Program-made: the position numbers and the translations under genes | Shown here: piece by piece, positions 1 through 64,000 of the stretch | Numbering within the stretch: position 1 is the stretch's first letter | How the letters are laid out: the number at the start of each line of letters is the position of its first letter | Notes under the pieces: generated by a model | What the model saw: the letters and a program-made list of their open reading frames with translations, nothing else | Database searches by the model: none | What the model was told of the DNA's origin: nothing | Assembly (NCBI GenBank): GCA_046583355.1 | Contig: JAYGCM010000018.1 | Location: 1,302 to 65,301 of the forward strand | Length of the DNA stretch: 64,000 nucleotides | Source: Deltaproteobacteria bacterium | GTDB taxonomy: Bacteria; Desulfobacterota; Binatia; UBA12015 | Reading direction: 5' to 3'

Positions 1-31
1 GCTCGGGGGGTGGGGGTGTTAGGCAGCGGGG

Positions 32-823
32 ATGGACGCTGCGGTATTGTTGGATGTCGAGGATCGGATTGCCACGCTTACGCTGAACCGGCCGGAGAAC
101 CGGAACAGTATGACGCCGGATGTGCTGGAGGCATTGGCGGCGGCCGTAGTGCGGGTGCGCGCGGACGCTGAGGTCCGGTGTCTGATCGTGACCGGCAAGG
201 GCAAGAGCTTCTGTGCCGGTGCGGACTTCAAATCAGCGGGCGGCGCCTGGGATGGCGAGGGCGAGTTCAAGGCGCGCCACGAGCGCTCGCTGGAGATGTA
301 CCAGCCCTTCCTCTCGCTGCTCGATGTCGAGGTTCCGGTGATTGCGGCGATGCAGGGCCACGCAATTGGTGGCGGGTTGGGATTGGCCGTTGTTTGTGAT
401 CTGCGCGTAGCGGCGGAAGAATCGAAGTACGGGGCCAATTTCGTGCAGCTTGGGTTGCATCCGGGGATGGCGACGACCTGGCTACTACCGCGCCTGATGG
501 GCGTGCCGCGCGCGATCGAGTTTCTTCTCACCGGTCGCATCGTCACCGGGCGCGAGGCCGCCGATGCCGGATTGGTGAATTATGCTGTGCCGGCCGACCA
601 GGTTCTCGCCAAGGCGCGGGAACTGGCAAGCGAAATCGCGACCGCCGCACCTCTGGCAGTGCGGTGGACGAAGCAGACCATTTACCAGGGGCTCAGCTGG
701 GACCCGAAGACGGCGGCGCGCTACGAGGCGCATGCGCAATCGCGCACATTTGAGACTGAGGATTTCCGCGAGGGCGTCGCTGCCCTGCTCGCAAAGCGCA
801 AACCCGAATTCAAAGGTCGCTGA
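32..823 (+). CDS. enoyl-CoA hydratase/isomerase (crotonase family)
   Basis: 263 aa; crotonase fold motifs (LTLNRPENRNSM, FCAGADFK, AIGGGLGLA). Confidence 0.85.
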   Translation: MDAAVLLDVEDRIATLTLNRPENRNSMTPDVLEALAAAVVRVRADAEVRCLIVTGKGKSFCAGADFKSAGGAWDGEGEFKARHERSLEMYQPFLSLLDVEVPVIAAMQGHAIGGGLGLAVVCDLRVAAEESKYGANFVQLGLHPGMATTWLLPRLMGVPRAIEFLLTGRIVTGREAADAGLVNYAVPADQVLAKARELASEIATAAPLAVRWTKQTIYQGLSWDPKTAARYEAHAQSRTFETEDFREGVAALLAKRKPEFKGR

Positions 824-1070
824 GGTCTGCAAGCGGCGCGCCGGGCAGGGGCGCGAGGTAGCCCATCTCCGGGAACTCATCGGCCAGCATGATGCGCGAG
901 CCGCCAATTTGGATTTCGGCGTGCATTACCTTGCCGTCGGCCGCGGCCGCGCGGAAAAGCGCGGTGGCCGAGAAGGCTCTTTTGTAGAACTCGATTGCCT
1001 CACCCGTATCTTGGCAGATCAGGTGCGGCGTGATGGCATGGTACCCATCGGGAATTACTTTGACACTCAT
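810..1070 (-). CDS. VOC/glyoxalase family protein (PhnB-like)
   Basis: Internal Met MSVKVIPDGYHAITPHL with AAGGA RBS 8 nt upstream; glyoxalase-fold motifs (EAIEFYKRAF, HAEIQIGGSRIMLADEFPE). The longer ORF to 1160 is probably upstream read-through. Confidence 0.7.
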   Translation of the reverse strand: MSVKVIPDGYHAITPHLICQDTGEAIEFYKRAFSATALFRAAAADGKVMHAEIQIGGSRIMLADEFPEMGYLAPLPGAPLADLSDL

Positions 1071-1190
1071 CGTGGGATCCTTCGTGTCCGTCTTCGGGCC
1101 TCTTTTGGACGCTATGCCCGGTGCATCGGCGAGTAGAGAAATTCGCTGCCCGGATCGCAACCGCGGGCGCGATCATTTACAAGGCCGTAG

Positions 1191-1967
1191 ATGCGCATCG
1201 CCACCTGGAATATCAACGGCATGAAGGCCCGGCTTCCCTTTCTCCTGCACTGGCTTGAGGCTCGCCAGCCTGATCTCGTCGGTCTGCAAGAGCTCAAGAT
1301 GATCGACGAGGTGTTTCCCCATGAAGCCCTGGCGGAGGTTGGCTATAGCGCCGTCACACACGGGCAGAAGGCGTGGAATGGCGTCGCGGTTCTGACTCGG
1401 GGCGAGAAGGCCGAGGTTCTCCAATGCGGGCTGCCCGGGCAGGAAGAGATGGGCGCACGCCTGCTGGCCGTGCGCGCCGAGGCGATCCAATTTCTGACCG
1501 TTTATGTGCCCAACGGCAAGACCCTTGAGCATGACGATTATGGTCGCAAGCTTGCCTGGTACGATGCTTTCTTGGCCTATCTCGAACGTGAATTTTCCCC
1601 GGATGATCCGCTCGTGCTCTGCGGTGATTTCAACGTCTGCCCCACAGCGCTCGACTCCCACGCAGGCGCGGCGGCCGAGGGCGAGATTTTCCATACCGAG
1701 GCCGAGCGGGCGCGCGTGCAGCGCCTCCTCGATTGGGGTCTGGTCGACCTCTTTCGCGCGAGCAAGCCCGAGGAAAAAACTTTTTCCTGGTGGGATTACC
1801 GCGGCGGCTCTTTTTACAGGAACAAGGGCCTGCGGATAGATTTCCTCCTTGCCACCGAGGCCGTGCGTGCGCGCGCCGGCGAGGTCGTGACCGACCGCGA
1901 CTATCGCAAGAAAAAAGACGAACTCTCGGCCTCGGACCATGCGCCCGTGATGGCAGAACTGGCATGA
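1191..1967 (+). CDS. xthA: exodeoxyribonuclease III
   Basis: MRIATWNINGMKAR..., LCGDFNVCP, SDHAP motifs of the ExoIII/APE1 family; 258 aa. Confidence 0.9.
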   Translation: MRIATWNINGMKARLPFLLHWLEARQPDLVGLQELKMIDEVFPHEALAEVGYSAVTHGQKAWNGVAVLTRGEKAEVLQCGLPGQEEMGARLLAVRAEAIQFLTVYVPNGKTLEHDDYGRKLAWYDAFLAYLEREFSPDDPLVLCGDFNVCPTALDSHAGAAAEGEIFHTEAERARVQRLLDWGLVDLFRASKPEEKTFSWWDYRGGSFYRNKGLRIDFLLATEAVRARAGEVVTDRDYRKKKDELSASDHAPVMAELA

Positions 1968-3232
1968 GGAGTGTCATCCTCGCCAGCGCCTCGCCGCGCC
2001 GCCAGGATATGCTGGCGCGCATCACCTGGCCCTATGCGATTGCGCCGGCCGATATAGACGAGACGCAGCTGGCCGGTGAGGCGGCCGAAGCCTATGTGCG
2101 ACGACTGGCGTGCGCCAAGGCCTGCGCGATCAGTCGCGAGCGCCCGCAGGCGGCGGTGCTCGGTTCCGATACGATCGTTGTTCTGGACGGCAAGCTTCTC
2201 GGTAAGCCGGCCAACGAGGAAGAGGCTTTGGCCATGGTCGGCAGCCTATGCGGCCGCACGCATCAGGTGCTTACGGGGATTGCCTGGGCGGTGGGCGGGG
2301 AGGTGCGCGAAGCACAGGTGGTCACAAGTCGCGTGCGCCTGCGCGATGTCAGCGAGGCCGAATTGCGCGCCTATATCGCCACCGGCGAATGCATGGACAA
2401 AGCAGGTGGCTATGCGATCCAAGGCAAGGCCGGCTCGTTTGTATCGGGTGTTGAGGGGTCGGTCACGAATGTCATCGGGCTGCCGCTGGCGGAGACCGAG
2501 GCGCTGGCCCGAGCCATTGGTGTCGCGGCGCTCGCTGGGCCGCTGCCGCCCGACGCAGTAGAGCGCCGTTTTGCTGCGGTCGCGAGCGAGGTCCAGGCGC
2601 TTGCCGTGGCAAGCGGACGGCCGCCCGACTCGGCGCGTCTGCTGACGGTCGTAAAAGGTCTGCCGGTGGAGCTGGCCGAGGCTGCGGTACGCGCTGGCGC
2701 GCGTGATCTCGGAGAGAATTATGTTCAGGAAGCCGCGCGCAAGCGCGAGCGTATCGGCGCTGGGGTAAATTGGCATCTGATCGGGCCCCTCCAGAGCAAT
2801 AAGGCAAAGCTCGCGGCCGGCGTTTTTGATTGTGTTCAGACGATCGCCAAGGCCTCTACCGCACGAGCCTTGGCGCGGCGGGCCACAGGGGAGATGCGGA
2901 TTCTCCTTCAAGTGAATGTGAGCCGCGACGCCGCCAAGAGTGGTGTTGTACCCGAGGGCCTGGCCGCACTCGCCGAAGAGTTGCGCGACGAGCCGAACCT
3001 GCGCGTCGAGGGCCTCATGACGATCGGGCGTGCGGGCGTGACGCGCGCCGAGACGCGGAAGACTTTCGCCGAGTTACACGAGCGCCTCTGCGACCTGCGT
3101 GCCCGCGAACTTCTGGCCGGCGAGGAATTGTCGATGGGCATGAGTGCTGATTATGATCTGGCGATCGCGGAGGGGGCGACCCAAGTGCGTCTGGGCACCG
3201 CCGTTCTCGGGCCGCGTCCGGCTGTGGCATAG
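1964..3232 (+). CDS. Maf-like nucleotide pyrophosphatase fused in-frame to YggS-family PLP-binding protein
   Basis: ATG at 1964 overlaps the xthA stop (ATGA). Residues 1-190 are Maf (ILASASPRRQ, VLGSDTIVVLDGK, GLPL). Residues ~215-422 are YggS (LGENYVQE, WHLIGPLQSNK, LSMGMSADY, VRLGTAVLG). No stop codon lies between them. Confidence 0.8.
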   Translation: MRSVILASASPRRQDMLARITWPYAIAPADIDETQLAGEAAEAYVRRLACAKACAISRERPQAAVLGSDTIVVLDGKLLGKPANEEEALAMVGSLCGRTHQVLTGIAWAVGGEVREAQVVTSRVRLRDVSEAELRAYIATGECMDKAGGYAIQGKAGSFVSGVEGSVTNVIGLPLAETEALARAIGVAALAGPLPPDAVERRFAAVASEVQALAVASGRPPDSARLLTVVKGLPVELAEAAVRAGARDLGENYVQEAARKRERIGAGVNWHLIGPLQSNKAKLAAGVFDCVQTIAKASTARALARRATGEMRILLQVNVSRDAAKSGVVPEGLAALAEELRDEPNLRVEGLMTIGRAGVTRAETRKTFAELHERLCDLRARELLAGEELSMGMSADYDLAIAEGATQVRLGTAVLGPRPAVA

Positions 3233-3240
3233 GAGAGACC

Positions 3241-4047
3241 ATGAAGACGATCGGATTCGCAGGTGCGGGAAATATGGCATGTGCGCTCGGCGGCGGAATT
3301 CTCGCCTCGCCTGGTGCCGCGTTCGAGGTGTTGGCGAGCGACCCAAGCGAGGCCGCACGCGCGCGCTTTGCGCAGGAGACCGGCGGCCGCACGATAGACG
3401 ACCTCGCAGGCTTGGCTGCGGCAGCCGACGTGCTCGTGCTCGCCGTCAAGCCGCAGATCATGCCGCTCGTGCTTGGCGACTTGGCGCCGCACCTGCGCGC
3501 CGATACCATCGTCGTCTCGATCGCAGCTGGCGTCACCCTGGCGACTCTGGCCCAGGCTTTGGGTAGCGATACGCGGCTCGTGCGCGCCATGCCGAATACG
3601 CCTGCTCTCGTGCGCCGCGGCATGACGGTCCTGGTACGCGGCGGTGGTGCCGAGGCCGCCGATCTCAAGCTGGTCGAGGAGTTGCTCGCCGGCGTTGGCC
3701 GCGTGCTTTCAGTCGAAGACGAGAGTCTGCTCGATGCCGTGACGGCCGTCAGTGGCAGCGGCCCGGGCTTTGTCTTCGCCTATGGCGAGGCGATGATCGA
3801 GGCGGCCGTAGCTGCGGGGTTGCCTGCCGCTATGGCGACCATTCTGGTGCAGGAGACGCTGGCGGGTGCCGCGGAACTGTGGTGCTCCTCGGGTGAGGAG
3901 GCGGCGACTCTGCGCCAGCAGGTGACCTCGAAGGGCGGCACGACCGCCGCCGGGCTGGAGGCTTTGGCTGCCGCAGGCTTTGCTGCGAGTATCCGTGCGG
4001 CGGTCGAGGCGGCGACACGGCGCTCGCGCGCGTTGTCGGCCGGTTGA
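3241..4047 (+). CDS. proC: pyrroline-5-carboxylate reductase
   Basis: IGFAGAGNMA Rossmann motif, AVKPQ, RAMPNTPALV motifs; 268 aa; conserved position after yggS. Confidence 0.9.
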   Translation: MKTIGFAGAGNMACALGGGILASPGAAFEVLASDPSEAARARFAQETGGRTIDDLAGLAAAADVLVLAVKPQIMPLVLGDLAPHLRADTIVVSIAAGVTLATLAQALGSDTRLVRAMPNTPALVRRGMTVLVRGGGAEAADLKLVEELLAGVGRVLSVEDESLLDAVTAVSGSGPGFVFAYGEAMIEAAVAAGLPAAMATILVQETLAGAAELWCSSGEEAATLRQQVTSKGGTTAAGLEALAAAGFAASIRAAVEAATRRSRALSAG

Positions 4048-4066
4048 GTTTTCAAGGGAGAAGGCG

Positions 4067-4393
4067 ATGTTCGTGTTCGGAAATTTTCTGCAAGCAACGG
4101 CCGCGGTGCTCGATGCCGTGCTCAATATCTATTGGTGGATCATCATTGCGTCGGTGGTGGTGAGTTGGGTCGGTGCGGACCCCTATAACCCGATCATCCG
4201 CTTCCTACGCAGCGCAACCGAGCCACTTTTTTACCGCCTGCGCTCGGCCTTGCCGCTGGTTTTCGGCGGCATTGACTTCGCGCCGTTGGTGGTACTGCTG
4301 CTGATTCAGTTCCTGCGGATCTTTATTGTCGGCACATTATATGAAGCGTCCGTCGGCATGGGTGGACAAAAGAGCACTGGATTCTTACCCTAG
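4067..4393 (+). CDS. YggT family membrane protein
   Basis: Internal ATG at 4067 preceded by AGGGAGAAGG RBS. Hydrophobic ~108-aa protein with YggT-like motifs; conserved yggS-proC-yggT synteny. Confidence 0.8.
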   Translation: MFVFGNFLQATAAVLDAVLNIYWWIIIASVVVSWVGADPYNPIIRFLRSATEPLFYRLRSALPLVFGGIDFAPLVVLLLIQFLRIFIVGTLYEASVGMGGQKSTGFLP

Positions 4394-4432
4394 GGCAGGC
4401 TTGCCGCACGCGGGGAGTCGGGAGTATCGGCC

Positions 4433-4753
4433 ATGCCCATCTACGAATACGAATGCAGCAAATGTGGCGTCTTTGACGAGATGCAGAAGATCACCGCCAA
4501 GCCTCGGACGAAATGCCCGACCTGCAAGCGCAAGGTGAAGAAGCTGATGTCGAGTACGGCTTTCCAGCTCAAGGGCTCGGGCTGGTACGTGACCGATTAC
4601 GGCAAGGCCGGCCAGAAGCCCAAAGAAGGCAGTGGCGACTCTGCATCGTCTTCCTCCTCCTCCGCAGGCGAAGGCAAGAACTCCGCCGCAAGCTCGGACA
4701 AGAAGAAGTCGAGCGAGAAGAAGAAAAAGCCCGCGAAAAAAGACGCCGCGTAG
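4433..4753 (+). CDS. FmdB family zinc-ribbon protein with K/S-rich tail
   Basis: N-terminus MPIYEYECSKCG...CPTCKRK (two CxxC pairs) typical of FmdB. C-terminal low-complexity S/K-rich tail. Confidence 0.75.
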   Translation: MPIYEYECSKCGVFDEMQKITAKPRTKCPTCKRKVKKLMSSTAFQLKGSGWYVTDYGKAGQKPKEGSGDSASSSSSSAGEGKNSAASSDKKKSSEKKKKPAKKDAA

Positions 4754-5004
4754 GCCGGGGTTTCCCGTCAGCAGGTCGGCGCGGGTTTCCACGCCGGCAA
4801 GCACCACGGCGCGCGCTCGCCGCATCCTCGACTCACTGGTTCCCAGCGGCGTGGCAGCTCATCCGAATCCCGTTCGGTAGCATTTGACGATTCTTCGTGA
4901 CCGCGCCAAGGCTCGGTCCGCCCGGTTTGGTGTAGGCGCTGGGTTGGCGGCAAACCCGCCCCCTCGGCCTCGCCTCCGTGAATCGGCTTGCCTCGCACGC
5001 TGGA

Positions 5005-5038
5005 TAAAAAAAGGGCCGCAGTGCGAACACTGCGACCC
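5005..5038 (-). terminator. intrinsic terminator for the phasin gene
   Basis: On the minus-strand RNA: GGGUCGCAGUG-UUCG-CACUGCGGCCC (11-bp stem, one G-U pair, UUCG tetraloop) followed by U7. Lies about 40 nt downstream of the phasin stop. Confidence 0.6.
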
Positions 5039-5074
5039 TCTGCCGCCTGCATTTTCATGCGGGTGGCAATGCGA

Positions 5075-5506
5075 TCAGGCGGCCTTTTGGCTGGTGAGGT
5101 CGTTGACCTTCTTCTCCAGCGCAGAGACTTTTCGCTTCAGCGCATCGAGCTCCTTGTCGGTCGAGAGGCGCAGGCTTTTGGCCAGCTTCTCTACCGTGAC
5201 GAGGAACTCTTTTTGCAGGCTCTCGAGCTGCTTCTCGAAGAACTCAGGGAGCTTGGTCCACTCAGGCCACTCGCCGGTGCGCTCTTCGATGCTGCCGCGA
5301 GCATTGTCGATGTTTTTGCGGACGAGCTTGAGAGTCTTCTCGGTCTGCTCGCGGGCGTCATCGATGGCCTTCTCCGAGCGGGTGCGGACTTCCTCGGCCG
5401 TATCGCGAACGATCTGGCGGGCTTTTTCGTCGAATTCCTTCATCTGCGCGACGGCCTCTTCGAGGGGCGCCCAGGTCTTGGTCTCTTCGTGTGCATTCTC
5501 ACTCAT
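5075..5506 (-). CDS. phasin family protein (PHA granule-associated)
   Basis: Start MSENAHEE preceded by AGGAGG RBS; ~143 aa. Coiled-coil-rich with charged-residue composition similar to the TIGR01837 phasin family. Confidence 0.6.
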   Translation of the reverse strand: MSENAHEETKTWAPLEEAVAQMKEFDEKARQIVRDTAEEVRTRSEKAIDDAREQTEKTLKLVRKNIDNARGSIEERTGEWPEWTKLPEFFEKQLESLQKEFLVTVEKLAKSLRLSTDKELDALKRKVSALEKKVNDLTSQKAA

Positions 5507-5633
5507 GATGATCCTCCTGTTGGGACAAACATAACACGGTGCGTCATAGTGGCAAGGGGGGGAGAATGGATATTTTTCTCCGCGCGAGCGCTGGTTCAAA
5601 TCACGTAAATTTGCTAGGAAATCCGGGCATCTC

Positions 5634-7373
5634 ATGCGAGCTACACGCTTTTTGCCTTGGTTTGGTCTGGTCGCTCTCCTGGCGCTCTTCTTCAGCCGGA
5701 TCGCGGGTTTCCCCCTACAAGACCCCGATGAGGGGCGTTACGCCGCCATCCCTCTGGCCATGCTGGCCCAGGGCGATTGGCTCACGCCCATGTTGGCGGG
5801 CATTCCTTATTTCGAGAAGCCGCCGCTTTTCTATTGGTTGATCGCGGCTTCTTTTGAACTCTTCGGGCCTTCGGCCTTCGCCGCACGCTTCGTCTCGGCG
5901 CTGGCAGCACTTGCGACGGTCGCGATGACCTATGCCTTCGCCCGTCATGTTTTCGGGCGACGTGCCGCATTACTCGCGGCGGGCATGCTCGCCACGGCAC
6001 CGCTGTTCTTCTTCCTCTCGCAGGCAGCTGTGATCGATATGCTGCTGACCGCCTGTTTCACCGCAACGATGCTCGCCTTCTTCCTCGCCTGCGAGGCCGA
6101 GGAAAAAGGACGCTGGATCGCCGTTGTCTGTGTAGCTGCGGCGCTCGGCTTATTAGCCAAGGGGCTCGTGGCATTGGCGCTGCCGGGGGCGATCGCGCTT
6201 CTTCTGCTCTTGCTGCGCCGCGACCTGGGAACCTTGCGGGCGCTGCTGCGGCCTTGGCCGATTCTACTTTTCCTTGCCGTCGGTGCGCCTTGGTTTATCT
6301 GGATCAGCATCGAGCACCCGGCCTTCCCGGATTATTTTTTCATCCAACAACATTTCAATCGCTTCCTCGATGCCGGTGCGCACGACCTACCGCACGTCGA
6401 GGGGCGCTTTTTCTATATCCCCGTGATTCTCGGTGCGGCACTTCCGTGGTCACTGGTGCCTTTGCTGCTCGTATTACGGGAGCGCGGGCGTGGTGCCTTC
6501 TCGTTGCTACGCCGCGACCTGCTGCTCTTCCTGGGCGTCTGGGCACTCGGCGTCGTCGGGTTCTTCTCGCTCTCAAGCTCCAAATTGGCACCCTATATTC
6601 TGCCCGCCTTCCCGCCAATCGCGCTCGCGGTGGGCGCCTGGCTGGATGCAGCATTGGACGATGAAGCGGCCTTTGATCCTCTGGGGCGTAGCCTTTGGCT
6701 TGGCGTGCTCGGCCTGGGAATCGTATTGGCGCCGGTGGGCGTGGTGGCGTCGGTCTTCGCGCAGCCTCTGGCCGAAGCCTTCCCGACCGACGCAGAGGAC
6801 CTGCGTGCCGTAGGCGGTGGCGTGCTCTGGGCGGGACTCGCCCTTCTCGGTGGCGGGCTACTCTGGCGACGACTGGCCGGGGCGGGGCGCTTGCTGCCCG
6901 TGGATGCCTTCTTGCTGCTGGTGCTTACGCTGGGAGCAACCGAGGTTGGCGCGATGGGCGCGAGGGCGGTTGCCAAATCCGGCATCTACGCCGCGCGCGT
7001 GATCAACGCCGAGGCCGGCCCGGACGACCGCATCGTGCTCTACCATCAGCTGAGCCCGTCGCTGCTCTTCTACTCGGCGCGGCGCGTGGTGCATGTGGAG
7101 GATTTCGGCGAAATCACCGAGTTGGTCGCGATGCTCCCCGAGTCGGAGCGTGAAGAATGGTTCTGGGAAGACGACGAGCAGCTTTTGCGCGAATGGAACT
7201 CCGAGAAGCGGGTCTTCCTCTATATAGACCAGCGGCGGCTCGATGCATTGCAGCCGCGTCTCGGACGACCCGCCCGGCTGCTGGCGCAGAACCGCAGGCG
7301 CGTTCTGGTGGACAATCCGGCAGTGTCGGCGGCAGGGCTGCCACCGGCTGCCGTTGGCCCGACCTCCAGATAG
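5634..7373 (+). CDS. glycosyltransferase family 39 (ArnT/PMT-like) membrane protein
   Basis: N-terminal DEGRYAAIPLAM...YFEKPPLFYW motif typical of ArnT/PMT GT-C enzymes. Many TM helices; 579 aa. Confidence 0.8.
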   Translation: MRATRFLPWFGLVALLALFFSRIAGFPLQDPDEGRYAAIPLAMLAQGDWLTPMLAGIPYFEKPPLFYWLIAASFELFGPSAFAARFVSALAALATVAMTYAFARHVFGRRAALLAAGMLATAPLFFFLSQAAVIDMLLTACFTATMLAFFLACEAEEKGRWIAVVCVAAALGLLAKGLVALALPGAIALLLLLLRRDLGTLRALLRPWPILLFLAVGAPWFIWISIEHPAFPDYFFIQQHFNRFLDAGAHDLPHVEGRFFYIPVILGAALPWSLVPLLLVLRERGRGAFSLLRRDLLLFLGVWALGVVGFFSLSSSKLAPYILPAFPPIALAVGAWLDAALDDEAAFDPLGRSLWLGVLGLGIVLAPVGVVASVFAQPLAEAFPTDAEDLRAVGGGVLWAGLALLGGGLLWRRLAGAGRLLPVDAFLLLVLTLGATEVGAMGARAVAKSGIYAARVINAEAGPDDRIVLYHQLSPSLLFYSARRVVHVEDFGEITELVAMLPESEREEWFWEDDEQLLREWNSEKRVFLYIDQRRLDALQPRLGRPARLLAQNRRRVLVDNPAVSAAGLPPAAVGPTSR

Positions 7374-7439
7374 TCATCAAGGCGGATGTGGCGGCATCGC
7401 TGCCGGATCGCTAGGCTTCGGGCGGAGAGAAGCTGAGCT

Positions 7440-8048
7440 ATGGCAACCGAAATTCAAGAGTTTCTGAACCCGGACGGTCGACCGGGGGGATCGGATGCGC
7501 GCGACTCCTTCTTCACCTCACGGTACGAAGACGCGCTCGCGTGGGCGCAGAAGTACGCCATGTTCCAATACCCCTTCGTGACGGCCTGCTGCGGCATGGA
7601 ATATATGTCAGTTACCGGGCCGCGCTACGACACCGACCGCTTCGGCATGACGCTGCCGCGCTTCACGCCGCGCCAATCGGACCTGCTCCTTGTGGTCGGC
7701 ACGATCACGCAGCGCCAGGCGCCGGTTCTGCGTCGTATCTTCGACCAGATGGCCGACCCCAAATGGGTGATGTCCTTCGGCAATTGCACCAATACGGGCG
7801 GGCCCTACAACAACTACGCCGTGGTCCAGGGCATCGACGAAATCATTCCGGTCGATATCTACATTCCCGGCTGTCCGCCGCGTCCAGAGGCCGTGATCGA
7901 CGGCCTGCTGAAGCTGCAGGAGCGGATTCGTCGCGAACGCAAGGGTCAGCCGGTCGAGAATATTCACGGGCGCATCAAGGCGCTTGATTTCCAGGCCGGC
8001 AAGCCGGCGCAGATTCTTCCAGGCACGGTTCCGAACAGCCATGAGTGA
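7440..8048 (+). CDS. nuoB: NADH-quinone oxidoreductase subunit B
   Basis: FVTACCGMEYM, GNCTNTGGPY, IPGCPPRPEA motifs binding cluster N2; 202 aa. Confidence 0.95.
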   Translation: MATEIQEFLNPDGRPGGSDARDSFFTSRYEDALAWAQKYAMFQYPFVTACCGMEYMSVTGPRYDTDRFGMTLPRFTPRQSDLLLVVGTITQRQAPVLRRIFDQMADPKWVMSFGNCTNTGGPYNNYAVVQGIDEIIPVDIYIPGCPPRPEAVIDGLLKLQERIRRERKGQPVENIHGRIKALDFQAGKPAQILPGTVPNSHE

Positions 8049-9714
8049 TGCACCGACGGCTCCGGCCGACGACAATCAAGTCCGCCTGACGATCGACGGC
8101 CAGGAACTCGTCGCCGAGAAGGGGCAGATGCTCCTGCAGGTCGCGCTCGATAACGGCGTCGAGATTCCGCATTATTGCTACCACCCAAAACTTTCGATCG
8201 ACGGAAGCTGTCGGATGTGTCAGGTCCACGTCGAGGGTGGCCGCAAGCTGGCAATCTCGTGCAACGAGCCGGTGCGCGACGGCATGGTTGTCGACACCAA
8301 ATGCGAAGAGGTCGAGCAGGCCCGCAAGGGAGTGCTTGAACTCCTGCTGGTCAACCACCCGCTCGATTGTCCGATTTGCGATCAAGCCGGCGAGTGTTTC
8401 CTGCAAGATTATTCCTTCGGCTATGGGCGCGACCATGCGCGTACCACGGCGCCGCGTCGCAAAGGCGTGAAGCGCGAGCCGATCGGTGAGCATGTGATCT
8501 TTGACCAGGAGCGCTGCATTCTCTGCCGGCGCTGTGTGCGTTTCACCAACGAGATTTCCAAAACCGATGAGTTGCGGGTCTTCGGCATCGGCGACCATTC
8601 CCATATCGGTACGCTGCCCGAAGCACCTCTCAATAACGATTATTCCGTCAACGTGGCCGATGTCTGCCCGGTCGGAGCCTTGCTCTCCAGCGACTTCCAC
8701 CACAAGCGTCGGGTGTGGTTTCTCGAAGATACCGAAAGTGTTTGTCCGAGTTGCTCGAAGGGCTGCAATGTCCAGCTTGGCGTCTTCAAGAACGAGGTCC
8801 AACGCCTCGTGCCGCGGCGCAACGACGAGGTCAACGACACCTGGATGTGTGACCACGGCCGGCTCCGCTACGCCTTCCTGCAAGACGAGACGCGCATCCG
8901 CGCGGCGCGCGCAGCCGAAAATGGCAGCCCTGCCGTTGCAGTATCGCTTGATGATGCGCTCGGACGTGCTGCCGAAGCCCTGAAGGCGGCCAAGGAAAAT
9001 CCGGCGAGTCTCGCGGTGGTCGCCTCGCCGCATCTCACCAACGAAGAAAGCTTCCGCTTCGCGGCCCTTGTGAGCGACACATTGGCAGCCGCACATATGC
9101 TCCTGGCCATTCCCCTTGGCGACTCCGACGACTTCCTGATTCAGGCCGAAAAGGCCGCGAACGGCCGCGGGGCCCGCGAGGTCGGCGCGGCGGTGCGCGG
9201 GCATGATGCCGAGGCCTTGCTGGCCGCCATTGAAAACGGCGAAGTCAAAACACTTTATTGTGTGGGTAGCGAGCTTCTTCAGGCTGCCGATGAGGCGCTG
9301 GTCCTCGCGGCCGTTGCGAAACTCGATATGCTGATTGTGCAGGACTCCAACGAGTCGGCGCTGAGTGCGGCCGCCACTATCGTTCTGCCTGGACTGACCT
9401 TTGCCGAGAAAGACGGCTCGTTCACCAATGGCGAGGGCCGGGTGCAGCGCATCCGTCGCGCCTTGAACGCCCCGGAGGGGTTGCTCAGCGACGGCGAGAT
9501 CTTCGCTGTTCTGGAGGCGCGTATCTCCGGTGCGGCTGAGAATGCTTTTGACGCAGCAAGCACGCTTGAGGCAATTGCCGCCGCGGTTCCGGAATATGCC
9601 GGGATGAGCTTTGCGCGCCTTGGCGACCAGGGCGTGCCGGTAGGCGAGGGCGTCGTCTTGCCTGCGCCGGAGCCCGCCGGGGCAGGCACCGAATCGCCGG
9701 CGGAGGGTGCGTAA
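8041..9714 (+). CDS. nuoG: NADH-quinone oxidoreductase subunit G (short form, 557 aa)
   Basis: ATGAGTGA overlap with the nuoB stop. 2Fe-2S motif (CYHP...CRMCQV), N1b motif (HPLDCPICDQAGEC), CILCRRCVRF, CPVGAL. C-terminal molybdopterin-like domain is shortened. Confidence 0.9.
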   Translation: MSDAPTAPADDNQVRLTIDGQELVAEKGQMLLQVALDNGVEIPHYCYHPKLSIDGSCRMCQVHVEGGRKLAISCNEPVRDGMVVDTKCEEVEQARKGVLELLLVNHPLDCPICDQAGECFLQDYSFGYGRDHARTTAPRRKGVKREPIGEHVIFDQERCILCRRCVRFTNEISKTDELRVFGIGDHSHIGTLPEAPLNNDYSVNVADVCPVGALLSSDFHHKRRVWFLEDTESVCPSCSKGCNVQLGVFKNEVQRLVPRRNDEVNDTWMCDHGRLRYAFLQDETRIRAARAAENGSPAVAVSLDDALGRAAEALKAAKENPASLAVVASPHLTNEESFRFAALVSDTLAAAHMLLAIPLGDSDDFLIQAEKAANGRGAREVGAAVRGHDAEALLAAIENGEVKTLYCVGSELLQAADEALVLAAVAKLDMLIVQDSNESALSAAATIVLPGLTFAEKDGSFTNGEGRVQRIRRALNAPEGLLSDGEIFAVLEARISGAAENAFDAASTLEAIAAAVPEYAGMSFARLGDQGVPVGEGVVLPAPEPAGAGTESPAEGA

Positions 9715-10260
9715 ATGGCGACTCGTATCGTAACCGTCGACCGAGAAAAATACCGCAAGGCGGCGGGGCCTTTTGGAGTCCGGGCTATCATGGTCGGACT
9801 CGGCGTCACTTCGCGTCATTTCTTCGGCAACCTCTGGGGCTGGATCATCGGCAAGCCTACCGTGGCCACCGTGATGTTCCCCGAGGAGCATCTGCCCAAG
9901 CCGCCCGCATTTCGTGGCATGCCCGTGCTGGTCGAAATGGACGGCGGCAAAGAGCGCTGCGTTGCTTGCGGCCTTTGCGAATGGGCCTGCCCGGTCGATT
10001 GCATTCATATCGAACCCGCCGAGACCAGCGACGAGGTCGAGCGTTACCCGCAGGTCTTCGACATCGATATGGGTCGTTGCATGTATTGCGGCCTCTGCGA
10101 AGAGGCCTGCCCCGAGGAAGCGATTGTCATGAGCGACCGCGTCGAGATCTCCGCCTTCACGCGTGCGGGAACGATGTGGCGCAAGAGCGACCTCCTGGTG
10201 CCCGCGAGCAAGCTCACGCGGCGCCTTGAGTATCTTCGCCGGAACTACGATCGGAGTTAG
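9715..10260 (+). CDS. nuoI: NADH-quinone oxidoreductase subunit I
   Basis: Two 4Fe-4S ferredoxin motifs (CVACGLCEWACP, CMYCGLCEEACP). ATG immediately follows the nuoG TAA. Confidence 0.9.
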   Translation: MATRIVTVDREKYRKAAGPFGVRAIMVGLGVTSRHFFGNLWGWIIGKPTVATVMFPEEHLPKPPAFRGMPVLVEMDGGKERCVACGLCEWACPVDCIHIEPAETSDEVERYPQVFDIDMGRCMYCGLCEEACPEEAIVMSDRVEISAFTRAGTMWRKSDLLVPASKLTRRLEYLRRNYDRS

Positions 10261-10262
10261 CC

Positions 10263-10814
10263 GTGGCCGACGACGCAGAGAACCAGGAGACGGCCGCCGA
10301 GGACGTGGCGGCCGAGTCCGTCCATCCCCTTTTTGCTCGCCTCGGCGAGAAATTCCCCGAAGGCATACTGGCAACAGCCGACTATCGCGGCGACCTATGC
10401 GCGACCATCGAGCGCAAGGCGTTGGTTGCTATAATGACTTTCCTGCGCGACCAAGAAGGCTTCGAGATGCTTCTCGACGTCACGGCCGTCGATTATCTCG
10501 GCCGCGCGCCGCGCTTCGAGATTGTCTATCACCTCGTTTCGCTCGAAGAGGCCACGCGCGTGCGCGTGAAAGTCCCGCTGGAAGAAGCGGATGTGAAAAT
10601 TCCATCCTTGACGAAGCTCTGGACTGGCGCCGATTGGCTCGAGCGCGAGACCTTCGATATGTACGGCATTGAATTCACCGGGCATCCGAACCTCAAGCGA
10701 ATTTACCTCTATGAGGAGTTCGTGGGCCACCCCCTGCGCAAGGACTACCCGAAAGAGAAGCGGCAGCCTCTGATCGGCCCCGGCGCGATCACCCGCAGCG
10801 GCGAGGCCGATTGA
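10263..10814 (+). CDS. nuoC: NADH-quinone oxidoreductase subunit C
   Basis: GTG start; 30-kDa subunit motifs (ERETFDMYGIEFTGHPNLKRIY). Confidence 0.9.
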   Translation: MADDAENQETAAEDVAAESVHPLFARLGEKFPEGILATADYRGDLCATIERKALVAIMTFLRDQEGFEMLLDVTAVDYLGRAPRFEIVYHLVSLEEATRVRVKVPLEEADVKIPSLTKLWTGADWLERETFDMYGIEFTGHPNLKRIYLYEEFVGHPLRKDYPKEKRQPLIGPGAITRSGEAD

Positions 10815-10815
10815 G

Positions 10816-12024
10816 ATGGCAGAGCAGATCCAGATAGAGGACGATACCATCGAGTTGCCACATGAGCCGCTTGAGATGAAGCTCGGCCCCTCGCATCCGG
10901 CCACGCATGGCACGGTGCGGATTCTTCTCAAACTCGACGGTGAGACCATTCTCAGCTGCGAGGTTGAGGTGGGCTATTTGCACCGCGGCTTCGAGAAGGA
11001 ATGCGAAAGCGGCCTCTATTACCAGGCATTCCCCTACACCGACCGGCTGAATTACGTCTCGCCGATGATCAATAATGTCGGCTACGCATTGGCCTGCGAA
11101 AAGCTCTTCGGCGTCGAGGCCCCCGAGCGTTGTCAGTACCTGCGCGTCATCGCCAGTGAGGCGTCGCGCATTGCTGACCACCTGACTTGCCTGGGTGCCT
11201 GCGCGCTGGAACTCGGTGCGTTTTCCGCCTTCCTCTATGCAGTCGAGGCGCGCGAGAGTGCCTGGGATATTCTGGACTCGATGTGCGGCGCGCGCGTTAC
11301 GCCCAATTACGTTCGCATTGGCGGCGTATCGCATGACACTGACCCCGACTTTCCCGAATTGGCGCGCGAGAAACTCGCTGAAGTCGCGCGTTTGCAGAAA
11401 GATTTCGAAGACCTCCTGCTCGCCAACCCGATCTTCCGTGAGCGCATGGAGGGCACCGGCGTGCTCGGTCGCGAAGAACTTATCTCCTTCGGCGTGACCG
11501 GACCTCTGCTGCGCGCAGCCGGCGTGCCCTACGACCTGCGTCGCGTCTCTCCCTATCTGGTCTACGACCGCCTCGACTTCGATATTCCGGTCGGTTCGAC
11601 GGGCGATAACTTCGACCGCTTCCTGGTCCGCCTTGAAGAGATCCGTCAAAGCGCGGGCATGATCGACCAATGCTTGAACGATATGCCAGAGGGGCCGGTC
11701 GATATCGACGATCCGCAGATCCGCTTGCCTGGCAAGAGCAAGGTTTTCGGGCAGATGGAAGAATTGATTGCACAATTTAAAATTGTCACCGAGGGGCCAA
11801 AGCCGCCGGCTGGCGAGGTCTATCAGGCAGTCGAAGGCGGCAACGGTGAGCTCGGCTTCTACCTGGTCAGCGACGGAAGCGGGAAGCCTCTGAAATGCCG
11901 TGCGCGTTCGCCGAGTTTTTCCAATACGGCAGCGCTCGGAAAAATGGTCGAAGGGAGCATGTTCGCCGACGTGGTGCCTACCTTCGATATGGTCAATATG
12001 ATCGGCGGCGAGTGCGACCGTTGA
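10816..12024 (+). CDS. nuoD: NADH-quinone oxidoreductase subunit D
   Basis: 49-kDa subunit: LGPSHPATHG, GYLHRGFEK, RIGGVSHD; 402 aa. Confidence 0.95.
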   Translation: MAEQIQIEDDTIELPHEPLEMKLGPSHPATHGTVRILLKLDGETILSCEVEVGYLHRGFEKECESGLYYQAFPYTDRLNYVSPMINNVGYALACEKLFGVEAPERCQYLRVIASEASRIADHLTCLGACALELGAFSAFLYAVEARESAWDILDSMCGARVTPNYVRIGGVSHDTDPDFPELAREKLAEVARLQKDFEDLLLANPIFRERMEGTGVLGREELISFGVTGPLLRAAGVPYDLRRVSPYLVYDRLDFDIPVGSTGDNFDRFLVRLEEIRQSAGMIDQCLNDMPEGPVDIDDPQIRLPGKSKVFGQMEELIAQFKIVTEGPKPPAGEVYQAVEGGNGELGFYLVSDGSGKPLKCRARSPSFSNTAALGKMVEGSMFADVVPTFDMVNMIGGECDR

Positions 12025-12034
12025 GGATATTTGC

Positions 12035-12541
12035 ATGGCACTCTCTGAAGAGCTGAAGCAACGAATTCGGGCCGAATTCCCGAAATACCCTGAGAAACGG
12101 GCGGTGCTGATTACCGCCCTGCATTTTGCGCAGGAAGAAGGCGAAGGCTGGATTGAAGCCTCCGTCATCCCGGAAATCGGTGCCTTGCTCGATATTCCAG
12201 CGATTGACGTCAAAGAAGTCGTCAGCTTCTACGCGATGTTCAACGAGTCGCCGGTGGGCAAGCGCCATCTGCGGGTTTGTACCGGCCTTTCCTGCTGCCT
12301 GCGCGGTGCGCGCCGCCTGCAGAACAGGATCCAGGACGATCTCGACCTGCGACCCTTCGAGGTGACGGCCGATGGCGTCTTCTCGGTCGGCTCGGTCGAA
12401 TGCCTGGGTTCCTGCGGCACGGCGCCAGTCCTGCAAGTGAACAACCGGGTCTATATCGAGAACCTCGGAAGCGATGATGTTCCAGCGTTGCTTGATAATC
12501 TGCGTCGCGAAGTCGCAGACGAAGATGCGGAGAGTGCCTGA
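12035..12541 (+). CDS. nuoE: NADH-quinone oxidoreductase subunit E
   Basis: 24-kDa subunit 2Fe-2S motif (CTGLSCC...CLGSCGTAP); 168 aa. Confidence 0.9.
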   Translation: MALSEELKQRIRAEFPKYPEKRAVLITALHFAQEEGEGWIEASVIPEIGALLDIPAIDVKEVVSFYAMFNESPVGKRHLRVCTGLSCCLRGARRLQNRIQDDLDLRPFEVTADGVFSVGSVECLGSCGTAPVLQVNNRVYIENLGSDDVPALLDNLRREVADEDAESA

Positions 12542-12543
12542 TC

Positions 12544-13848
12544 GTGGCTGTCACCGAGATGATGGACCGTCCGGGCCTTCTCCTGCCTCCGGGCGACGAG
12601 AATTGGTCGTCAATAGACGAATATAAATCCCATAGGGGTTATGCTGCGGCGACCTTGGCGGTCGGCAAGATGGATCCCGCGAGCCTGGTTGATCTGGTCA
12701 AGGAATCGGGGCTACGCGGCCGCGGCGGCGCAGGCTTCTCGGCCGGAATGAAATGGTCGTTTCTGCCCAAAGACGGCCGGCGTCCGCGCTATATCGCGTG
12801 TAACGGCGACGAGAGCGAACCGGGGACGTTCAAAGATCGCCAGATCCTTGAGCGTAATCCGCATAAGCTGATCGAGGGGCTTCTGATTGCCGGCTGGACC
12901 AACACGATCGATGCCGCCTACGTCTACCTTCGCGGCGAGTACCGTGGCGCCTATGACAACCTCGTGCGCGCCGTCGACGAGGCCTATGCGGCTGGTTTTC
13001 TCGGCAAGAATATTCTCGGCAGTGGCATGGATTTCGAGGTCTACGTCCACCGCGGCGCGGGCGCTTATATCTGTGGCGAAGAGACCGGCCTGATGGAGTC
13101 ACTCGAGGGCCGCAAGGGGCAGCCACGCAAGCGGCCTCCGTTCCCGGCGGTCGCCGGGCTATGGGCCCAGCCGACGGTGATCAACAACGTCGAGACGATG
13201 GCGCATGTGCCGTCCATCGTTCTGGACGGTGTCGAGAATTTCAAAAGCTACGGCACCGAGAAGAGTTCCGGCACGACAATTTTCGGGATCAGTGGCGATG
13301 TCCTGAAACCTGGCGCCTACGAGCTTCCCTTCGGGATCCATCTGGACAAGCTCATCAATGAGGTCGCCGGTGGCCTGGCCCCTGGGCGTACGCTCAAGGC
13401 GGTAATTCCTGGTGGCACCTCGATGCCTGTTCTGACCGCCGACATGGTTCAGGGCCTGCCCATGGACCACGATTCGGTGCAGAAGGCTGGGTCTTTGCTC
13501 GGCACCGGCGCCGTCATCGTGATGGACGATAGGCAATGTATGGTGCGTGCCGGACTCGTGATCGCACGTTTCTTCCGCCATGAATCCTGCGGGCAATGTA
13601 CCCAATGCCGCGAGGGCACAGGCTGGATCCACAAACTCTTCCTGAAGATCGAGAGCGGGGCCGGGACCATGGCCGATATCGACACCATCGAGGAAGTGGC
13701 TAGCTTCATGGAAGGCCATACTATCTGCGGTCTCGCCGATGCCGCTTCGTGGGGCGCGGGTTGGTTCGTGCGCCGCTTCCGCTCTGAATTCGAGGCTCAT
13801 ATCGAGCAGGGCTGTTGCCCGCTCGCCGACACTTCCTTCGAGGTCTGA
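12544..13848 (+). CDS. nuoF: NADH-quinone oxidoreductase subunit F
   Basis: 51-kDa subunit: GLRGRGGAGF FMN/NADH site, ESCGQCTQCREG N3 cluster motif; 434 aa. Confidence 0.95.
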   Translation: MAVTEMMDRPGLLLPPGDENWSSIDEYKSHRGYAAATLAVGKMDPASLVDLVKESGLRGRGGAGFSAGMKWSFLPKDGRRPRYIACNGDESEPGTFKDRQILERNPHKLIEGLLIAGWTNTIDAAYVYLRGEYRGAYDNLVRAVDEAYAAGFLGKNILGSGMDFEVYVHRGAGAYICGEETGLMESLEGRKGQPRKRPPFPAVAGLWAQPTVINNVETMAHVPSIVLDGVENFKSYGTEKSSGTTIFGISGDVLKPGAYELPFGIHLDKLINEVAGGLAPGRTLKAVIPGGTSMPVLTADMVQGLPMDHDSVQKAGSLLGTGAVIVMDDRQCMVRAGLVIARFFRHESCGQCTQCREGTGWIHKLFLKIESGAGTMADIDTIEEVASFMEGHTICGLADAASWGAGWFVRRFRSEFEAHIEQGCCPLADTSFEV

Positions 13849-13852
13849 CGCC

Positions 13853-14137
13853 ATGAGTGACGCTGCAAACCAAGCTGCTGTGCTCCGCCGCAACGATGTG
13901 GTGCGTCTTTGGGGCACCCCGGATGCCACCGAGGGAAGCCTGAACGACCCCCGGATACGCCGCGAGAACGGCATCTCCTGGAACGAAAAATGGGTCTATA
14001 AGCGCCCGGCGGGTGAGGCCAGTCGGCCGCGCCAGCGCGTCCTCTATTGGCAGCGTTATGACTTCATCGCGGCCGAGCGGGTCGAAGAAGATGGTCATTG
14101 TGTCCGTGAATCAGCGGCCGAAATCCTTGCGCGCTGA
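13853..14137 (+). CDS. small hypothetical protein (possibly DUF2845-like), co-transcribed with nuoF
   Basis: ATG 4 nt after the nuoF stop; 94 aa. Motifs RLWGTPD...EKWVYKRP...YWQRYDFIAAERV faintly resemble DUF2845. No signal peptide. Confidence 0.4.
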   Translation: MSDAANQAAVLRRNDVVRLWGTPDATEGSLNDPRIRRENGISWNEKWVYKRPAGEASRPRQRVLYWQRYDFIAAERVEEDGHCVRESAAEILAR

Positions 14138-14280
14138 GCATTTTGCCGTACCACGACGCATCTGCCAGCGCATCACCTATACTGGGCATTAATCCGCTAT
14201 TGCTGAACATCCGATGTCCCCGTAGGCTTTCTTGATGCCCAGCCTTTCGGCCGGGTTGCTGGTCTGTGGAGATACCCCCA

Positions 14281-15762
14281 ATGAAGGTTCGTTTTTCGCG
14301 TTTCATCACGCTTCCCTTTGTCTGTCTGGTCGTCACTCTCGCCACGCTCTCGTCGTGCGCCAAGAAGAACGAGCCGCCTCCGGTACCGGATGGGTTGCAA
14401 ATCCTGCTTGAAGATGGCGATTCATTGCCGGGGAATTTCGTGATCCTCTCGATCGAATCCGCCAATATGGCGGCCGATCGCTCGATCTCCTTCATTGCCT
14501 CGCGGACGGGGTTGCCGTCGCTCAACGGTGTCTTCTACCGAACGCCTACAGGCGATATCCGGACGATCCTCACACCGGAGTCCGAGCAGGCCGGCGAGCT
14601 CTCCTTCACCACAGTTCGTAACCTCACCATGGCCCAAACCGGCGAGTTCGCCTTCCAGGTCGGCAACCGTCTCGACGACGACGGGCTCTTCTATTCCGAT
14701 GGCGAGACGCTGACCACGCTTGCCACGACGGATTCGGACGATGTCCTCGACGGCTTCCGGCTTCTCGGGGAATTGCGCGTTGCCAGCGGAGGTTCGGTCG
14801 CCTTCAGCGACGGAACCAGTCCCTGTATCGTGGACTCGTCAGGCGCGCAGGACCGTCTCACCTGCGACCTGCGGCTTCATTACGGGATGCCCGGTGATAT
14901 CCGCACCGTCAATGTTCCCAATGCGATGACCAACCAGAAGGCCAGTACCCTGATCCTGCAGGTCAACGCGAAAGCCGAGTTTGCCGTCGGGCTTCCGGCG
15001 CGCGGTGACGAACCCATGGTCGGCCGAATTCGTGACGGAATCTTTGAAGCACTGCTGACCCGGCGCGAGACTCTGCCGGGTCTGGGTGTCCTCACCGCCG
15101 CAAAGCCTCGCGCGATCGGCGCCAGCGGCGCGATCGGAATCGATGGGAGCTTCGACACGACCGGCGACGGCGACAAGGATACCGTACGCGTTCTCCTTTA
15201 TCGCGATGGCAATATCGAGGCGGCGGCCTCGACCTTGGATCAGACCCAATTGGGCGAGATAGTCGACCTGAACGCGGTTGCTGTCGATGACCGCGACCAC
15301 CTCTACTATACCGCCGAATTTGTGGTGGACGGCGACGAACGTGACCTCTTGCGTGTCTGGGATGGCACCGAAACCCGAGACATCATCTGGGATCGGATGT
15401 GGTACGGGGGCACGGATCCCAAGGGCCGGCGGCTGGCGATCACCGAAATCGTCCAGACTCGCGTCCTGGGCGACGGTACGGTGCTGATCATCGTGACGAT
15501 CGGCTTCTTCGAGGAGGGTACCCGTAAAATCACATCCAAGCAGCTTCTGCGTTGGCAGGACGGAGAGATCACCACGATCCTGCAGTCCAAGAGTCCGATC
15601 GGTGAGGGCACGCGCACCCTGGTCGGCTTCCAGATCGCCGATCTCAACTCGGCGGGCGACCTTCTTCTGATCGGCGAGATCAACGCGAAGTCAAACCGCG
15701 CACTTCTGCTTCTCCCGAGCGACGAAGTCTACGGCACGGCGACAAACGACGACAGCGCTTAG
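14281..15762 (+). CDS. lipoprotein of unknown function (repetitive D/G-rich, possibly beta-propeller-like)
   Basis: Signal peptide with lipobox LATLSS-C. GGAG lies 9 nt upstream of the ATG. Recurrent DG/DGT-containing segments. Confidence 0.55.
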   Translation: MKVRFSRFITLPFVCLVVTLATLSSCAKKNEPPPVPDGLQILLEDGDSLPGNFVILSIESANMAADRSISFIASRTGLPSLNGVFYRTPTGDIRTILTPESEQAGELSFTTVRNLTMAQTGEFAFQVGNRLDDDGLFYSDGETLTTLATTDSDDVLDGFRLLGELRVASGGSVAFSDGTSPCIVDSSGAQDRLTCDLRLHYGMPGDIRTVNVPNAMTNQKASTLILQVNAKAEFAVGLPARGDEPMVGRIRDGIFEALLTRRETLPGLGVLTAAKPRAIGASGAIGIDGSFDTTGDGDKDTVRVLLYRDGNIEAAASTLDQTQLGEIVDLNAVAVDDRDHLYYTAEFVVDGDERDLLRVWDGTETRDIIWDRMWYGGTDPKGRRLAITEIVQTRVLGDGTVLIIVTIGFFEEGTRKITSKQLLRWQDGEITTILQSKSPIGEGTRTLVGFQIADLNSAGDLLLIGEINAKSNRALLLLPSDEVYGTATNDDSA

Positions 15763-15789
15763 ACCGCAGCCTGGAGGCGCGGCCGAGTC

Positions 15790-16824
15790 TCAGCAGCAAC
15801 GAACCTGAACCTTGATCGATCCGGTCGTCTTGTCGGCGGCCGTCGCCAAGGCCGTGGCGAAGTCCGCGAGCATAAAGGAATGGGTCACCAGGGTCCCGCT
15901 CAGCAGCTCTCCGTGCTCGACCAGGAGCGCATGGGCACGCTCGAAGTCGGGGCCTGCGGGACCTTTGCCGTAGCAATTGGCACCATGTAGCTGGATTTCG
16001 CGGCTCATCAGCTCAAGAGCGGGCAGGCGCGGCGCTTCCGCGAAGAGCCCGAGTAGAACAACGCGGCCGCCGGAGCGTGTCCGCTGGATGGCTTCGATAA
16101 GAGAGGCATCGTTGGGGCCACCCACGGTCTCAAATACAATATCAAAGCGCGCGCCATCGCCATCGCCCCCGGGCGCCAGGACCTCGCTCACGCCGAGGCT
16201 GGCAGCAGCCTCGCGCTGCTGCTTTCGCCGCGCCGTAATGGCGACGTGTGCGGCGCCGCTTTGGCGCGCGACGAAGGCCGTGAGGAGACCGATCGAGCCG
16301 GCGCCAATCACCAGAACGCGTTGGCCGTCCACGCCACCGGCAACTCTCTCGGCGTGAAGAGCGACGGCCAAAGGTTCCGCAAGCGCGCCAGCCGCATCGT
16401 CGATCCGCTCGGGGATGAGGTGCAATTGGCTCGTCTGCGCCACCACAAACTCGGCGAAACCACCGGGAAGATGAACCCCGAGAATCTGGAGTTCTTCACA
16501 AAGTTGGCTGTCGCCTCGCTTGCAGGCAAGGCAATGGCCGCAGGTGCGCGTCGCTTCGATGGTGACCCGGTCGCCTCTGTGAAAGCCCGAAGCGGCAGGC
16601 GGATTGCCAGCTATGCGGCCGAGGATCTCGTGACCGGGGCAAACCCCGCTGCGTTTGCCCGAGGCACCGTATAGATGAAGGTCCGAGCCGCAGATTCCGC
16701 AGCGAAGAACCTGGACCAAAATTTCGCCGGCGCGGGGCATAGGAACGGCCACTCCCTCGACTACGATGCCCGTCTCGTGCACGCATACGGCCTGCATGGT
16801 CTGCGAGGTTCCCGGATCTGCCAT
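15790..16824 (-). CDS. zinc-binding alcohol dehydrogenase (MDR family)
   Basis: GHEILGRI, CGHCLACKRGDSQLC structural-Zn motif, VIGAGSIG Rossmann motif. Start taken at MADPG; the alternative MQAVCV lies 30 nt downstream. Confidence 0.8.
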   Translation of the reverse strand: MADPGTSQTMQAVCVHETGIVVEGVAVPMPRAGEILVQVLRCGICGSDLHLYGASGKRSGVCPGHEILGRIAGNPPAASGFHRGDRVTIEATRTCGHCLACKRGDSQLCEELQILGVHLPGGFAEFVVAQTSQLHLIPERIDDAAGALAEPLAVALHAERVAGGVDGQRVLVIGAGSIGLLTAFVARQSGAAHVAITARRKQQREAAASLGVSEVLAPGGDGDGARFDIVFETVGGPNDASLIEAIQRTRSGGRVVLLGLFAEAPRLPALELMSREIQLHGANCYGKGPAGPDFERAHALLVEHGELLSGTLVTHSFMLADFATALATAADKTTGSIKVQVRCC

Positions 16825-16928
16825 GGCGAAAAAGGGTAGCGCGTGGTGCGGCCGACCCCAACCGGCCACCGGACAAAAAAAAGGGGCCGCCGAGTTTCCC
16901 CGGCGGCCCCCTTTCACAGCCTCTCGGC

Positions 16929-17531
16929 TTAGCGACGCTTCTTCGCGCCGGCCTTTTTCTTCTTGGCTGCGGCTTTTTTCTTCGGCGCAGCCTTTTTCTT
17001 GGCCACGGCCTTTTTCTTCGGCGCAGCCTTTTTCTTGGCTACGGCCTTTTTCTTCGGTGCAGCCTTTTTCTTGGCTACGGCCTTTTTCTTCGGTGCAGCC
17101 TTTTTCTTGGCTACGGCCTTCTTCTTCGGCGCGGCCTTTTTCTTGGCTACGGCCTTCTTCTTCGGCGCAGCCTTTTTCTTGGCTACGGCCTTCTTCTTCG
17201 CCACCGTCTTTTTGACGACAGGCTTAGTCGCAGTAGCTTTCTTCTTGCTACCGGCCTTTTTCTTGGCTGCGGCGCGCTTGGCTGCTGTGCGCTTCTTGGC
17301 GGCTTCGAGCTTCTTGCGAGCTGCTTCTTCCGAGAACTTTACGCCACCGACTTTGTAACGGCCGCGAACCTTCGGCTGGTACCGCAGGCGCATGGTGATC
17401 TTGTGCTGCTCGTAATGCTTTTCGCAGCGCCAGCCCTTGAAGGCTTTCTCGCTACAAAGAACACAAAGGCCCATGGCACGGTGCTTGCGCTGCCAGCGAG
17501 CCTGGCGACTGATTTGAGATGCGTCTTTCAT
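16929..17531 (-). CDS. histone H1-like / nucleoid-associated K/A-repeat protein with N-terminal Cys/His motif
   Basis: AGGAGG RBS 5 nt upstream of the ATG. N-terminus has C-x2-C-x9-C-x2-H. C-terminal tail is 6 x KKKAVAKKKAAP plus further AKK-rich sequence; 200 aa. Confidence 0.7.
   Translation of the reverse strand: MKDASQISRQARWQRKHRAMGLCVLCSEKAFKGWRCEKHYEQHKITMRLRYQPKVRGRYKVGGVKFSEEAARKKLEAAKKRTAAKRAAAKKKAGSKKKATATKPVVKKTVAKKKAVAKKKAAPKKKAVAKKKAAPKKKAVAKKKAAPKKKAVAKKKAAPKKKAVAKKKAAPKKKAVAKKKAAPKKKAAAKKKKAGAKKRR
16975..17215. repeat. perfect 36-bp tandem repeat array (~6.5 copies) encoding the KKKAVAKKKAAP repeats
   Basis: Unit ggcgcagcctttttcttggctacggcctttttcttc recurs head-to-tail with only silent or near-silent variants. 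Lies inside the CDS; there are no spacers, so it is not CRISPR. Confidence 0.85.
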
Positions 17532-17991
17532 TTTGTCCTCCTGGACGGCTGTGACCGGATGGTTTCATTTGGGCGTGCCGCGAAACCAAGTTGCAGATGC
17601 CAAGTAGTGCAGGGGGCTGGCAGCTGCGCGCCCGTCATTTAACATTTTGGTACAGGAGTGCCGCGGGCGAGTCAATCTCTGTAACGGTTGGATTCTGTTT
17701 TTTTTCGGGCCTGATTCGGGCGGTCCTCGGTGCGCGAATCCTGCTTGATCGAAGCCTTGCGGGCCCGCATTCGCATACTTGCGCGGCCAAGCAGGTTTTT
17801 GCCCGTATACGGGCTGCGCGCGGACTCTCCGTGGCGCTCGGCAGGAGCGCGGGGGATGAGGGCACGATGCCGCGCGTCGGCCCGCGGTTGCCTGGTATCG
17901 ATTTCGGCTTTCGAGGTTACTCTCGGGCAGGGTCGTGCCGATGTAGAGTGATGACCGGTTGCGCCTCCAGGGCCCTATCCATGTACTAAAC

Positions 17992-18007
17992 CGTGCAAGT
18001 TTGCACG
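17992..18007. promoter_or_regulatory. perfect palindrome CGTGCAA-GT-TTGCACG in the AT-richer intergenic region (candidate operator)
   Basis: 7-bp inverted repeat with 2-bp spacer, ~245 bp upstream of the sulfatase-like gene, inside a 720-bp non-coding region of lower GC. Confidence 0.3.
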
Positions 18008-18250
18008 ATTCGGGTAGGGTTGGAGATCAGAAGATGTAGCCGGGATCGCGCTATTTCCCTTGCAAATTCCGGAAAAACCTGAGAAATCAGCCGCAAAGTC
18101 TGGTTTATTCTTTAGCTGGTCCTGCTTTGGCGGATTCCCTGTGGCTCGCGGGCGCGGGGACACGTACTCTGTGACTCGTTCTATATTCCATCATTCCCGA
18201 AGCTCCCTCTGGGCGCTTCCTTTCTGCTCTGTTCCGAGGATGTCCTTCCC

Positions 18251-19774
18251 ATGACCAACCATTCCCGCCGCGATTCGCTGAATGTGATCGTGGTGTTGCT
18301 CGATACGCTCCGCGCCGACCATCTCTCCTGTTATGGCGCCGGCCGTCGGACCTCGCCGAATCTCGACCGCATCGCGAGCCAGGCGACTCTTTTCGAAAAA
18401 GCGATCTCACCAGCCGCCTGGACGCCACCGGCGCATGCCTCGCTCTTCACCGGCACCTATCCCTCGCGTCACCGCGTGGACCGCAGCAACCTGACGTTGA
18501 GTGCAGACTTGCAACCTCTGCCGGAAGTCCTGCGTCGCGGCGGCTACCGAACCTACGGAGTCTCAAGCAACTACTGGCTCTCGCGAGAAACCTCCTTCGA
18601 CCGCGGCTTCGATGAGTTCGTGCATAGCTGGCAACTGGTCCAGACCGCGGGCACCAATGCGCCGCTGGCGCGTCAGCAGCGCAAACAGGATCTCGGCCTC
18701 GGCGAGTTGGGCGGGCCGGCGGAGACGCCGAGCAAATACGCGCAGCAGGCCAATCGGCTCTTCGAGAAGGCGACCAACAAACTTCGCAACCGCCTACAGG
18801 CCTATGATGACGGCGCCTACCGTGTCGTGAACCAGGTAAAACGCTGGATTCCACGTTGGGTCCGAGAAGAGCAGCCCTTCTTTGCCTTCCTGCATTTCAT
18901 GGAGCCGCATATCCGCTACTCCGCTCCGGGCCAATACCACCTCAAGCACGTCCCCAAGGGCGTCAGCGCCGAGCGTGCGCGCCAGGTGAATCAGGACCCT
19001 TGGCGTTTTCTCACCGGTCAAACCGAGATGACCGAAGAGGATTTCGTGATCCTCTCCGCTCTCTACGACGGCGAGATCAGTTATCTCGACTCCCGCATCG
19101 GGCAATTGCATGAAATGCTCGAGCGCTCCGGCCTGTTGGAGAATACCGTCGTCATCTTCACCAGCGACCACGGCGAGAACCTCGGCGAGCATGGTCTGAT
19201 GGACCATGCCTATTGCCTCTACGACACGCTGCTGAATGTGCCCTTGATCATTCAGGCACCAACTGAATTTACCGCCGGCGAGCGAATCTCGCGGCCGGTT
19301 CAGTCTGCCGATCTCTTCGGCACGATTCTCACGCTGGCCGGGATGGACGAAGACCCGGTCTGGGACCAGGTGCAGGCACGCAACTCGCTGCTGCCCGCGG
19401 AGGTCGCCAAGCGCAATGGGGCCGAGAACTACACGCTGGCGGAATATCGGGAACCACAGCCGCCCTTGTCCGTGCTGCGGCGACGCTTCGAAGGCTTCAA
19501 CGGAGCCTATTTCGATCGATCGTTGCGCATGGCACGGACCGAGACGCATAAATATATCTGGTCGTCGGACGGGCATGCCGAGCTCTATGATCTGACGAAA
19601 GATCCTGGTGAAGAGAAGAATCTGGTCAATATCGAGCGCGATACGGCCGCGCGGCTGGCCGGCGTAATCGACGAAAAGCTCGGGACCTTCGAAGCGCCCG
19701 ACGCCGGCGATACCGGCATCGACCTCGACGACGATACGCTCAAAAAACTCGAGCAATTGGGATACCTCGCGTAA
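18251..19774 (+). CDS. sulfatase-like protein (alkaline phosphatase superfamily) lacking the formylglycine motif
   Basis: N-terminus aligns to arylsulfatases (VLLDTLRADHLSCYG ~ ADDLGYGDLGCYG; SPNLDRIA). The C/S-x-P-x-R position reads AAWTPPAHASLFTG. Metal-site motif TSDHGE is present. Confidence 0.8.
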   Translation: MTNHSRRDSLNVIVVLLDTLRADHLSCYGAGRRTSPNLDRIASQATLFEKAISPAAWTPPAHASLFTGTYPSRHRVDRSNLTLSADLQPLPEVLRRGGYRTYGVSSNYWLSRETSFDRGFDEFVHSWQLVQTAGTNAPLARQQRKQDLGLGELGGPAETPSKYAQQANRLFEKATNKLRNRLQAYDDGAYRVVNQVKRWIPRWVREEQPFFAFLHFMEPHIRYSAPGQYHLKHVPKGVSAERARQVNQDPWRFLTGQTEMTEEDFVILSALYDGEISYLDSRIGQLHEMLERSGLLENTVVIFTSDHGENLGEHGLMDHAYCLYDTLLNVPLIIQAPTEFTAGERISRPVQSADLFGTILTLAGMDEDPVWDQVQARNSLLPAEVAKRNGAENYTLAEYREPQPPLSVLRRRFEGFNGAYFDRSLRMARTETHKYIWSSDGHAELYDLTKDPGEEKNLVNIERDTAARLAGVIDEKLGTFEAPDAGDTGIDLDDDTLKKLEQLGYLA

Positions 19775-19798
19775 GCGGGCGGCAAGGCGGAAACTACG

Positions 19799-20764
19799 AT
19801 GGCAATCTGGAATCGAAACCGGGGTGGCGGCGGTGATGCAGGCGCAGGTGGCGCGAGTCGCATTGTCGTGCCGGCCCTCACGAGGCAGGAACCTTTGCTC
19901 ATGCCAGCGCAGGAGGGGCTCAATAACTATATTATCGTGATCCTCGACAGCTGCCGCTTTGACGCCCTCAAATCGGCACAGCCGAAGACGCTCCTGAAGC
20001 TCGGCGAGCTGGAACGGCGCTGGAGTTACGCCTCTTGGACGGCGCCCTCGCATTATAATTTGCTGATGGGGCTACTGCCGCACCATAGCCCGCAACAGGT
20101 CTATGCCTCGGACTACTATAAAAAAGATTTCCTCAACTACCAGAAACGTCTGGGCGTCGAGGATATCCAATTCAAGAGTATGGTGCCGCAGCTTTTCCTG
20201 CCGACTTATTTGAAACATCGGCTGGGTTATCGCACCAATGCCTTGGTCTCCATGCCCGTGCTCAACCCGCAGACGCTGCTGAACAAGGACTTTGATCGCT
20301 ACGAATTGATGGCCAAGCATAACGATATGGACGCGATGCTTGATACCATGGAATTCCCCGAGGATAGGCCGTCCTTTTACCTGCTCAATACCGGCGAGAC
20401 GCATTACCCTTACGCCTTGCCCTCCGAGACCGAGAACGATTGGCCGAAAATCCACGGAGTCAACGGCGTTTTCAAGCATATGGGCGACAAGTTGGTGGAC
20501 GGCAAGATGGTTGAAGAAGAAGAGGAACCCGAAGAGTTCTTCGACCAACCGAAGCTCGACGCGTTGCGCCAGCGCCAGATCGAGGCCGTGACCTACCTCG
20601 ATACCGTCTTCGAGCGCCTCTTCGATATGGTGCCGAAGAATACCTTCATCACCGTCACCGCCGACCATGGCGAACTCTTCGGCGAGGAAGGCTACTTCGG
20701 TCACGGACCGATTGCCCACGAGAAGGTCTACGAAGTCCCCTTCCTTGAGGGCAAAATCCGCTAG
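19799..20764 (+). CDS. sulfatase-like protein, paralog of the upstream gene
   Basis: VILDSCRFDAL, ASWTAPSHYNLLMG (same W-T-x-P-x-H variant), TADHGELFGEEGYFGHG. Alternative start MPAQEG at 19901. Confidence 0.65.
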   Translation: MAIWNRNRGGGGDAGAGGASRIVVPALTRQEPLLMPAQEGLNNYIIVILDSCRFDALKSAQPKTLLKLGELERRWSYASWTAPSHYNLLMGLLPHHSPQQVYASDYYKKDFLNYQKRLGVEDIQFKSMVPQLFLPTYLKHRLGYRTNALVSMPVLNPQTLLNKDFDRYELMAKHNDMDAMLDTMEFPEDRPSFYLLNTGETHYPYALPSETENDWPKIHGVNGVFKHMGDKLVDGKMVEEEEEPEEFFDQPKLDALRQRQIEAVTYLDTVFERLFDMVPKNTFITVTADHGELFGEEGYFGHGPIAHEKVYEVPFLEGKIR

Positions 20765-20800
20765 CAACCCGGATATTACGGCCCGTCGCGCCGGGCTCTT

Positions 20801-21496
20801 TCAGATATCGATGTAGACCCAGGCCTGGCCGGATTCCGTGACCAGCTTGCTCGGGCAATTCTCGATCGCGATGGCGTCGTCGCGAAAGCGGGCGAGGGCA
20901 TCGGCCTTGGCATCGCCATAGAAGACCAGGACGCTCAGCCCCGAAGCTTCGAGGAGTTCACGACTGGCCGAGAGGCGCCGGGCGGGCGGCTTGGGTGCGT
21001 CCGTGACCAGCACGAAATGGCTCCCGTGCGCCCGCACGCTGGCGTGGTCCGGGAAAAGCGATGCCGTATGGCCGTCTTCGCCCGCGCTCAGGATCACCGC
21101 ATCGAAGCGGCCGCCGCAGCGCCGCAGATCGTCGGCATAGGCCGCGATTCCCGCATCGGAGGCATCCTCCTGCACGAAGAAGGGGTGCGCATTTTCGCGT
21201 GGCAGTCGGCCCGTCTCTCCGAGTGGGTGCACCAGAGTCCGGTGTACGACTTGCCAATTGCTCTCATCGCTGGTGATCGGCACGAGCCTCTCGTCGGCAA
21301 GAAAAATGTGGATTTTCGTCCAGGGAAGCTCGCGTCCGGCCAGCTCCGCATAGATACCCGCGACGCTACTACCACCGACCAGGCCAAGGACCGCGCTGCC
21401 GGACTCGCGCACGCGGCTGGCAAGTTTGTCTGCGACCACACCGGCCGCGTGGCGATCGAGTTCTTCTCTATCTCCGTTTCGTTCTTCGACTGACAT
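20801..21496 (-). CDS. pgl: 6-phosphogluconolactonase
   Basis: NagB/RpiA/Pgl fold: LGLVGGSS, HIFLADERLVP, LSAGEDGHTASLFP. Confidence 0.85.
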   Translation of the reverse strand: MSVEERNGDREELDRHAAGVVADKLASRVRESGSAVLGLVGGSSVAGIYAELAGRELPWTKIHIFLADERLVPITSDESNWQVVHRTLVHPLGETGRLPRENAHPFFVQEDASDAGIAAYADDLRRCGGRFDAVILSAGEDGHTASLFPDHASVRAHGSHFVLVTDAPKPPARRLSASRELLEASGLSVLVFYGDAKADALARFRDDAIAIENCPSKLVTESGQAWVYIDI

Positions 21497-21553
21497 GGCT
21501 CCTTCTACCTCATTTTCACCACTCAGCCCAGAAGACTTGCGCCGGGGAGGCTT

Positions 21554-21973
21554 CTACCACTCGCCGGAATTCTCCATGGATCCCCACGGCTCCGTGGGCG
21601 CGAGTGCCGCACCATTTTGCAGAAGCTCCACTGAGATTCCGTCGGGTGAGCGCACGAATGCCATATGCCCGTCGCGGGGCGGGCGGTTGATCGTCACCCC
21701 GAGTGCCTGGAGACGTTCGCAGGCCGCGTAGATATCATCGACAGCATAGGCGAGGTGGCCAAAATTCCGGCCGCCCGCATACGCTTCCGGATCCCAATTC
21801 CAGGTCAGTTCAACCTGCGCATCATCGTCGCCCGGAGCGGCGAGAAAGACCAACGTAAAGCGGCCCGGCTCGACATCAAAACGCCGCATCTCGCGCAATC
21901 CGAGCCCGTCGCAATAGAATTTCAAAGACGCATCCAGATCCTTCACGCGAACCATCGTATGCAGGTATTTCAT
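21554..21973 (-). CDS. gloA: lactoylglutathione lyase (glyoxalase I)
   Basis: MKYLHTMVRVKDLDASLKFY...GHLAYAVDDIY...VELLQ; 139 aa. Confidence 0.9.
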   Translation of the reverse strand: MKYLHTMVRVKDLDASLKFYCDGLGLREMRRFDVEPGRFTLVFLAAPGDDDAQVELTWNWDPEAYAGGRNFGHLAYAVDDIYAACERLQALGVTINRPPRDGHMAFVRSPDGISVELLQNGAALAPTEPWGSMENSGEW

Positions 21974-22065
21974 GGCCCACGTTTGCCGCAGCGAGCATGC
22001 AGTCGCAAGGGGACAGAATTCGGTACACGTCCCGCTGAAGGGGACAGGTTTGGGTACACGTCCCC

Positions 22066-23382
22066 TTAAAGGGCCGCGTCGAAGAAAAGGTGACAGGCGG
22101 CTACGGCGCCGGCGATGCCGGCCAGGTCACCGATCAGGCAGCAGGCGAGTGCGTGGCGGGCGTCGCGGACGCCTGCGGCGCCGAGGTAGAGGGCCAGGAC
22201 GTAGAAGGTGGTTTCGGTGGAGCCCTGGAGGGTGCTGACCAGGTAGCCGACAAAGGAGTCGGGGCCGTAGGCGGTGAGGGTTTCGCTCATGATCGCAAAA
22301 GAGCCGGAGCCGGAGAGGGGGCGCAGCAGGGCCATCGGGAGTGCGGCGGCGGGCAGGCCGATGCGGCTGGTGATGGGGTCGATGGCGCCGATGATCAGGT
22401 CGAGGGCGCCCGAGGCGCGGAACATGCCGACGGCGACGAGAATGCCGACCAGGTAGGGAACGATGCGGGCGGCGACTTCGAGGCCTTCGCGCGCGCCGGC
22501 GACCATCGACTCGTAGACACGCACGCGACCACGGATGCCGATCAGCAGAAGTCCGACGATCAGGAGCGGGAAGAGCCAGGTTTGCAGAAGGTTCTGCACG
22601 ATCGCGCCGGGGCCTTCGCTTTGCGCGAGGCGACTGGCCTCGCGCAAAAGACCCACAGCGAGGGCACCCAGGGTGAACCAGATGGTCAAGCGATTGCCCA
22701 GGCTACGCGGCGTCGCGGCGGTTGGCACGGGTGTCTCGGTCGGGAGTTCGATCTCGGGCGGAGGCGCGGCGGGAGCGGCGCCACCGGCGGGTGATCGGTG
22801 GCGGAAACGGGGCAGGCGGCGCAGCAAATAAAAGGCGCTTACGGCGGCGACGGTGGAGCAGGTGGTGGCGATCAAAGTAGGCAGCCAGATGGCCTCGGGA
22901 TGCGCCGAACCCGCGGCCACACGCACGCCGATTGTGCCCAGCGGCGGCAGGATGGTGATCGCCGAGGTGTTGATCGCGAGAAAGAGCACCATCGCATCGG
23001 TGGCGGCACCGCGATGCGGGTTCAGGCGATCGAGATCCGCCATCGCCTTGAGGCCGAAGGGCGTGGCCGCGTTGCCCAGGCCCGCCATATTGGACGACAT
23101 ATTCATGACCATCGCGCTCATAGCGGGATGGTCTTCGGGAACGTCCGGGAAGAGACGGCGCAGCACGGGAGCGAGAACGCGTGCAATGCCTTCCCGCAGG
23201 CCGCCGTCGAAGGCCACGCGCATGGCACCGAGCAGGAAGACCATGATGCCGACCAAGCCGATCACCAGCGTTACCGCCGAGTTCGCACTGCTGAAAATCG
23301 CCGCCGTGACCTCGGCCATGCGACCGGTCAGACCGCCCCAGACCACTGCCACCAGAATTAACCCCGCCCAGACCGCATTCAC
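22066..23382 (-). CDS. nucleoside-recognition (Gate) domain membrane protein, SpmA/SpmB-like fusion
   Basis: Two hydrophobic halves with Gate-domain-like motifs separated by a Pro/Ala-rich linker; 438 aa. Confidence 0.55.
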   Translation of the reverse strand: MNAVWAGLILVAVVWGGLTGRMAEVTAAIFSSANSAVTLVIGLVGIMVFLLGAMRVAFDGGLREGIARVLAPVLRRLFPDVPEDHPAMSAMVMNMSSNMAGLGNAATPFGLKAMADLDRLNPHRGAATDAMVLFLAINTSAITILPPLGTIGVRVAAGSAHPEAIWLPTLIATTCSTVAAVSAFYLLRRLPRFRHRSPAGGAAPAAPPPEIELPTETPVPTAATPRSLGNRLTIWFTLGALAVGLLREASRLAQSEGPGAIVQNLLQTWLFPLLIVGLLLIGIRGRVRVYESMVAGAREGLEVAARIVPYLVGILVAVGMFRASGALDLIIGAIDPITSRIGLPAAALPMALLRPLSGSGSFAIMSETLTAYGPDSFVGYLVSTLQGSTETTFYVLALYLGAAGVRDARHALACCLIGDLAGIAGAVAACHLFFDAAL

Positions 23383-23487
23383 GGCTGCGATGCCTAACGT
23401 GATTTAGGTGGGAAGCCCAACCGCGCTCTCGTAGTTTCGCCAAGTAGTGACGTTGGCGCTCGGGGCGCCTTTGCCTATGGTTGGAAT

Positions 23488-24606
23488 ATGTACGCGCGGC
23501 GAGCAACGGGTCGGGTCGATTTCCGATGGGGGGTGGTTCTGGGATGCGCGATCCTGCTTGCGGGCTGCGCGGGGGGTGAGAGCCCGGACCAGCCCAAGCG
23601 GCCCGCTCTGCCCGTAGAGGTGACCGAGGTCGTCGCGCGCGATGTGGATGTCGTGGTGCATGCCGTGGGTGGACTTGAAGCGCCTGCCAGTATCGAACTC
23701 CGCGCCCGCAGGGCCGGGCGCCTGGTGGGCCGCTTTGGCGCCGAAGGAACGCATGTCGCGGCCGGGACACGGTTGGTGGAACTCGACGCGCGCGAGGCCA
23801 AGGCCGAAGTCGTCCTCGCCCAGGCTTCGGTCGCCGACGCCGGGGCGCGCCATCGCAATGCCAAGCGGATCTTTGAACGGATGCGTGAATTGCACGGCAA
23901 GGGAGTCGCCTCCGAGCAGAGCGGCGACGATGCCAAGGCTGAAATGGAGCAGGCGGCGGCTTCTCTTGGGGTCACCCGCGCGCGGCTGGTGGTAGTGCAG
24001 GCGGTTCTCGCCGACACCGAAATCACCGCGCCCTTTGCCGGCTGGTTGGGCCGTTGGCGGGTGGATGTCGGCGCGTTTGTGCAACCCGGGGAGATTCTCG
24101 GCACGCTTTCGAACGATGACCCGTTGGAGATTGTCTTCGCCATCCCCGAGCGTGAGTTAGCCGCGTTGGCGCTGGGCCAGGCTGTCGTCGTGCGCACGGC
24201 CAGCCACCCCGGCGAGATCTTCTCTGGCGAGGTGACCTTCATCGCGCCCGAGGTCGACCCGCGCACCCGCACGGCGACGGTGGTCGGCTTGTTGCCGAAC
24301 CCGGAGCGTCGGCTGCGGCCGGGTCAATTTGCCCGCGTGGAGTTGGTGCTTGGCCGGCACATGGATGCGGCCGTCGTTCCCGAAGAGGCCGTGCGCCATA
24401 TCGGCGGCGATGATTTTGTTTTTGTCGTCGAGGCGGGCCAGGCGCATGCGCGCCGGGTAGAACCGGGCGAGCGTCGCGACGGCACCATCGAGATTGTCAG
24501 CGGGTTGGCGGCCGGCGAGATCGTGATCCGCAACGGCCATGGCCGTCTCGGGCTGCGTGAACCCGAGGCGGTGCGTATCGTCGAACTAGAGGACGACCGC
24601 GTCTAG
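23488..24606 (+). CDS. efflux RND transporter periplasmic adaptor subunit
   Basis: Lipoprotein-like N-terminus (LLAGC); HlyD/MFP barrel-sandwich and coiled-coil architecture; 372 aa. Confidence 0.85.
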   Translation: MYARRATGRVDFRWGVVLGCAILLAGCAGGESPDQPKRPALPVEVTEVVARDVDVVVHAVGGLEAPASIELRARRAGRLVGRFGAEGTHVAAGTRLVELDAREAKAEVVLAQASVADAGARHRNAKRIFERMRELHGKGVASEQSGDDAKAEMEQAAASLGVTRARLVVVQAVLADTEITAPFAGWLGRWRVDVGAFVQPGEILGTLSNDDPLEIVFAIPERELAALALGQAVVVRTASHPGEIFSGEVTFIAPEVDPRTRTATVVGLLPNPERRLRPGQFARVELVLGRHMDAAVVPEEAVRHIGGDDFVFVVEAGQAHARRVEPGERRDGTIEIVSGLAAGEIVIRNGHGRLGLREPEAVRIVELEDDRV

Positions 24607-27600
24607 TGTCGCTCTGGGCGCTTTGTATCAGGCGGCCGGTCCTGGCGACCGTGCTCTCGCTTGCGTTGATTCTCTTCGGCTCGATCGGTTTCGAGCGCCT
24701 CTCGGTGCGCGAGTTGCCCGATATTGAGTTCCCGACCGTAAGCATCCAGACGGTCCTGCCCGGCGCGAGCCCGGCGGTGGTCGAGAAGGAAATCACCGAA
24801 GAACTCGAAGAGGCCATCAGTACGGTCGAGGGCATTCGCACGCTGACCTCCTCAAGCTCCGAGGAATCGAGTCGCATCTCGATTGAATTCGAGCTGGATC
24901 GGTCCATCGACGCCGCGGTGCAGGATGTGCGCGACCGCGTGCGCAGTGTCCTTCGCTACCTGCCCGAGGAAGCCGAGACGCCGGTCGTCCGCAAGGTCGA
25001 TATGGACGCGCGTGCGATCCTCTGGATCTCGCTCAATGCGGACGATGCCAGCCTGCGCGAACTGACCGAATACGCCGAGGATGTGGTCAAGGAACGACTA
25101 CAACGGCTGTCCGGCGTCGGCACCATCTTCATCGGCGGCCGCAAGCGTTTTGCAATCAAGGTCGAACTCGATGCTGCCCGATTATCCGCGCACGGGCTGA
25201 CTGTCGGTGATGTAAGCGCAGCATTGCGGCGCGAAAATGTCGAGATCCCGTCGGGCCGTATCGAAGGCCGCCAGCGCGAATTCGTTGTCCAGACCGAGGG
25301 CAACCTCGCCTCGGTCGAAGCGTTCAATCAGCTGGTGATCGCCTGGACTGGCGAGGCGCCGATACGCCTGCGCGATATCGGCGTGGCGATCGAAGGCGAC
25401 GAAGGAGAGCGCAGTCTCGCGCGCTTCAACCTCGTGCCGCATGTTTCGGTCGGTATCGTCAAGCAATCCGAAGCCAATACGGTGGATGTGGCGCGCGCCG
25501 CACGCGCCGCCGTGCTGGCGATGCAGGCGGCGCTGCCACCTGGCTACCATATGCAGGTCAGCTACGACGGCGCCCGCTTCATCGAGGATTCGGTGGCGGA
25601 GGTGCAGGGCTCGCTCCTCATCGCCGGGTTGTTGGTTGTCCTGGTGATCTATCTCTTCCTGCATGCGCCGCGCAGTGCCCTGATCCCGGCGCTGACGATT
25701 CCGACCTCGCTGCTCGCGACCTTCGGCGTAATGTATTTTGCCGGCTTCACACTCAATAGTCTGACGCTGCTGGCACTCACGCTCGCCATCGGGGTGGTCG
25801 TGGATGACGCCATCATCGTGCTCGAGAACGTCCACCGGCATATGGAACAAGGCGAGGAACGCCGGGCCGCTGCGCTGGCCGGCACCACCGAAATTGCCTT
25901 TGCGGCAATCGCCTCGACCTTGACCCTGGTCGCGGTATTCGTGCCGGTAGCCTTTGTCTCGGGCGTGATCGGACGTTTTTTCTTCGAATTCGGCGTAACC
26001 GTGGTTGCGGCTGTGGTCGTGTCCTCCTTCGTCGCATTGACGCTGACGCCGATGCTCTGCTCGCGCTTCCTGCGGGTGGATGAGCCGCGCGGCCTTTTCC
26101 GCCGCTTCGAGCGAGGCTTCCTGCGCCTGAGCGAGAGCTATGGCGAATGGCTGGCATGGGCCCTGGCGCATCGCCCGATCGTGGCCTTATCCAGTTTCGG
26201 ATTGGTGCTGGCGGCGGTCGCACTTTTCTTCTCGCTCAGCCAGGAATTCGTGCCCCCGGAGGACCGCGGCGGCTTCATGGTCCTGCTGGAGACGCCGGAG
26301 GGTTCCACCTTGGAGCACCATGACCGCCTGCAATGGCCCGTCGAGAAAATCCTTTCCTCGATGCCGGAGATGCGCGCCGCGACCGCTTTCATCGGCTCGG
26401 GCTCCGGCGGTGTGGGCTCGGTCAATAGCGGAATGATCTTCGCACGATTGCATGACCGCAGCCAGCGTACGCGCAGCCAGGACGAAGTCTTGCGCGACTT
26501 CCGCAAGCGTACGGCCGATATCCCCGGCATTCGGGTCTTTGCGACGCCCTTCTCGGGTCTGCCGACGGGAGGACGGGGGCGGCCGCTGCAATTTGTCGTC
26601 CAGGCCGCCGATTGGCAGCGCCTCGGCGATGAAAGCGCTCGGCTTGCGCGTGCGATGGGCGAGATACCGGGACTGGTCGGCGTGAACTCGAACCTTGAGG
26701 TCGACAACCCTGAATTGCGGGTGCGGATCGACCGCGAGCGCGCCGCCGCACTCGGTGTGAGCGCGGCCGATATCGCCGATACGCTTCGCATCCTGCTGGG
26801 GGGCGCGCGCACGACGCGTTTTCGCCGCGGTAACCAGCGCTATGATGTCATCGTGCGATTAGAGGAGGGCCAACGCGCGGCCCCCGAGCAGCTCTCGCAG
26901 ATCTATGTGCGCTCGCGCACCGGAGCGTTGGTGCAGCTTGCCAATGTGGTCGAGGTCGAAGAAGGCGTCGGTCCGAGCTCAATCGGCCACTACAACCGGC
27001 GACGCTCGGTTGTGCTCTCGGCCGATCTCGACGGATTGGCGCTGGGCGATGGTCTGGCTGCCGTGCAAAGCCTGGCGGCAAGAATGTTGCCGCTTGATTT
27101 CTCCACCACGGTATCGGGTCAGTCACAGGAAATGGAGGAAGCTTTCGGCGATCTCAGCTTCACCTTCCTGCTTGCCCTGGTGGCCGTCTATCTGGTTCTG
27201 GCGGCGCAATTCGAGAGCTTCGTGCATCCCTTCACGATTCTACTGGCGCTACCGCTGGCCCTTTTCGGTGCCTTCGCACTCCTCGCAGCTCTCGGCATGA
27301 CGCTCAATATCTACAGCTTCATCGGCATGGTCATGTTGGTCGGCCTGGTGACCAAAAACTCGATCCTGCTGGTGGATTATACGAATACGCTGCGCGCGCG
27401 TGGATTGCCTCGCGATGTGGCCGTGATCGATGCGGCCAAGATACGCCTGCGCCCGATCCTCATGACCGCGATCTCGACCGTAGCCGGCATTCTTCCGGTG
27501 GCCGTCGGTCTGGGCGCCGGCGCCGAAAGCCGGCGCCCGCTCGGCGTCGTAGTAGCCGGCGGGATCGCCGCCTCGACCGTGCTGACTCTGATCGTCGTAC

Positions 27601-27659
27601 CGGTCTTCTACACTCTGATCGACGATCTGGTGCAGAAGACCCGCGGCCGAAAATGCTAG
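24606..27659 (+). CDS. efflux RND transporter permease (AcrB/HAE1 family)
   Basis: 1017 aa, 12-TM AcrB architecture. GTG start overlaps the MFP stop. Confidence 0.95.
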   Translation: MSLWALCIRRPVLATVLSLALILFGSIGFERLSVRELPDIEFPTVSIQTVLPGASPAVVEKEITEELEEAISTVEGIRTLTSSSSEESSRISIEFELDRSIDAAVQDVRDRVRSVLRYLPEEAETPVVRKVDMDARAILWISLNADDASLRELTEYAEDVVKERLQRLSGVGTIFIGGRKRFAIKVELDAARLSAHGLTVGDVSAALRRENVEIPSGRIEGRQREFVVQTEGNLASVEAFNQLVIAWTGEAPIRLRDIGVAIEGDEGERSLARFNLVPHVSVGIVKQSEANTVDVARAARAAVLAMQAALPPGYHMQVSYDGARFIEDSVAEVQGSLLIAGLLVVLVIYLFLHAPRSALIPALTIPTSLLATFGVMYFAGFTLNSLTLLALTLAIGVVVDDAIIVLENVHRHMEQGEERRAAALAGTTEIAFAAIASTLTLVAVFVPVAFVSGVIGRFFFEFGVTVVAAVVVSSFVALTLTPMLCSRFLRVDEPRGLFRRFERGFLRLSESYGEWLAWALAHRPIVALSSFGLVLAAVALFFSLSQEFVPPEDRGGFMVLLETPEGSTLEHHDRLQWPVEKILSSMPEMRAATAFIGSGSGGVGSVNSGMIFARLHDRSQRTRSQDEVLRDFRKRTADIPGIRVFATPFSGLPTGGRGRPLQFVVQAADWQRLGDESARLARAMGEIPGLVGVNSNLEVDNPELRVRIDRERAAALGVSAADIADTLRILLGGARTTRFRRGNQRYDVIVRLEEGQRAAPEQLSQIYVRSRTGALVQLANVVEVEEGVGPSSIGHYNRRRSVVLSADLDGLALGDGLAAVQSLAARMLPLDFSTTVSGQSQEMEEAFGDLSFTFLLALVAVYLVLAAQFESFVHPFTILLALPLALFGAFALLAALGMTLNIYSFIGMVMLVGLVTKNSILLVDYTNTLRARGLPRDVAVIDAAKIRLRPILMTAISTVAGILPVAVGLGAGAESRRPLGVVVAGGIAASTVLTLIVVPVFYTLIDDLVQKTRGRKC

Positions 27660-27677
27660 ACGCGTGGTGGCCTCACT

Positions 27678-28196
27678 TCAGTCGCGTGGCGGTTGCCAGG
27701 GTTTTTTCAGGCGGGGTTCGATGCCGGCTGCGAGGAATTCGTCGAGCCATCCGTTGCCGGCGTCAGGGAAGGCATCCGTCAGGGGTAAATAGGGCTTGAT
27801 ATCCAGGATGGGCGTCTGGTCGAGGAGATCGATGCCGCGGACTTCAAGAGAACCCTGCTCGGCTTCGAGGCTGAGAAGTTCGACATTGGTGAGGCCGATT
27901 TGTGAGGGGCGGTTCGGGGCGCGGGTGGCGAGTACGCCGCGTTTGGGGCCACCGCGCGGCGGCTTCACCTGCGGCGCAAATCCCTGGCTACGGTCAAAGA
28001 GGAAGATCAGCCAGATACGGGTGAAGGATTCCAGATCCTGGAGGGCGGCGCGGAATTCAGGGGCGATCTCGATGGTGCCGCGCGTGTCGGGGCGTGCGTT
28101 AGGTTGGTGCGGCGCATCTTGGCGGCGCTTCCACGGCGTGCGCGCCCGGCCGATGATCTGAATCTCCATCGCCGGGGCGCCGGACGCAGCGCTCAC
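27678..28196 (-). CDS. tsaA: tRNA (N6-threonylcarbamoyladenosine37-N6)-methyltransferase TsaA (YaeB family)
   Basis: YaeB-fold motifs (RIWLIFLFD, GVLATRAPNRPSQIGLT). ATGA overlap with the upstream D-aminoacylase stop. Confidence 0.75.
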   Translation of the reverse strand: MSAASGAPAMEIQIIGRARTPWKRRQDAPHQPNARPDTRGTIEIAPEFRAALQDLESFTRIWLIFLFDRSQGFAPQVKPPRGGPKRGVLATRAPNRPSQIGLTNVELLSLEAEQGSLEVRGIDLLDQTPILDIKPYLPLTDAFPDAGNGWLDEFLAAGIEPRLKKPWQPPRD

Positions 28197-29947
28197 GCCG
28201 GTGCGCTACGCGGGCCGCGCAACAAGCTGCCGGGCAGGGCGCCGGTAGGTTCGCCTTCTTCCATGACGACCTCGCCCGAAACCATTTTCATCACGTAGCC
28301 ATCGGCCTTCTGCAAAAGGCGGCGGGCCCCTGCGGGCAGATCGTAGGCCATCTCGGGCCGGCGCAGCGCGAGGCGGTCGAAGTCGATGAGGTTCAGGTCG
28401 GCCTTGTAGCCTGGCGCCACTACACCGCGATCGTGCAAACCATAATAGCTGGCCGTGCGCTGAGTCGTGATATGCACAGCGCGTTCGATCGGCAGGCGGG
28501 CGCCGCGTTTGCGGTCGCGCGCCCAATGCGTGAGCAGGAAGGTCGGCAATGAGGCGTCGCAGATCAGGCCGCAATGCGCGCCGCCATCGCCAAGGCTGAC
28601 GAGCGAGCGTGGGTGCTCGATCATCTCATAATGCGGGTCCAGGTTATGGTCGGAGTAGTTCAGGAGCGGCAGGAGGAGCAACTCGCGAGCATCGTCGCGC
28701 AGCATGAAATCATAGAGGACTTCGCTGGCTCCGCGGCCTTCGCGCCGGGCGATCGCGGCGACGCTCTGGCTCTCGTCGGGCTCGTAATCGGGCGGATCGC
28801 CCATCGGGAAGAGTTTGGCGCAGATCGACTCGTCGGCGAGCAGGATGTCGAAGCCATTCGGGTCGGCCATCCGCTCGTCGCCGAGCACGCGTGCGCGAAA
28901 GGCCGGGTCGCGCAGGCGCTCGGCGCGCTCGGCCAGTGGCAGGTCGGCGATCTCGACCAGGGCCGGGCGATTCATGAAGGGATTCGCCGCTGTCTGGTGG
29001 CCGGCGAGGAGGCCGAAGGGGCGTACCGCGATCTGCGCGGTGACGTTCGAGCCTTTTTCGGCCGAGCTGCGGCAGCGTTCGAGCAGCTCGCGCCAGAGCT
29101 CGGGGCGTGAGTCGAATTGCAGCATCGCAAAAGATACCGGGCAGCCGATCTCGGCCGAGAGTCGCTCCATCCAATCGATTTCGGCCAGAGCATCATCGGC
29201 GCCGTCGCCGGTCAATTCGCCCGCCGAGCCCGCCCCCGCGACCTCGAAGATGCCGCGCCCGGCGTCCGCCAGGCCGCGTGCGATGCCGAAGAGTTCGTCG
29301 TCCTGTGCGAAGGTGCCCGGCACCGGTTCACCATCGACCGCGCGGTGGCCGAGCGTGCGCGAGGTTGAAAAGCCGAAGGCTCCGACCTCGACACCTTCGC
29401 GCACGATCTGGCGCATGGCCTCGATATCGTCGGCGGTGGCCGGCTCGTTGGCGGCCCCGCGCTCGCCCATCACGTAGGCGCGCACGGCCGCATGCGGGAC
29501 GTGCGTGCCGATATCCATCGCCAATGGCGAGGCTTCGAGCGCGTCCATATATTCGGGGAAGGTCTCCCAATTCCATTGGATGCCTTCGGCGAGGGCGGCG
29601 CCGGGAATATCTTCGACTCCTTCCATCAAGCCAATCAGCCATTCGCGACGCTCGGGTGCGGCCGGTGCGAAGCCGACGCCGCAGTTGCCGAAGATGGTCG
29701 TAGTCACGCCATGCCAGCCGGTGGGCAGAAGGTGGGGATCCCAGGTGGCCTGCGCATCATAATGCGTGTGGATATCGACAAAGCCGGGTGTGACCAGACG
29801 CCCGGCGGCGTCAATTTCGCGCTGCGCTCGCCCGCTGACCTTGCCCACCTCGGTGATCTTGCCGTTGCTGATGGCGATATCGCCGGAGAAGGCCGGCGCG
29901 CCGGTGCCGTCAACAATGCGGGCGTTGCGAATCACTACGTCATGCAT
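28193..29947 (-). CDS. N-acyl-D-amino-acid deacylase (D-aminoacylase, amidohydrolase superfamily)
   Basis: MHDVVIRNARIVDGTG...GFVDIHTHYD, CGVGFAP motifs; 584 aa. Confidence 0.85.
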   Translation of the reverse strand: MHDVVIRNARIVDGTGAPAFSGDIAISNGKITEVGKVSGRAQREIDAAGRLVTPGFVDIHTHYDAQATWDPHLLPTGWHGVTTTIFGNCGVGFAPAAPERREWLIGLMEGVEDIPGAALAEGIQWNWETFPEYMDALEASPLAMDIGTHVPHAAVRAYVMGERGAANEPATADDIEAMRQIVREGVEVGAFGFSTSRTLGHRAVDGEPVPGTFAQDDELFGIARGLADAGRGIFEVAGAGSAGELTGDGADDALAEIDWMERLSAEIGCPVSFAMLQFDSRPELWRELLERCRSSAEKGSNVTAQIAVRPFGLLAGHQTAANPFMNRPALVEIADLPLAERAERLRDPAFRARVLGDERMADPNGFDILLADESICAKLFPMGDPPDYEPDESQSVAAIARREGRGASEVLYDFMLRDDARELLLLPLLNYSDHNLDPHYEMIEHPRSLVSLGDGGAHCGLICDASLPTFLLTHWARDRKRGARLPIERAVHITTQRTASYYGLHDRGVVAPGYKADLNLIDFDRLALRRPEMAYDLPAGARRLLQKADGYVMKMVSGEVVMEEGEPTGALPGSLLRGPRSAPA

Positions 29948-30091
29948 GAGTAGACGGTGTCATGCCTCGGCGCTCCCTGCCAGAGGTGCGGCCGATCGCA
30001 GCGTTGCACCGGGGCGGGGGGATTGGTTCCCTCAGGAGGTCGCGGCGATTTGCTGTGGCGCGTCGGCTGAGACAGCCAAGGAGAGAGCACC

Positions 30092-31231
30092 ATGAGCGGA
30101 CCCCTGAGCGGATTCAAAATCATCGAGATGGCGGGCATCGGCCCTGGACCCTTCTGCGGCATGATGCTCTCGGACCTCGGTGCCGAGATTCTGCGCATCG
30201 ACCGGGCAGACAAGGTGAAACCCGACGCGGTGCCCAATACGGATCTGATGGGCCGGGGCCGCCGAAGTATTGGCGTGAACCTCAAAACACCCGAGGGCGT
30301 CGAGTTGGTGCTGGGCCTCCTGGAGAAAGCCGACGGCCTGATTGAAGGCTATCGGCCCGGCGTGATGGAACGCCTCGGCCTCGGCCCTGATGCCTGCCTC
30401 GCGCGCAACCCGGGTCTGGTCTACGGCCGCATGACGGGCTGGGGGCAGGACGGACCCCTGGCCCAGGCCGCCGGACACGATATCAACTATATCGCGATTG
30501 CCGGTGCTTTGGAGCCAATGGGTCGCAGCGGCGAGGCGCCCCTTCCGCCGCTCAATCTGGTCGGCGATTTCGGCGGCGGCGGTATGTTGCTTGCCTACGG
30601 CATGGTTGCGGGGATGCTTGAGAAAACGCGGTCGGGCAAAGGCCAGGTCATCGACGCGGCCATGGTCGACGGCGCTGCCGCGCTGATGACGATGATCAAC
30701 GGAATGCGGCAGACCGGCTTCTGGAAAGAAGAGCGCGGCGCGAACCTGCTCGATACCGGTGCCTTCTATTACGATGTCTATGAGTGCAGTGATGGGAAAT
30801 TCATCTCGATCGGTGCGATCGAACCGCAATTTTATGCCGAGATGCTTGAGAAGCTGGGCTTGACGCACGACGATTTCCCAGGGCAATTCGAGCGCGAGAA
30901 ATGGCCCGCGGCCAAAGTGAAAATCGCCGCCATCTGGAAGACCAAGACGCGCGCTGCGTGGTGTGAAATCTTCGCCGGCAGCGATGCCTGCTTTGCGCCC
31001 GTGCTCGCGATGTCCGAGGCGCCTGAACATGAGCATATGAAGGCCCGCGGCACCTTCGTCGAGCGCGATGGCATGGTGCAAGCGGCGCCGGCACCGCGTT
31101 TCTCGCGCACGCCGGGCGAAATTCAGGGCCCGCCGGTGAACCCCGGGCAACATACCGACTCGGCGCTTGCCGATTGGGGGCTGTCGGCAGACGAGGTCGC
31201 CAAGCTCAAAGCGAGCAGCGCGATCGCCTAG
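30092..31231 (+). CDS. CoA transferase family III (CaiB/BaiF; alpha-methylacyl-CoA racemase-like)
   Basis: GFKIIEMAGIGPGPFCGMMLSDLGAE, GYRPGVMERLGLGPD, HDINYIA motifs; 379 aa. Confidence 0.85.
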   Translation: MSGPLSGFKIIEMAGIGPGPFCGMMLSDLGAEILRIDRADKVKPDAVPNTDLMGRGRRSIGVNLKTPEGVELVLGLLEKADGLIEGYRPGVMERLGLGPDACLARNPGLVYGRMTGWGQDGPLAQAAGHDINYIAIAGALEPMGRSGEAPLPPLNLVGDFGGGGMLLAYGMVAGMLEKTRSGKGQVIDAAMVDGAAALMTMINGMRQTGFWKEERGANLLDTGAFYYDVYECSDGKFISIGAIEPQFYAEMLEKLGLTHDDFPGQFEREKWPAAKVKIAAIWKTKTRAAWCEIFAGSDACFAPVLAMSEAPEHEHMKARGTFVERDGMVQAAPAPRFSRTPGEIQGPPVNPGQHTDSALADWGLSADEVAKLKASSAIA

Positions 31232-31317
31232 AGGCACGGCCGAAAAGCCGGGCTTTGCACAGAGGCAGGCCTGTTTTTCGGCCGGGGCGTTCGAGGTTCG
31301 GTAGTCGGCCGCCGGCG

Positions 31318-31851
31318 TCAGGAGAGTGGGAACTCGAGAAAGAAGGTGCCGGGGGCCGCGTCGTTGCCCGACTCGCCGCTATAGCCCCGACGGTGGTAGA
31401 GCCGGCGCGCTTGGCGATTGTCTTCACGGACTTCCAGGGTGACTTTGCAGCAACCGCGCTTTTCGGCTTCGCGCTCGGTGCGGCGCAATAGTTCGTTGGC
31501 AACACCGCGGCTGCGAAATTCTCGGCGGACCATCAAGTCATGCACGTTCAGAACCGGCGCGGCATGGAAGGTCGAGAAACTCATCAGGCAGACGGCCATT
31601 CCGGCCGGTTCCTCGCCCAGGTAGGCGAGGAGGACCAAGGCACCGGGTATATCGCGCAATCCGACGATCGCAGCGCGGCGCAGAGCTTCGGGCAGCCCGG
31701 AATCGTCTTCGAGCAATTCGCGTGCGTATTCGTCGAGGAGGCCGCTGAACAAGGCGGCATCCGCGGACGCGTCGAGGTCGGCTACACGGACCGTGCAGGC
31801 GGGGCCGGGCGGGATTTGTGGCGGAAGGTGTCGGAGAGTCTGGCTCATCAA
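31318..31851 (-). CDS. GNAT family N-acetyltransferase
   Basis: Acetyl-CoA binding motif RREFRSRGVANELL; 177 aa. Confidence 0.75.
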   Translation of the reverse strand: MMSQTLRHLPPQIPPGPACTVRVADLDASADAALFSGLLDEYARELLEDDSGLPEALRRAAIVGLRDIPGALVLLAYLGEEPAGMAVCLMSFSTFHAAPVLNVHDLMVRREFRSRGVANELLRRTEREAEKRGCCKVTLEVREDNRQARRLYHRRGYSGESGNDAAPGTFFLEFPLS

Positions 31852-32029
31852 TTCGTTTCAAGCGGGGGCAAGATGGAAAAAGCGGGGCTGCGTCAAAAAT
31901 ACCTTCACCCGAAGGCGATGTCCAACCTGACCAATCGGCCGGCGCATCGGCTGCAGGAGGATTCCGCTTCCAAGAGCTGCCGCGAGTTCGGTGAATTTTC
32001 GACTCGAGCGCGCTAAAAACCAAACTCCA

Positions 32030-32932
32030 ATGGCAGAGCGCATCCCCGTAACGGTTCTCAGCGGTTTTCTCGGCAGCGGCAAAACAACCCTCCTGAACCG
32101 CCTTTTGCATGATGCGCATGGCTATCGCGTGGCCGTCGTGGTCAACGAATTCGGCGAGGTTGGCATCGACGGCGCGCAGGTGGCCGGAGCCGAGCAATTC
32201 GTTGAACTCGATAATGGCTGCCTTTGCTGCACGATCAACGAAGATCTACAGCGCACTTTGCGGGAGTTGCATACACGCGGCGGTTTCGACCACCTTCTGC
32301 TCGAGACGACGGGGTTGGCCGATCCGCTGCCAGTCGGTTGGACCATGAGCAAGGAGGGTCTGGTCGAGAATTATCGTCTCGACGCGCTGATCACAGTGGT
32401 CGATGCACTCAACCTGGAACAGGCTCTCGGCGAGGCGCCCGAGGCCGAGTTGCAGATCGACCGTGCCGATATTCTCATCTTGAACAAGCTGGACCTGGTG
32501 GACGATGCGGGAGCGGCGGCCGAAGCGCGCGTCCGGACGATCAATACGCATGCGCCGATTCTGCCCGCGACGCGGGGCAATATTCCCTGGGAGGTTTTGC
32601 TTGCGGCGTCGCCCGTGGACACGATTCGCAAGGTCGGCGAAGAGAGCCACCATCATCCCTCGCTCGAAACCTGGACCTTCCAGACTCCCGAGCGATTGGA
32701 CGACCAAGCGCTCGAAGATTTTCTCTACGAAATCCTCTCCGGCGTTTATCGCCTCAAAGGAATCGTGCGGACCAATGGCCCGTTTGCGTGGACTTCCGTG
32801 AACGGTGTCGCGGGTCGATTTGAAATGGAAGATTTCGACGGGACTCCGCCTCGCCAGAGCACTCTGGTTTTCATCGGCCGTACCCTCGACCGCGAAGATC
32901 TCGCCCGGCGCTGCGCCGGGCTGCTTGCTTGA
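32030..32932 (+). CDS. CobW/COG0523 family G3E GTPase (putative metallochaperone)
   Basis: Start [23 protein letters not shown] (P-loop), CxCC motif (GCLCCT), short His-rich stretch HHHP. Confidence 0.85.
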
Positions 32933-33401
32933 ATTGCAGGCCCTTTGCCCGGCCGCCTCGGTGGGCTTCCGCGTGGCGGAATCGTCGATCGCGCTGCTGG
33001 GCATGGAGGTGCGCGCACCATCGAGCGAAATCCATCTCGCGGGTGGCAGTGCCGACCCATTGCATTTCGAGGTTACCCGCGACGGAGTGATCGAGGCCGA
33101 GATCCGCGATGCGCGCGGTTTGAAGGTTCGTTCGATGCCACTTGGCGCGTACGCATCGGGCTCGCATCTCTTCGACCCAACGACCCTCACCGAAGGAGTC
33201 GGGCTGCCCGACGGTCGCTACCATATTACCTTCCGCTATCAGGGCGGCGAAGCGGGAACGCTTGCCAGCTTCGCCGAGGGCCGTGTGGACGGCATCGAAT
33301 TCGATGAAACTGGCGATTTTCTACTTGTAGGGGGCCATCGAGAGTACGGGGCGCCCGACAGATATGGCAATCGAGGGCAGTGGGTTCTTCGTTCTCACTG
33401 A
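32933..33401 (+). pseudogene. flgD: flgD remnant (C-terminal domain only) of flagellar hook-capping protein
   Basis: Translation (GLPDGRYHITFRYQGG...VDGIEFDETGDFLLVGG) resembles the FlgD C-terminal Ig-like/Tudor region. No N-terminal half is present; the reading frame runs out of the cobW-like gene. Confidence 0.45.
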
Positions 33402-34165
33402 TGGTGACGCGCAACTCTATACCCGTGCCGGCAATTTCCACCTCGATGCGAATAGTCGCCTCGTGAACGGACAGGAATTTGCGGTGCAGGGTTTCGCACT
33501 GGACGCCGCGGGCAACGCGGTAGCAGGCGCGAGCGATATCGATTTCAGCAGCGTCAGCGCCAGTGCAGTCGAGACGACTCGGCTCGATATCTCGAACAAT
33601 CTCTCCGCCGATGCACAGGTAGTGGTTGGTGGATTTGACGGCAGTAGTTTCGCTGCCGCCTACGGCTCGAGCAATTATGCCACGACGACCAGGGTCTTCG
33701 ACTCACTCGGGCGTTCGCATGAGATGACACTCTTTTTCACCAAAACCGGTGCGAATGCCTGGGAGGTCAATGTCGGCGTCAATCGCGAGGATCTTCCGGG
33801 CAGGCAACCCCGCCGGACTCCAGATCATGGGCACGACAGGCGTGACCTTCGATGGGACGGGCGCCCTGACCGCGCCGGCCCCATTGGATATCGCGGTGAC
33901 CTTCGATGGCGCGGCCGCCCAGACCGTAGGGATCAACCTGGGCACGCCAAGCACCACTCCGGGCGACGGCCGAGTCCGGCACAGCCGAGGTGGGAACAGC
34001 GGCGGCCTGGGGAGCATCATTGGCTCCGCGATTGAGCGTGCCAATGTGGAGCTGGCAAAGGAGTTCGTTGACCTCATCTCTTTGCAGCGCAGCTTCCAGG
34101 CGAATGCCCGGGTCATCACAACCAGCGATGGCCTGCTCAATGAGCTGATCAATATCGTTCGTTAG
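33364..34165 (+). pseudogene. flgE: flgE (flagellar hook protein) remnant, N-terminally truncated and frameshifted
   Basis: Frame 1 has MAIEGSGFFVL...YTRAGNFHLD...VQGF and DSLGRSHEMTLFFTKTGANAWEV. After ~33790 the FlgE-like sequence continues in frame 2 (NPAGLQIMGTTG...ANVELAKEFVDLISLQRSFQANARVITTSDGLLNELINIVR). The ~80 N-terminal residues are absent. Confidence 0.7.
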
Positions 34166-36222
34166 GGCGCGATGGCTTCGGCGGGGGCGGGCCATGAGGG
34201 AGGATAGTCGCCCAATGGCTCAGGCCCCTTTCGGCGGCGCAACTCGGCGAAAATACGCCGCGATTGCGCGAGCTGCGCCGGGGAATATTTCAAGCGCAGG
34301 ATCTGAACGCCATCATGGTCGTAGACCAGCTCAAGGCGCGGTTGCCGGGCGAGTTTGCGGGCGTCGACGATCCCGCGTGCCGATCGACTGAAATAATAAT
34401 AACCGACGCCGCGCAGCAGCAGCTGGTTGAGCTTGCGATCAGCGAAACCGGGCTTGCGTTGCAAAGCGAATTGCCTTGCCGCCCGTTGCAGAAAGCGCGG
34501 CGCAAGCGGCGCGAGCATCGGCCCCGGGATCGTTTGGTGGCCGGTGAAGTAGGGGATCCAATAGCCGCCGTCGGTCCCCACGATGAAGTCCGGGAAGAGG
34601 GCATGGCCCGCGATCGCAAAGCGTTCGCGCGGGGCGACATTCTCGCGAATCCAGGCGAATGCTTCGATATCGGCGGTTTCGACGAGATTATGGGCGGCCG
34701 GAATTTCCTCGATCCTTGTGGGCAGCGAGAGCAGCCCGAGGACGAAAGCCGTACCGACGGCCGCCCTCTGCCAGGAGTCCTGGCGTGCCAGCGGCAGCAT
34801 CTCCCCGACGGCCTGGACGCCACAACCGAGCAGGAGAGCCAGCGGAAAATAGAGAAATATCAGAACAGAATTCAACGGTACGATATTCAGAACATGGATG
34901 CCTAAGTAGGGCACAGCGCCGAGCAGAAGGAGTGCGAGCGTCCAGGCCAGAACGATCCGACTCAGACGTTCGCCGCGCAAAAGCGCGATCGCGCCGAAAC
35001 TCAGGCCGGCAAAAATCAGCAGAGGCGAGCCCACCCATTGTGTGAGAGGGAGGGATTCCCATGTCCGGAAATACTCCTCTGCGTTCAGCCCACGCAGGTC
35101 ACCAGTCCCCGACCATGAATTGCCGTCGCTGGCGAGGAACCAATGCCCCCAGACCCAATGCCACAAGCCGCGGCCATAGCGTGGCAGGAGCAGCAGCAGG
35201 GCAGCCAAGCCGCCGCCGAGCACGGGGAGAAGGAGCTTTCTCATCCGTCCACTGCCTCGTGCCGCGGCCATCTCATGGGCGAGCGTGAAGAGCAGGAGAG
35301 GAACAAGAAAAAGCGCCACACGCAGATGCACCAGGGCTACGGCGGCCGAAAGAAGAATGGCGAAAGCGCCGAGGATGGCGGTTGGTGGGCCGGCGGCCGA
35401 CGAGGATGGCCGGTGCAGGCGGCGCAGCCACTCCCAACTGACGACCCAGGCAATCGGCAGAATCGCCTGGCCGGCGACCTGGGTGAAGCGGCCCCACCCG
35501 AGATACGCACTCGGCATGGAATTGATCAGACCGACGCTGAGGGCACCCACCAGGGCAGCCGGCCGTGAGACGTGGCGGTCAAGCACCAGATAAACACCGA
35601 GGGCGGCCAGCGCATTGAGAAGTTGGCCCATCCACACCAGCGCGACAAAACCCTCCACATTGCCGAGCCAGGCCGTAGCGGCGGTGATCGCATAGAGGCC
35701 AAGGTGGTAGCGATCCAGCTCGATGGCCGGGAAGACGGGCATCGTCTGCGGTAAAAGACCGCTGCGCGCCACCTCTTCAGTCAGCATGGCATGGTGCAGG
35801 GAATCGGTAAGGGGAGGCACGGGGAAGAGATCGGCAAGCCAGGCCCGCAGGCCGACGATCAGCGCGAAGGCCAAGAGCGCCAGGGCCTCTCCCGATCCGA
35901 CGCGAAGCGTCGCGGGGCGCCGCCAGAGTTGGGCCAGGACCATCAGCCCCGCCAGGCCGATTAGGACCTGGAAAAAACCGGCCTCCAGCGGCGGCCAGGT
36001 GGGCCAGACGACGCGCAAGACGCCGGCGGCGGCGAAGAGGAGAGGCGGTAGAGCGGCGCCGATTCCGGCGGCCACGAGCCAGCCCTGGAGGCCACGAAAG
36101 CTCCGATCGAGGCCACAGGCGCCCAGCAGGGCACGGCCCGGCAAAAGCAATAGGGCGAGTGCAGCGAGTGCGGCGCAAAGTTCGGCGTGGCTCGAAGGCA
36201 TGGCTGAGGAACCTGGTATCAT
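34162..36222 (-). CDS. large polytopic membrane protein of unknown function (possible GT-C-like)
   Basis: 686 aa; >10 predicted TM helices in the first ~450 aa and a C-terminal soluble domain. No recognisable catalytic motif. Confidence 0.55.
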   Translation of the reverse strand: MIPGSSAMPSSHAELCAALAALALLLLPGRALLGACGLDRSFRGLQGWLVAAGIGAALPPLLFAAAGVLRVVWPTWPPLEAGFFQVLIGLAGLMVLAQLWRRPATLRVGSGEALALLAFALIVGLRAWLADLFPVPPLTDSLHHAMLTEEVARSGLLPQTMPVFPAIELDRYHLGLYAITAATAWLGNVEGFVALVWMGQLLNALAALGVYLVLDRHVSRPAALVGALSVGLINSMPSAYLGWGRFTQVAGQAILPIAWVVSWEWLRRLHRPSSSAAGPPTAILGAFAILLSAAVALVHLRVALFLVPLLLFTLAHEMAAARGSGRMRKLLLPVLGGGLAALLLLLPRYGRGLWHWVWGHWFLASDGNSWSGTGDLRGLNAEEYFRTWESLPLTQWVGSPLLIFAGLSFGAIALLRGERLSRIVLAWTLALLLLGAVPYLGIHVLNIVPLNSVLIFLYFPLALLLGCGVQAVGEMLPLARQDSWQRAAVGTAFVLGLLSLPTRIEEIPAAHNLVETADIEAFAWIRENVAPRERFAIAGHALFPDFIVGTDGGYWIPYFTGHQTIPGPMLAPLAPRFLQRAARQFALQRKPGFADRKLNQLLLRGVGYYYFSRSARGIVDARKLARQPRLELVYDHDGVQILRLKYSPAQLAQSRRIFAELRRRKGPEPLGDYPPSWPAPAEAIAP

Positions 36223-36424
36223 GTCTCGCCTGCAGAGGCCCGACGGTCAGGATTCCCGACCAGGGGGGCGGACTTTCTGACTGTGGCGAAAAGATGATAC
36301 CCGAGAAAAGCGCAGCAAAACCTTGGCGCTTTTACCGCTCGCGGCCGAGAGGAGAGGTTTATCGTCAGGCACGCGAGTTGCACTAAGCCCCAATGTGTCC
36401 GGTTTTCCGGACCGGGAGGATTTG

Positions 36425-37366
36425 ATGGCAGCCGCAGCAGAAGGAACCGAAGATGTCCCAAACGAGAAGAAAAACGCCGCTGGGGGCAAGAGCAAGATTC
36501 TGATGATCGTACTGCCTCTGCTTCTCCTTGTCGGAGGCGGCGGTCGCTACCTCAAGACCACCATCGAGGTTGAGTTCGTCTCCGACACGGCTTCAGATAC
36601 CGAGGAAGCCCGCTCTTACGATATTCTCGGCGAGGAGCGTTCGGCAACCCGACAATTTCCAGGTCTGGATCTGGTGCACGACCGTTTCATCCGCATCATG
36701 CGTCAGGCGCTCGGGACTCTGGTCGGCACGGCGGTCACAATCGAGATCGCCTCGGTAGATGGCCTGCGCTTCGCGGCCCTGCGCAATCGCCTCGAAGCAG
36801 GGGTGCCCGTCTGCCTTTTTCGGATGTCGCCGCTGCGCGGGCAGGCAATCGCAGCCTTCGCTCCCTCCTTGATCTTTCAGATGATTGATCGAATCTTCGG
36901 GGGCTCCGGACGTCCGCCAACCCAATTGGAAGAACGTGAATATTCGCCCCTGTAATTGCGGATCCTCGGCCGCATCCTCGATACCATACTTGCTGAATAT
37001 AGCGCTGCATGGGCGCCGATCGCAGCGCTGCAATGTACGTACTCCCGGACCGAGGTGAATCCGGCGGTGGTCTCGATCGCCGGCCCCGATGACATGGTTC
37101 TGGTGATGGAACTGACCTGTGACCTCGGTTGCGGTGCGGCAAAATTACACCTTGGAATTCCCTACGCGATGCTCGAACCCGTGCGGGTCAAGCTGAATGA
37201 GGCGATGCACCATGGTGGAGGGGCCGATTGCCTTGATCGGCAAACTCGAAGAGAAACAGCCGGCCTCGTGCGGGCGCCCATCGCCGTGAATATGAATACG
37301 CTCGAAGCGTGTCAGTTGGTCCTCGAATACAGCAAGCTGGCGCCCGCCCATCGCGTGATCGGCTAG
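36425..37366 (+). pseudogene. fliM: fliL'-fliM' chimeric remnant with internal in-frame TAA
   Basis: Residues 1-45 look like a FliL N-terminus (K-rich then a TM helix, KSKILMIVLPLLLLVGGGG). The rest is FliM-like (LDLVHDRFIR..., RMSPLRGQAIAAFAPSLIFQMIDRIFGG, LRILGRILDT...AW, GIPYAMLEPVR). A TAA at 36953-36955 interrupts a conserved segment. The FliM C-terminal SpoA domain and fliN are missing. Confidence 0.65.
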
Positions 37367-37392
37367 CCAGTCAGCCTGAGACGGCCTGGAAT

Positions 37393-38295
37393 TCAGGCGG
37401 GGGGAAGGCCGGTCAGGAAGTCGCGGATGACCTCGGCGACGGCCTCGGGTTTTTCGAGGTGGAGGCTATGGGTGGTTCCCGCAATCTCGGCGCCCGTGGC
37501 CGCGGGGAAACGCGCGACCATCTCGGCGTATTCGTTTGCCGGTAATATCGAGGACTCGCCTCCGCGTAAAACCAGAACCGGGATTTTGATCTCGCGGAAG
37601 CGATCGGGAAAATCCGCCAGCATATTGCCGTCAGGATCGCGGGGACCGCGCATGCGCGCCCAATGAAATTTCGACAAAAATCCCCCCTCGTCCGAGGCGC
37701 GAAAACTATGCCCGGCGAGATGCTCAACGACGGCGTCATTCGCCTTATGCGGCAGCGGGTAGGGTTGAAAGCCGCGCGTCGCCACCTCCCAGGAAGGATA
37801 GCGAATCTGCGGCACCCGACGCAGACGATCGCCGGTGCGACGCATGCTCGGTGCCAATGGGTCAAAGGGCATATCGAGGAGGATCAGGGCGCGCAGCGGC
37901 AAGCGTTGGCGCAAGGCGAGCGGCACCGAGAGCACGCCGCCCTGGGAATGGCCGAGGAGGATCCAAGGTGCCGGGTCGACCTGCATGCAGGCGGCCTCGA
38001 TATCTTCGATATCGCGCCGAAACCCATAATTGCCTGGTTCGGTCCAATCGCTCTCTCCGTGTCCGCGCCTATCCAGCGCGAAGGGGCGGGCCACGTCGCG
38101 CAGGCGAGGTGCGAGGAAATCAAAGAAGCGCGAATGTGCCATGCCGCCGTGCAGGCACATCAGCGGCGAGGCATCGACGCGCCCGCGATAATCGGTCAAA
38201 TGAAAGGAGAGATCGTCGATCGTCAGGGATCGCTCCGCAAAGGTCTCGACCACGTCCGCGCCGGCCAAGCCCCCGGCGGTCTTTTCTTCTTTCAT
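37393..38295 (-). CDS. alpha/beta hydrolase fold protein
   Basis: HGGMAHS oxyanion region and nucleophile elbow GHSQGG; 300 aa. Confidence 0.8.
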   Translation of the reverse strand: MKEEKTAGGLAGADVVETFAERSLTIDDLSFHLTDYRGRVDASPLMCLHGGMAHSRFFDFLAPRLRDVARPFALDRRGHGESDWTEPGNYGFRRDIEDIEAACMQVDPAPWILLGHSQGGVLSVPLALRQRLPLRALILLDMPFDPLAPSMRRTGDRLRRVPQIRYPSWEVATRGFQPYPLPHKANDAVVEHLAGHSFRASDEGGFLSKFHWARMRGPRDPDGNMLADFPDRFREIKIPVLVLRGGESSILPANEYAEMVARFPAATGAEIAGTTHSLHLEKPEAVAEVIRDFLTGLPPA

Positions 38296-38312
38296 ATCGG
38301 CCGCGCCGCCGA

Positions 38313-40223
38313 TCAGATATCGACGTCCGCTACTGCGGTCGCACGTTCCATGATGAGCTCGTAGCGCGGCGCGACATCCTTGCCCATCAGGGCTCGGATC
38401 ATCGTATCGGTGCTCTCGGCATCGTCGATCGTCACGCGCAGCATGGAGCGCGTGTCGGGGTCCAGCGTGGTGAGCTTCAAGGTCTTGGGGTTCATCTCGC
38501 CCAGGCCCTTGAAGCGGGTGATCTGCGGCGTCGCGCGGCTTTTGCTGCGCGCGATGAAAGCAGCCTTTTCTTCTTCGTCCTGCGCCCAGCAGGTCTCTTT
38601 GCCGATATCGACCCGGTAGAGCGGTGGCACTGCAAGATAGAGGTGCCCGCCGGCGATCAACTGCGGCATATGGCGGTAGAAGAAGGTCATCAGCAAAGTG
38701 GCAATATGATGCCCGTCGGAATCGGCGTCCATCAGGAGGATGAGCTTGTGGTAGCGCAGCTTGGAGGCGTCAAAGTCGTTGCCCAAACCGCAGCCCATCG
38801 CCTTCACGATGTCCGAGAGTTCCGCGTTGGCAAGCACCTTCGCGCGCGAGGCGGTTTCGGTATTCAGAACCTTGCCGCGCAAGGGCAGGATCGCCTGAAA
38901 TTTTCGATCACGGCCCTGCTTGGCCGAGCCGCCGGCGGAGTCGCCCTCGACCAGGAAGAGCTCTGATTTCCGCGGGTCGGTCGAGGAGCAATCGGCGAGT
39001 TTTCCGGGCAGGTTCAGGCGATGCGAGACCGCGCTTTTGCGCGTCACCTCTTTGGCCGCAGCACGCGAGGCGCTGCGCGCCCGCGCTGCCAGCACGACGC
39101 GACTGGCAATCGCCTCGGCCGAAGAGCGGTGCCCGTTGAGCCAGTTTTCGAGCGCGTTGCGGATGAAGGAATCGACCGCGCTCGCGGCTTCGGGGTTGTT
39201 CAAGCGACCCTTGGTCTGGCCCTGGAATTGCGGCTCGGGAAGAAAGCAGGAAAGAATTCCGACGACGCCTTCGCGGACATCGTCAGCAGTAATCGCGACG
39301 CCACGCGGCACCAGATTATGGATGTCGAGGTAGTTGCGCACTGCTTTCACCAGACCGGATTTCAGACCGTTCTCATGTGTGCCACCGTCGGTGGTGGGGA
39401 TGCTGTTGACGAACGACGAAATTCCCTCGGTCGGGTCCTCGGTCCAGGCCAGCGCGCAATCAATATGAATCCCCTTGCCGTCCTTGGTGGAGTGGAAGAT
39501 CTCGGCGGGTATTCGCTTTTGCTTGCGCCTCTCGATCTGCTTCTCGAGGTAGGCCCGGATGCCTTCCTCGTAATGGTAGAGATGCTTCTCGCCCGTCGTT
39601 TTGTCGTCAAAAACGACATGCAGACCTTTGTGCAGATAAGCCTTCGACTCCAGCCGTTCGGCGATCGTTGCTGAATTAAACCTGACGTTGCCGAAAATAT
39701 CGGGGTCGGGATGGAACTCGATCTCGGTTCCCGTGCCGCGGATTTTTCTGCCCTTCTTGAGCTTGGTCGTCGGCTTGCCGCGTGAGAATTTCTGCTCGAA
39801 TTCGTGGCCGTCGCGGCGGACCCGTACCGTCATCACATCCGAGAGGGCGGTTACGACGGAGGCGCCGACGCCATGCAAGCCACCGGAGTGGAAATAGTTG
39901 GTTGCCTCGAACTTGCCGCCGGCGTGCAGGGTGGTGAGGATCAGTTCCAGCGCAGGCTTGCGATATTTCTTGTGCATATCGACGGGGATGCCACGCCCGT
40001 CGTCGCGGACGCTGAGGGTCTCGCCGTCCTTCGCGAGTACGACCTCTATCTTCTCGCAATGGCCGTTCATGGCCTCGTCGACTGAGTTGTCGACAATCTC
40101 CCAAAGAAGGTGGTGCAATCCGGTCGCGTTGACGCCGCCGATGTACATGCCGGGCCGCTTGCGCACCGGCTCCAATCCCTCCAGGACCGTAATATCCTTG
40201 GCTGTATACTCTTTTGCCACCAC
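38313..40223 (-). CDS. parE: type IIA topoisomerase B subunit (probably topoisomerase IV ParE)
   Basis: GLEPVRKRPGMYIGG, EIVDNSVDEA, Toprim and C-terminal domains; ~637 aa. GTG start chosen just downstream of GGAGG. Confidence 0.75.
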   Translation of the reverse strand: MVAKEYTAKDITVLEGLEPVRKRPGMYIGGVNATGLHHLLWEIVDNSVDEAMNGHCEKIEVVLAKDGETLSVRDDGRGIPVDMHKKYRKPALELILTTLHAGGKFEATNYFHSGGLHGVGASVVTALSDVMTVRVRRDGHEFEQKFSRGKPTTKLKKGRKIRGTGTEIEFHPDPDIFGNVRFNSATIAERLESKAYLHKGLHVVFDDKTTGEKHLYHYEEGIRAYLEKQIERRKQKRIPAEIFHSTKDGKGIHIDCALAWTEDPTEGISSFVNSIPTTDGGTHENGLKSGLVKAVRNYLDIHNLVPRGVAITADDVREGVVGILSCFLPEPQFQGQTKGRLNNPEAASAVDSFIRNALENWLNGHRSSAEAIASRVVLAARARSASRAAAKEVTRKSAVSHRLNLPGKLADCSSTDPRKSELFLVEGDSAGGSAKQGRDRKFQAILPLRGKVLNTETASRAKVLANAELSDIVKAMGCGLGNDFDASKLRYHKLILLMDADSDGHHIATLLMTFFYRHMPQLIAGGHLYLAVPPLYRVDIGKETCWAQDEEEKAAFIARSKSRATPQITRFKGLGEMNPKTLKLTTLDPDTRSMLRVTIDDAESTDTMIRALMGKDVAPRYELIMERATAVADVDI

Positions 40224-40306
40224 ACCACCTCCGCTATGAACCCGGGCAGGAATAACCCGAAACGACTCCGATCGCGAGCACTCTCCCCACGCGCTGACGA
40301 GAGCGA

Positions 40307-41440
40307 TCAATCCAAAGCGAAACGCTCCGGCGCCAGGCGGGCTGCGTCGAAACATGAGGTGCGTCCCGAGGCGATCAATTCGGCAGCAATCCGCGCATAG
40401 GCCGGGCTGGTCTCGATGCCGGCCCCTCCCTGGCCGGCGAGCCAGAAGAAGCCCGGTCGCCGTGGGTCGGCGCCGATAACAGGCGCTCCGTCTGGGGCAA
40501 AGGTACGCAGGCCGGACCAGCGCGAGCGAATGGTCCGCGGCACAAGCGAGGGCGCAAGATCGCGCAATCGCTCGATCGCGGCGGCGATCGTCTCCTCGTC
40601 GGGACTCGGGTCGCAGGCCTGCATGGGAACCTGGTCCATCGGACTGAGCATCAACGAACCAGCCTCGGGCACGAAATAGACGTTATGCGGGTCGCTCCAG
40701 ACCATCGGCCAGTCCGCAAAATCGGCGTCGGCCGGGCCGGGAAAGGTAAAGAGCGAGCGGCGCTTCGGCTGCAAGGGAATCGGACTTGCTTCGGCCAATG
40801 CGCCGATATGCCCGGCCCAGGCGCCGGCGGCATTCACGACCAGGTCGGCACGCACATCGCCCTGGGGCAGACGCACGCCGACCACGCGGGGGCCATCGCG
40901 CAAAAGACCCGCCACCTCGGCGCCCAGGACCAACTCCGCCCCCGCGGCGCGGGCATGGCGCAGATAGCTTTGCAGAATCCCGTGTACATCCAAACGGCCA
41001 TCGTGAGCGATGAAGAGTCCGCCTGCGATCCCCGGTGCCGCCAGTACAGGCATCTTCGCCCGGCAAGAGGCTGCGGATAGGAGTTCAAATTCCAAGCCCC
41101 GGCTGCGCAACTCGGCCTCACGCGCTGCCAGCGCGGCCCAGCCCTCGGCGGCGAAGAGCGACAGGACGCCGATCGGGTTGAGCGGCGCGTCGGCGAAAAG
41201 GGCAGCTGGTGGATTGCGCCAGAAGCGCGAGCCGAGGATCTTCAGGTCGAGCACGACCTCGTTTTCATCAAACGCACTGATGGACGCAGCACTGCGGCCC
41301 GTCGCATGGACGGCGAGCTGAGTCTCACGCTCGAGAATCAGGACGTCTCCGATGCCCTCATCGGCAAGGAAAGAGGCGAGGGAGGCCCCGGCGATGCCGC
41401 CTCCAATGATGATCACGTCATAGCCGGCAGCTGGCTTCAT
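40307..41440 (-). CDS. FAD-dependent oxidoreductase (DAO family)
   Basis: N-terminal FAD motif DVIIIGGGIAGASLA; 377 aa. Confidence 0.8.
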   Translation of the reverse strand: MKPAAGYDVIIIGGGIAGASLASFLADEGIGDVLILERETQLAVHATGRSAASISAFDENEVVLDLKILGSRFWRNPPAALFADAPLNPIGVLSLFAAEGWAALAAREAELRSRGLEFELLSAASCRAKMPVLAAPGIAGGLFIAHDGRLDVHGILQSYLRHARAAGAELVLGAEVAGLLRDGPRVVGVRLPQGDVRADLVVNAAGAWAGHIGALAEASPIPLQPKRRSLFTFPGPADADFADWPMVWSDPHNVYFVPEAGSLMLSPMDQVPMQACDPSPDEETIAAAIERLRDLAPSLVPRTIRSRWSGLRTFAPDGAPVIGADPRRPGFFWLAGQGGAGIETSPAYARIAAELIASGRTSCFDAARLAPERFALD

Positions 41441-41691
41441 AGACTCGGAAGTATCAGAAAAAATCCCGGATTGCGGCGCGCGCTCTCCCTCTGGGCGGGA
41501 CAGATACCAAATCTGAGGATTGAGGGGGGCGCCGCGATGCTGCTACCATGGAGGTGCGACGCACCGACAAAGCAGGAGCACCGGTCCGCCTGGCAGCGGC
41601 CCGACTCGCAGAACGCTCCACTTTCCGTTTTATTCAGAGCGCGTTTACGGCCTTGGGCCGATTCACTTCAGGAAGCCGAGACACGATAATT

Positions 41692-42585
41692 ATGAGTATT
41701 CACGACGATCAGTTGAAAAAGGTGCAGAACGAGGACGGGTTTCTCGCAGCCCTGGACCAGAGCGGCGGCAGCACGCCGAAGGCACTCAAACTCTACGGCG
41801 TCGAAGAGAACGAATATTCCGGCGAAGCCGAGATGTTCGACCGCATCCACGCGATGCGCACGCGCATCATGGCGAGCTCGGTCTTCGGCGGCGATCGTAT
41901 TCTCGGCGCCATCCTCTTTGAGATGACAATGGATCGCAAAGTCGAGGGCCAGCACTCGGCGGCCTACCTCTGGAACGAGAAAAAGGTCGTCCCTTTCCTG
42001 AAGACCGACAAGGGCCTGGCGGACGAAGCAAATGGCGTACAGGTGATGAAGCCGATGCCGGATCTCGATGCGCTCTGCGAGCGTGCGGTTACCAAGGCGG
42101 TTTTCGGCACCAAGATGCGCTCGGTCGTGAAACTCGCCAATGCGCAGGGAATCGACGCGATTGTCGAGCAACAATTTGCTATTGGAAAGCAGATCATCGG
42201 GCATGGTCTGGTGCCCATCCTGGAGCCCGAAGTTGATATCCATAGCCCGGAAAAAGCACAGGCAGAGTCCTTGCTTCGTGCCGCTCTTCTCGCCCATGCC
42301 GGACAACTCGCCGACGACCAGCAAATCATGCTCAAGCTGACCTTGCCCGAAGAGGACGGCTTCTACACGGAACTGATCGATCATCCGCGCGTCATCAAGG
42401 TGGTCGCACTCTCGGGCGGCTACAGCCGTGACGAGGCAAACACGCGATTGGGCCGGAACAAGGGCATGATCGCGAGCTTCTCGCGCGCGCTGACGCAGGG
42501 GCTTTCGGCCAAGCAGAGCGACGCCGAGTTCGACAAAATGTTGGACGGCTCGATCGAGTCGATCTTCCAGGCCTCCCGCACATGA
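41692..42585 (+). CDS. fda: fructose-bisphosphate aldolase, class I (Fda/PRK05377 type)
   Basis: [52 protein letters not shown] match the staphylococcal-type class I FBA along its whole length. Confidence 0.85.
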
Positions 42586-44249
42586 GCTTCGAGCGAGACC
42601 GGCGCGGCCCCGGATCTGCGGGTCCGCCGCGCGACGATAGACGAGGACCGCCACGCGACTTCAGCCCCGGTGGACCGGGTCGCGACGACCGTCGTGGTCC
42701 GCCACGCGGGGATTTCCGTGGTCCGCCACGCGACGATAGACGAGGACCGCCACGCGACTTCAGCCCCGGTGGACCGGGTCGCGACGACCGCCGTGGTCCG
42801 CCGCGCGGGGATTTCCGTGGTCCGCCACGCGACGATAGACGAGGATCGCCGCGTGACTTCAGCCCCGGTGGGCCGGGCCGCGATGACCGCCGTGGCCCGC
42901 CGCGCGAGGATTTCCGTGGTCCGCCGCGCGACGATAGACGAGGACCGCCACGTGATTTTCGCGGCGAACCGCGCCGCGACGAAGGCAGACGCCCAGCCGA
43001 GGCGCGCGACGGCGGCAGCGAGCGGCCCGAACCCCGCAAGCCATTGCTGCGTCACGTTCCAAAAACAGACCAGGTTCAATGCCCGCATTGGCCCGCCTGC
43101 ATCGGCTGCCCGGGGATGGGGCGCTCCTATACGAAGCAATTGACCGTCAAGCATCAGAAGCTGGTGGATGCCTTTGCCGAGCATTCCGAACTCGAAGGCG
43201 TACAGATTCTCAGCCCGGTCGGGAGCCCACGGGCCACAGGCTACCGCAATCACGCCAAGCTCGTCTTCCGGGCGCGCCGCAACCGCGAAACGCTTGAGGA
43301 CGAAGTGATCCTTGGCGTCTTCAAGCCGGGCACCCATAGCGTCATGCCGGCCGATTCCTGTATTGTCCACCATCGCCGCCTGCAGCCGCTCCTGCGCGTG
43401 CTGCGCAGGGAAGTCGAGGAACTCGGGATTCCGATCTACGACGAGCGGACCGGGGAGGGTGCGCTGCGCTTCGCCTTGGCCCGGACCTCCGATATGGCCA
43501 GCCGAACCCATCTGACCCTGGTCTCCGCCACCGACAAGATCCAGAAATTGAACACCTTGGTGCTGCGCATGCAGCATAAGTTCAAGGAATTGGAGTCGGT
43601 CTTTCTCTGCGTGAACGCAGAGGGCGGCAACCAACTCCTGACCGATGATATCCGGCAGATCAAAGGCCCGCCGGCGCTGCGTGAGAAATTCGGCGACCTG
43701 ATTCTGGAGTCGCGCTCGGGCGCTTTCCTGCAGGCCAATACGGAGATTGCTTCCCGCATCTACGATACCGCAGCACGCTGGCTGGATGCTTGGGCGGCCG
43801 AGGGTGTCATCGACCTCTATTGCGGGGTGGGCGCGTTGGGTCTCGCCGCAGCAGGGCGCAATACGCGCCTGCTGGGCATCGAAGCGTCCAAGTCGGCGGT
43901 CGAATGCGCGACGGCGAATGCGAAACGCATGCAGCGTCATGGCGCTGAATTCGTCGCAGCACCTGCTGAAGATGTTGGTAAAATCGCGGCCGAAAAGGGC
44001 TTCGCAAAGCCGGCGGCACTGATCGTCAACCCGCCGCGGCGAGGTTTGAGTCAGGAAGCGGGTGACGCGATCCTGAAACTCGCGCCGCGCCGGATTCTCT
44101 ATGTCTCGTGTAACCTGGAGACATTGACGCGCGATCTACTCGCGTTCGTGCGCGAGGGCTGGGTGGTTAGCCGAGCACGTATGTTCGATATGCTGCCGCA
44201 AACGCCGCATATCGAGATCATGGTCCTGATGGAGCGTCGGGCTACCTGA
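42582..44249 (+). CDS. 23S rRNA (uracil-C5)-methyltransferase RlmD/RumA family with R/D/P-rich repetitive N-terminal extension
   Basis: ATGA overlap with the fda stop. Residues 14-125 are 16/17-aa RDDRRGPPR(G)DF... repeats. A 4-Cys cluster follows ([12 protein letters not shown]), then SAM-MTase motifs ([16 protein letters not shown]). Confidence 0.85.
42620..42960. repeat. 99-bp tandem repeat (~3.3 copies) encoding the [33 protein letters not shown] super-repeat
   Basis: Near-identical 99-nt units visible directly in the DNA, inside the CDS. Confidence 0.8.
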
Positions 44250-44327
44250 CGCTCCCGCCTGCCTATCTCACCAGGATTGTCGTACGAGTGACCAATCCTG
44301 GTGAGGAACGCGGGTGAGCGGCTGGAA

Positions 44328-46649
44328 TCAGTCGCGGGCGCGTAGACCGGCTGGCTTGCCGCGCTTGACGACCTTATTGCCTTTGCCGCCTCGATTGATC
44401 GGGGGGAATTCCTTCACCGGCGTCTGGCGTGGGTTGCCGCCTTCAATCTCGATGATCAGCTTCTCGTTGATATCGGCCGTCACGGCACCCAATAAGCTCT
44501 CGCTTGGGTCCACACGCATCAGAATCACACCGCGTCCGACGCCGGCGAGTTCGGCCACATCACCGAGCGGAAAGCGCAGCCCCTTGCCGCCGGAGGCTAG
44601 ACAGACCACCTCGTCGCCGGCAATTTCGCTGACGACCACAAGTTGGTCGTCGGTGGCGACGCGTGCGAAGCGCCGCCCGGTTCGCGTGGTGGGGGAGAGT
44701 TCCGGCGCCGCCCGGAATCCGTAGCCACGCTCCGATGCGACCAGAATCGGCCGCGTTTCTTGTTCGAGTTCGATCACATCGTTTTTGGCGAAGAGTTCGG
44801 CCTGCGTTTTCTTCTCTTTCACACTCGGTGCGGGTAGCTCGGGCGCGTCTTCCTGGACCAGCATGGAGTAGAGGATTTTCTCGCGGTCCTTGAAGCGGAA
44901 AAGCGATTGGACGGGCTCGCCGTAGCCAGTGGTGGCGGGCAGGTCGGCCACCGCCGTGACGTAGAGGACGCCCTGCGTACTGAAGAAGGCAATCCGATCC
45001 TTGGTGGAACCGATATGCGTGGCCCACAAGGAATCGCCTTCACGAAGGCGTGGCTTGGCGCCTTCTTTGAGCTCGCGAACGCGTCGTATCCAGCCGTCTT
45101 TGGTGATGAGAACCGTGGCCTCTTCATGCACGATATAGGCATCCGGATCGTAGGCGAGATCTTCTTTGCCGCGCACGGAAGTGGCCGTGCGACGCTTGTC
45201 GCCGTGGTCTTCGCGAAGCTGCAACATCTCGTTACGGATCATGCCCCAGCGCGCCTTGGGACTCTTGAGCAGCTTTTCGACTTCTTTGAGACGCTTGGAT
45301 TTCGCGGCGAACTCTTCGCGAATTTTATCAATCTCGAGCTTGGCGAGCTGGTAGAGGCGGATCTCGAGGATCGCATCGGCCTGCACTTCGTCGAGTTCGA
45401 ATGCCTTGCAGAGCTTTTTGTTGGCATTGGCGCGGCTCTCGGCCTTGCGAATGATGCGGATGGCTAAATCGATATCACCATAGATCGCGATGAAGCCGGC
45501 CAGAATATGCAGGCGCTCCTGCAATTTGCGCTGCTCGAAGGCCAGCCGGCGCGTCACGACCTCGAGGCGGAAGTCAAGAAAGGAGCGGCAGAGTTCCAGC
45601 AACGAGACGCGACTGGGCTGTCCGGCCGGCGAGTCGGCCACCGGCGAGAGGCAGGTGAGGTTTACATGGAAGTTCACCTGCAGGTCGGAATGTTTGAAGA
45701 GATAGGCCATGGCGGCCTCGGGATCAGCGCCGGTCTTCAATTCCAGGACGATACGCACCTCGGCGGTTGATTCGTCACGAACATCGACCAGCAGGGGAAG
45801 TTTGCGATCGATGATCAAGTTGGCGATCTGCTCGATCAGGGTCGCCTTGTTCACCGCATAGGGAATCTCATGGACAATAATATGCTGCTTGCCGCGCGGC
45901 GCCTTCTCCATCTTCCAGGCACCGCGCAGCTTGAGCGGGCCGTGGCCGGTTTCGTAGATCGAGAGCAACTCGCCGCGGCTCGTGAGCAATTCGCCCGCCG
46001 TCGGGAAATCCGGGCCCTTGATATGCTTGAGCAGGTCCTTCACTTCGAGCTTGGGATCATCGATCAGGGCGATCAACGCGTCGCAAACCTCGTTGAGGTT
46101 ATGCGGCGGAATATTGGTCGCCATGCCGACGGCGATTCCGGTCGAGCCGTTGATCAGAAGCTGCGGCAGGCGACTGGGCAGGACGGAGGGCTCGTCGTTG
46201 GTGGCGTCGTAATTCGGTCGCCAGTCGACCGTGTCGGCGCCGAGGTCTTCGAGCAACTCCTCGGCAATCCGGGTGAGCTTCGCCTCGGTGTAGCGGTAGG
46301 CGGCCGGCGAGTCGCCGTCGAGCGAGCCGAAATTGCCCTGGCCGTTGACCAGCGGGTAGCGCAGCGAGAAATCCTGCGCCATACGAACCATCGCATCGTA
46401 AGCGGCCGTATCGCCATGCGGATGGTATTTGCCGATCACCTCGCCAACGATTTGTGCGGATTTCCGCGGCTTGGCCCCGGAGAGAAGGCGCAGGTTGCGA
46501 AACATAGCAAAGAGAATGCGCCGCTGGACGGGTTTCAAGCCATCGCGGACGTCGGGCAATGCCCGCGACGTGATGACCGAAAGCGCATAGCTCAGATAGC
46601 GGTGTTCGGCGGCCGTGCGTAGATCGGCGTCAGTGGCCTCGTTGCTCAT
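44328..46649 (-). CDS. parC: type IIA topoisomerase A subunit (probably topoisomerase IV ParC)
   Basis: [21 protein letters not shown], active-site region [10 protein letters not shown]; 773 aa, shorter than a typical GyrA. Confidence 0.8.
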
Positions 46650-46785
46650 CCTCTTCCCCTCATCCCCTGAACATCCCGAGAGCGCTTGTAGGGGCTAGCG
46701 CCGCAATTCTCCAGCGCCGCGCAGCAGGCATGAAATCAGACCGGATATCTTGGCGGCACCGCCACCCGCTTGCTAACGGCCTTGG

Positions 46786-48636
46786 GTGCCTGCTGAATTG
46801 GAAAAGAAGGCGGATTCCGCCCGCCGCGCCGACCTCCGCAATATCGCGATCATCGCCCATGTTGACCACGGCAAGACCACTTTGGTCGATGCCATGCTGC
46901 ATCAGGCCGGAATCTTCCGGAAAAACCAGAAGGTCGCCGAGCGGGTCATGGATTCGGGCGCAATCGAACGCGAACGTGGCCTGACGATTCTGGCTAAAAA
47001 TACCGCCGTCGACTTCGACGGAGTGCGGGTCAATATCGTCGACACACCGGGACACGCGGATTTCGGCGGTGAGGTCGAACGCACGCTCGCGCTTGTCGAC
47101 GGCGTGTTGCTGCTGGTCGATTCCTCGGAAGGCCCGATGCCGCAGACACGCTTCGTCCTGCGCAAGGCGCTGGAAGCCGGCCTGCAGCCCATCGTCTGCA
47201 TCAACAAAATCGATCGCGCGGACGCTCGCATCGCCGAGGTCCTCGATGAGGTCTACGGGCTTTTCATCGACCTCGATGCCTCCGAAGACCAGTTGGAATT
47301 CCCGGTTGTCTACACCAACGCTCGGGAGGGCACGGCGACCACCGAACTCGAAAATCCGGCCACCGACCTGAGTACGCTCTTCCGGCTGATTCTCGACGAA
47401 CTGCCGGGCCCGATGGTCGATCCCACACGGCCGCTGCAATTCCAAGCCAATAATCTCGACTATGATGATTATATCGGCCGCCTCGCGGTGGGCCGCGTAG
47501 AGGCCGGCGAGCTGATCGTCGGCCAGACCTATGTGCTCTGCGGCGAGGGCGAGGCACGTCCTAAATTTCGCTTGACGAGACTCTTCGGCTGGCTCGGCCT
47601 TGAACGCCAAGCGATCGAGCGCGCCACCGCCGGCGATATCGTCGCGATTGCCGGCGTAGAAGAAATCCAGATCGGCGATACCGTAGCCGATCCAGAATCC
47701 CCCGTGCCGCTGCCGCGCCTACAGATCGACGAGCCGACCATCACGATGGTCTTCGCCGCCAATACCTCGCCCTGGGTCGGACGGGAGGGCAATTTCGTCA
47801 CATCACGAAAGCTCCGCGAGCGTCTCGAGCTGGAAGCCAAGCGCAATGTCAGCCTTCGCGTCGAAGACACCGACTCCCCCGAGCGCTTGCGTGTTTCCGG
47901 GCGAGGCGAGTTGCAACTCGCGATTCTGATCGAAACGATGCGGCGTGAAGGCTACGAGATCGAGGTCTCCAAGCCCGACGTCATTACCCGCGAAGTCGAT
48001 GGTAAAATTCACGAACCGATGGAAACCGCCATCATCGACCTGCCCGAGGAATTCATCGGCGTGGTGAGCCAACTCCTCTCCATGCGCAAGGGCGTGATGA
48101 ACCATATGAGTCCGCCGGCTTCCGGGCGTGTGCGCCTTGAGTTCGCCGTCCCCTCACGCGGGTTGATCGGCTTCCGCTCTCCCTTCCTCACCGACACCCG
48201 CGGCACCGGGATTCTGCATGCGGTCTTCAACGGCTGGACGCCCTGGGCCGGCGATATCCATCGCCGCACCAATGGCGCCATGGTGGCCGACCGCGAAGGA
48301 AAAACCACCGGCTACGCGCTCGACCATCTGCAGGAACGTGGCACGCTCTTCACCACCTCGGGGACGGCGGTCTACGCAGGCATGGTCGTTGGCGAGTATT
48401 CCCGCCAGGGTGACCTCGACATCAACGTCACCAAAGAGAAAAAGCAGACCAACGTCCGCGCCTCCGGCCGCGACGATGCGATCCGCCTGACGCCGCCGCG
48501 CCAGATGGGCTTGGAAGACGCGCTGGACTGGATCGGCGACGATGAACTCATCGAGGTCACGCCCAAATCGATCCGCATCCGCAAGCGCGTGCTGGACCAT
48601 ACCCAGCGGCCGAAGAAGCGCCGCTCGGCCTCCTGA
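46786..48636 (+). CDS. typA: translational GTPase TypA/BipA
   Basis: [35 protein letters not shown]-motifs; TypA-specific C-terminal domain; 616 aa. GTG start. Confidence 0.9.
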
Positions 48637-49166
48637 CAAGCGTCTCATTGGCGAACTCATCCTGCCGCAGCCTTGGCATCTCTTCGACCACGAAGAGCAA
48701 GGCAGGATGGAACTTATGGAGCCGCGCGACCCCGCGGAATAGCTACCGCTTCCGCCTGGATTATAGACAGGGCGCGTTACGACCGATCAGGACAAATGCG
48801 CCCCAACGTCGAATCCAGCCACCGCTCAAGCCCCTGTTCTATAATGAGTTGGTGGTTGGCCTCCCGAGGCCTTCATGCATACTCCAACGCTATCCTCCTT
48901 GCTCTTCGGTCGAACGGATGCGGGCGCTTGCCCCATCCTGCGCACCGTCCTGGCGGCGATGGTGTTCGCCGTCCTGGGCTGGCACACATTCTTTCGACGA
49001 CGATACCGAACTCCAGATCTGGAACGTGCTTACGCAGGCGGGCCATCCCGAGGCGCAGGCAGCAGCGCCTCGTAGGCGCGCGGCGGCGCTCCGGGTCGAT
49101 TCGAATTTCGTCGGCGCGGGCTTGCGCCGAGCAGGCGTCTCGGCTGCGCGTGCGGACCGCCGAGTT

Positions 49167-50522
<1,356 letters not shown>

Positions 50523-50680
50523 CTCCCACGGCGCCGGCTCTCCGCATTTCTAGCTGCGATCCGGGACATTGAGCAAGCGTGAACTCGGGGGCGAACTTCC
50601 AATTCGGCAGGCCACCCGCCGGGCGGCATCGCATCGGGCCATATTGACCTCCTGCGAATCGCCGGATATTGACCAGCGCC

Positions 50681-51310
50681 ATGCAGATTCGAAAATGGTT
50701 CGTAATGTCCTTGCTCGCGGGGATCTCACTCGCGGCTTCCTCTTCGGTGGCCTTGGCGGAAGCCGAGAAAGCGGCGGCGCCAGCGGTGGCGGCAAATCCG
50801 GTCGTCGTGATCGTCACATCCAAGGGTACGATTGAGGCCGAGCTCTTTGCCGACAAGGCACCGACCTCGGTTGCGAATTTCCTCGCCTATACGAAGTCTG
50901 GGTTTTTCGATGGCACGATCTTCCATCGCGTGATTCCGAGTTTCATGATCCAGGGCGGCGGCATGCTGCCGAACCTCGCGCGCAAACCGGGCGTTTTGGC
51001 ACCGATCAAAAACGAGGCGACCAACGGATTGAAGAACGAGAAGGGGACCCTGGCCATGGCACGGACCGGCGTGGTCGATAGCGCGACTGCGCAATTCTTC
51101 ATCAACACGAAGAAGAACACCTTCCTCGACCACAAGAACCCCACCAAGAGCGGCTACGGCTATGCCGTCTTCGGCAAAGTGGTGTCGGGGATGGATGTCG
51201 TCCAGAAGATCGAAGACGTCCGCACAGCACGCAAGAACGGCATGGGCGACGTTCCCGTGGAGACCGTCCTGATCGAGTCTGTGCGCCTCAAAGACGCCGC
51301 ATCCCAATAG
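50681..51310 (+). CDS. ppiA: peptidyl-prolyl cis-trans isomerase, cyclophilin type (periplasmic)
   Basis: Signal peptide, then [14 protein letters not shown], cyclophilin fold motifs. Confidence 0.85.
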
Positions 51311-51493
51311 GGGCCCAGAGCCCGAGATCAGCCCCGAAACCACAATATCTTGTGTTTCCCGGACCGCCGGCTTGCTAGATGCAGGGGTAGTTGATAGGCA
51401 GCGACATGGTTACTTCCTCGGTTGCACACACTCAATGCGGGGCAGATCGGAGCCCGGGTTCACGCCTGGGCTTCTGTCGTTTCGGGGGCTGAA

Positions 51494-52957
51494 ATGGAAT
51501 TGCACCGCCTCGGCGAAGGCCTTACTTTTGATGATGTTCTCCTGGTTCCTGCAGGAACCGAGATCCTGCCGCGCGACGCGCGCGTCAACAGTCGTCTGAC
51601 CCGCAAGATCGCGCTCTCCATTCCCTTCGTCAGCGCGGCGATGGATACCGTAACCGAGGCGCGCACAGCGATCGCCATCGCGCAGGAGGGCGGGCTCGGC
51701 TTCATTCACAAGAATCTGTCAGTCGCGGCACAGGCCGCCGAGGTCGCCCGGGTCAAGAAATTCGAGAGCGGCATGGTCGCCGACCCACTGACCATGGGGC
51801 CTGACGAGACGCTCGCCGACGCACTTGCCATCATGCATCAGGCCGGGATCTCCGGGCTGCCGATCACCGAAGGTGGCAAACTCATCGGTATCCTCACCAA
51901 CCGCGATCTGCGTTTCGAGGAAAACCTGACCCGCAAGATCCGCGAGGTGATGACGCAGGAGAACCTCATCACCGCCGCGCCAGGTGTCTCGCTCAAGGAC
52001 GCGCGCCGTATTCTGCACCAGCATCGCATCGAGAAATTGCTCGTGGTGGATGCCGGCGGCCGACTGCATGGGCTGATCACCGTAAAAGATATCGAAAAAA
52101 CGACCCTCTTTCCCGCCGCCTGTCGCGACGAGCGCGGTCGTCTGCGGGTAGGCGCTGCGGTTGGGGTCGGCTCGGACTGGCAGGCGCGTGCCGAGGCATT
52201 GGTCCAGGCCGGCGCCGATGTGATCTGCGTCGATACAGCGCACGGCCACTCGCGCGGCGTGCTCGATACGATTGCGAATCTGAAACGTGCCTACCCCGAA
52301 CTCGAGGTCGTGGGCGGCAACGTGGGTACGGCCGACGGCGCCAAGGCCCTGATCGACGCCGGCGTCGACGGCGTGAAAGTCGGCATGGGAGTCGGTTCGA
52401 TCTGCACCACGCGCATCATCTCGGGCGTCGGCATGCCTCAAGTAACAGCGGTCGAAGACGCGAGTCGCGCTTGTCGCGACGCCGGCATCCCTCTGATTGC
52501 CGACGGCGGCATCCGCTACTCGGGCGATGTGGTCAAATGCCTCGCCTTCGGGGCCGATGCCATCATGATCGGCAGCCTCTTTGCGGGCACCGAAGAGAGT
52601 CCGGGCGAGACGATCCTCTACCAGGGACGGACCTACAAAACGTACCGCGGCATGGGTTCGCTGGGCGCAATGCAGGCCGGATCACGCGACCGCTATTTTC
52701 AGGAAGGCGAGGAAGACGCCGTCAAGCTGGTGCCGGAAGGCATCGAAGGCCGGGTGCCCTATAAGGGCTCGCTTGGCTCCAATATTCACCAACTCGTCGG
52801 CGGCATTCGCGCCGGCATGGGCTATCTCGGCGTGCCGGATCTCGAATCCCTGCGCCGTGACGCCCGCTATCTTCGTATTTCCGAGGCGGGGCATCGCGAG
52901 AGCCATGTGCACGACGTTGTGGTCGCGAAAGAAGCGCCCAACTACCGACTCGGCTGA
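51494..52957 (+). CDS. guaB: IMP dehydrogenase
   Basis: [10 protein letters not shown], tandem CBS domains, catalytic loop GVGSICTTR; start chosen at [14 protein letters not shown]. Confidence 0.9.
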
Positions 52958-52971
52958 CACTGGACGGACCC

Positions 52972-54501
52972 GTGATCGCGATCATCGACTTCGGAAGCCA
53001 ATATACCCAACTCATCGCTCGTCGCGTTCGCGAGGCGAACGTCTACTGCGAGATCATTCCCTGCACCGTCTCGGTCGAGGAGGTCGCCAGCCGTGGTGCC
53101 GATGGCATCATCCTCTCGGGTGGTCCGGCCAGCATCTACGTGGAGTCTGCGCCGCGCCTGGCGGAGGGCATCTTGCACCTCGGCGTGCCGGTACTCGGTA
53201 TCTGTTACGGCATGGCGGTGCTGAACCTCTCGGGCGGCGCTGAGGTCGAGGCGGCCGAGCGCGGCGAATACGGCCGGACGGATGTCGAAATCCTCGATGA
53301 TGCCGATCTTTTTGCCGGCTTCGAGACTGGCGCCCTGACGACCGTCTGGATGTCGCATGGCGACCGTATGGAAACGCTGCCGGAGGGATGGAAACTCTTG
53401 GCACGCAGTGCCAACGCACCGATTCAGGCGTTCCGCGACCCGACCGGCCGACTCTTCGGCGTGCAATTCCACCCCGAGGTCGTGCACTCCGAGCGCGGCG
53501 CCGAAATGATCAACAACTTTCTCTTCAAGGTCTGCAAGGTCGCAGCCGATTGGACGGCCGACTCCTTTGTCGACTCGACGATCGCGCGTCTACGCGAACA
53601 AGCCGGCGAGGGCATCGTGATCTGTGCGCTTTCGGGCGGCGTCGACTCGACAGTGGCTGCCGTGCTGCTGCACCGGGCGATCGGCGACCGTCTGAAATGC
53701 GTTTTTGTCGACAACGGCCTATTGCGTCAGGGCGACCGCGTTGTGGTCGAAGAGACTCTGGCTCACCTCGGCCTCGATATCACCACAATCGATGCGGCGG
53801 ATCGCTTCTTCGCAGCCCTCGACGGCGTCACCGACCCCGAGCTCAAGCGCAAACGAATCGGCAACCTCTTCATCGAAATCTTTGAAGAAGAGGCGGCCAA
53901 GCTCGACGATGTTCGCTTCCTCGCCCAGGGCACTCTTTACCCCGATGTGATCGAGTCGATCTCGGTCAATGGGCCTTCGGCCACCATCAAGACGCATCAT
54001 AATGTCGGCGGTCTCCCCGATCGCATGAAGCTCAAGCTGATCGAGCCCTTGCGTGAGCTTTTCAAGGACGAAGTGCGCCGCGTCGGTCGCGAACTCGGCC
54101 TCAGCGCCGAATTGGTCGACCGCGAGCCCTTCCCAGGGCCCGGTTTCGCCGTGCGGATTCTCGGTCTGGTTACACCCAAGCAGGCCGAACTCCTGCGGGC
54201 CGCAGATGCTGTAGTACGTGATGTATTGAAAGATCAGGGCGAGAGTACGCGACTTTGGCAGGGATTTGCGGTATTGCTGCCCGTAATGACAGTGGGGGTA
54301 CAAGGCGATGAACGGACCTACGATCAAGTGATCGCAGTGCGTTGCGTTGAGAGCCTCGACGGCATGACGGCCGATTGGGCGCGCCTCTCCTTCGAGACCA
54401 TGGAGATCCTCGGACGTCGCGTGACCAACGAAGTCCGCGGCATCAATCGCGTAGTTTACGATATCTCCTCCAAGCCGCCTGCGACCATCGAGTGGGAATG
54501 A
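52972..54501 (+). CDS. guaA: GMP synthase (glutamine-hydrolysing)
   Basis: GATase domain (GICYG, FHPEV) plus ATP-PPase SGGVDS motif. C-terminus PATIEWE; 509 aa. Confidence 0.95.
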   Translation: MIAIIDFGSQYTQLIARRVREANVYCEIIPCTVSVEEVASRGADGIILSGGPASIYVESAPRLAEGILHLGVPVLGICYGMAVLNLSGGAEVEAAERGEYGRTDVEILDDADLFAGFETGALTTVWMSHGDRMETLPEGWKLLARSANAPIQAFRDPTGRLFGVQFHPEVVHSERGAEMINNFLFKVCKVAADWTADSFVDSTIARLREQAGEGIVICALSGGVDSTVAAVLLHRAIGDRLKCVFVDNGLLRQGDRVVVEETLAHLGLDITTIDAADRFFAALDGVTDPELKRKRIGNLFIEIFEEEAAKLDDVRFLAQGTLYPDVIESISVNGPSATIKTHHNVGGLPDRMKLKLIEPLRELFKDEVRRVGRELGLSAELVDREPFPGPGFAVRILGLVTPKQAELLRAADAVVRDVLKDQGESTRLWQGFAVLLPVMTVGVQGDERTYDQVIAVRCVESLDGMTADWARLSFETMEILGRRVTNEVRGINRVVYDISSKPPATIEWE

Positions 54502-54514
54502 GGGGGAAGATGCT

Positions 54515-57500
54515 TTGAGCTTCGTCCACCTCCATACGCATACGCAATACTCGCTCCTTGACGGAGCGAATAAGATCAAGGATCTAGTTCCGCATGTCGC
54601 GGCGGCCGGAATGTCGGCTCTCGCGATGACCGACCATGGCAATATGTTCGGCGCGGTCGACTTCTACAAAACCTGCGAAGCCGGAGGCATACAGCCGATC
54701 ATCGGCTGCGAGGTTTATGTCGCGCCGCGCTCGCGCTTTGACAAGGCCCAGGCACGCAGCGAAGACCCGGAGACCGGCGGCAACTACCATTTGGTCCTGC
54801 TGGCACGAAACGAAAAAGGCTACCGCAACCTCTGCCGACTCGTGACCCAGGCCTACACCGAAGGCTTCTATTACAAGCCCCGGATCGACCGGGAGCTACT
54901 CGAAGAATTCAACGAAGGCCTCTTCTGCCTCTCGGGTTGTCTCGGCAGCGAGGTGAACCAGGCAATCCAACGGGGAGATATCGCGAAGGCACACCAGGTC
55001 GCCGCCGATTTCGCCACGATTTTCGACAAGGACCGCTATTATATCGAGGTCCAGGACAATCATATGAAAGAGCAGGAGGTCTCGAATCGCGAGCTCTTCT
55101 CTCTGGCAAAAAAGCTCGGCTTGCCGCTGATCGCCACCAACGATTGCCATTATCTGCAACCCGGCGATGCCGAGGCGCATGAAGCGCTGCTCTGCATCCA
55201 GACCGGCAAGACCCTCAGCGATCCGACCCGCTTCAAATTCCCCACCGACCAACTCTTCGTCAAGACCCCCGAGCAGATGGCGAACGCCTTCCGCGACTAT
55301 CCCGAAGCGATCTCGAATACCGTGGACCTCGCCAAGCGTTGCGATTTCAAGATGAGCTTCGGGCAATACGAGTTCCCGAACTACGAACTGGACGCAGACG
55401 ATACCCTGGAGGCCGCACTCGAGCGCGACAGCCGTGCAGGGCTCGCCAAACGGCTCAAAGCGGCGCGAAAATTCGACAAGAACTGGGATGAGAATCGCGT
55501 TCCCGAATACGAGGAGCGCCTGAATATCGAGTTGAAGGTCATCAAATCGATGGGCTTCGCCGGTTATTTCCTGATCGTTGCGGATTTCATTCTCTGGGCC
55601 AAGCGCCAGGGCATTCCGGTCGGGCCGGGCCGCGGTTCGGCGGCCGGCAGCCTGGTTGCCTACTCGATGGAAATCACCGACATCGATCCGATCCCGCTGG
55701 GCCTTCTCTTCGAGCGCTTCCTCAACCCGGAACGCATCTCGATGCCGGATATCGACGTCGATTTCTGTTATGAACGGCGCGACGAAGTGATCCAATATGT
55801 GCGAGAGAAATACGGCGCAGACCGCGTCGCGCAGATCATCACCTTCGGAACCCTGAAGGGCAAGGCTGCCCTGAAGGATGTCGGCCGGGTGCTCGAGTTC
55901 ACCTACGCCGAGACCGACAAGATGGCGAAGCTCTACCCGACCGCACGTCAGGGCAAAGATTACCCCCTGCAAGCAGCGCTGGAGATGGAACCGAAGCTCA
56001 AGGAAATCGCCACGGCCGGCGACCGCGAGCGCCAACTCTTTGCCTACGCCACAAAGCTCGAAGGCCTGATGCGCCATTCGTCCAAGCACGCAGCCGGCCT
56101 GGTCGTGGGTTGCCGCCCGCTGGTCGAATCGCTGCCGCTTTGCGTCGACAAAGGCAACCTGATCACCCAATTCCCGGGCGGTGATGTCGAAGCCATCGGG
56201 TTGATCAAATTCGATTTCCTCGGCCTCAAGAACCTCACGCTGATCGCCGATATCGTGCGCCGGGTCAAAGAAACACGCGGTGTCGAGGTCGATCTTGCGA
56301 CGCTGCCTCGCGACGACCCCAAAAGCTACCGGATCTTCTGCAAGGGTGAGACCGTCGGCATCTTCCAGATGGAATCCAGCGGCATGAGTGAGCTCGTGCA
56401 GCGGCTCAAGCCGACCACCTTCGAGGAGATCACGGCGGTCAACGCGCTCTATCGGCCGGGTCCGCTCGACTCGGGCATGACCGATAATTTCGTTGACCGA
56501 AAGCATGGTCGCGAGGACGTCGCCTATCCGCACCCCAAGCTCGAGGGCATCCTGAAAGAAACCTTCGGCATCATGGTCTACCAGGAGCAGGTCATGCAAT
56601 CGGCGCAGATCCTCGCCGGCTACTCGCTTGGTGATGCCGATAATCTGCGCCGCGCCATGGGCAAGAAAAAAGTCGACGTCATGGCCAAGGAGCGCGAGCG
56701 CTTCATGTCCGGCTGCAAGAAGAACAAGATTCCGCACGAGCAGGCCGGATCGATCTTCGACCAGATGGAGACCTTCGCGGGCTACGGCTTCAACAAAAGC
56801 CACGCCGCAGCCTATGCCCTGATCTCCTTCCAGACCGCTTATCTCAAAGCGCATTACCCCGATGAATTCATCGCCGGATTGATGACGCTGGAGATGGGCG
56901 ATAGCGACAAAACGCACAAGAATATCGCCGAGGCGCGGGCCCGAAAAATTGAAGTATTGCCGCCCGATATCAACGAAAGCCACGCGGATTTCACCGTCGT
57001 GGCGCCGCGCAAAATTCGCTTCGGCCTGGGCGCCGTCAAGGGCTTGGGCAGCAAAGCGATCGAAGCCATCCTCGCCGAACGCAAGGACCGCGGCCCCTTT
57101 ATCGGCCTGGACGACCTGATTTCGCGGGTGCGGGCTGCCGGCGTCAATAAAAAGGCGCTGGATAGTCTGGTCAAATGCGGCGCATTTGATTTCTGCGGAA
57201 TTGAGCGCTCGACCATGGCCGGGGCGCTCGACGATATTCTGCGCTGGGCACAGGTCGCAGCGAGTAACGTGAATCAGCATAATCTCTTTGCCAGTGGCCC
57301 GGCCGGCGAGCCGGAGCGCTTCCGCTTCGAGCGCGGCGCCGAGTGGGGCGAGGCCGAGAAGCTCCGCCAGGAGAAAGACACGCTCGGCTTCTTCATCACC
57401 GGACATCCGCTCGACCGCTACAAACGCCAACTCAGCAAGCTGGTCACGGCGCGCACGATGGACCTCAAGCAGATGCCGAACCAGCAGAAGGTCACGCTAG

Positions 57501-57979
57501 CGGGCGTAATTCAGGGCCTACGTGCCAAGAACACTCGCAAAGGCGACCGCTATGCGAGCTTCTATTTCGAAGACCTGCACGGCCACGTCGAGGTGATTGC
57601 CTGGCCCGACACTTACCGGAAGCACGAGGAACTCTTCGCGACCGACGAGCCGCTCTGCCTGAGTGGCCGGCTCGATGTGACCGAGGAGCGCTGTCAGGTG
57701 ATTGTGGAGAAGATCGTGCGCCTCGATGACGCACGGGCGCGCTCGGTCCGCGAGGTACAGATCCGAATTCGCGAAGAAGAAATCACGGAATCGGAGATCC
57801 GTCATCTCGGCCGCACGCTGGAGCACCATCGCGGGGAGATTCCGGCCTACCTGCATATCATCCGCAAACGCTTCGAGACCCGCATCGCCTTGGAATCTCA
57901 TCCGCTTTCGACGACTCAGGATCTTCTCGTGGCGCTCTCGGAGCGCTTCTCGAAGGCCGAAGTCCGATTCATTACCTGA
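54515..57979 (+). CDS. dnaE: DNA polymerase III subunit alpha
   Basis: PHP domain (FVHLHTHTQYSLLDG), polymerase core, OB fold; 1154 aa. Confidence 0.95.
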   Translation: MSFVHLHTHTQYSLLDGANKIKDLVPHVAAAGMSALAMTDHGNMFGAVDFYKTCEAGGIQPIIGCEVYVAPRSRFDKAQARSEDPETGGNYHLVLLARNEKGYRNLCRLVTQAYTEGFYYKPRIDRELLEEFNEGLFCLSGCLGSEVNQAIQRGDIAKAHQVAADFATIFDKDRYYIEVQDNHMKEQEVSNRELFSLAKKLGLPLIATNDCHYLQPGDAEAHEALLCIQTGKTLSDPTRFKFPTDQLFVKTPEQMANAFRDYPEAISNTVDLAKRCDFKMSFGQYEFPNYELDADDTLEAALERDSRAGLAKRLKAARKFDKNWDENRVPEYEERLNIELKVIKSMGFAGYFLIVADFILWAKRQGIPVGPGRGSAAGSLVAYSMEITDIDPIPLGLLFERFLNPERISMPDIDVDFCYERRDEVIQYVREKYGADRVAQIITFGTLKGKAALKDVGRVLEFTYAETDKMAKLYPTARQGKDYPLQAALEMEPKLKEIATAGDRERQLFAYATKLEGLMRHSSKHAAGLVVGCRPLVESLPLCVDKGNLITQFPGGDVEAIGLIKFDFLGLKNLTLIADIVRRVKETRGVEVDLATLPRDDPKSYRIFCKGETVGIFQMESSGMSELVQRLKPTTFEEITAVNALYRPGPLDSGMTDNFVDRKHGREDVAYPHPKLEGILKETFGIMVYQEQVMQSAQILAGYSLGDADNLRRAMGKKKVDVMAKERERFMSGCKKNKIPHEQAGSIFDQMETFAGYGFNKSHAAAYALISFQTAYLKAHYPDEFIAGLMTLEMGDSDKTHKNIAEARARKIEVLPPDINESHADFTVVAPRKIRFGLGAVKGLGSKAIEAILAERKDRGPFIGLDDLISRVRAAGVNKKALDSLVKCGAFDFCGIERSTMAGALDDILRWAQVAASNVNQHNLFASGPAGEPERFRFERGAEWGEAEKLRQEKDTLGFFITGHPLDRYKRQLSKLVTARTMDLKQMPNQQKVTLAGVIQGLRAKNTRKGDRYASFYFEDLHGHVEVIAWPDTYRKHEELFATDEPLCLSGRLDVTEERCQVIVEKIVRLDDARARSVREVQIRIREEEITESEIRHLGRTLEHHRGEIPAYLHIIRKRFETRIALESHPLSTTQDLLVALSERFSKAEVRFIT

Positions 57980-57989
57980 CGGAGCCGAT

Positions 57990-59324
57990 TTGTCGAAATC
58001 CAGACGCTCTTTGCATTCCACTGTTGCCAAAAAGGAAACCGCCTATCTGGTCGGTTTCGATAATGGGCGCATTTCCGCGGACGCACTCGCACTTGACGAG
58101 TCGCTCGATGAGTTACAACGCCTATGCGAGAGTGCGGGCGCCCGCGTCGTCGGCCGCACCTTTCAGCGGCGTGCCAAACCAGACGTCCGCACCTACGTCG
58201 GCTTGGGCAAAGTCGAGGAGATCAAGCAGGCGGTCTGGGACCTTTGCGCCGATATCGTGATTTTCGACGATCCGCTCTCGCCCAACCAACAACGTAACCT
58301 GGAGCGCGAACTGGGCCTGGACCCGGGCGGCGAGCCGACGATCCGCGTGCTCGACCGCAGCCAACTCATCCTCGATATCTTCGCGCGACGAGCGCGTACC
58401 CTTGAGGGGAAATTGCAAGTCGAGCTGGCTCAGCTGGAATACCTCGTGCCGCGGCTGACGCGCCATTGGACCCATCTCTCGCGCCAGCGCGGCGGCGGCG
58501 TCGGAACCCGCGGGCCAGGCGAGACCCAGCTGGAGGTCGATCGTCGTCGGGTGCGCGAGCGCATGGCGATGCTGCATCGCCGACTGCGTGAGGTTGCCCG
58601 GACGCGCGAATTGCATCGCCGCGAACGGGCCGAGGTTCCCTTCCCGACGATCGCGCTCGTCGGGTATACCAACGCCGGAAAATCGACCTTGATGCGCGCG
58701 CTCACCGGTGCCGATGTACTGATCGACGACCTCCTCTTCGCCACACTCGACCCGACGATCCGCAAATTGGAATTGCCCGAATCCGGACGCGTTCTGGTGA
58801 GCGATACCGTCGGCTTCGTGCATAAATTGCCGCACGAGCTTGTCGAGGCTTTCAAGAGCACGCTGGATGAGGTCCGCGAGGCCGATCTATTGATCCACCT
58901 GATCGACGCGTCGAGCCCGGCCCATGATGTCCACCGCGGCGTCGTGCGCGCTGTTCTGGCCGATATCGATGCGGCTGATGTGCCGATGCTGGAGGTCTGG
59001 AACAAGATCGACCGCCTGGGCGTAGACGAGCGCGAAGACCTGGAGCCCTATATCCGGCGCGAGGGAATGCTGGCGATCTCAGCTGAGGCCGAGATCGGAT
59101 TGGAGGCACTTTGTGCGGCGATCGACTCGCGCATCGTTGCAAATCTCGGACGCGAGGAGTTCTTCGTTCCCTTTGCCCGCGGCGATGTGCTGGCCCGCCT
59201 GCACCGCGAAGCCTCGGTCCAGAATCTGGCACCCGAGGATGAAGGCACCCGAGTCGACGTGCTCATCACAGCCAAACTCGCCGGCCAGATCCGCCATGCG
59301 CTGGGGGAGGGCGGCGGTTGCTGA
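57990..59324 (+). CDS. hflX: GTPase HflX
   Basis: HflX N-domain then G-domain (GYTNAGKSTL, DTVGF, NKID). No ATG lies between the dnaE stop and the conserved region, so a TTG start at 57990 or 58011 is assumed. Confidence 0.8.
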   Translation: MSKSRRSLHSTVAKKETAYLVGFDNGRISADALALDESLDELQRLCESAGARVVGRTFQRRAKPDVRTYVGLGKVEEIKQAVWDLCADIVIFDDPLSPNQQRNLERELGLDPGGEPTIRVLDRSQLILDIFARRARTLEGKLQVELAQLEYLVPRLTRHWTHLSRQRGGGVGTRGPGETQLEVDRRRVRERMAMLHRRLREVARTRELHRRERAEVPFPTIALVGYTNAGKSTLMRALTGADVLIDDLLFATLDPTIRKLELPESGRVLVSDTVGFVHKLPHELVEAFKSTLDEVREADLLIHLIDASSPAHDVHRGVVRAVLADIDAADVPMLEVWNKIDRLGVDEREDLEPYIRREGMLAISAEAEIGLEALCAAIDSRIVANLGREEFFVPFARGDVLARLHREASVQNLAPEDEGTRVDVLITAKLAGQIRHALGEGGGC

Positions 59325-59866
59325 ATATCCCGAATAGCCTCACCATGCTGCGCATCTGTATGATTCCCGGCATCATCATCGCGCTCGATTACGGCCATTT
59401 CGGTGTGGGTTTCGGGCTCTTCGTCGCGGCCGGCATCACCGACGGCCTCGACGGGCTGATCGCGCGCATGACCAATACCCGCACCGAATTGGGCGCCTAC
59501 CTGGACCCATTGGCGGATAAGGGCCTGGTGCTCGCCTTGCTGGTGTCGCTGACTTCGCTGGGTCAGGTACCGGGGTGGGTCTTGACGATCATCCTGACCC
59601 GCGACATCATCTGCCTCGGCGGCTATCTTCTGCTCTTTTTCTTGACAGGGGAACAGCTCGAAGTCCGCCCGAGTCGAATCGGAAAAATGGCGACCTTCCT
59701 GCAACTCACCGGCATCGCCGGCGCACTCCTGATTCTCTGGCAACCCTTCGTGGCAGCGAGCCTTCCCGACCAACTCGTGCTTGAGGTAGCGGCGATCATC
59801 ACCGCGGCTGCCGGCATTCAATACGTGACACGCGGCCTACTCTGGTACCAGGAGCAGCCGAGTTAG
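59318..59866 (+). CDS. pgsA: CDP-diacylglycerol--glycerol-3-phosphate 3-phosphatidyltransferase (CDP-alcohol phosphatidyltransferase family)
   Basis: TTG start; NIPNSLTMLRI, DGxxAR...G...D...D motif (TDGLDGLIAR...GAYLDPLADK); 182 aa. Confidence 0.8.
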   Translation: MLNIPNSLTMLRICMIPGIIIALDYGHFGVGFGLFVAAGITDGLDGLIARMTNTRTELGAYLDPLADKGLVLALLVSLTSLGQVPGWVLTIILTRDIICLGGYLLLFFLTGEQLEVRPSRIGKMATFLQLTGIAGALLILWQPFVAASLPDQLVLEVAAIITAAAGIQYVTRGLLWYQEQPS

Positions 59867-59875
59867 GAGAGAGAG

Positions 59876-60706
59876 ATGCAGGGACGAAGCTCGCTTCACA
59901 AAGGACTTCTTTGGGCGGCTTTTTGCGTTGCCCTCGCCGGCGCTAACGCCGGGGCGGAGACCAGCGGTCGCGCCACCATGGACCGATTGCGCACCTTGGA
60001 GCATGGTGCGCGCAATTGGCAAGATCGCAGCCAGACGCTGGCGTTGCAGATCTTCGACCGTCGCGGCGGGCAGCGCGCCCGTTCGTTGGTGATGAAAACC
60101 AAACGGACGGAACCCGGCGAGGACCGGACGCTGACGGTATTCACGGCGCCAGCGGAACTCCGCGGCACGGCGTTCCTGCAATTTGCCCATAGCGACCGCG
60201 ACGCCGAGCAATGGCTTTATTTACCTGAGATGGAACGCGTCCGACGGATCACCTCACGGGCCAAGAAGCAGAGCTTCATGGGAACCGATTTCAGCTACCG
60301 CGACCTGGAATTATTGAGCGATGTGGTGGAATGGACCGAGGCCGACGCCTCGGCCCGGAGCCTGGACGTGGTCGATTGGGAAGGCGGCAAGGCCGAGCGC
60401 ATCGAGCTGCGTTCGGCCGGTAAAGAAATCGGCTACGAACGCATCGTGGTTACCGTGGCCAAGCCCGCGCTGATCCTGCGCCGCATGGAATTTTTCACAG
60501 AAGGCGATCAACCCGCAAAGGTTCTCGACCTCGACCAGATCCGCGACGTGAAGGGAATCCCGACACCGGGGCGCATGGTGATGGTACAGCCCGCACGCGG
60601 CAGCCGCACCGAGATCCTTGTCTCCAATATCGGCTATGACGCCGGATTGTCGGCGCGGCTCTTCAGCCAGCGGTCATTGGAGCGGAGTCTCGATTCCATC
60701 GAGTGA
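59876..60706 (+). CDS. outer-membrane lipoprotein-sorting (LolA-like) family protein
   Basis: Signal peptide; hallmark FMGTDFSYRDL motif of the LolA-like family. Confidence 0.65.
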   Translation: MQGRSSLHKGLLWAAFCVALAGANAGAETSGRATMDRLRTLEHGARNWQDRSQTLALQIFDRRGGQRARSLVMKTKRTEPGEDRTLTVFTAPAELRGTAFLQFAHSDRDAEQWLYLPEMERVRRITSRAKKQSFMGTDFSYRDLELLSDVVEWTEADASARSLDVVDWEGGKAERIELRSAGKEIGYERIVVTVAKPALILRRMEFFTEGDQPAKVLDLDQIRDVKGIPTPGRMVMVQPARGSRTEILVSNIGYDAGLSARLFSQRSLERSLDSIE

Positions 60707-61477
60707 TGTGGTGCTTGGTGCCGCCGCTGATGGGCGCAGAGCGATCTTCCGGTAGGGCGTCCGACAGGGTGCGCCGGCGGCGTGGAAATATTGCTTTTCG
60801 CCTTTGTCGTCAATGAGAATGATGCTTGAGGAGCGCGTGCCGTAGACCGAGGTATGAATGCAGAGTTGGTCGGTCGGCTGCCGATCGTCGACGGCCGTGC
60901 GGTGATCAGCCAGCACACGGCGCAGGGAAGAGAGCAGGGCGCTGCGATCGGCTGCGCGACAAAAGGCCTCACCGGTGGCCTCGAAATGCTGCCAGGAATG
61001 CGAGATGCGAGTGCATTCATGATCGTCAAGGTCGAGGTTGGTAAGTACATGCAGGCCGGGTGCCAGTTCCTCGACGTCCATACCCGCACGGCGATTCTGT
61101 GCAACAAAGGCGCGCGTCGTGTCGGCGACAAGAATATTGAAGGGGTTATGCCGATCGGTGGGCGTCGCCGCGAGAAGCTTTGCCGCCGCCGTGGCGTCGG
61201 GGCAGCGAGCGAGTTCCAGGCAGAGTTCGCCGCGCGAGCGGAGCGCCGGGTCGGCCGCACGCGGTGTGCGCCTATTCAGTACGCCGACGATCAGACCATG
61301 CTCCGAGAGCGTCAGCCATGAGCCTCCGGCGACCTCATCGCGGCCGCCGATAATCTGCGGCATCGTCTCCAATACCATCGGGCCGCGGGTGGGCCGTGCG
61401 AGGAATTCATCGCGGTTGGCCGCGACCAACACCGGCAATCCGGGCAGGTAGCGATGGTAGATCGCAAGCGTGCACAC
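60674..61477 (-). CDS. NRDE family protein
   Basis: LVAANRDEFLARPT motif close to the N-terminus; GTG start at VCTLAIY assumed. Confidence 0.7.
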   Translation of the reverse strand: MCTLAIYHRYLPGLPVLVAANRDEFLARPTRGPMVLETMPQIIGGRDEVAGGSWLTLSEHGLIVGVLNRRTPRAADPALRSRGELCLELARCPDATAAAKLLAATPTDRHNPFNILVADTTRAFVAQNRRAGMDVEELAPGLHVLTNLDLDDHECTRISHSWQHFEATGEAFCRAADRSALLSSLRRVLADHRTAVDDRQPTDQLCIHTSVYGTRSSSIILIDDKGEKQYFHAAGAPCRTPYRKIALRPSAAAPSTTSLDGIETPLQ

Positions 61478-61603
61478 GTTGGCGTGCTCTAGAGGTCCGA
61501 CCGAAAAGTGCAACGGGGCGCAGTCCCACCACGCCCCTCCACGGCCGTGTCGAGGCGCGCGTTGTCAGGCCTCCAGCACAAATGCTAGCGTTCCCTGAAG
61601 CCC

Positions 61604-62581
61604 ATGTTTGCTTCTATTGATGATGTAATGGAGCGCTTCGCCGAGCAGCGCTATATCTGCAGCCGGCCGATCGCGACCGTAGTCTATCTCGCCTCCGAGA
61701 TGGGCAAGCCGATCCTGATCGAGGGACCCGCCGGCGTCGGCAAGACCGAGCTTGCCAAAGTGGTCGCTAGCGCGACCGGCCATCCGCTGATCCGCCTCCA
61801 ATGTTACGAAGGACTCGACGAGGCCAAGGCACTCTACGAGTGGGAATACGGCAAGCAACTCCTCTATACCCAGATCCTCAAGGACAAAATCTCCGAAATT
61901 CTGGCCGGTACCAAAACGCTGGACGAGGCCGTCGAGCGCATCAGCCAGCAGGATAGTGTCTTCTTCTCGGAGCGTTTCATCCTGCCGCGACCCTTGCTGG
62001 CGGCGATCCGCTCCGAAGAGCCGACCATTTTGCTGATCGATGAGATCGACAAGGCCGACCCGGAATTCGAGGCCTTTCTGCTTGAAGTACTGAGCGATTT
62101 CCAGGTCAGCGTGCCGGAACTCGGCACAATCACGGCCCGCTCGCAGCCTCTGGCCATCCTGACCAGCAACAGCAGCCGCGAGGTCTCTGATGCCCTCAAG
62201 CGACGCTGCCTGCATCTCTTTATCGATTTCCCTGACCGCGACCAGGAACTGAGAATCGTCCGCCTCAAGGTGCCGGAACTGGAAGAGCGCCTGGCCGAAG
62301 AGGTCGTCACTATCGTGCAAAGAGTTCGCCGACTCGACCTGAAAAAAGCACCGAGCATCAGCGAGACGCTCGATTGGTCCAAGGCTCTGGCGATTCTCAA
62401 CGTCGAATCGCTTGGCGAGGCTCAGGTGCGCGAGACATTGAGCACAATCTTCAAATACGAAGGTGATATGCGCAAGGCCGAGACCGAGCTACGCGAGTTC
62501 GTCGCGCGCAAGAAGGTCGCCGCGGATGCCGCCGAGGCGACCAAGGCCGCGGCCGATTCCAAGGACGATGTCCTTCATTAG
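61604..62581 (+). CDS. MoxR-family AAA+ ATPase (CoxD-like)
   Basis: Walker A (EGPAGVGKTELAK) and Walker B (LLIDEIDKA); 325 aa. Confidence 0.9.
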   Translation: MFASIDDVMERFAEQRYICSRPIATVVYLASEMGKPILIEGPAGVGKTELAKVVASATGHPLIRLQCYEGLDEAKALYEWEYGKQLLYTQILKDKISEILAGTKTLDEAVERISQQDSVFFSERFILPRPLLAAIRSEEPTILLIDEIDKADPEFEAFLLEVLSDFQVSVPELGTITARSQPLAILTSNSSREVSDALKRRCLHLFIDFPDRDQELRIVRLKVPELEERLAEEVVTIVQRVRRLDLKKAPSISETLDWSKALAILNVESLGEAQVRETLSTIFKYEGDMRKAETELREFVARKKVAADAAEATKAAADSKDDVLH

Positions 62582-62589
62582 GTAACGGC

Positions 62590-64000
62590 GTGCAGGCGCG
62601 AATTCTTGAATTTGCGGAGCTTCTCCGCCACCACGGCCTGCGTATCAGTCCGGCCGAGAGTATGGACGCTCTGAGCGGACTCACGCATACCGGCCTGGGC
62701 GATCGCGAGACCGTTCGCGGCGCGTTGCGCGCCACCATGGTCAAGCGCCTGGTCGATGTGCCGATCTTCGACGAACTTTTCGATGTCTATTTCTCGGCCC
62801 TGGGCCAGGCGATCCGCGAGACCGCCGACGGAGCCGGCGAGGTACTCGGCCAGACGCTCGAAGAGATGCGTGAGTTGCTGGCGAAGCTGGAGGCGATGCT
62901 GGCAGAGCAGGGCATCGAACTCTCCGATATTGCGCGGGCCTTGCTCGCGGCCGATGAGGGCGTGCTCGAGCAACGTATGCGTGAGGCAATCGACGAAGCG
63001 CGCGGCGAGGCCGAGGGCAAGGGCCGGTTCCGCCCCGGTGCCTTTGCCAGCGCCGTGGGCAATGCCTTCGGCATGCCGCAATTGCAGGAGGAACTCGAAG
63101 GCGCCGCCGATTCCGCCGACGAAGCCATGCCGGACGACGAGTCGGCCAAGCTACGCGAGATGATCCAGCAACGCCTCGGCGAGTTGCAGGAGTTGATGAA
63201 GCGCGCATCCGATATCGAGAAGAAGCGCAAAGAAGAAGGCAAGCGCGACGATGCCGGCCTTGGCCCGATCGGCGAGAAGAGCTTCTATTATCTCACCGAA
63301 GAAGAAACCCGCCAAATGAAGGAGGCGGTTGCCAAGCTCGCGCAGCGAATCAAGAACGTGGTCGCTGTGAAACGCACCCGAACCCGCCGCGGCGTGCTCG
63401 ATCTGCATCGGACGCTGCGTAAAAATATCAGCTACGGCGGCGTGCCTTTCGATGTTCATTTTGAGCGCAAACGGCGTCATAAGCCCCAGATCGTCGTGCT
63501 CTGCGACGTTTCGGACTCGGTGCGCAACGTCTCACGCTTCATGCTGCAATTCGTCTACGCGCTGCAAGATCTCTATTCGCGCGTGCGCAGCTTCATCTTC
63601 GTCGCCGAGATCGGCGAGGTCACGCGCCTCTTTGAGGACAACGAGGCGGGCGAAGCTCTCGAACTCTCCCTGCGCGGCGATGTCATCAACGTCTTCGCGC
63701 ACTCGGATTTCGGCCGTGCTTTCAAGAATTTCCACACCGATCACCTCGGTTCGATCAACCGCCGCACGACCGTGATCATTCTGGGCGACGCGCGCAATAA
63801 CTACAATCTGCCGCACGAATGGGCCGTGCACGACATCCAGGCGCGCGCGCGCCAGGTGATCTGGCTCAACCCGGAAGCAAAGACCACCTGGGGCTTCGGC
63901 GACAGCGAGATGGACCGCTACCGGCCGTATTGCGATCTGGTCGAGGAATGCCGCAACCTGAACCAACTCTACCGCGTGGTCGACCGGCTGCTTCTCGCAT
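62590..64000 (+). CDS. VWA domain protein (CoxE-like), 3'-partial at window end
   Basis: Not in the ORF track because there is no stop before the window end. Frame-1 translation from a GTG 8 nt after the MoxR stop gives a continuous >470-aa protein with a VWA MIDAS-like region (VVLCDVSDS) and CoxE-like N-terminus. Confidence 0.8.
   Translation, partial: MQARILEFAELLRHHGLRISPAESMDALSGLTHTGLGDRETVRGALRATMVKRLVDVPIFDELFDVYFSALGQAIRETADGAGEVLGQTLEEMRELLAKLEAMLAEQGIELSDIARALLAADEGVLEQRMREAIDEARGEAEGKGRFRPGAFASAVGNAFGMPQLQEELEGAADSADEAMPDDESAKLREMIQQRLGELQELMKRASDIEKKRKEEGKRDDAGLGPIGEKSFYYLTEEETRQMKEAVAKLAQRIKNVVAVKRTRTRRGVLDLHRTLRKNISYGGVPFDVHFERKRRHKPQIVVLCDVSDSVRNVSRFMLQFVYALQDLYSRVRSFIFVAEIGEVTRLFEDNEAGEALELSLRGDVINVFAHSDFGRAFKNFHTDHLGSINRRTTVIILGDARNNYNLPHEWAVHDIQARARQVIWLNPEAKTTWGFGDSEMDRYRPYCDLVEECRNLNQLYRVVDRLLLA

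Follow-up and report, generated by a model that had tools for sequence, protein, structure and literature searches.

The DNA analysed here, a continuous stretch of 64 kb referred to below as the window, carries nuoB-G-I-C-D-E-F, the genes for the seven peripheral subunits of NADH:quinone oxidoreductase, followed by a small ORF denoted x94 and preceded by a gene for an ArnT-like glycosyltransferase (Table 1). Pfam and NCBIfam searches placed all seven nuo genes, tightly packed, within positions 7440-13848, in agreement with an earlier note on this DNA. Six of the seven subunits (B, C, D, E, F and I) score above the curated NCBIfam cutoffs, and NuoG alone falls below. The start of nuoG overlaps the stop of nuoB by 8 nt (ATGAGTGA), nuoG and nuoI abut (0 nt), and the other intergenic gaps measure 2 nt (I/C), 1 nt (C/D), 10 nt (D/E) and 2 nt (E/F); x94 starts 4 nt past the end of nuoF. 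The first two junctions and the position of the small ORF are as the note had described them.

Table 1. Genes of the nuo cluster and its neighbours, with positions in the window
Feature	Position	Strand	Product	Family assignment
ArnT-like GT-C glycosyltransferase	5634..7373	+	579 aa, ~11 TM helices	Pfam PMT_2, PMT, Arnt_C
nuoB	7440..8048	+	202 aa	Pfam Oxidored_q6; NCBIfam TIGR01957, 203 bits (cutoff 143)
nuoG, short form	8041..9714	+	557 aa	Pfam Fer2_4, NADH-G_4Fe-4S_3, Fer4_Nqo3, partial Molybdopterin; TIGR01973, 423 bits (below cutoff 470)
nuoI	9715..10260	+	181 aa	TIGR01971, 119 bits (cutoff 113)
nuoC	10263..10814	+	183 aa, GTG start	Pfam Complex1_30kDa, E = 1e-45; TIGR01961, 149 bits (cutoff 122)
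nuoD	10816..12024	+	402 aa	NF004739, 464 bits (cutoff 360)
nuoE	12035..12541	+	168 aa	TIGR01958, 151 bits (cutoff 142)
nuoF	12544..13848	+	434 aa, GTG start	TIGR01959, 585 bits (cutoff 559)
x94	13853..14137	+	94 aa	family without a name; final gene of the hydrophilic operon in all relatives

The low score of NuoG is due to its short C-terminus. As the note had observed, the protein is short and its C-terminal domain truncated: neither a Molydop_binding nor an NADH_dhqG_C domain was detected at the C-terminus by Pfam search or in PDB alignments, and the latter take in the first ~330 residues and a single short segment of the molybdopterin-like domain. The subunit is ~130-350 residues shorter than the structurally characterised NuoG/Nqo3/75-kDa subunits. 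Across the lineage, NuoG measures 529-564 aa, compared with 632-910 aa for the bacterial NuoG chains among the PDB matches.

Cofactor ligands and the quinone site

Regular expressions applied to the translated nuo genes recovered every Fe-S ligand, FMN and quinone-site motif. NuoB contains the ligands of cluster N2 (tandem Cys50-Cys51, Cys116 in GNC and Cys145 in GCPP); NuoG, the motifs of N1b, N5 (HxxxCxxCx5C) and N4 (CxxCxxC) and an N7-like CxxCxxxC; NuoI, two CxxCxxCxxxCP motifs (N6a and N6b) at residues 82 and 122; NuoE, the CxxxxC and CxxxC ligand motifs of the 2Fe-2S cluster N1a; and NuoF, the FMN/NADH site motif GAGAYICGEE together with the N3 motif CGQCTQC. In NuoD, the quinone-site His lies in HPATHG (from residue 27) and the Tyr in PYTDRLNY (from residue 73), and both motifs align with the equivalent motifs of the mitochondrial 49-kDa subunit. 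No loss of these NuoD residues was seen in the clade.

In the PDB, NuoD most closely matches mitochondrial 49-kDa subunits (344 bits) and Nqo4 of T. thermophilus (326 bits), compared with 137 bits for MBH and 121 bits for FHL subunit 5 among its hydrogenase relatives. These scores, and the lack of NiFe-binding CxxC motifs in the NuoD sequence, led us to reject a group 4 membrane-bound [NiFe] hydrogenase of the FHL/MBH type.

The upstream glycosyltransferase gene

The ArnT-like gene ends 66 nt before nuoB on the same strand, a distance and orientation that match those given in the note. No terminator-like or promoter-like site was found in this gap, and the gene is possibly co-transcribed with the nuo cluster, judging from the sequence of the junction. 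Its product belongs to the broader PMT_2/GT-C family. Assignment as a true ArnT was rejected, with a score of 190 bits against the equivalog model NF009784, far below the cutoff of 567, and with arnB/C/A/D absent from the window. In three related loci (L002, L005 and L016), arnB/C/A/D do lie upstream of the homologous ArnT-like gene. The ArnT-nuoB adjacency is kept only in the clade with NuoD identity of ~80% or more, where it persists despite the loss of arnBCAD and of a Cys-rich ORF (see below), and is absent from L008, L009, L028 and L031-L038. The emphasis placed earlier on this GT39 gene as a functional link is not borne out, given the restriction of the adjacency to the close clade, and we do not consider the gene part of complex I.

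Membrane-arm genes in related genomes

With the proteins of a close relative as tblastn queries, all frames of the 64 kb were devoid of matches to NuoA, H, J, K, L, M and N. The polytopic ORFs in the window encode a Gate-family transporter, AcrB, YggT, a CDP-alcohol phosphatidyltransferase and one 12-TM protein without a Pfam match. Together, the search and this survey bear out the earlier claim that the flanks contain no membrane-subunit genes.

In relatives, the missing genes form an operon of their own. In the locus L008, with a NuoD 78% identical to that of the window, nuoA-H-J-K-L-M-N is convergent with the hydrophilic operon, and the two are separated by 66 bp from stop to stop. In each of three MAGs, one hydrophilic operon is accompanied by one A-H-J-K-L-M-N operon on another contig (VFKT01, L022 and L019; JAJCZO01, L020 and L026; VGTG01, L021 and L024), pairings that rest on correct binning, and both operons are also paired inside the single metagenome samples ERZ27265269 and ERZ27247963. 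About 17 loci with a NuoH at least 71% identical consist of A-H-J-K-L-M-N alone, without B/C/D/I of their own, so that the peripheral arm must be encoded separately. The divergence of the hydrophilic subunits is congruent with that of the membrane subunits (r = 0.97 for six pairs from four genomes), and the latter are of normal size in the relatives (118, 368, 162, 104, 648, 515 and 488 aa).

Gene order across the lineage

The lineage is made up of uncultured MAGs that bear the label 'Deltaproteobacteria bacterium' or 'Candidatus Binatia', and the related sequences recovered are MAGs or metagenome contigs throughout, none of them from a cultured organism. The only exact match to the sequence is a 4.7-kb Logan contig, and the closest NuoD among GTDB species representatives is 81% identical. 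The order B-G-I-C-D-E-F-x94 recurs in ~17 distinct related loci, with NuoD identities of 61-96%, and the canonical A-to-N order appears only where NuoD identity is below 55%. In most relatives, the first gene of the hydrophilic operon is a 69-aa Cys-rich ORF, which gives a unit of the form (small Cys-rich ORF)-nuoB-G-I-C-D-E-F-x94. Departures from this pattern also occur: in B-I-C-D clusters (L045 and L047-L050, compared with L093), E/F/G now belong to the membrane operon, and in other 'Deltaproteobacteria'/Binatia MAGs (L051-L054 and L061), a different type occurs, with nuoH directly after nuoD. The locus L101 is a collinear relative of the one described here.

Split nuo clusters are present in most clades (PMC12361115), and complex I is reported for all Binatota genomes (PMC8262859). 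Such clusters, as well as standalone nuoAHJKLMN operons, are already documented (PMC12361115, PMC13147790, PMC6676996). In the literature examined, the order B-G-I-C-D-E-F-x94 was not found. The note had called the split unusual; this is an overstatement, as the arrangement is the rule across the whole lineage and split clusters are known in other bacteria. Assembly in E. coli reportedly does not require a particular order of the nuo genes, a finding ascribed to Oppermann et al. 2022, a study cited in PMC12361115.

The small protein x94

No Pfam or NCBIfam match was obtained for x94. In all related loci, its gene lies directly after nuoF or, in the B-I-C-D clusters, after nuoD. Homologues number 81 representatives among 1.84 billion; the AF2 model has a pLDDT of 86.7, and the predicted fold has no match in the PDB. 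The x94 family is restricted to this lineage, has no known relative and is the mildly new item of this locus.

Nature of the enzyme

Very probably, the seven genes specify the whole peripheral arm of a canonical, proton-pumping 14-subunit complex I, the membrane operon of which would lie at another site in the genome. Such a separate location of the membrane-arm genes was one of two alternatives raised in the note, and the relatives strongly support it, with the two operons adjacent in L008 and on separate contigs in three MAGs. By analogy with these relatives, the membrane operon would be present in the genome of this organism as well, and the products of the two gene sets would assemble into one complex.

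A redundant set of peripheral-arm genes, that is, a second copy, specialised or decaying, in a genome that also contains a full canonical nuoA-N, appears improbable. Precedents exist: Bdellovibrionota possess a standalone nuoAHJKLMN and a second, often complete, set (PMC13147790), and the type with nuoH directly after nuoD occurs in other MAGs under the same taxonomic labels. However, the strong conservation of the cluster (NuoD identities of 80-96% among the relatives) and the intact cofactor ligands argue against redundancy, and the A-H-J-K-L-M-N operons of the lineage, devoid of B/C/D/I, need exactly these genes. Furthermore, each of the three paired MAGs has a single NuoD locus and a single NuoH locus among the 80 loci kept, although this genome scan relied on exact peptide patterns, which distant paralogues or a second canonical nuoA-N could escape.

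The second alternative in the note was a soluble NADH-oxidising module docked to another partner. We consider it very unlikely that the cluster encodes such an electron-input module, whether for a hydrogenase-like, FDH-like or other membrane protein outside the Nuo membrane arm, possibly with a link to the ArnT-like protein. NuoEFG-type modules also serve Hox hydrogenases and NAD-dependent formate dehydrogenases, and it is this homology that accounts for the sub-threshold NCBIfam matches to HoxU, HoxE and Fdh models. A module of this kind would fit the absence of membrane nuo genes from the 64-kb window and the survival of the ArnT-nuoB adjacency in the close clade. Against it stand a full Q-module with intact quinone-site His and Tyr and N2 ligands, the existence of the complementary A-H-J-K-L-M-N operon in the lineage, and the lack of the ArnT adjacency in distant loci with the same nuo order. 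To our knowledge, NuoB/C/D/I have no role without NuoH and NuoA. A Hox or FDH diaphorase module specifically was rejected: the HoxU, HoxE and Fdh matches are far below the cutoffs, the Q-module is complete, and neither the window nor the related loci contain hydrogenase or FDH genes. No genes for any alternative partner are conserved beside the cluster. An artefact of assembly or binning, by which truly contiguous membrane genes were separated through misassembly or a contig break, is a negligible prospect even though the evidence comes mostly from metagenome assemblies, because the window is free of gaps (no Ns) over 7 kb upstream and 50 kb downstream of the cluster and independent assemblies from different samples have the same flanks, including contigs of 349 and 377 kb on which the whole proC-to-AcrB neighbourhood is collinear.

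Comparison with known systems

The cluster shares with canonical complex I (Nqo1-14 of T. thermophilus, NuoA-N of E. coli and the mitochondrial core) the seven peripheral subunits and all Fe-S, FMN and quinone motifs. It differs in that the single nuoA-to-N operon is replaced in the lineage by two units, B-G-I-C-D-E-F and A-H-J-K-L-M-N, and in the addition of x94 and, in most relatives, of the 69-aa Cys-rich ORF. A similar arrangement is found in Bdellovibrionota, a former 'deltaproteobacterial' phylum, with a separate nuoAHJKLMN at one conserved chromosomal site and the other nuo genes elsewhere (PMC13147790). However, predatory Bdellovibrionota also have a second nuo set, a complete 14-gene operon in Peredibacter (PMC13147790), whereas the genomes of the present lineage, to judge from the evidence, have a single operon of each kind, hydrophilic and membrane. 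Marine actinomycetes such as Streptomyces, Salinispora and Kocuria carry a membrane-arm-only operon of the same seven genes (PMC6676996); there, nuoAHJKLMN is one additional copy (PMC6676996), whereas in the present lineage the hydrophilic operon apparently has no partner other than the membrane operon. The 11-subunit enzymes that lack the N-module, such as those of Desulfitobacterium (PMC11238625) and Desulfurivibrio (PMC12142623) and cyanobacterial NDH-1, demonstrate that complex I modules can be separated genetically. Unlike these forms, which are devoid of NuoE/F/G, the cluster described here encodes these three subunits, and its FMN/NADH site is intact; it therefore specifies a full NADH-oxidising enzyme.

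Candidate roles for x94 are those of an accessory subunit and an assembly factor. It is possible, albeit doubtful, that x94 is a hitherto overlooked accessory subunit of the peripheral arm, or an assembly factor dedicated to it, specific to a Binatia/Myxococcota-related group with arm-wise sorting of the nuo genes, and that the 69-aa Cys-rich ORF of most relatives is a second such factor, for example, one involved in metal or Fe-S handling. The retention of x94 with B-I-C-D even where E/F/G have joined the membrane operon would place it with the Q-module.

In the mechanism that we propose, the 14 nuo genes of the lineage divide by solubility between two transcription units, one for the cytoplasmic, cofactor-bearing subunits (NuoE/F/G of the N-module, NuoB/C/D/I of the Q-module), and the other, nuoA-H-J-K-L-M-N, for the seven membrane subunits. 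In this organism, the partner unit would be expected in the same genome, more than ~7 kb upstream or ~50 kb downstream of the cluster. NuoF would oxidise NADH at its FMN, electrons would pass through the Fe-S chain of NuoF/G/I/B to quinone at the NuoD/NuoB/NuoH interface, and protons would be pumped by NuoH/A/J/K/L/M/N. The activity predicted from the genes is that of an NADH:quinone oxidoreductase coupled to proton translocation.

Peripheral-arm genes in the window

The seven peripheral-arm nuo genes reported in the earlier note are present in the window (G+C 60-67%, no Ns) in the order B-G-I-C-D-E-F, as borne out by their coordinates and by the Pfam and NCBIfam matches, and all the expected domains of the seven proteins were found by Pfam (see the table). 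The tight packing described there also held: nuoB overlaps nuoG (ATGAGTGA), the remaining intergenic gaps are 0-10 nt, a 94-aa ORF, here denoted x94, begins 4 nt past nuoF, and 66 nt separate nuoB from the preceding GT39 (ArnT-like) gene. NuoG misses the NCBIfam cutoff owing to its short C-terminal part, and the truncation is equally apparent in alignments with PDB sequences, which cover ~330 residues from the N-terminus and a single short segment of the molybdopterin-like domain.

The membrane subunit genes are indeed missing from the window: NuoA/H/J/K/L/M/N from a close relative gave no tblastn match in any frame of the 64 kb, and the ORFs for polytopic proteins encode a Gate-family transporter, AcrB, YggT, a CDP-alcohol phosphatidyltransferase and a 12-TM protein that has no match in Pfam.

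A motif search of the translated genes recovered the cofactor sites: the tandem Cys pair, GNC and GCPP of cluster N2 in NuoB; two copies of CxxCxxCxxxCP in NuoI; the N1a motifs CxxxxC and CxxxC in NuoE; GAGAYICGEE (FMN site) and CGQCTQC (N3) in NuoF; and motifs for N1b, N5 (HxxxCxxCx5C) and N4, together with an N7-like CxxCxxxC, in NuoG. NuoD retains the quinone-site His (HPATHG) and Tyr (PYTDRLNY), which align with the same motifs of the mitochondrial 49-kDa subunit, and contains no NiFe-type CxxC pairs. Among PDB sequences, NuoD scores 344 bits against the mitochondrial 49-kDa subunit, 326 against Thermus thermophilus Nqo4 and ~295 against Escherichia coli NuoCD, and only 137 and 121 bits against the hydrogenase relatives MBH and FHL, respectively. 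By these features, the nuo proteins of the window look like those of a real complex I.

Coordinates of features in the window and in related loci (L numbers)
Locus	Feature	Position	Strand	Remarks
Window	ArnT-like GT-C glycosyltransferase	5634-7373	+	
Window	nuoB	7440-8048	+	Pfam; NCBIfam above curated cutoff
Window	nuoG	8041-9714	+	557 aa; Pfam; NCBIfam 423 bits vs 470 cutoff
Window	nuoI	9715-10260	+	Pfam; NCBIfam above curated cutoff
Window	nuoC	10263-10814	+	Pfam; NCBIfam above curated cutoff
Window	nuoD	10816-12024	+	Pfam; NCBIfam above curated cutoff
Window	nuoE	12035-12541	+	Pfam; NCBIfam above curated cutoff
Window	nuoF	12544-13848	+	Pfam; NCBIfam above curated cutoff
Window	x94	13853-14137	+	94-aa ORF; no Pfam or NCBIfam match
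Window	Predicted lipoprotein	14266-15762	+	498 aa; no Pfam match
Window	Lys/Ala-rich protein	16929-17531	-	200 aa
Window	Polytopic protein	34162-36222	-	686 aa; ~12 predicted TM helices; no Pfam match
L002	arn-like operon upstream of nuoB	1-6126		
L005	arn-like operon upstream of nuoB	457-6362		
L016	arn-like operon upstream of nuoB	1-6234		
L002	Cys-rich ORF	6128-6337		
L005	Cys-rich ORF	6398-6607		
L008	Cys-rich ORF	6401-6610		
L009	Cys-rich ORF	6394-6612		
L008	Hydrophilic operon	6401-13377	+	
L008	nuoN-M-L-K-J-H-A	13444-20724	-	
L010	Membrane operon	9629-16904		
L014	Membrane operon	9619-16860		
L102	Membrane operon	9628-16922		

Location of the membrane arm and gene order in the lineage

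The two halves were found together in L008, a 100-kb JGI contig with a NuoD 78% identical to that of the window, where the membrane operon lies 66 bp past the hydrophilic operon, as its convergent neighbour. When the window NuoD and a NuoH of the lineage were joined into one query and run against GTDB species representatives, three MAGs were identified, each with one NuoD locus and one NuoH locus on different contigs: Bin_38_12 (VFKT01000239 and VFKT01000234, respectively), OFTM293 (JAJCZO010000251 and JAJCZO010000020) and K_DeepCast_65m_m2_035 (VGTG01000148 and VGTG01000013). Pairs of hydrophilic and membrane operons also co-occur within the single metagenome assemblies ERZ27265269 and ERZ27247963. 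The membrane operon has conserved flanks: genes for PAPS reductase, patatin, NTP_transferase and APH precede it on the other strand, and a gene for a large Big_2 protein (1200-1300 aa) follows it. In the four genomes with both sets, the mean identities of B/D/F/I and of H/L/M/K are congruent (r = 0.97, six pairs), as expected for vertically co-inherited halves of one enzyme, a sequence-level agreement that does not of itself prove assembly.

The closest NuoD among GTDB representatives is 81% identical to that of the window, and the sole exact match to the window protein is a 4.7-kb Logan contig. Look-ups of NuoH (P0156, P0157) returned samples other than those of the window or of its collinear relative. 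This relative (ENA ERZ24794639 NODE_75; locus L101 on a 349-kb contig, NuoD 82% identical) matches the gene order of the window throughout the stretch between proC and AcrB and has no membrane nuo genes within 10 kb. Some nuoA-H-J-K-L-M-N contigs of the lineage are filed under implausible names, namely a 'Klebsiella pneumoniae' MAG (L033), 'Enterobacteriaceae' (L043) and 'Flavobacteriales bacterium' (P0159), which suggests mis-binned or mislabelled MAG contigs.

NuoD homologues 80-96% identical to that of the window occur in many metagenomes and, where named, are assigned to 'Deltaproteobacteria bacterium', Methylomirabilis or Binatia; every genomic context inspected shows B-G-I-C-D-E-F followed by an x94 homologue. 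In a tblastn survey of nuo gene order covering all 105 fetched loci, this arrangement was found in ~17 distinct loci (NuoD 61-96% identical), and A-H-J-K-L-M-N without other nuo genes in ~17 loci whose NuoH shares at least 71% identity with the lineage NuoH. The canonical A-B-C-D-E-F-G-H-I-J-K order appeared only where NuoD identity was below 55% (Rokubacteria, Betaproteobacteria, Gemmatimonadetes). MAGs labelled Myxococcota and 'Deltaproteobacteria' showed another split, into B-I-C-D-x94 (L045, L047-L050) and A-E-F-G-H-J-K-L-M-N (L093), in which the N-module goes with the membrane genes and x94 remains with the Q-module. Judged from these comparisons, the B-G-I-C-D-E-F order is a trait of the lineage and ordinary for it.

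The findings are best explained by an ordinary complex I of 14 subunits, with its genes divided between a soluble-arm and a membrane-arm operon; the window carries only the former, and we infer that the latter lies elsewhere in the genome of the same organism. The earlier note had proposed either a membrane arm encoded elsewhere, as an unusual split, or a soluble NADH-oxidizing module docked to another partner. The first proposal stands as to location, given L008 and the three MAGs, and fails as to rarity, the split being ordinary in the lineage and having precedents elsewhere. A redundant, paralogous peripheral-arm set is unlikely, because the membrane operon of the lineage comes without its own B, C, D and I genes and each MAG yielded just one hydrophilic and one membrane operon. 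Docking to a non-Nuo partner is likewise unlikely and was not upheld, since the cluster has an intact Q-module with an intact quinone site and no genes for another partner are conserved nearby. A split created by assembly is excluded in practice by flanks identical across many independent assemblies.

Upstream and downstream neighbours

In relatives with a NuoD ~80% identical, among them L002, L005 and L016 from lake and soil samples, nuoB is preceded by an arn-like operon encoding aminotransferase, GT2, formyltransferase, epimerase/dehydratase (in L002 and L016, missing from L005), deacetylase and ArnT, with a 69-aa Cys-rich ORF between ArnT and nuoB. This ORF (MANLxCPxCGCxIAVDRG..VVYCCQxC; weak Metallothio_Pro match) precedes most of the ~17 B-G-I-C-D-E-F-x94 loci, and opens the hydrophilic operon in most relatives. 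The window (7374-7439) and L101 lack this ORF as well as arnB/C/A/D; in both, only the ArnT-like gene is left directly 5' of nuoB (44-56% identical), beside a divergent phasin gene. No terminator-like or sigma-70-like site was found in the 66-nt gap, so that co-transcription of the ArnT-like gene with nuo is possible. The adjacency of the GT39 gene is real, and its functional coupling did not hold up: distant loci sharing the nuo order have unrelated upstream genes (cytochrome c in L008, HU in L009). A functional link between ArnT and complex I was rejected because the adjacency is confined to the close clade, the gap signals being uninformative, and we read it as probable clade-specific synteny.

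On the other side, the predicted lipoprotein lies directly 3' of x94 across the close clade (42-70% identity, with a faint DUF7453 match in relatives) and is absent from L008 and L009. The 200-aa protein combines a Cys/His-rich N-terminus with a long repeat rich in Lys and Ala (AAPKKKAVAKKK...) and resembles histone H1/HC2-like DNA-binding proteins; its position is kept in relatives (weak HC2 matches, L005). The 686-aa polytopic protein is encoded farther downstream.

The x94 family

In every relative, the B-I-C-D clusters included, the hydrophilic operon ends with x94, which carries the motif FNEKWxYxRP...YWxRYDF and has 81 representatives among 1.84 billion proteins. A profile search of the PDB gave no relevant match (best E 0.25), and the AF2 model, although confident, gave no fold match in Foldseek against the PDB (best E 0.12). 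Having neither a signal peptide nor a TM segment, x94 is probably cytoplasmic. Apparent fusions of the NuoF C-terminal domain with x94 (P0285, P0333) look frameshifted or read-through and were rejected as evidence of a physical link. It might plausibly serve the peripheral arm, as an accessory subunit or in assembly.

Precedents and implications

Complex I is reportedly encoded by all Binatota genomes (PMC8262859). For Bdellovibrionota, a 'split arrangement' and a nuoAHJKLMN cluster standing on its own have been described (PMC13147790), and marine actinomycetes have partial nuoAHJKLMN operons (PMC6676996); these comprise the same seven genes as the membrane operon of the lineage. We found no description in the literature of the B-G-I-C-D-E-F order, of arm-sorted operons in Binatota or Myxococcota, or of x94. 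The split arrangement thus has precedents, and the minor new lead is x94, a candidate for an accessory or assembly protein of bacterial complex I that would be new.

For annotation, a contig with the hydrophilic genes alone is no reason to score a genome of this lineage as lacking part of complex I or as having a soluble NADH dehydrogenase. The membrane operon is recognisable at its separate locus by APH, NTP_transferase and patatin upstream and the large Big_2 protein downstream, a landmark for finding it in the genome of the window organism. The sorting of a 14-gene complex into operons of cytoplasmic and membrane subunits is a natural case of arm-wise genetic modularity, in keeping with the way complex I is assembled from modules and with the dispensability of nuo gene order for its assembly that one study, as cited in PMC12361115, is said to have found in E. 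coli.

Follow-up and report, generated by a model that had tools for sequence, protein, structure and literature searches.

The DNA considered here is a stretch of 64,000 nucleotides (hereafter the window), which carries at positions 16929..17531 of its minus strand a coding sequence, stop codon included, for a protein of 200 amino acids, 68 of them lysine and 46 alanine. A preliminary description of this DNA had proposed this 200-aa frame, and in the list of open reading frames it starts with the first ATG downstream of an in-frame stop. That description had also made its case depend on the presence of the frame in related genomes, where it is indeed found at the syntenic position, and more than 100 homologues were recovered. 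Comparison of codons 1-64 between the window and locus L025 yielded 32 identical codons, 26 with synonymous changes only and 6 with non-synonymous changes. Since synonymous changes far outnumber non-synonymous ones, the gene is under purifying selection, and judged by these comparisons 16929..17531 is a real gene under strong constraint.

The assignment of the coding strand rests on homology and selection and not on the differences among the repeat units that encode the C-terminal part of the protein. Synonymous-only variation of the units was considered as a proof of the frame and dropped, because the variable sites are also third codon positions of an antisense open reading frame, 16963..17358(+) (131 aa), which therefore looks 'synonymously' conserved as well, so that the pattern of the units alone cannot give the strand. 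This antisense frame and a second one, 16766..17215(+) (149 aa), are by-products of the Lys/Ala repeat (e.g. 'AFFFGAAFFLAT' six times). A CRISPR array or other non-coding repeat is ruled out, as the units are contiguous, in frame and inside a conserved gene.

The gene is flanked by expression signals of its own, all on the minus strand. A conserved promoter-like sequence, TTGACT-N17-TACCAA, lies about 115 nt upstream of the ATG at 17647..17675 (-35 box 17675..17670, -10 box 17652..17647), and from its position the leader would be some 100-115 nt long. The pattern TTGACN-N17-TAnnnn precedes 13 of the 14 type-1 orthologues (those of the same type as the window gene, see below), compared with a mean of 0.07 loci in shuffled upstream regions; a generic promoter scan did not report the window motif because its rule asks for a -10 box whose sixth base is T. 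The strong AGGAGG ribosome-binding site noticed earlier can be read directly at 17537..17542, separated from the ATG by the 5-nt spacer ACAAA, and the orthologues have purine-rich sites at the same place. Sixteen nucleotides past the stop codon begins an intrinsic terminator (16875..16913) whose G+C-rich stem (12-15 bp) carries a GAAA loop and is accompanied by a U8 run; its predicted fold has a free energy of -45.5 kcal/mol (z = -4.3; 0 of 200 shuffles as good). This hairpin was missed by a consensus terminator scan of positions 16600-18300, which returned 0 sites against 3.9 expected in shuffles, and an Rfam search of positions 15500-19000 gave only sub-threshold matches, which fall on it. 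Promoter-like motif and terminator together indicate that the gene is monocistronic, its adjacency to the following alcohol dehydrogenase gene being synteny across a terminator. From the expression signals alone the protein would be predicted to be abundant.

The order of genes in this part of the window is Gate-family transporter, glyoxalase, 6-phosphogluconolactonase, sulfatases, the gene under study, a Zn-type alcohol dehydrogenase (ADH), a 498-aa protein and nuoF-E-D; it is kept in loci L004, L007 and L013 and partly in others. Among the syntenic loci the N-terminal module of the protein is 79-86% identical, NuoD 81-83% and the other neighbours 44-84%. The neighbourhoods have no functional theme across loci, and this, together with the gene's own promoter-like motif, strong Shine-Dalgarno sequence and strong terminator, fits a stand-alone global factor. 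The divergent intergenic region between the gene and the sulfatase gene is unusually long (719 bp, 17532-18250) and contains the promoter-like motif and, upstream of its -35 box by some 25 nt, an A8 run; nothing further was identified there, the Rfam search being negative and the open reading frames of the region unsupported. On the other side, the ADH frame (15790-16917, minus strand) has its called start, GTG 16917, within the terminator stem, and alignments with orthologues begin at its residues 19-39; its true start is probably ATG 16824 or 16797.

The first part of the protein, residues 1-63 (17343..17531, minus strand), is a conserved module with a net charge of about +14, delimited by alignments, AlphaFold2 models and the signature of its superfamily. 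According to the models and alignments it consists of a helix (residues 9-20) that bears SRQxxWQ, a knuckle hairpin (21-35) and a second helix (37-50), followed by a conserved PKVRGRYKVGG. An AlphaFold2 run with 12 sequences gave a pLDDT of about 90 for residues 10-50; C-x2-C lies on the knuckle of the hairpin, C-x2-H where a helix begins, and a run on the full-length protein returned the same core. These residues make up a putative zinc site, C23-x2-C26-x9-C36-x2-H39 (17415..17465, minus strand), for which ligand conservation provides the evidence: C23, C26 and C36 are present in 86 of 86 diverse relatives, of which 84 have His and 2 have Cys at position 39. A further histidine of the window protein, H43 (three residues after H39), is not conserved across these relatives. 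Ligands that do not vary, combined with an exchange of His for Cys, are what a structural zinc site usually shows, and on these grounds H39 is taken as the fourth ligand and the C3H set would be expected to bind zinc. In the closest syntenic orthologue (222 aa; L013:6001-6669, CBFHUR010000012.1, Binatia Co_bin_149_indstr) position 39 is a Cys (CKRCYERHK), which by its sequence is a natural C3H to C4 swap.

The N-terminal Cys/His motif, whose loss in homologues had been named as grounds for giving up the preliminary description, is thus conserved in every intact homologue, with exchange of His and Cys at the fourth ligand. Its tentative identification as a 'zinc knuckle' in the CCHC sense did not stand: zinc knuckles (PF00098) have the spacing C-x2-C-x4-H-x4-C and not C-x2-C-x9-C-x2-H, there is no zf-CCHC match, and what the model shows is a helix-hairpin-helix module some 50 residues long. 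We define here a Binatia SRQ-WQ C3H family by the signature [ST][RK]Q-x2-[WY]Q-x6-G[LK]C-x2-C-x9/10-C-x2-[HC], which in Binatia members is followed by MRLRY-x-P-x-VRGRY-x-V-G-G and a basic tail; all signature residues occur in the window protein (SRQxxWQ-x6-GLC-x2-C-x9-C-x2-H). The view that this is not a standard annotated family was confirmed by Pfam, NCBIfam and PHROG scans of the window protein and 86 distant relatives, in which no family covered the module. No PDB sequence was matched significantly in phmmer and profile searches, where eL37 and PHF5A came out best (E = 0.17-0.2), and Foldseek comparison of the AlphaFold2 model allowed no assignment either, with best E-values of 2.8 against the PDB and 0.07 against BFVD, the latter for unnamed phage 'double zinc ribbon' proteins. 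A literature search on the Cys/His motif found no papers.

The module is followed by a linker, residues 64-90 (VKFSEEAARKKLEAAKKRTAAKRAAAKKK; 17262..17342, minus strand), which is common to the window protein and its nearest relative P0107 and forms a helix at residues 67-88 in the full-length AlphaFold2 model (pLDDT 58-71). The remainder, residues 91-200 (16932..17261, minus strand), is a polycationic K/A/V/P tail which is predicted to be disordered (pLDDT 46-56, no secondary structure). From residue 67 to the end, 59 of 134 residues are Lys, 42 Ala and 5 Arg, giving a net charge of +61. The core of the tail is an array of six tandem 36-bp units (16983..17198, minus strand), recognized by Tandem Repeats Finder (36-bp period, 6.7 copies, 95% matches, score 419) and by reading of the sequence, each of which encodes KKKAVAKKKAAP. 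Together they cover residues 112-183, and after them comes a degenerate seventh unit, KKKAAAKKKKAG; the array has an internal half-period of 18 bp (KKKAVA/KKKAAP). The six repeats are therefore exact at the amino-acid level, as had been claimed. At the DNA level the units deserve the attribute 'nearly identical' and not 'perfect', both of which had been used, since they are 92-97% identical and all six differ pairwise by 1-3 nt, at four third-codon sites.

The likeness of the tail to histone H1 and AlgP, likewise suggested before, is found in its composition. The protein has the Lys/Ala-rich repeats of high charge that characterize histone H1-like/HC2 nucleoproteins, a likeness that is compositional only: the Burkholderia H1-like family of NCBIfam (NF038053, hist_H1_lk_Burk) matches the tail alone with 23.3 bits against a cutoff of 80, and PF07382 does not match the window protein at E <= 10, although some homologue tails give weak PF07382 matches. 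Almost identical KKKAAPKKKA(A/V)A repeats also stand at the head or the tail of SWIB, HNH_3/AP2, adenylate kinase and DksA-type proteins of unrelated origin (P0252-P0257), and their presence on such unrelated proteins marks the H1-like tail as a portable and widely reused module.

Comparison of orthologues shows that the tail repeats change quickly between lineages. Total length varies from 126 to 228 aa in complete genome loci, and the tail is composed of K/A/V/P in the window clade and of T/R/K/A in most other orthologues, whose tandem units have periods of 12, 15, 18, 30, 36, 45 or 48 nt, always multiples of three. The tail of the L013 orthologue (about 155 aa) is without exact repeats. In P0107 (202 aa, about 77% DNA identity) the corresponding 36-nt repeat is degenerate (3.5 copies, 67% matches), and the protein is about 22 residues shorter than that of the window at the repeat region; P0249 and P0250 (both 154 aa) are nearly identical outside the repeats and different within a KKAxP block. 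These differences indicate that the tail evolves by in-frame duplication and homogenisation. Measured against these relatives the array of the window is a recent amplification, and the same process of in-frame tandem duplication and homogenisation would have produced its six exact repeats.

A search with the first 81 residues as query retrieved 101 proteins at E = 1e-12 to 1e-35 (1e-27 to 1e-35 between the window protein and family members). Nearly all of them are 83-141 aa long, those that bear a name are called 'hypothetical', and their sources are labelled Candidatus Binatia, 'Deltaproteobacteria' or Thermodesulfobacteriota MAGs. All 24 loci found in species-representative genomes belong to Binatia-type MAGs, a class which NCBI taxonomy places in the candidate phylum Binatota. 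Residues 1-63 (63-66) are 79-92% identical across Binatia MAGs, a conservation at the level of NuoD and above that of the other neighbours (44-75%) at the syntenic loci. The exact protein was not found in a collection of 15 billion proteins, which holds no relative above 68% identity, and there was no match in a metagenome scan with the lineage-specific linker, in tblastn searches of GenBank phages and PLSDB plasmids, or in IMG/VR. Several homologous loci come from GenBank entries titled 'Klebsiella pneumoniae', 'uncultured Enterobacteriaceae bacterium' or 'Alphaproteobacteria bacterium' (L015 and L019, CAMBZJ01...; L005 and L020, CAZGUU01...; L003, JAFMJW01...). As they contain the Binatia-specific gene, in L003, L005 and L015 with the conserved downstream ADH gene, these MAG titles look wrong.

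Eight MAGs possess a second paralogue ('type 2') with the core VSRQTLWQRKHRA.GLCVVCSEPAYKGWRCVKHYEQHKIVMRLRYIP.VRGRYDVGG, a less basic tail and a distinct conserved context beside a HIT-family gene; the window has the type-1 copy only. One type-2 copy (L024:5980-6516, JAXLXO010000020.1) loses its frame after CVVCSQP, where unrelated sequence follows, and tblastn recovered the remainder in another frame, so that either an assembly error or a pseudogene is at hand. Another homologue, P0113 (L026:8001-8477, JBQVBM010021417.1), has a K/A-rich head and tail and is located in a one-directional array of small genes with two HNH endonucleases, an SNase-like nuclease, a MazG-like pyrophosphatase and a DUF3310 protein. 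Its gene content suggests that the array is probably a phage fragment, and with P0113 a phage may carry a copy of the host protein. A further homologue, P0112 (L032), adjoins RadC.

Outside this family the module has many distant relatives. An exhaustive profile search returned 401 cluster representatives at E < 0.001, of which about 20 belong to the Binatia family; most of the remainder are proteins 50-100 aa in length with the module signature. In some the module forms tandem arrays (7 copies in P0118, 6 in P0121, 5 each in P0122 and P0166). In others it lies N-terminal to HNH nuclease domains (P0123, P0126 and P0135, by PHROG and Pfam; P0183 and P0239 have HNH-like motifs by eye) or to endonuclease VII (P0138, E = 5.6e-21), and single-module relatives often have C-terminal HTH domains. 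GRP/GRPRK AT-hook-like motifs stand C-terminal in 15 of the 86 relatives, and the invariant VRGRY of the Binatia family is the segment equivalent to these GRP motifs. In the metagenomic protein P0102 (376 aa) two modules precede an IstB-like IS21 helper ATPase (PF01695, E = 3.8e-35); a genuine fusion would tie the module to transposition, the alternative being an artefact of gene calling. P0118, P0121, P0122, P0123, P0126, P0135 and P0138 are homologous to the window module by profile search (E = 1e-13 to 1e-5) and share with it G-L-C-x2-C-x9/10-C-x2-H/C and often SRQxxWQ. They differ in having neither an H1-like tail nor VRGRYKVGG; none is annotated, and they appear to be modular nuclease targeting units or stand-alone proteins of 50-100 aa. 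The domain associations of the relatives all point to DNA, which is guilt by association, given that these relatives are distant (35-45% identity over about 50 residues).

With a probability of roughly 55%, we regard the window protein as a nucleoid-associated, DNA-binding protein composed of a zinc-stabilised module and a polycationic tail that is disordered. The module, about 63 N-terminal residues, would fold round one zinc ion held by Cys23, Cys26, Cys36 and His39 and present a basic surface, with the near-invariant Ser/Arg/Gln/Trp/Gln of helix 1 and the conserved RGR segment, by which it may dock on DNA. The 110-residue Lys/Ala tail would contact the phosphate backbone electrostatically and so neutralise charge and bridge or compact DNA. 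Charge neutralisation and bridging or compaction of DNA are the known effects of histone H1 tails and bacterial H1-like tails, and the protein as a whole might then act as a nucleoid-associated (chromatin) protein. In favour of this reading are the conservation and ligand pattern of the module, its DNA-linked relatives, the disordered tail of +61 and the signs of stand-alone expression. To these can be added the paralogues and the phage-like and RadC-adjacent copies; paralogues and phage-borne copies are known for other nucleoid proteins.

Against it stand the lack of a significant structural or sequence match between the module and any DNA-binding fold, and the fact that the domain associations come from distant relatives only. 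High conservation and a basic zinc module would also fit a protein associated with the ribosome or with RNA polymerase, and K/A-type tails elsewhere bind RNA or associate with polyphosphate granules (PMC12818456, PMC9239181).

Comparison with known systems bears on both parts of the protein. Folded DNA-binding domains with a disordered K/A(/P) repeat tail, the length of which varies by species, are known from mycobacterial HupB/MDP1 and Streptomyces HupS, and a lysine-repeat tail is described for actinobacterial TopA (PMC5714199). The fold of the window module is neither that of HU nor that of a topoisomerase, and its tail is distinguished by unusually exact 12-residue repeats; the HU/IHF family (PF00216) has no Pfam match in the protein, and the AlphaFold2 model is helix-hairpin-helix, which sets it apart from HupB and HupS.

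The closest precedent for the nucleoid reading, by analogy of architecture, is DdbA of Streptomyces (SCO2075), whose H1-like repeats, placed beside a zinc finger, were shown by experiment to bind and condense DNA (PMC3643593). Both proteins are small and combine a zinc-binding folded domain, predicted for that of the window, with tandem Lys/Ala-rich H1-like repeats. The order is reversed, with the tail N-terminal in DdbA and C-terminal in the window protein, and the hosts are Actinobacteria and Binatia, respectively. The zinc domains are unrelated, that of DdbA being a DksA C4 coiled-coil (PF01258) and that of the window protein a C3H helix-hairpin-helix module without a match to the DksA/TraR C4 finger. 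Tandem KPAA/AAKP-type repeats like those of the window tail are also found in Pseudomonas AlgP and PhaF, Chlamydia Hc1/Hc2 (PF07382) and the Burkholderia H1-like proteins (NF038053), all without the zinc module; here the likeness is one of composition only.

For the module itself the Ros/MucR zinc finger offers a lead and nothing beyond. Its motif is C-x2-C-x9-H-x3-5-H, and MucR is a nucleoid-structuring protein. The spacing C-x2-C-x9 to a third ligand at the start of a helix is the same in both; Ros/MucR is C2H2, whereas the window module is C3H and has an extra N-terminal helix, and it lies outside that family, as Pfam gave no PF05443 match and Foldseek matched no Ros structure in the PDB.

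The main rival to a nucleoid role is a protein that binds RNA or associates with the ribosome, which we consider possible at about one chance in a handful. The best profile match in the PDB, non-significant as it is (E = 0.17, 15.5 bits), is to the rRNA-binding zinc ribbon eL37, whose layout of basic helix, LCxxC and C-x2-C is similar, and with that E-value and no Pfam match the module cannot be placed in the eL37 family. Conservation at the level of core machinery, the strong Shine-Dalgarno sequence and terminator, and the KPAA repeats of PhaF, which bind mRNA and activate translation (PMC12818456), would suit such a role as well. It is, however, hard to reconcile a core ribosomal protein with a family limited to one class, with two paralogues per genome and with copies on mobile elements. 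The gene is, moreover, unlinked to ribosomal or translation genes, and the modules of the relatives are joined to DNA nucleases, HTH domains and AT-hook-like motifs and not to RNA-related domains.

Somewhat less probable still is a tethering adaptor, in which the zinc module would bind a conserved partner (RNA polymerase or a replication or repair factor) and the tail only anchor this partner to the nucleoid. Co-evolution with a conserved machine would fit the extreme conservation of the module surface across Binatia (SRQxxWQ, KGWRC, VRGRY), and the occurrence of H1-like K/A repeats on many unrelated domains (SWIB, DksA-type, adenylate kinase, HNH_3) agrees with an anchoring function, for which DdbA, an H1-like domain joined to DksA, is a precedent (PMC3643593). 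Yet tandem arrays of 5-7 modules, and modules placed before homing-type nucleases, in unrelated organisms are more easily explained by nucleic-acid binding than by a lineage-specific partner, and no neighbouring partner gene is conserved, the adjacent Zn-ADH gene lying beyond the terminator. Finally, it is very improbable that the tail serves, like the K/A-type tail of AlgP, which associates with polyphosphate granules (PMC9239181), to bind and position polyphosphate or some other polyanionic inclusion: the tail resembles AlgP and PhaF, localised to polyphosphate or PHA granules, in composition, but the protein has no granule-related domain, neither ppk nor pha genes lie nearby, and the conserved zinc module with its nuclease and HTH associations would be left unexplained.

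Returning to the nucleoid reading, a bolder form of it would make the protein the principal lineage-specific chromatin protein of Binatota, with a new zinc-dependent DNA-binding fold that also serves, singly or in tandem arrays, as a DNA-targeting unit in phages and for homing-type HNH and endonuclease VII nucleases, and with a tail that renders compaction rapidly tunable. We hold this extended version to be tentative and on balance unlikely. What is known is the architecture of a folded domain with an H1-like tail; what is new is the folded module, without annotation or structural match, in a family confined to an uncultured phylum. The window protein involves no conceptual departure from known designs, and by analogy it is best read as a further case of the folded-domain and H1-like-tail design of HupB, DdbA and PhaF.

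To our knowledge no member of Binatota is in culture, and the chromatin proteins of bacteria that we know of come mainly from cultured model phyla; a literature search on nucleoid or histone proteins of Binatota found nothing. The unannotated domain family, with its approximately 400 cluster representatives at E < 0.001, merits an entry in the databases and may account for DNA recognition by some HNH and endonuclease VII nucleases. In the tail, gain, loss and homogenisation of repeats form a clean natural series in which the evolution of disordered polycationic tails can be studied. Should the protein prove to belong to the nucleoid, the recurring design of a folded domain with an H1-like tail would gain a new folded DNA-binding module.

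Follow-up and report, generated by a model that had tools for sequence, protein, structure and literature searches.

Two sulfatase-fold proteins of Halobacterium, the membrane protein Agl30 (VNG1056C) and the soluble protein Agl31 (VNG1057C), are needed for N-glycan sulfation and bring about sulfation in Haloferax (Zaretsky et al., mBio 2025, PMC11980604). The best structural match of Agl31 is 6HHM, and the active site and donor of the two proteins were not addressed in that study (PMC11980604). We considered Haloferax Agl7 as a further precedent and dropped it, as its fold is not stated in its paper. Literature searches on Thr-type sulfatases, PAPS-using sulfotransferases of the AP superfamily, STM4013 and clusters of sulfatase-like, Sat and CysC genes returned nothing relevant.

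Here we analyse two adjacent genes in a 64,000-nucleotide stretch of deltaproteobacterial DNA (the window, from whose first letter all positions are counted). A first-pass annotation had described them as tandem sulfatase-like paralogs in which the formylglycine (FGly)-generating motif is replaced. The features referred to below are as follows.

18251..19774, + strand: ORF1, 507 aa (MFP6663363.1, publicly named 'sulfatase'), a predicted soluble Thr-type protein of sulfatase/PMH fold
18296..18322, + strand: LLDTLRADH, ORF1 residues 16-24, with the first metal ligand, Asp18, at the end of strand beta-1, aligned with the metal Asp of 4uph
18413..18454, + strand: AAWTPPAHASLFTG, ORF1 nucleophile motif W57-T58-x-P60-x-H62 (AAWTPPAH at residues 55-62)
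18896..18922, + strand: FMEPHIRYS, ORF1 E218-x-H220, aligned with the 'PH' of 4uph
19157..19210, + strand: FTSDHGENLGEHGLMDHA, ORF1 metal ligands D306-H307-G-E309 (TSDHGE at residues 304-309), with H319 at +12 replacing the sulfatase Lys
19775..19798, + strand: intergenic spacer, 24 nt, containing AAGGCGGA upstream of the ORF2 ATG
19799..20764, + strand: ORF2, 321 aa (MFP6663364.1, 'sulfatase-like hydrolase/transferase'), a predicted compact Thr-type core enzyme of the AP superfamily
19937..19966, + strand: VILDSCRFDA, with the ORF2 metal ligand Asp50 (LDSCRFD at residues 49-55)
20030..20074, + strand: ASWTAPSHYNLLMGL, ORF2 nucleophile motif W80-T81-x-P83-x-H85 (ASWTAPSH at residues 78-85)
20387..20416, + strand: NTGETHYPYA, ORF2 E200-x-H202
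20651..20713, + strand: TVTADHGELFGEEGYFGHGPI, ORF2 D289-H290-G-E292 (TADHGE at residues 287-292) and H302 at +12

Two protein families encoded side by side

The Shine-Dalgarno-like AAGGCGGA lies 7 nt upstream of the ORF2 ATG, which, together with the short 24-nt spacer, points to a bicistronic arrangement; no terminator-like site was found between the two genes. In the 720-nt region 5' of ORF1, Rfam gave no match, no tRNA was detected, and neither sigma-70-like promoters nor terminators exceeded background; the idea of a regulatory RNA upstream of ORF1 was dropped.

Both proteins match PF00884 (Sulfatase), ORF1 at E 3e-49 and ORF2 at E 1e-10, and the translations agree, which bears out the first-pass description of two sulfatase-like proteins with metal-site residues. 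ORF1 also matches SGSH_C and PF01663, the latter at 55 bits and overlapped by PF00884 at 168 bits, so that PF01663 is not its best-scoring domain; ORF2 gave no PF01663 match. We looked for signal peptides and TM segments in both proteins and found neither, which predicts a cytoplasmic location for the pair. The AF2 model of ORF1 (pLDDT 90) gave S1 sulfatases, PMH and choline sulfatase as best Foldseek matches (TM about 0.65, E 1e-25), with 6HHM among the top matches by both sequence alignment and Foldseek. The ORF2 model is of moderate quality (pLDDT 67; the alignment behind it is deep, not diverse) and returned nothing below E 1e-3 in Foldseek. EfAS (9koq), its best fold match, was considered as a Thr-type precedent and rejected, being a Cys61-to-FGly enzyme (PMC12421950). 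Weak NCBIfam matches to EptA, MCR, LtaS and YejM span the metal motif, the best EptA model reaching 36.6 bits (cut-off 561), and the STM4013/SEN3800 model NF038075 scored 46.8 bits for ORF1, below its 250-bit cut-off. A PglZ-like role in anti-phage defence was discarded, since PADLOC gave no match for ORF1, ORF2 or the partner proteins described below and Pfam PglZ reached E 0.03.

BLASTP of ORF1 against ORF2 aligned just two short patches at 26-31% identity (E about 1e-7); profile-profile comparison aligned 243 columns at 98.7% probability (E 3e-16). ORF2 corresponds to the catalytic core of ORF1; it lacks the ORF1 helical insert, at about residues 130-205, and the C-terminal subdomain formed by residues 335-507. 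Homologs of ORF2 are 63-70% identical across Binatia, Planctomycetota, Acidobacteriota and Bacteroidota, with 154 positions at least 95% conserved among 120 clusters and a variable N-terminus over the first 34 or so residues. As judged from these comparisons, ORF1 and ORF2 are distant paralogs, each from its own old and separately conserved family. The paralogs of the first-pass annotation are thus indeed adjacent and related; a recent tandem duplication was ruled out, the BLASTP patches being short and each protein having its own deep family.

The nucleophile motif and the catalytic residues

Both proteins read W-T-x-P-x-H where sulfatases show C/S-x-P-x-R. HMMER alignments to solved FGly enzymes placed Thr58 of ORF1 in the FGly/Cys column and His62 in the Arg column, the columns aligned with 'WTPPAH' reading 'PASPAR' in 4uph and 'LSSPSR' in 6pt6, and in the ORF2 family profile Thr81 coincides with the catalytic Thr in NPP from Xanthomonas ('SYPSLTFPNHYTLVTG' vs 'SYASWTAPSHYNLLMG'). 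In the ORF1 model Thr58 is the N-terminal residue of helix 58-67, right after strand 46-52; as modelled, it occupies the canonical nucleophile position, the same strand-helix position as described for Cys61 of EfAS (PMC12421950). The first-pass annotation had put the motif, with neither Cys nor Ser, at the FGly position and had named Thr as a possible nucleophile; the alignments agree with the former and the model supports the latter.

The motif is widely retained. Among 117 ORF1 homologs we found W in 117, P in 115, T in 109 and H in 103, with Ser, another possible nucleophile, replacing Thr in 6 and Ala in 2, while W, T, P and H are each present in 121/121 ORF2 homologs and persist in full-length relatives down to 33% identity. 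D18 and R21 of ORF1 are each kept in 115/115 homologs, E218 in 115/121 and H220 in 120/121, and across hundreds of sequences from several phyla the metal ligands and active-site His residues are 95-100% conserved in both families. In both Ala variants the metal ligand Asp306 is missing as well, and real decay within the ORF1 family thus takes a form that the window proteins do not show. On the evidence of these alignments, the W-T-x-P-x-H motif is conserved far above chance and is not a product of decay. The first-pass annotation had argued as much and had pointed to a distinct subfamily; homolog searches recovered such a W-T-x-P-x-H clade as a large group predicted to be unable to form FGly. 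The substitution it had read as occurring identically in two paralogs is real, but, since the pair is not a recent tandem duplication, it reflects the shared ancestry of a Thr-type clade and not two independent events.

The changes extend beyond the nucleophile. The sulfatase Arg is replaced by His62 in ORF1 and, in register, by His85 in ORF2, and the sulfatase Lys by H319 and H302, respectively; mutation of these sulfate-binding Arg and Lys residues cripples EfAS (PMC12421950). The Lys/His pair that follows beta-4 (EfAS K110/H112 type) is absent from the aligned segment. E218-x-H220 of ORF1 is equivalent to His220 of the sulfatase EfAS (PMC12421950) and His395 of MCR-1 (PMC5216409), and the spacing D306-H307-G-E309...H319 is identical to that of D465-H466-G-E468...H478 in MCR-1 (PMC5216409) and H312...K324 in EfAS (PMC12421950). 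For ORF2, the metal motif near the C-terminus aligns with PMH and sulfatase, not with NPP. Both families share the signature W-T-x-P-x-H ... E-x-H ... D-H-G-E-x9-H, and the set Asp, Thr, His, D-H-G-E, His(+12) fits the Thr-type phosphoethanolamine transferases in sequence register. A Pfam scan of about 36 window genes revealed no FGE or anSME gene. Of the two Thr analogies originally suggested, LtaS stands and phosphonate monoester hydrolase does not, because PMHs are FGly enzymes (PMC12421950); 4uph and 2vqr align as CxPxR-type. NPP, LtaS and the EptA/MCR-1 transferases are the valid analogues. The exchange of Lys for His in both proteins had not been noted in the first pass, nor had the links to glycan biosynthesis and PAPS synthesis described below.

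Genomic neighbourhoods and possible functions

Bacterial ORF1 homologs lie between GT1/GT4 glycosyltransferases, Wzx, Wzy, Bac_transf and RGP genes. In haloarchaea, homologs of 33-38% identity that carry W-T-L-P-S-H lie within glycosylation clusters holding two or three sulfatase-like genes; W-T-x-P-x-H is present in 117, and a TM segment in none, of the 120 haloarchaeal homologs listed in a search from a Haloarcula clade member, among which there was no Halobacterium salinarum entry. ORF1-containing clusters also encode enzymes that make phospho-ester building blocks, namely the phosphosulfolactate synthase ComA, and CofD accompanied by an IspD-like nucleotidyltransferase plus a HAD hydrolase. 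One such cluster has a weak match to a canonical sulfotransferase, which would make a second sulfotransferase less needed there.

For ORF2, the commonest neighbours are exported or membrane AP-superfamily proteins, with overlapping stop and start codons in many loci (translational coupling), and a membrane or secreted AP-superfamily partner lies within 3 kb in 27/53 well-flanked loci. LPG_synthase_TM, GT87, GT2, Bac_transf and polysaccharide deacetylase genes recur nearby. In five Planctomycetota loci ORF2 stands between the genes for ATP sulfurylase and APS kinase (Sat-ORF2-CysC), the enzymes of PAPS synthesis, and Sat is found near ORF2 in 8/104 loci overall; such counts come from sampled loci that are not phylogenetically independent. 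A recurrent operon comprises ORF2, a TM-anchored NPP-like protein, a secreted NPP-like protein and a 3-TM protein, and in Planctomycetota has Sat and CysC on its flanks. The NPP-like partner had no sequence match in the PDB, and NCBIfam gave no name to the partners NPPa, NPPb and c6. In Acidobacteria, the partner proteins termed c4 combine five TM segments with an ORF1-like domain. Other loci hold CysS, an MBL-rhodanese protein, ComA or a sulfotransferase-like gene, and contexts are otherwise mixed (Aldolase_II, HtpG, TonB receptor, 5-FTHF cyclo-ligase). A plasmid-borne Mesorhizobium homolog (46% identity) closes an operon with two radical-SAM genes, which we take to resemble the STM4011-4015 neighbourhood. 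The window pair itself lies outside any glycan cluster, among unrelated neighbours, and Sat, CysC and NPP-like genes are absent from the 64 kb.

We propose, with roughly equal weight for and against, that ORF1 and ORF2 are catalytically competent, cytoplasmic, metal-dependent Thr-nucleophile transferases that tailor glycoconjugates by transferring a group X, which we take to be sulfate from PAPS. They would not be sulfatases, as the predicted covalent nucleophile is Thr (T58 in ORF1, T81 in ORF2) and not formylglycine. A metal held by Asp, Thr, Asp and His would activate the Thr hydroxyl for attack on an activated ester or anhydride donor, giving a covalent Thr-O-X intermediate from which X would be handed, on the cytoplasmic side, to a hydroxyl group on a sugar of the precursor glycoconjugate. 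With sulfate as X, the proteins would be sulfatase-fold sulfotransferases like Agl30/Agl31. ORF2 looks like a conserved cytoplasmic core whose partner may differ by lineage, being of ORF1 type, membrane-anchored ORF1 type or exported NPP type. The bacterial polysaccharide and haloarchaeal glycosylation clusters argue for a glycan role of ORF1, the Sat-ORF2-CysC order, the eight loci with Sat and the CysS, MBL-rhodanese, ComA and sulfotransferase-like genes of other loci for a sulfate link of ORF2, the AP-superfamily partners and envelope glycan genes for its envelope link, and the Agl30/Agl31 precedent (PMC11980604) for sulfotransfer. Against this reading stand the setting of the window pair, the heterogeneous ORF2 contexts, the pLDDT of the ORF2 model and the relatedness of the loci.

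The weakest step of the proposal is the identity of X, and the main alternative is a phospho-substituent. Thr might attack the phosphorus of a soluble donor, such as an alcohol activated as a CDP or GDP derivative, or a lipid phosphodiester, and pass phosphoglycerol, phosphoethanolamine, phospho-lactate or phospho-sulfolactate to the glycan as a cytoplasmic counterpart of EptA, LtaS or OpgB, or else hydrolyse a diester. We regard this as possible though somewhat unlikely. The catalytic set is known from phosphoryl-diester transfer (MCR-1, NPP) and from no characterised sulfuryl transfer, and the characterised Thr-nucleophile members of PF00884 all move phosphoryl groups; residues and spacing (E/D, Thr, His, D-H-G-E, His +12) are identical to those of MCR-1, T-x-P-x-H is the NPP motif, and the ORF1 score on PF01663, the weak NCBIfam matches over the metal motif and the ComA and CofD clusters all favour phosphorus. 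Phospho-transfer would, however, leave the Sat-ORF2-CysC order unexplained, the phospho-X transferases known to have this fold are anchored in the membrane and extracytoplasmic whereas ORF1 and ORF2 are predicted to be soluble, and the Halobacterium precedent favours sulfate for sulfatase-fold proteins of glycosylation clusters.

That same gene order, which puts ORF2 at a place where cysQ-like functions are often encoded, would also suit ORF2 as a housekeeping nucleotide hydrolase of sulfate activation, with ORF1 in a separate role: a PAP (3'-phosphoadenosine-5'-phosphate) phosphatase of a new class that takes over from CysQ, for example, or an NPP-like APS/PAPS pyrophosphatase. The high identity across phyla combined with variable context fits a universal small-molecule substrate, and the nucleophile segment is NPP-like, but coupled exported or membrane AP-superfamily neighbours and envelope glycan genes would be unexpected for a PAP phosphatase, and the low share of loci with Sat nearby also makes this improbable. 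Genuine sulfate-ester hydrolysis with Thr in place of FGly would agree with the fold, the S1 sulfatases among the best structural matches and the public name of ORF1; we consider it very unlikely, as the sulfate-binding Arg and Lys have both become His, the K110/H112-type pair is missing, the proteins are predicted to be cytoplasmic and the clusters are biosynthetic rather than degradative. To our knowledge, AP-superfamily enzymes with a Ser or Thr nucleophile have only trace sulfatase activity. The non-catalytic binding or scaffold role that the first-pass annotation had also entertained draws on the missing canonical nucleophile and the two Ala variants, but is contradicted by the conservation of all metal ligands and active-site His residues, the Ala variants being rare and also lacking a metal ligand; we give it almost no credence.

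Returning to the sulfate-transferring reading, it can tentatively be extended, with a probability clearly below even, to W-T-x-P-x-H ... D-H-G-E-x9-H as the signature of prokaryote-wide sulfatase-fold sulfotransferases, comprising bacterial ORF1-type and ORF2-type and haloarchaeal Agl31-type proteins, that would use the sulfatase scaffold for synthesis and pass sulfate from PAPS via a metal-activated Thr and a covalent Thr-O-sulfate to glycoconjugates. In a bolder form of this extension, the operon of ORF2, TM NPP-like, secreted NPP-like and 3-TM proteins could act as a relay in which a lipid carrier takes an activated sulfate (or phospho) group out of the cell interior for extracytoplasmic modification. 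If the link to the Halobacterium enzymes holds, many bacteria and archaea would sulfate their glycans with a class of enzymes that escapes current sulfotransferase searches, and the Sat-ORF2-CysC operon would be a ready-made test system. The signature also offers a mechanistic hypothesis for the Halobacterium sulfatase-fold sulfotransferases, which were found genetically in 2025 and for which neither active site nor donor was proposed. Thousands of genes called 'sulfatase' or 'arylsulfatase A-like' in Binatia, Planctomycetota, Acidobacteriota, Bacteroidota, Poribacteria and haloarchaea are predicted to be unable to make formylglycine, and counting them as sulfatases inflates metagenome estimates of sulfated-glycan degradation; the signature supplies a sorting rule, namely Thr in the Cys position and His in place of Arg as well as Lys.

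Relation to known systems

Compared by published description, Agl30/Agl31 and the ORF1-family homologs are alike in being AP-superfamily sulfatase-fold proteins coded in a glycosylation cluster, from which the window pair differs in lying outside any such cluster. Agl31 is cytosolic, as predicted for ORF1 and ORF2, and 6HHM is a top match for Agl31 and ORF1 alike. The pairing of a soluble with a membrane protein is echoed in bacterial loci where ORF2 accompanies the membrane-anchored c4. The best named family for ORF2 is STM4013/SEN3800 (NF038075, E 2e-18; a 261-aa profile, similar in size), of which it is not a member, as it scores 66.7 bits against a cut-off of 250.

MCR-1/EptA/LptA and LtaS share with ORF1 and ORF2 the PF00884 domain, Thr at the nucleophile place and Zn1-type ligands (Asp/Glu, Thr, Asp, His); in MCR-1 the Glu of D-H-G-E orients the His at +12 from the metal His, an arrangement matched in sequence by the pair, and H395 corresponds to E-x-H. 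These enzymes differ in having a multi-TM N-terminal domain, a periplasmic or extracellular location and a phospholipid donor, whereas ORF1 and ORF2 are predicted to be soluble; the sequence around Thr also differs, and NCBIfam scores are far under the cut-offs. In NPP (Xanthomonas, PDB 2gsn, PF01663), the nucleophile is likewise a Thr at a helix N-terminus, and T-F-P-N-H-Y-x-L-x-x-G is in register with T-A-P-S-H-Y-N-L-L-M-G of ORF2, the profile match being weak (E 0.2) and confined to the N-terminal segment. The FGly sulfatases and PMH (EfAS 9koq, ArPMH 4uph, choline sulfatase 6g5z, S1 sulfatases) have fold, two-subdomain architecture and the metal ligands Asp and Asp-His in common with ORF1, but use Cys/Ser-derived FGly where the pair has Thr, Arg and the +12 Lys where it has His, and a Lys/His pair that it lacks. 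The ORF1 scaffold, including its C-terminal subdomain, is of the arylsulfatase/PMH type and unlike that of the phosphoethanolamine transferases, and the pair would represent an evolutionary intermediate that unites this scaffold with the phosphoethanolamine-transferase set of catalytic residues and the NPP nucleophile motif.

The gene pair and its conserved motif

The two adjacent sulfatase-fold genes lie as follows.

ORF1: positions 18251-19774, same strand as ORF2, 507 aa, MFP6663363.1, annotated 'sulfatase'
ORF2: positions 19799-20764, same strand as ORF1, 321 aa, MFP6663364.1, annotated 'sulfatase-like hydrolase/transferase'

The gap between them is 24 nt; a AAGGCGGA stretch precedes the ORF2 ATG, and the gap holds no terminator-like site. 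Every motif string quoted in the first-pass annotation was found in place. The Pfam family Sulfatase (PF00884) matches both proteins (ORF1, 3e-49; ORF2, 1e-10), with SGSH_C and PF01663 as additional ORF1 matches. No NCBIfam model reached its cut-off for either, the top model for ORF2, STM4013/SEN3800 family hydrolase, scoring 66.7 bits where 250 are required. Neither protein contains a hydrophobic segment, and on this basis the predicted location established for both is cytoplasmic.

The BLASTP alignment of ORF1 with ORF2 is confined to two patches, one of 58 aa at 31% identity and one of 135 aa at 26%. Profile-profile comparison joins them with 98.7% probability (E 3e-16, 243 columns), ORF2 corresponding to the ORF1 catalytic core without its helical insert and C-terminal subdomain. 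ORF1 and ORF2 are therefore ancient, distant paralogs belonging to two families, each conserved on its own. The pair had been described as tandem paralogs; adjacency and homology stand, but the framing needs correction to old, separate families.

HMMER alignment to solved formylglycine (FGly) enzymes places ORF1 Thr58 in the Cys/FGly column and His62 in the Arg column. The ORF2-family profile matches Xanthomonas NPP over the nucleophile segment, on the catalytic Thr (T-F-P-N-H-Y), and phosphonate monoester hydrolase (PMH) over the C-terminal metal motif. ORF1 has more than 3,500 relatives at E <1e-10 and ORF2 more than 6,000 at E <1e-5, with 445 ORF2 relatives below 1e-10 when all of 1.84 billion cluster representatives were searched. 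Among the best 120 relatives of ORF1, the motif shows Trp in 117/117, Thr in 109, Ser in 6, Ala in 2, Pro in 115 and His in 103; among the best 120 of ORF2, W, T, P and H never vary, and conservation reaches at least 95% at 154 positions. The full-length members of the set of 445, down to 33% identity, retain D-S-x-R-x-D, W-T-x-P-x-H, E-T-H-Y-P-Y and D-H-G-E-x-x-G-E-x-G-x-x-G-H-G-P, so that the distinct W-T-x-P-x-H clade anticipated earlier does exist. The six sequences with Ser belong to one 468-aa subclade of the ORF1 family. Both Ala variants additionally lack the metal ligand Asp306 and so show how true decay appears in this family. The motif is conserved beyond chance, in agreement with the initial view that the substitution is not random decay. 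The conserved signature is real, spans two families and is accompanied by loss of sulfatase-specific residues.

Active-site layout

The ORF1 model is confident (pLDDT 90) and groups with S1 sulfatases, PMHs and choline sulfatase in Foldseek. Asp18 lies at the end of strand 1, Thr58 opens helix 58-67 behind strand 46-52, and strand 299-305 leads to Asp306-His307, a layout that is canonical as modelled; Cys61 of the FGly sulfatase EfAS has been described at the same position as Thr58 (PMC12421950). With a pLDDT of 67, the model of ORF2 is less reliable and gave only loose matches, to sulfatases and LtaS. We compared both proteins with EfAS (PMC12421950) and with MCR-1, a Thr-type phosphoethanolamine transferase (PMC5216409).

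Active-site residues of EfAS, MCR-1, ORF1 and ORF2
First metal ligand: EfAS D20; MCR-1 E246; ORF1 D18; ORF2 D50
Nucleophile: EfAS C61; MCR-1 T285; ORF1 T58; ORF2 T81
Signature Arg position: EfAS R65; ORF1 H62; ORF2 H85
Mid-domain His: EfAS H220; MCR-1 H395; ORF1 E218-x-H220; ORF2 E200-x-H202
Metal Asp-His: EfAS D311-H312; MCR-1 D465-H466; ORF1 D306-H307; ORF2 D289-H290
Glu after metal His: MCR-1 E468 (orients H478); ORF1 E309; ORF2 E292
Residue +12 from metal His: EfAS K324; MCR-1 H478; ORF1 H319; ORF2 H302

The tabulated ORF1 and ORF2 residues are 95-100% conserved within their own families, and the catalytic set of both proteins is intact. ORF1 and ORF2 share the scaffold of FGly sulfatases, but the cationic sulfate-binding Arg and Lys are replaced by His, and no equivalent of the EfAS K110 and H112 pair was found in either. 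Their catalytic set is in the same register as that of Thr-type transferases, of which MCR-1 uses H395 and H478 to touch phospho-Thr285 (PMC5216409), and in the nucleophile motif both agree with NPP. The comparison therefore yields a sulfatase scaffold with a Thr-transferase register and an NPP motif.

Thr-nucleophile enzymes of the alkaline-phosphatase (AP) superfamily are already known, and we infer Thr-based covalent catalysis at the metal site. The main inference of the first-pass annotation, a distinct clade unable to form FGly and probably relying on a Thr nucleophile, holds; its analogy to PMH needs correcting, as PMH is itself an FGly enzyme.

Gene neighbourhoods of the two families

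In the window, whose proteins have a Candidatus Binatia MAG as closest reference genome, the pair is isolated among housekeeping genes, and no gene for ATP sulfurylase (Sat), APS kinase (CysC) or an NPP-like protein occurs within the 64 kb; about 36 window genes scanned with Pfam likewise included none for the formylglycine maturation enzymes FGE and anSME. Other features of the window were the following.

14266-15762 (+), upstream of the pair: 498-aa predicted lipoprotein, signal peptide with Cys lipobox LSSC, no Pfam match
16929-17531 (-): 200-aa ORF, Cys-rich N-terminus CVLCSEKAFKGWRCEKH, Lys/Ala-rich tail, no Pfam match; looks histone-H1-like; divergent from ORF1 across a 720-nt intergenic region
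16960-17200: tail of the 200-aa ORF, a 36-nt tandem repeat with AAPKKKAVAKKK units, present in 6.7 copies that match at 95%
34162-36222 (-), 686 aa; 42420-43940 (-), 506 aa; 48648-50582 (+), 644 aa: high third-position GC, no Pfam family at E <1e-4

ORF2-family members, 63-70% identical across Binatia, Planctomycetota, Acidobacteriota and Bacteroidota, were examined at 104 loci, 53 of which have at least 3 kb on both flanks. Some AP-superfamily partner accompanies ORF2 in 27 of these 53, an NPP-like tandem pair lies directly downstream on the same strand in 21, and an ORF1-type gene is nearby in 10. One member of the NPP-like pair is TM-anchored and one has a signal peptide; the nucleophile motif is S-P-V/I-A-W-S, the start codon frequently overlaps the ORF2 stop, and a conserved 3-TM protein comes after the pair. 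This operon was seen in Acidobacteriota and Planctomycetota (L003:9494-14746; about 25 loci, e.g., L006, L010, L056, L075, L097 and L100), encoding a TM-anchored protein of ~720 aa with N-terminal AYIGPGAGF, a secreted protein of ~650 aa and the 3-TM protein of 270 aa, none with an NCBIfam name or a PDB relative by sequence.

In Planctomycetota the genes run ATP sulfurylase, ORF2, APS kinase, NPPa, NPPb and 3-TM protein, and Sat is close to ORF2 in 8 of the 104 loci. Recurrent neighbours include LPG_synthase_TM directly downstream, followed by GT87/MptA_B, YdjY and GT2, as well as Bac_transf, a PEP-CTERM-type deacetylase, UDP-glucose dehydrogenase, CysS and an MBL-rhodanese protein; unrelated genes (Aldolase_II, HtpG, TonB receptor) also occur beside ORF2 homologs. 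On Mesorhizobium huakuii plasmid p_3 (NZ_CP050298.1, L112:42-9924), a homolog with 46% identity and A-S-W-T-A-P-S-H closes an operon of two radical-SAM proteins, alanine racemase, DUF3050, a TldD-related peptidase and three hypothetical proteins, and Agrobacterium Ti plasmids such as pTi-SAKURA (L113) carry one at 27% identity.

The ORF1-type partner takes one of two forms: a soluble protein like that of the window, or one of ~700 aa in which five TM segments are joined to an ORF1-like domain (V-T-L-S-S-H). Such fusions (L075:1287-3455 (-), L081:100-2436 (-) and L088:3215-5374 (-); five predicted TM helices) carry V/F-T-L-S/T-S-H, end in L-K-S-L-G-Y-V as ORF1 does, and adjoin the ORF2 operon divergently in Acidobacteriota. 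Their architecture is like that of EptA or LtaS, yet with an arylsulfatase/PMH-type catalytic domain.

ORF1 homologs with 41-60% identity are located within polysaccharide clusters.

Cluster 1: RGP, ORF1-like, ORF2-like, GT1, methyltransferase
Cluster 2: Wzx, Lyase_1, ComA, ORF1-like, RGP, GT1, acyltransferase
Cluster 3 (Poribacteria): GT4, Wzy, sulfatase, GT4, ORF1-like, GT4, CapK, Bac_transf, Wzi
Cluster 4: Bac_transf, deacetylase, Wzx, GT1, ORF1-like, methyltransferase, weak sulfotransferase match, IspD-like, CofD, HAD

The presence in such clusters of ComA (phosphosulfolactate synthase; L101:6093-6920), or of CofD with an IspD-like nucleotidyltransferase and a HAD hydrolase (L105:11729-15165), hints at unusual sulfo- or phospho-lactyl glycan decorations. 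Among cultured organisms, the top matches come from haloarchaeal megaplasmids, as genes with 33-38% identity that carry A-P-W-T-L-P-S-H and adjoin glycosyltransferases, a flippase and more sulfatase-like genes. Among the haloarchaeal matches listed, 117 of 120 have W-T-x-P-x-H, D-H-G-E with His at +12 is common to all 120, and TM segments are absent throughout.

Transferred group and relation to known systems

We infer that ORF1 and ORF2 tailor glycoconjugates; the identity of the transferred group is the most speculative step. Sulfate from PAPS is favoured because of the Sat/CysC linkage and a Halobacterium precedent, although we put it somewhat short of an even chance. The main alternative is a phospho-substituent, since phosphoryl-diester transfer is the reaction for which this residue set is known, and enzymes that make phospho-ester building blocks are encoded in some of the clusters.

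Less likely is that ORF2 is a housekeeping PAP/PAPS hydrolase: its position between Sat and CysC in Planctomycetota speaks for this, but its most frequent neighbours, exported or membrane AP-superfamily proteins together with envelope glycan genes, speak against it, as does the low number of loci with Sat. It is also less likely that the two proteins are true Thr-sulfatases; the shared scaffold would fit, but the replacement of the sulfate-binding Arg and Lys by His argues against it. The non-catalytic binding role raised at first would make them pseudoenzymes, and the conservation of their active-site residues renders this less likely too.

Most literature searches turned up nothing on a Thr-type sulfatase clade. 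For sulfate transfer from PAPS, the precedent is a genetic report of sulfatase-fold sulfotransferases dating from 2025 (Zaretsky et al., PMC11980604). Membrane-associated VNG1056C/Agl30 and soluble cytosolic VNG1057C/Agl31, each expressed in Haloferax volcanii, led to sulfation of its glycan, the paper stating neither active site nor donor nor mechanism (PMC11980604). In the literature searched, we found no earlier description of the soluble clade, its signature or its linkage to PAPS and glycans. The top structural match of Agl31, 6HHM, is also a strong match of ORF1, a likeness of fold. In Haloarcula marismortui pHMA411 (L111:7365-12869), one glycosylation cluster holds three distinct sulfatase-like genes: an ORF1-type gene (W-T-L-P-S-H), a variant with W-S-L-P-S-A yet an intact D-H-G-D...H(+12), and a third of 398 aa with H-T-P-T-S-F and an ORF2-like T-S-D-H-G-E-L-L-G-E-Y-G-F-F-G-H. 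The agl cluster of Halobacterium, with its own three AP-superfamily genes, offers a parallel to this trio.

Follow-up and report, generated by a model that had tools for sequence, protein, structure and literature searches.

The 64,000-nucleotide stretch of DNA analysed here (the window) very probably contains what is left of the main flagellar operon in a lineage of marine Candidatus Binatia, a relic that is still eroding. Positions 32985-34165 are, as the initial annotation had observed, a C-terminal stub of FlgD followed by an N-terminally truncated FlgE. Only four fragments of the operon are left in the window, flgD', flgE', fliL' and fliM'; they keep the order and strand of the operon and form a relic of ~2.2 kb, compared with ~22 kb for the intact operon, so more than 85% of it is gone. 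A tblastn search of the 64-kb window with the orthologues of the relative L001 found no flagellar homologue besides these relics. The features of the locus are:

32030..32932, + strand: intact gene of a cobW-family GTPase, left boundary of the relic (Pfam cobW and CobW_C)
32985..33341, + strand: flgD' relic, frame 0 (tblastn E 3e-31, 49% identity to L001 FlgD)
33325..33340, + strand: deletion junction between flgD and flgE (codon-level comparison with flgD and flgE of L023)
33331..33798, + strand: flgE' segment 1, frame 1 (tblastn, 72% identity to L001 FlgE; Pfam LlgE_F_G_D1 and FlgE_D2; alignment)
33795..33802, + strand: 4-bp tandem duplication GGCA-GGCA, shift from frame 1 to frame 2 (pairwise alignment with L014)
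33803..33979, + strand: flgE' segment 2, frame 2, FlgE residues 227-285, D2 and the return to D1 (tblastn, alignment)
33980..33997, + strand: scar of an internal in-frame deletion (alignment columns ~292-372, tblastn gap, codon view)
33998..34165, + strand: flgE' segment 3, FlgE residues 370-424 and stop codon (C-terminal D0 helix)
34162..36222, - strand: memb686, intact gene of a 686-aa polytopic membrane protein, nested between flgE and fliL (ORF)
36368..36381, + strand: sigma-54-type -24/-12 element GGCACGCGAGTTGC upstream of fliL' (pattern match)
36425..36589, + strand: fliL' relic (tblastn and blastp to FliL of L001 and L023)
36584..37228, + strand: fliM' relic, in-frame fusion with fliL' (tblastn E 6e-99, 66.5% identity)
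37393..38295, - strand: intact alpha/beta hydrolase gene, right boundary (Pfam; synteny in L018-L022)

Intact orthologues in the same order were found in L023, L005 and L001. The initial annotation had advised a comparison of synteny with flagellated relatives; in two of these, L005 and L023, the genes form the contiguous series flgBC-fliEFGHIJ-fliK-flgD-flgE-fliL-fliM-fliN-fliOPQR-flhBA-flhFG-fliA, with the same order and strand as the fragments in the window. In L023 (ENA ERZ28654605, TARA_SAMEA2620139 scaffold_355), flgD-flgE, memb686 on the opposite strand and fliL-fliM follow each other as they do here, including the way in which the stop codons of the convergent flgE and memb686 overlap and the sigma-54-type element upstream of fliL. 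Its proteins are 69% (FlgE), 68% (FliM) and 51% (FlgD) identical to the relics, which are slightly nearer to L023 than to L001 (FlgE 69 vs 66%, FliM 68 vs 66.5%). All genes from flgB to fliA are full length in L023, over ~22 kb, whereas the copy in the window is broken by deletions, by a frameshift and by a nonsense codon. Since this marine relative possesses an intact flgB-to-fliA operon with memb686 between flgE and fliL, the window appears to hold a copy of the operon that was eroded in place; the nesting of the same 686-aa gene between flgE and fliL identifies the site as the orthologous operon locus rather than a stray paralogue. Other routes from cobW-memb686-M50 to this layout were considered (one inversion or two, one transposition, a tandem duplication followed by loss) and are needless given L023. 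Several of the relatives have record names that point to marine metagenome surveys, one of them a TARA scaffold.

It is unlikely that the fragments are relics of a redundant second copy in a cell that kept its motility with a complete, working flagellar regulon elsewhere. Some bacteria have two flagellar systems, and our view covers 64 kb of the genome, so that other loci would lie outside it. However, nested memb686 and gene order make the locus orthologous to the single main operon of L023, core export and motor genes are located in this one operon in the relatives examined, and the closest sister lineages, L015-L017, are without flagellar genes at the locus. A second set was not seen in any fetched locus of a relative (10-kb flanks).

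At the left boundary of the eroded operon, the cobW product shares 85-86% of its amino acids with those of L015-L017 and 71% with that of L008. Homology to the spacer downstream of cobW in flagellum-less relatives persists in the 30 nt 3' of the cobW stop codon (32933-32962). Of the 213 residues of FlgD, the stub flgD' retains 83-198, which form the C-terminal Ig-like/tudor part, and it has lost the last ~15 codons. NCBIfam FlgD matched it with an E value of 1e-9; the Pfam FlgD_ig match in 32805-33401 reached 22.5 bits, under the cut-off of 27. A FlgD-like C-terminal domain without its N-terminal half had been proposed, and this description holds: the tudor/Ig-like domain is present in the stub and aligns in tblastn (E 3e-31), while the N-terminal domain PF03963 is absent from flgD' in the Pfam search and homology is confined to residues 83-198. 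Contrary to what had been stated, stub and cobW do not share a frame; cobW occupies frame 2 and ends with its own TGA (32930-32932), the stub lies in frame 0. At the flgD/flgE junction, flgD codon ~197 is followed by flgE codon 72. The ~320 bp lost here comprised the 3' end of flgD, codons 1-71 of flgE and the spacer between the two genes, and the break sits in the G-rich microhomology GTAGGGGGCC.

Segment 1 of flgE' represents FlgE residues 72-227, which cover D1, some of D2 and, before them, the final part of the N-terminal region. With L001 FlgE as query against the 64-kb window, segments 1 (33331-33801) and 2 (33803-33979) of flgE' obtained a joint tblastn E value of 6e-75; the FlgD and FlgE matches of this search are much too strong to be due to chance. 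Homology begins at residue 72-76 of 424 and the Pfam search did not find PF00460 (Flg_bb_rod) in flgE', an N-terminal rod/hook segment that is present in FlgE of all intact relatives. Alignment and tblastn thus agree with the truncation described earlier and put it at ~71-75 missing residues, the PF00460 rod/D0 segment. The D1 and D2 domains were detected in 33331-34035 (PF22692 and PF07559; E 2e-11 and 6e-11), although the C-terminal half of D1 is deleted: the internal deletion removed ~75-84 codons, roughly residues 286/297-369. Segment 3 is 89% identical to L001 FlgE over the last 55 residues (tblastn E 4e-25, 33998-34162) and belongs to a Flg_bbr_C match (PF06429, E 4.5e-14) in 33749-34165; the canonical hook C-terminus (...NIVR) noted before is present. 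The flgE' stop codon overlaps the convergent stop codon of memb686 by 4 nt.

In the window flgE' is not one uninterrupted frame, but passes from frame 1 to frame 2 at the duplication (33799-33802); the shift that had been reported near 33800 is visible in tblastn and alignment. Its proposed cause and remedy had to be replaced. An extra G does not restore the frame, because the downstream part is shifted by +1 and one or four bases must go. Nor is the lesion a homopolymer slip: the alignment with L014 exhibits a 4-bp tandem duplication, the window reading CCG-GGCA-GGCA-ACC and L014, without exactly 33799-33802, CCG-GGCA-ACC. In L014 the frame of flgE' is uninterrupted, yet the gene is still truncated N-terminally and internally.

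Past memb686 the relic continues with the fused fliL'-fliM' (36425-37228); this part and the internal flgE deletion are features beyond the initial annotation. The fliL' relic keeps ~38 N-terminal codons (cytoplasmic and transmembrane) joined to codons ~86-103, and the rest of the gene is gone. In the codon view, the deletion of ~50 codons runs from one GGN-GGN-GGN repeat to another. With only codons ~1-38 and ~86-103 surviving, the periplasmic FliL domain PF03748 is not retained. In the window as in L001, L005 and L023, the sigma-54-type pattern precedes fliL by 43-69 nt, and it may represent a functional fliL promoter. Residues 26-240 of the 323 residues of FliM are represented in fliM', with a TAA (36953-36955) in place of Glu149. 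The FliM middle domain PF02154 is recognised on both halves (E 2e-20 and 3e-16), split by the TAA, and there is no open frame. The Pfam search of fliM' detected no FliN-like domain PF01052, and the N-terminal CheY-P-binding peptide is missing. An alternative genetic code as cause of the in-frame TAA was rejected, as all neighbouring genes are normal with table 11.

A sister strain was available in L014, the Logan contig SRR22098103, which is 99.2% identical to the window; it is a separate assembly, but need not represent a separate population and may stem from the same sample as the MAG of the window or from a sister sample. The two differ by 43 SNPs and 3 indels, and every junction is reproduced: L014 shares the cobW-flgD' and flgD'/flgE' junctions, the internal flgE deletion, the nesting of memb686, the fliL'-fliM' fusion and the TAA codon. 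Because the truncations recur in an independent assembly, they are not misassemblies. The neighbouring genes in the window are long and intact (AcrB 1017 aa, DnaE 1154 aa, GyrA/B-like, Nuo subunits, GuaA/B), hence the assembly is not generally frameshifted. An assembly or sequencing artefact of a MAG whose organism has intact genes is highly improbable on these grounds. The window probably does originate from a MAG, its hydrolase being identical to NCBI MFP6663378.1 of a 'Deltaproteobacteria bacterium' MAG, and the frameshift, absent from L014, could as a single lesion be an error or a minor variant; the frameshift is, however, a 4-bp tandem duplication rather than an error in homopolymer length, no interruption is seen in neighbouring genes of up to 1154 codons, and the different assembly reproduces junctions, deletion, nesting, fusion and TAA. 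The decayed flagellar operon suggested in the initial annotation is supported by the operon synteny in relatives, by the recurrence of the truncations in L014 and by the pattern of SNPs between the strains.

Between window and L014, the SNPs in flgD'E' were 13 nonsynonymous to 2 synonymous (small counts), against 4 nonsynonymous to 6 synonymous in four intact flanking genes (Fisher p = 0.028; memb686, with 5:1, was left out of the flanking-gene count). The SNP density of flgD'E' was 12 per kb compared with 3-5 per kb in the intact neighbours, a two- to fourfold excess. Lesions specific for L014 are a 161-bp deletion (36543-36703), the change of the ATG at 33364 to CTG and a mutation of the putative promoter, the SNP at 36368 that converts the -24 GG of the sigma-54-type element to AG. 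The window has the GGCA duplication in flgE as its own lesion, and the TAA in fliM is common to both strains. In view of the 13:2 ratio and the further deletions that differ between the strains, the relic appears to be evolving neutrally.

The same data weigh against an exaptation, in which the N-truncated FlgE' would be a functional non-flagellar protein under selection; such a role is hardly to be expected. In its favour, a single frame of flgE' in L014 stays open over 276 codons, was annotated as a gene of 257 aa and covers D1, D2 and the C-terminal helix, both large flgE deletions preserve the frame, and the C-terminal 55 residues are 89% identical to intact FlgE. But 13 nonsynonymous to 2 synonymous SNPs in flgD'E', at two to four times the density of the neighbours, do not suggest selection on a protein, L014 has CTG instead of the ATG at 33364, and the strain of the window is frameshifted. 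The N-terminal D0 segment is needed in the FlgE family for type III export and for assembly and polymerisation; this export/assembly segment is lacking (PF00460 absent) and no genes of the export apparatus are present at the locus. Taken in a broader form, as an exapted hook-domain protein or a flgE' 3' end kept as terminator or 3' region of memb686, the idea is still very unlikely.

The nested gene memb686 encodes a distant relative of DUF6541, for which neither Pfam nor NCBIfam gave a family match. Its homologues have 99, 80, 78 and ~50-55% identity, and it was kept in flagellated (L023) and flagellum-less relatives alike. In the flagellum-less L008, L010-12, L015-17 and L024-26, cobW adjoins memb686 with gaps of 13-140 bp and without a relic; these cobW-memb686 spacers contain no trace of the flgE 3' end. 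Such clean lineages have in common with the window the left block MFP-AcrB-TrmO-amidohydrolase-CoA transferase-GNAT-cobW and memb686. They differ upstream of memb686, where they carry an M50 peptidase and CopA, whereas the window continues with fliL'-fliM' and then the hydrolase-parE block. M50 and CopA, which flank memb686 in the clean relatives, are absent at the window locus. The ancestral operon presumably lay between cobW and M50.

At the right boundary, the 3' neighbour of the hydrolase in L018-L022 is a gene for an AI-2E transporter, with no flagellar genes, and this adjacency places a rearrangement breakpoint inside the dead operon. For the 165 bp gap between fliM' and the hydrolase (37229-37392), L014, the same strain, gave the only match among the loci retrieved. 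The fliM'-hydrolase junction and the absent M50 and CopA cannot have arisen through deletion alone and require at least one extra rearrangement.

The window memb686 is 80% identical to those of the clean sister lineages (78-80% to L015-17) and 55% to that of L023. In the memb686 tree, the intact L023 is sister to a group of window/L014 (relic), L015/16 and L017 (clean), and other clean lineages fall outside this clade. Under vertical descent of memb686, the nested layout would therefore be ancestral and complete loss would have occurred at least twice more. Relatives of the L001 type have a FlgE 91% identical to that of L023, yet memb686 is missing between their flgE and fliL genes. In L001-L007 the spacers at this place contain no detectable memb686 remnant, and these relatives complicate the history of the nesting. 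An import, with pieces of a foreign flagellar operon inserted around memb686 by horizontal transfer into a lineage that was never flagellated here, is extremely improbable. Ten of the 12 loci of relatives read cobW-memb686-M50 without flagellar DNA, which by simple parsimony could look ancestral. However, two colinear pieces on the same strand flank memb686 as in L023, so that the imported segment would include memb686 itself, and this gene is 80% identical to the clean sisters and only 55% to L023; moreover, the conserved, putative sigma-54-type fliL promoter is at the expected place.

Judging from these comparisons, the ancestor appears to have had one long operon from flgB to fliA, with memb686 on the opposite strand in the flgE/fliL spacer. 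This spacer would be a boundary of transcription units, marked by the sigma-54-type fliL promoter. After selection for the flagellum had ended, serial deletions, several of them between short G-rich repeats, would have removed nearly the whole operon. Pieces adjoining the still-needed memb686 would have survived, namely flgD 83-198 and flgE 72-285 and 370-424 on one side, and fliL codons 1-38 and 86-103 fused to fliM codons 26-240 on the other. The deletions presumably stopped at memb686 since this gene is under selection. Point lesions were added to the deletions, with the fliM TAA shared, the GGCA duplication in the window and extra lesions in the sister strain. Homology, lesions, synteny, neutral variation between strains, and relatives with intact and with fully cleaned loci were observed directly.

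None of the fragments can yield a working protein: FlgE has lost half of D1 and the N-terminal segment for export and polymerisation, the N-terminal domain of FlgD is gone, and FliM is without both its CheY-binding and its FliN-like end. The export-apparatus genes located 3' of fliM in the relatives are absent at the window locus. The cell would thus be non-motile, as far as this locus in the 64 kb of inspected DNA indicates. The bacterium probably lost its swimming apparatus recently. A recent loss of the flagellum fits the light load of point mutations, one nonsense codon in 656 relic codons. The neutral divergence of the relic was estimated at ~0.02 with an upper bound of ~0.10 (from 1 nonsense in 656 codons); its GC3 is 0.68 vs 0.76-0.78 in intact orthologues. 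The fragments are still ~50-70% identical to working proteins, up to 89% at the FlgE C-terminus.

Decay of flagellar genes is known from lineages without motility such as Shigella, Yersinia pestis and Burkholderia mallei. As in the window, deletions, frameshifts and nonsense codons inactivate a costly, dispensable organelle, and the leftover fragments evolve neutrally and shrink by deletion bias. The window differs in that erosion is far advanced (>85% gone) with a light load of point mutations, that the surviving pieces abut a retained nested gene, and that the relatives come from marine metagenomes. Loss of the flagellum by gene decay is common, and the locus is a fresh instance of this well-known process. 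Motility genes are depleted in host-associated bacteria, with the sponge microbiome as an example (PMC9531527). A sponge-symbiont cause of the loss (Bin18; PMC8262859, PMC9531527) was not adopted here, the record names of several relatives pointing to marine metagenomes.

In the phylum Binatota, flagellar biosynthesis genes occur in some orders and are absent from Bin18, HRBin30 and UBA1149 (Murphy et al. 2021, mBio, PMC8262859). This patchy distribution is consistent with repeated loss. The survey scored presence or absence per genome and described no relics or nested gene (PMC8262859). For an uncultured phylum whose motility has until now been recorded only as presence or absence in each genome, the locus is an example of loss that is clean and can be dated. 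Automated MAG annotation may call 'FlgE' or 'FliM' genes from such relics, as for L014, and the organism would be wrongly scored as flagellated. One orthologous locus is found in three states: an intact 22-kb operon, fragments of 2.2 kb and complete removal, and co-existing strains differ by fresh lesions. The marine Binatia clade is thereby a natural series for the erosion of an operon around a nested gene, with, under vertical descent, at least three independent losses. As read from these loci, decay appears to proceed mainly by repeat-mediated deletions rather than by point mutations, and the last fragments to survive appear to be those that adjoin a still-needed gene.

Between the stop codon of the cobW-family GTPase gene (TGA, 32930-32932) and position 34165, six-frame translation and ORF listing revealed three pieces of ORF on the + strand that overlap one another. 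In Pfam the first was affiliated to FlgD_ig with 22.5 bits, below the cut-off, the second carried the domains D1 and D2 of FlgE, and the third was Flg_bbr_C. The spliced FlgE-like translation matched 2681 FlgE proteins in a search of 5.8 billion proteins; the best matches were 423-428 aa long and originated from MAGs of uncultured 'Candidatus Binatia' or 'Deltaproteobacteria'. Two flagellated relatives were found through these FlgE matches, and their translated genes served as tblastn queries against the whole window: L001, the closest, and L005, presenting the flgC-to-fliA part of the operon. The following features were located (primes denote decayed gene fragments):

32985-33341, + strand: flgD', FlgD residues 83-198 of 213, frame 0, E 3e-31
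33331-33801, + strand: flgE', FlgE residues 72-227, frame 1, 72% identity
33803-33979, + strand: flgE', FlgE residues 227-285, frame 2
33998-34162, + strand: flgE', FlgE residues 370-424, frame 2, 89% identity
34162-36222, - strand: memb686, intact gene for a 686-aa polytopic membrane protein
36368-36381: sigma-54-type element upstream of fliL'
36545-36589: fliL', about 17 residues of FliL
36584-37228: fliM', FliM residues 26-240 of 323, 66.5% identity, E 6e-99

The six flagellar gene fragments listed were the only significant tblastn matches; no counterpart of FliE-K, FliN-R, FlhA/B/F/G or FliA occurs anywhere in the 64 kb. The initial annotation had placed remnants of flgD and flgE at 32933-34165, and Pfam, alignment and tblastn uphold this core; the fliL'-fliM' half of the relic and a deletion inside flgE had been overlooked. 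At the junction, which lies inside a G-rich microhomology, flgD codon ~197 is fused to flgE codon 72. Alignment to six intact FlgE proteins revealed two gaps, one of ~75 residues at the N-terminus and one of ~80 residues within the C-terminal half of D1. The final 55 residues hardly differ from those of intact FlgE. The FlgD stub had been described as in frame with cobW, but it is read in frame 0 and cobW, with its own stop codon, in frame 2. Nor does an extra G restore the flgE frame, as had been proposed: the downstream FlgE part is offset by +1, and one or four bases must go.

On the other side of memb686, the ORFs 36323-36955 and 36956-37366 constitute a single frame split by a TAA codon at 36953-36955, where intact FliM has Glu149. 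The frame opens with some 38 N-terminal codons of FliL, the transmembrane stretch among them, which are joined to FliL codons ~86-103 by a deletion between two GGN-GGN-GGN repeats; these codons run straight into FliM codon 26. Past FliM residue 240 homology ends, the FliN-like C-terminal domain and all downstream operon genes are missing, and an intact alpha/beta hydrolase gene follows on the opposite strand.

The truncations are real, because a second strain reproduces them and the rest of the window consists of long, intact housekeeping genes, including AcrB (1017 aa), DnaE (1154 aa), topoisomerase and Nuo subunits, GuaA/GuaB, BipA and HflX. The second, co-occurring strain was represented by the independently assembled Logan contig L014 (SRR22098103), which carries a 99% identical memb686 and is 99.2% identical to the window over 30763-38155. 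Every junction, the internal flgE deletion and the TAA codon are common to both; the differences amount to 43 SNPs and three indels. L014 lacks window bases 33799-33802, has one G fewer in the G-run at 36263, and lacks 161 bp (36543-36703) inside fliL'-fliM', which breaks the frame. At the first site the window reads CCG GGCA GGCA ACC and L014 CCG GGCA ACC, thus the frameshift in the window is a 4-bp tandem duplication; it is either polymorphic between the strains or wrong in one of the assemblies. In L014, flgE' is one uninterrupted frame of 276 codons, called as a 257-aa 'gene'; the ATG at 33364 of the window is CTG there. To the right of the 161-bp deletion (36704-38155) the strains differ by 1 SNP in 1452 bp, to the left by about 8 per kb, a contrast pointing to a recombination boundary or to a consensus of mixed strains.

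SNP densities between the strains were 12 per kb in flgD'E' and about 31 per kb in 36223-36542 (10 SNPs in 320 bp), against 5 per kb in the left-hand intact genes and 3 per kb in memb686. In the relic reading frames 13 of 15 changes were nonsynonymous, compared with 4 of 10 in the intact flanking genes for CoA-transferase, GNAT, cobW and hydrolase (Fisher p = 0.028); memb686, kept apart from this set, had 5 nonsynonymous changes to 1 synonymous. The excess in the relic fits neutral evolution; the counts are small and point the expected way. GC3 is 0.68 in the relic, down from 0.76-0.78 in intact orthologues. Only one nonsense codon occurs among the 656 codons of the relic; taking into account how many stops single mutations of these codons could create, the neutral divergence comes to about 0.02 per site (rough 95% upper bound, 0.10). 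Decay therefore proceeded mainly by deletions, and it is young relative to the ~77% nucleotide identity with the nearest sampled relatives.

Relatives of the locus were obtained from genome, metagenome and protein databases with the 686-aa memb686 protein as probe. It has no family match in Pfam or NCBIfam; a distant homologue weakly matches DUF6541. In the flagellum-less relatives cobW and memb686 are convergent immediate neighbours; the 13-140 bp separating them contain no flagellar DNA, and the other flank holds genes for M50 peptidase, copper ATPase, sulfotransferase and enolase. The gene was retained after flagellar loss in all relatives, with identities to the window of about 50-53% (L008, L010-12, L024-26) or 78-80% (L015/16, L017). 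The arrangement of the window recurs in L023, a TARA Oceans scaffold with a complete flagellar operon: memb686 (10001-12034, 55% identical) separates flgE from fliL and is read from the opposite strand, and its stop overlaps the flgE stop codon, by 17 nt there and 4 nt in the window. A neighbour-joining tree of memb686 placed L023 as sister to the window/L014, L015/16 and L017, with the other clean lineages outside. Judged by sequence, the memb686 of the window shares vertical descent with that of L015-17 (80%) and is far from that of L023 (55%); the nested layout common to the window and L023 is therefore most probably ancestral and not imported. L015-17 would then have lost every flagellar trace independently, and the outer clade likewise. 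FlgE is 91% identical in L001-type relatives (L001-L004) and L023, yet only L023 has memb686 between flgE and fliL. The 196-bp flgE-fliL spacer of L001 contains no memb686 remnant, where L023 has a 2-kb gene.

In the window as in L001, L005 and L023, the fliL start is preceded at a distance of 43-69 nt by a conserved sigma-54-type -24/-12 element, GGCACG-N4-TTGC; in L014 its -24 GG has changed to AG. The motif indicates that the flgE/fliL spacer is a likely transcription-unit boundary, so a foreign gene would be tolerated there harmlessly.

The hydrolase-parE block after fliM' is adjoined in relatives by an AI-2E transporter and mevalonate-pathway genes, and M50, CopA and enolase were not found in the window. 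Thus at least one rearrangement had its breakpoint in the dead operon, and the reciprocal junction should lie elsewhere in the genome. Of the fetched loci, only L014 (same strain) matched the 165 bp from the end of FliM homology to the hydrolase stop (37229-37392), which presumably represent the rearrangement junction between the hydrolase-parE block and the dead operon.

Elsewhere in the window, a 499-aa ORF (1733-3232, +) with a Maf-like and a YggS-type Ala_racemase_N domain either encodes a fusion protein or was called too long and covers two genes. Two neighbouring sulfatase ORFs occupy 18251-20764 (+); in the second (19799-20764, 321 aa), which may be truncated or divergent, the match to the 301-position Sulfatase profile is weak and confined to positions 40-270. 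Three long ORFs of 498 aa (14266-15762, +), 644 aa (48648-50582, +) and 200 aa (16929-17531, -) have high GC3, and none was assigned to a Pfam family at the thresholds applied.

FlgE-family proteins depend on their N-terminal segment both for type III export and for packing their D0 helices within the hook. By Pfam and alignment FlgE' is devoid of this segment, FlgD' lacks the N-terminal domain, and FliM' has lost both its CheY-binding and its FliN-like end and is interrupted by a stop codon. In relatives the export-gate genes lie 3' of fliM; they are absent at this locus. Judging from these deficits, none of the fragments would plausibly be functional. Very probably the locus is a flagellar operon that was inactivated recently and is eroding in situ, its fragments persisting because they abut a gene still under selection. 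A loss of motility in the organism would be the natural inference. Some orders of Binatota possess flagellar genes and others do not (Murphy et al. 2021, PMC8262859), and the depletion of motility genes is well known, for example in sponge-associated communities (PMC9531527). The present case introduces no new principle and has to be seen as a mechanistic snapshot of flagellar decay.
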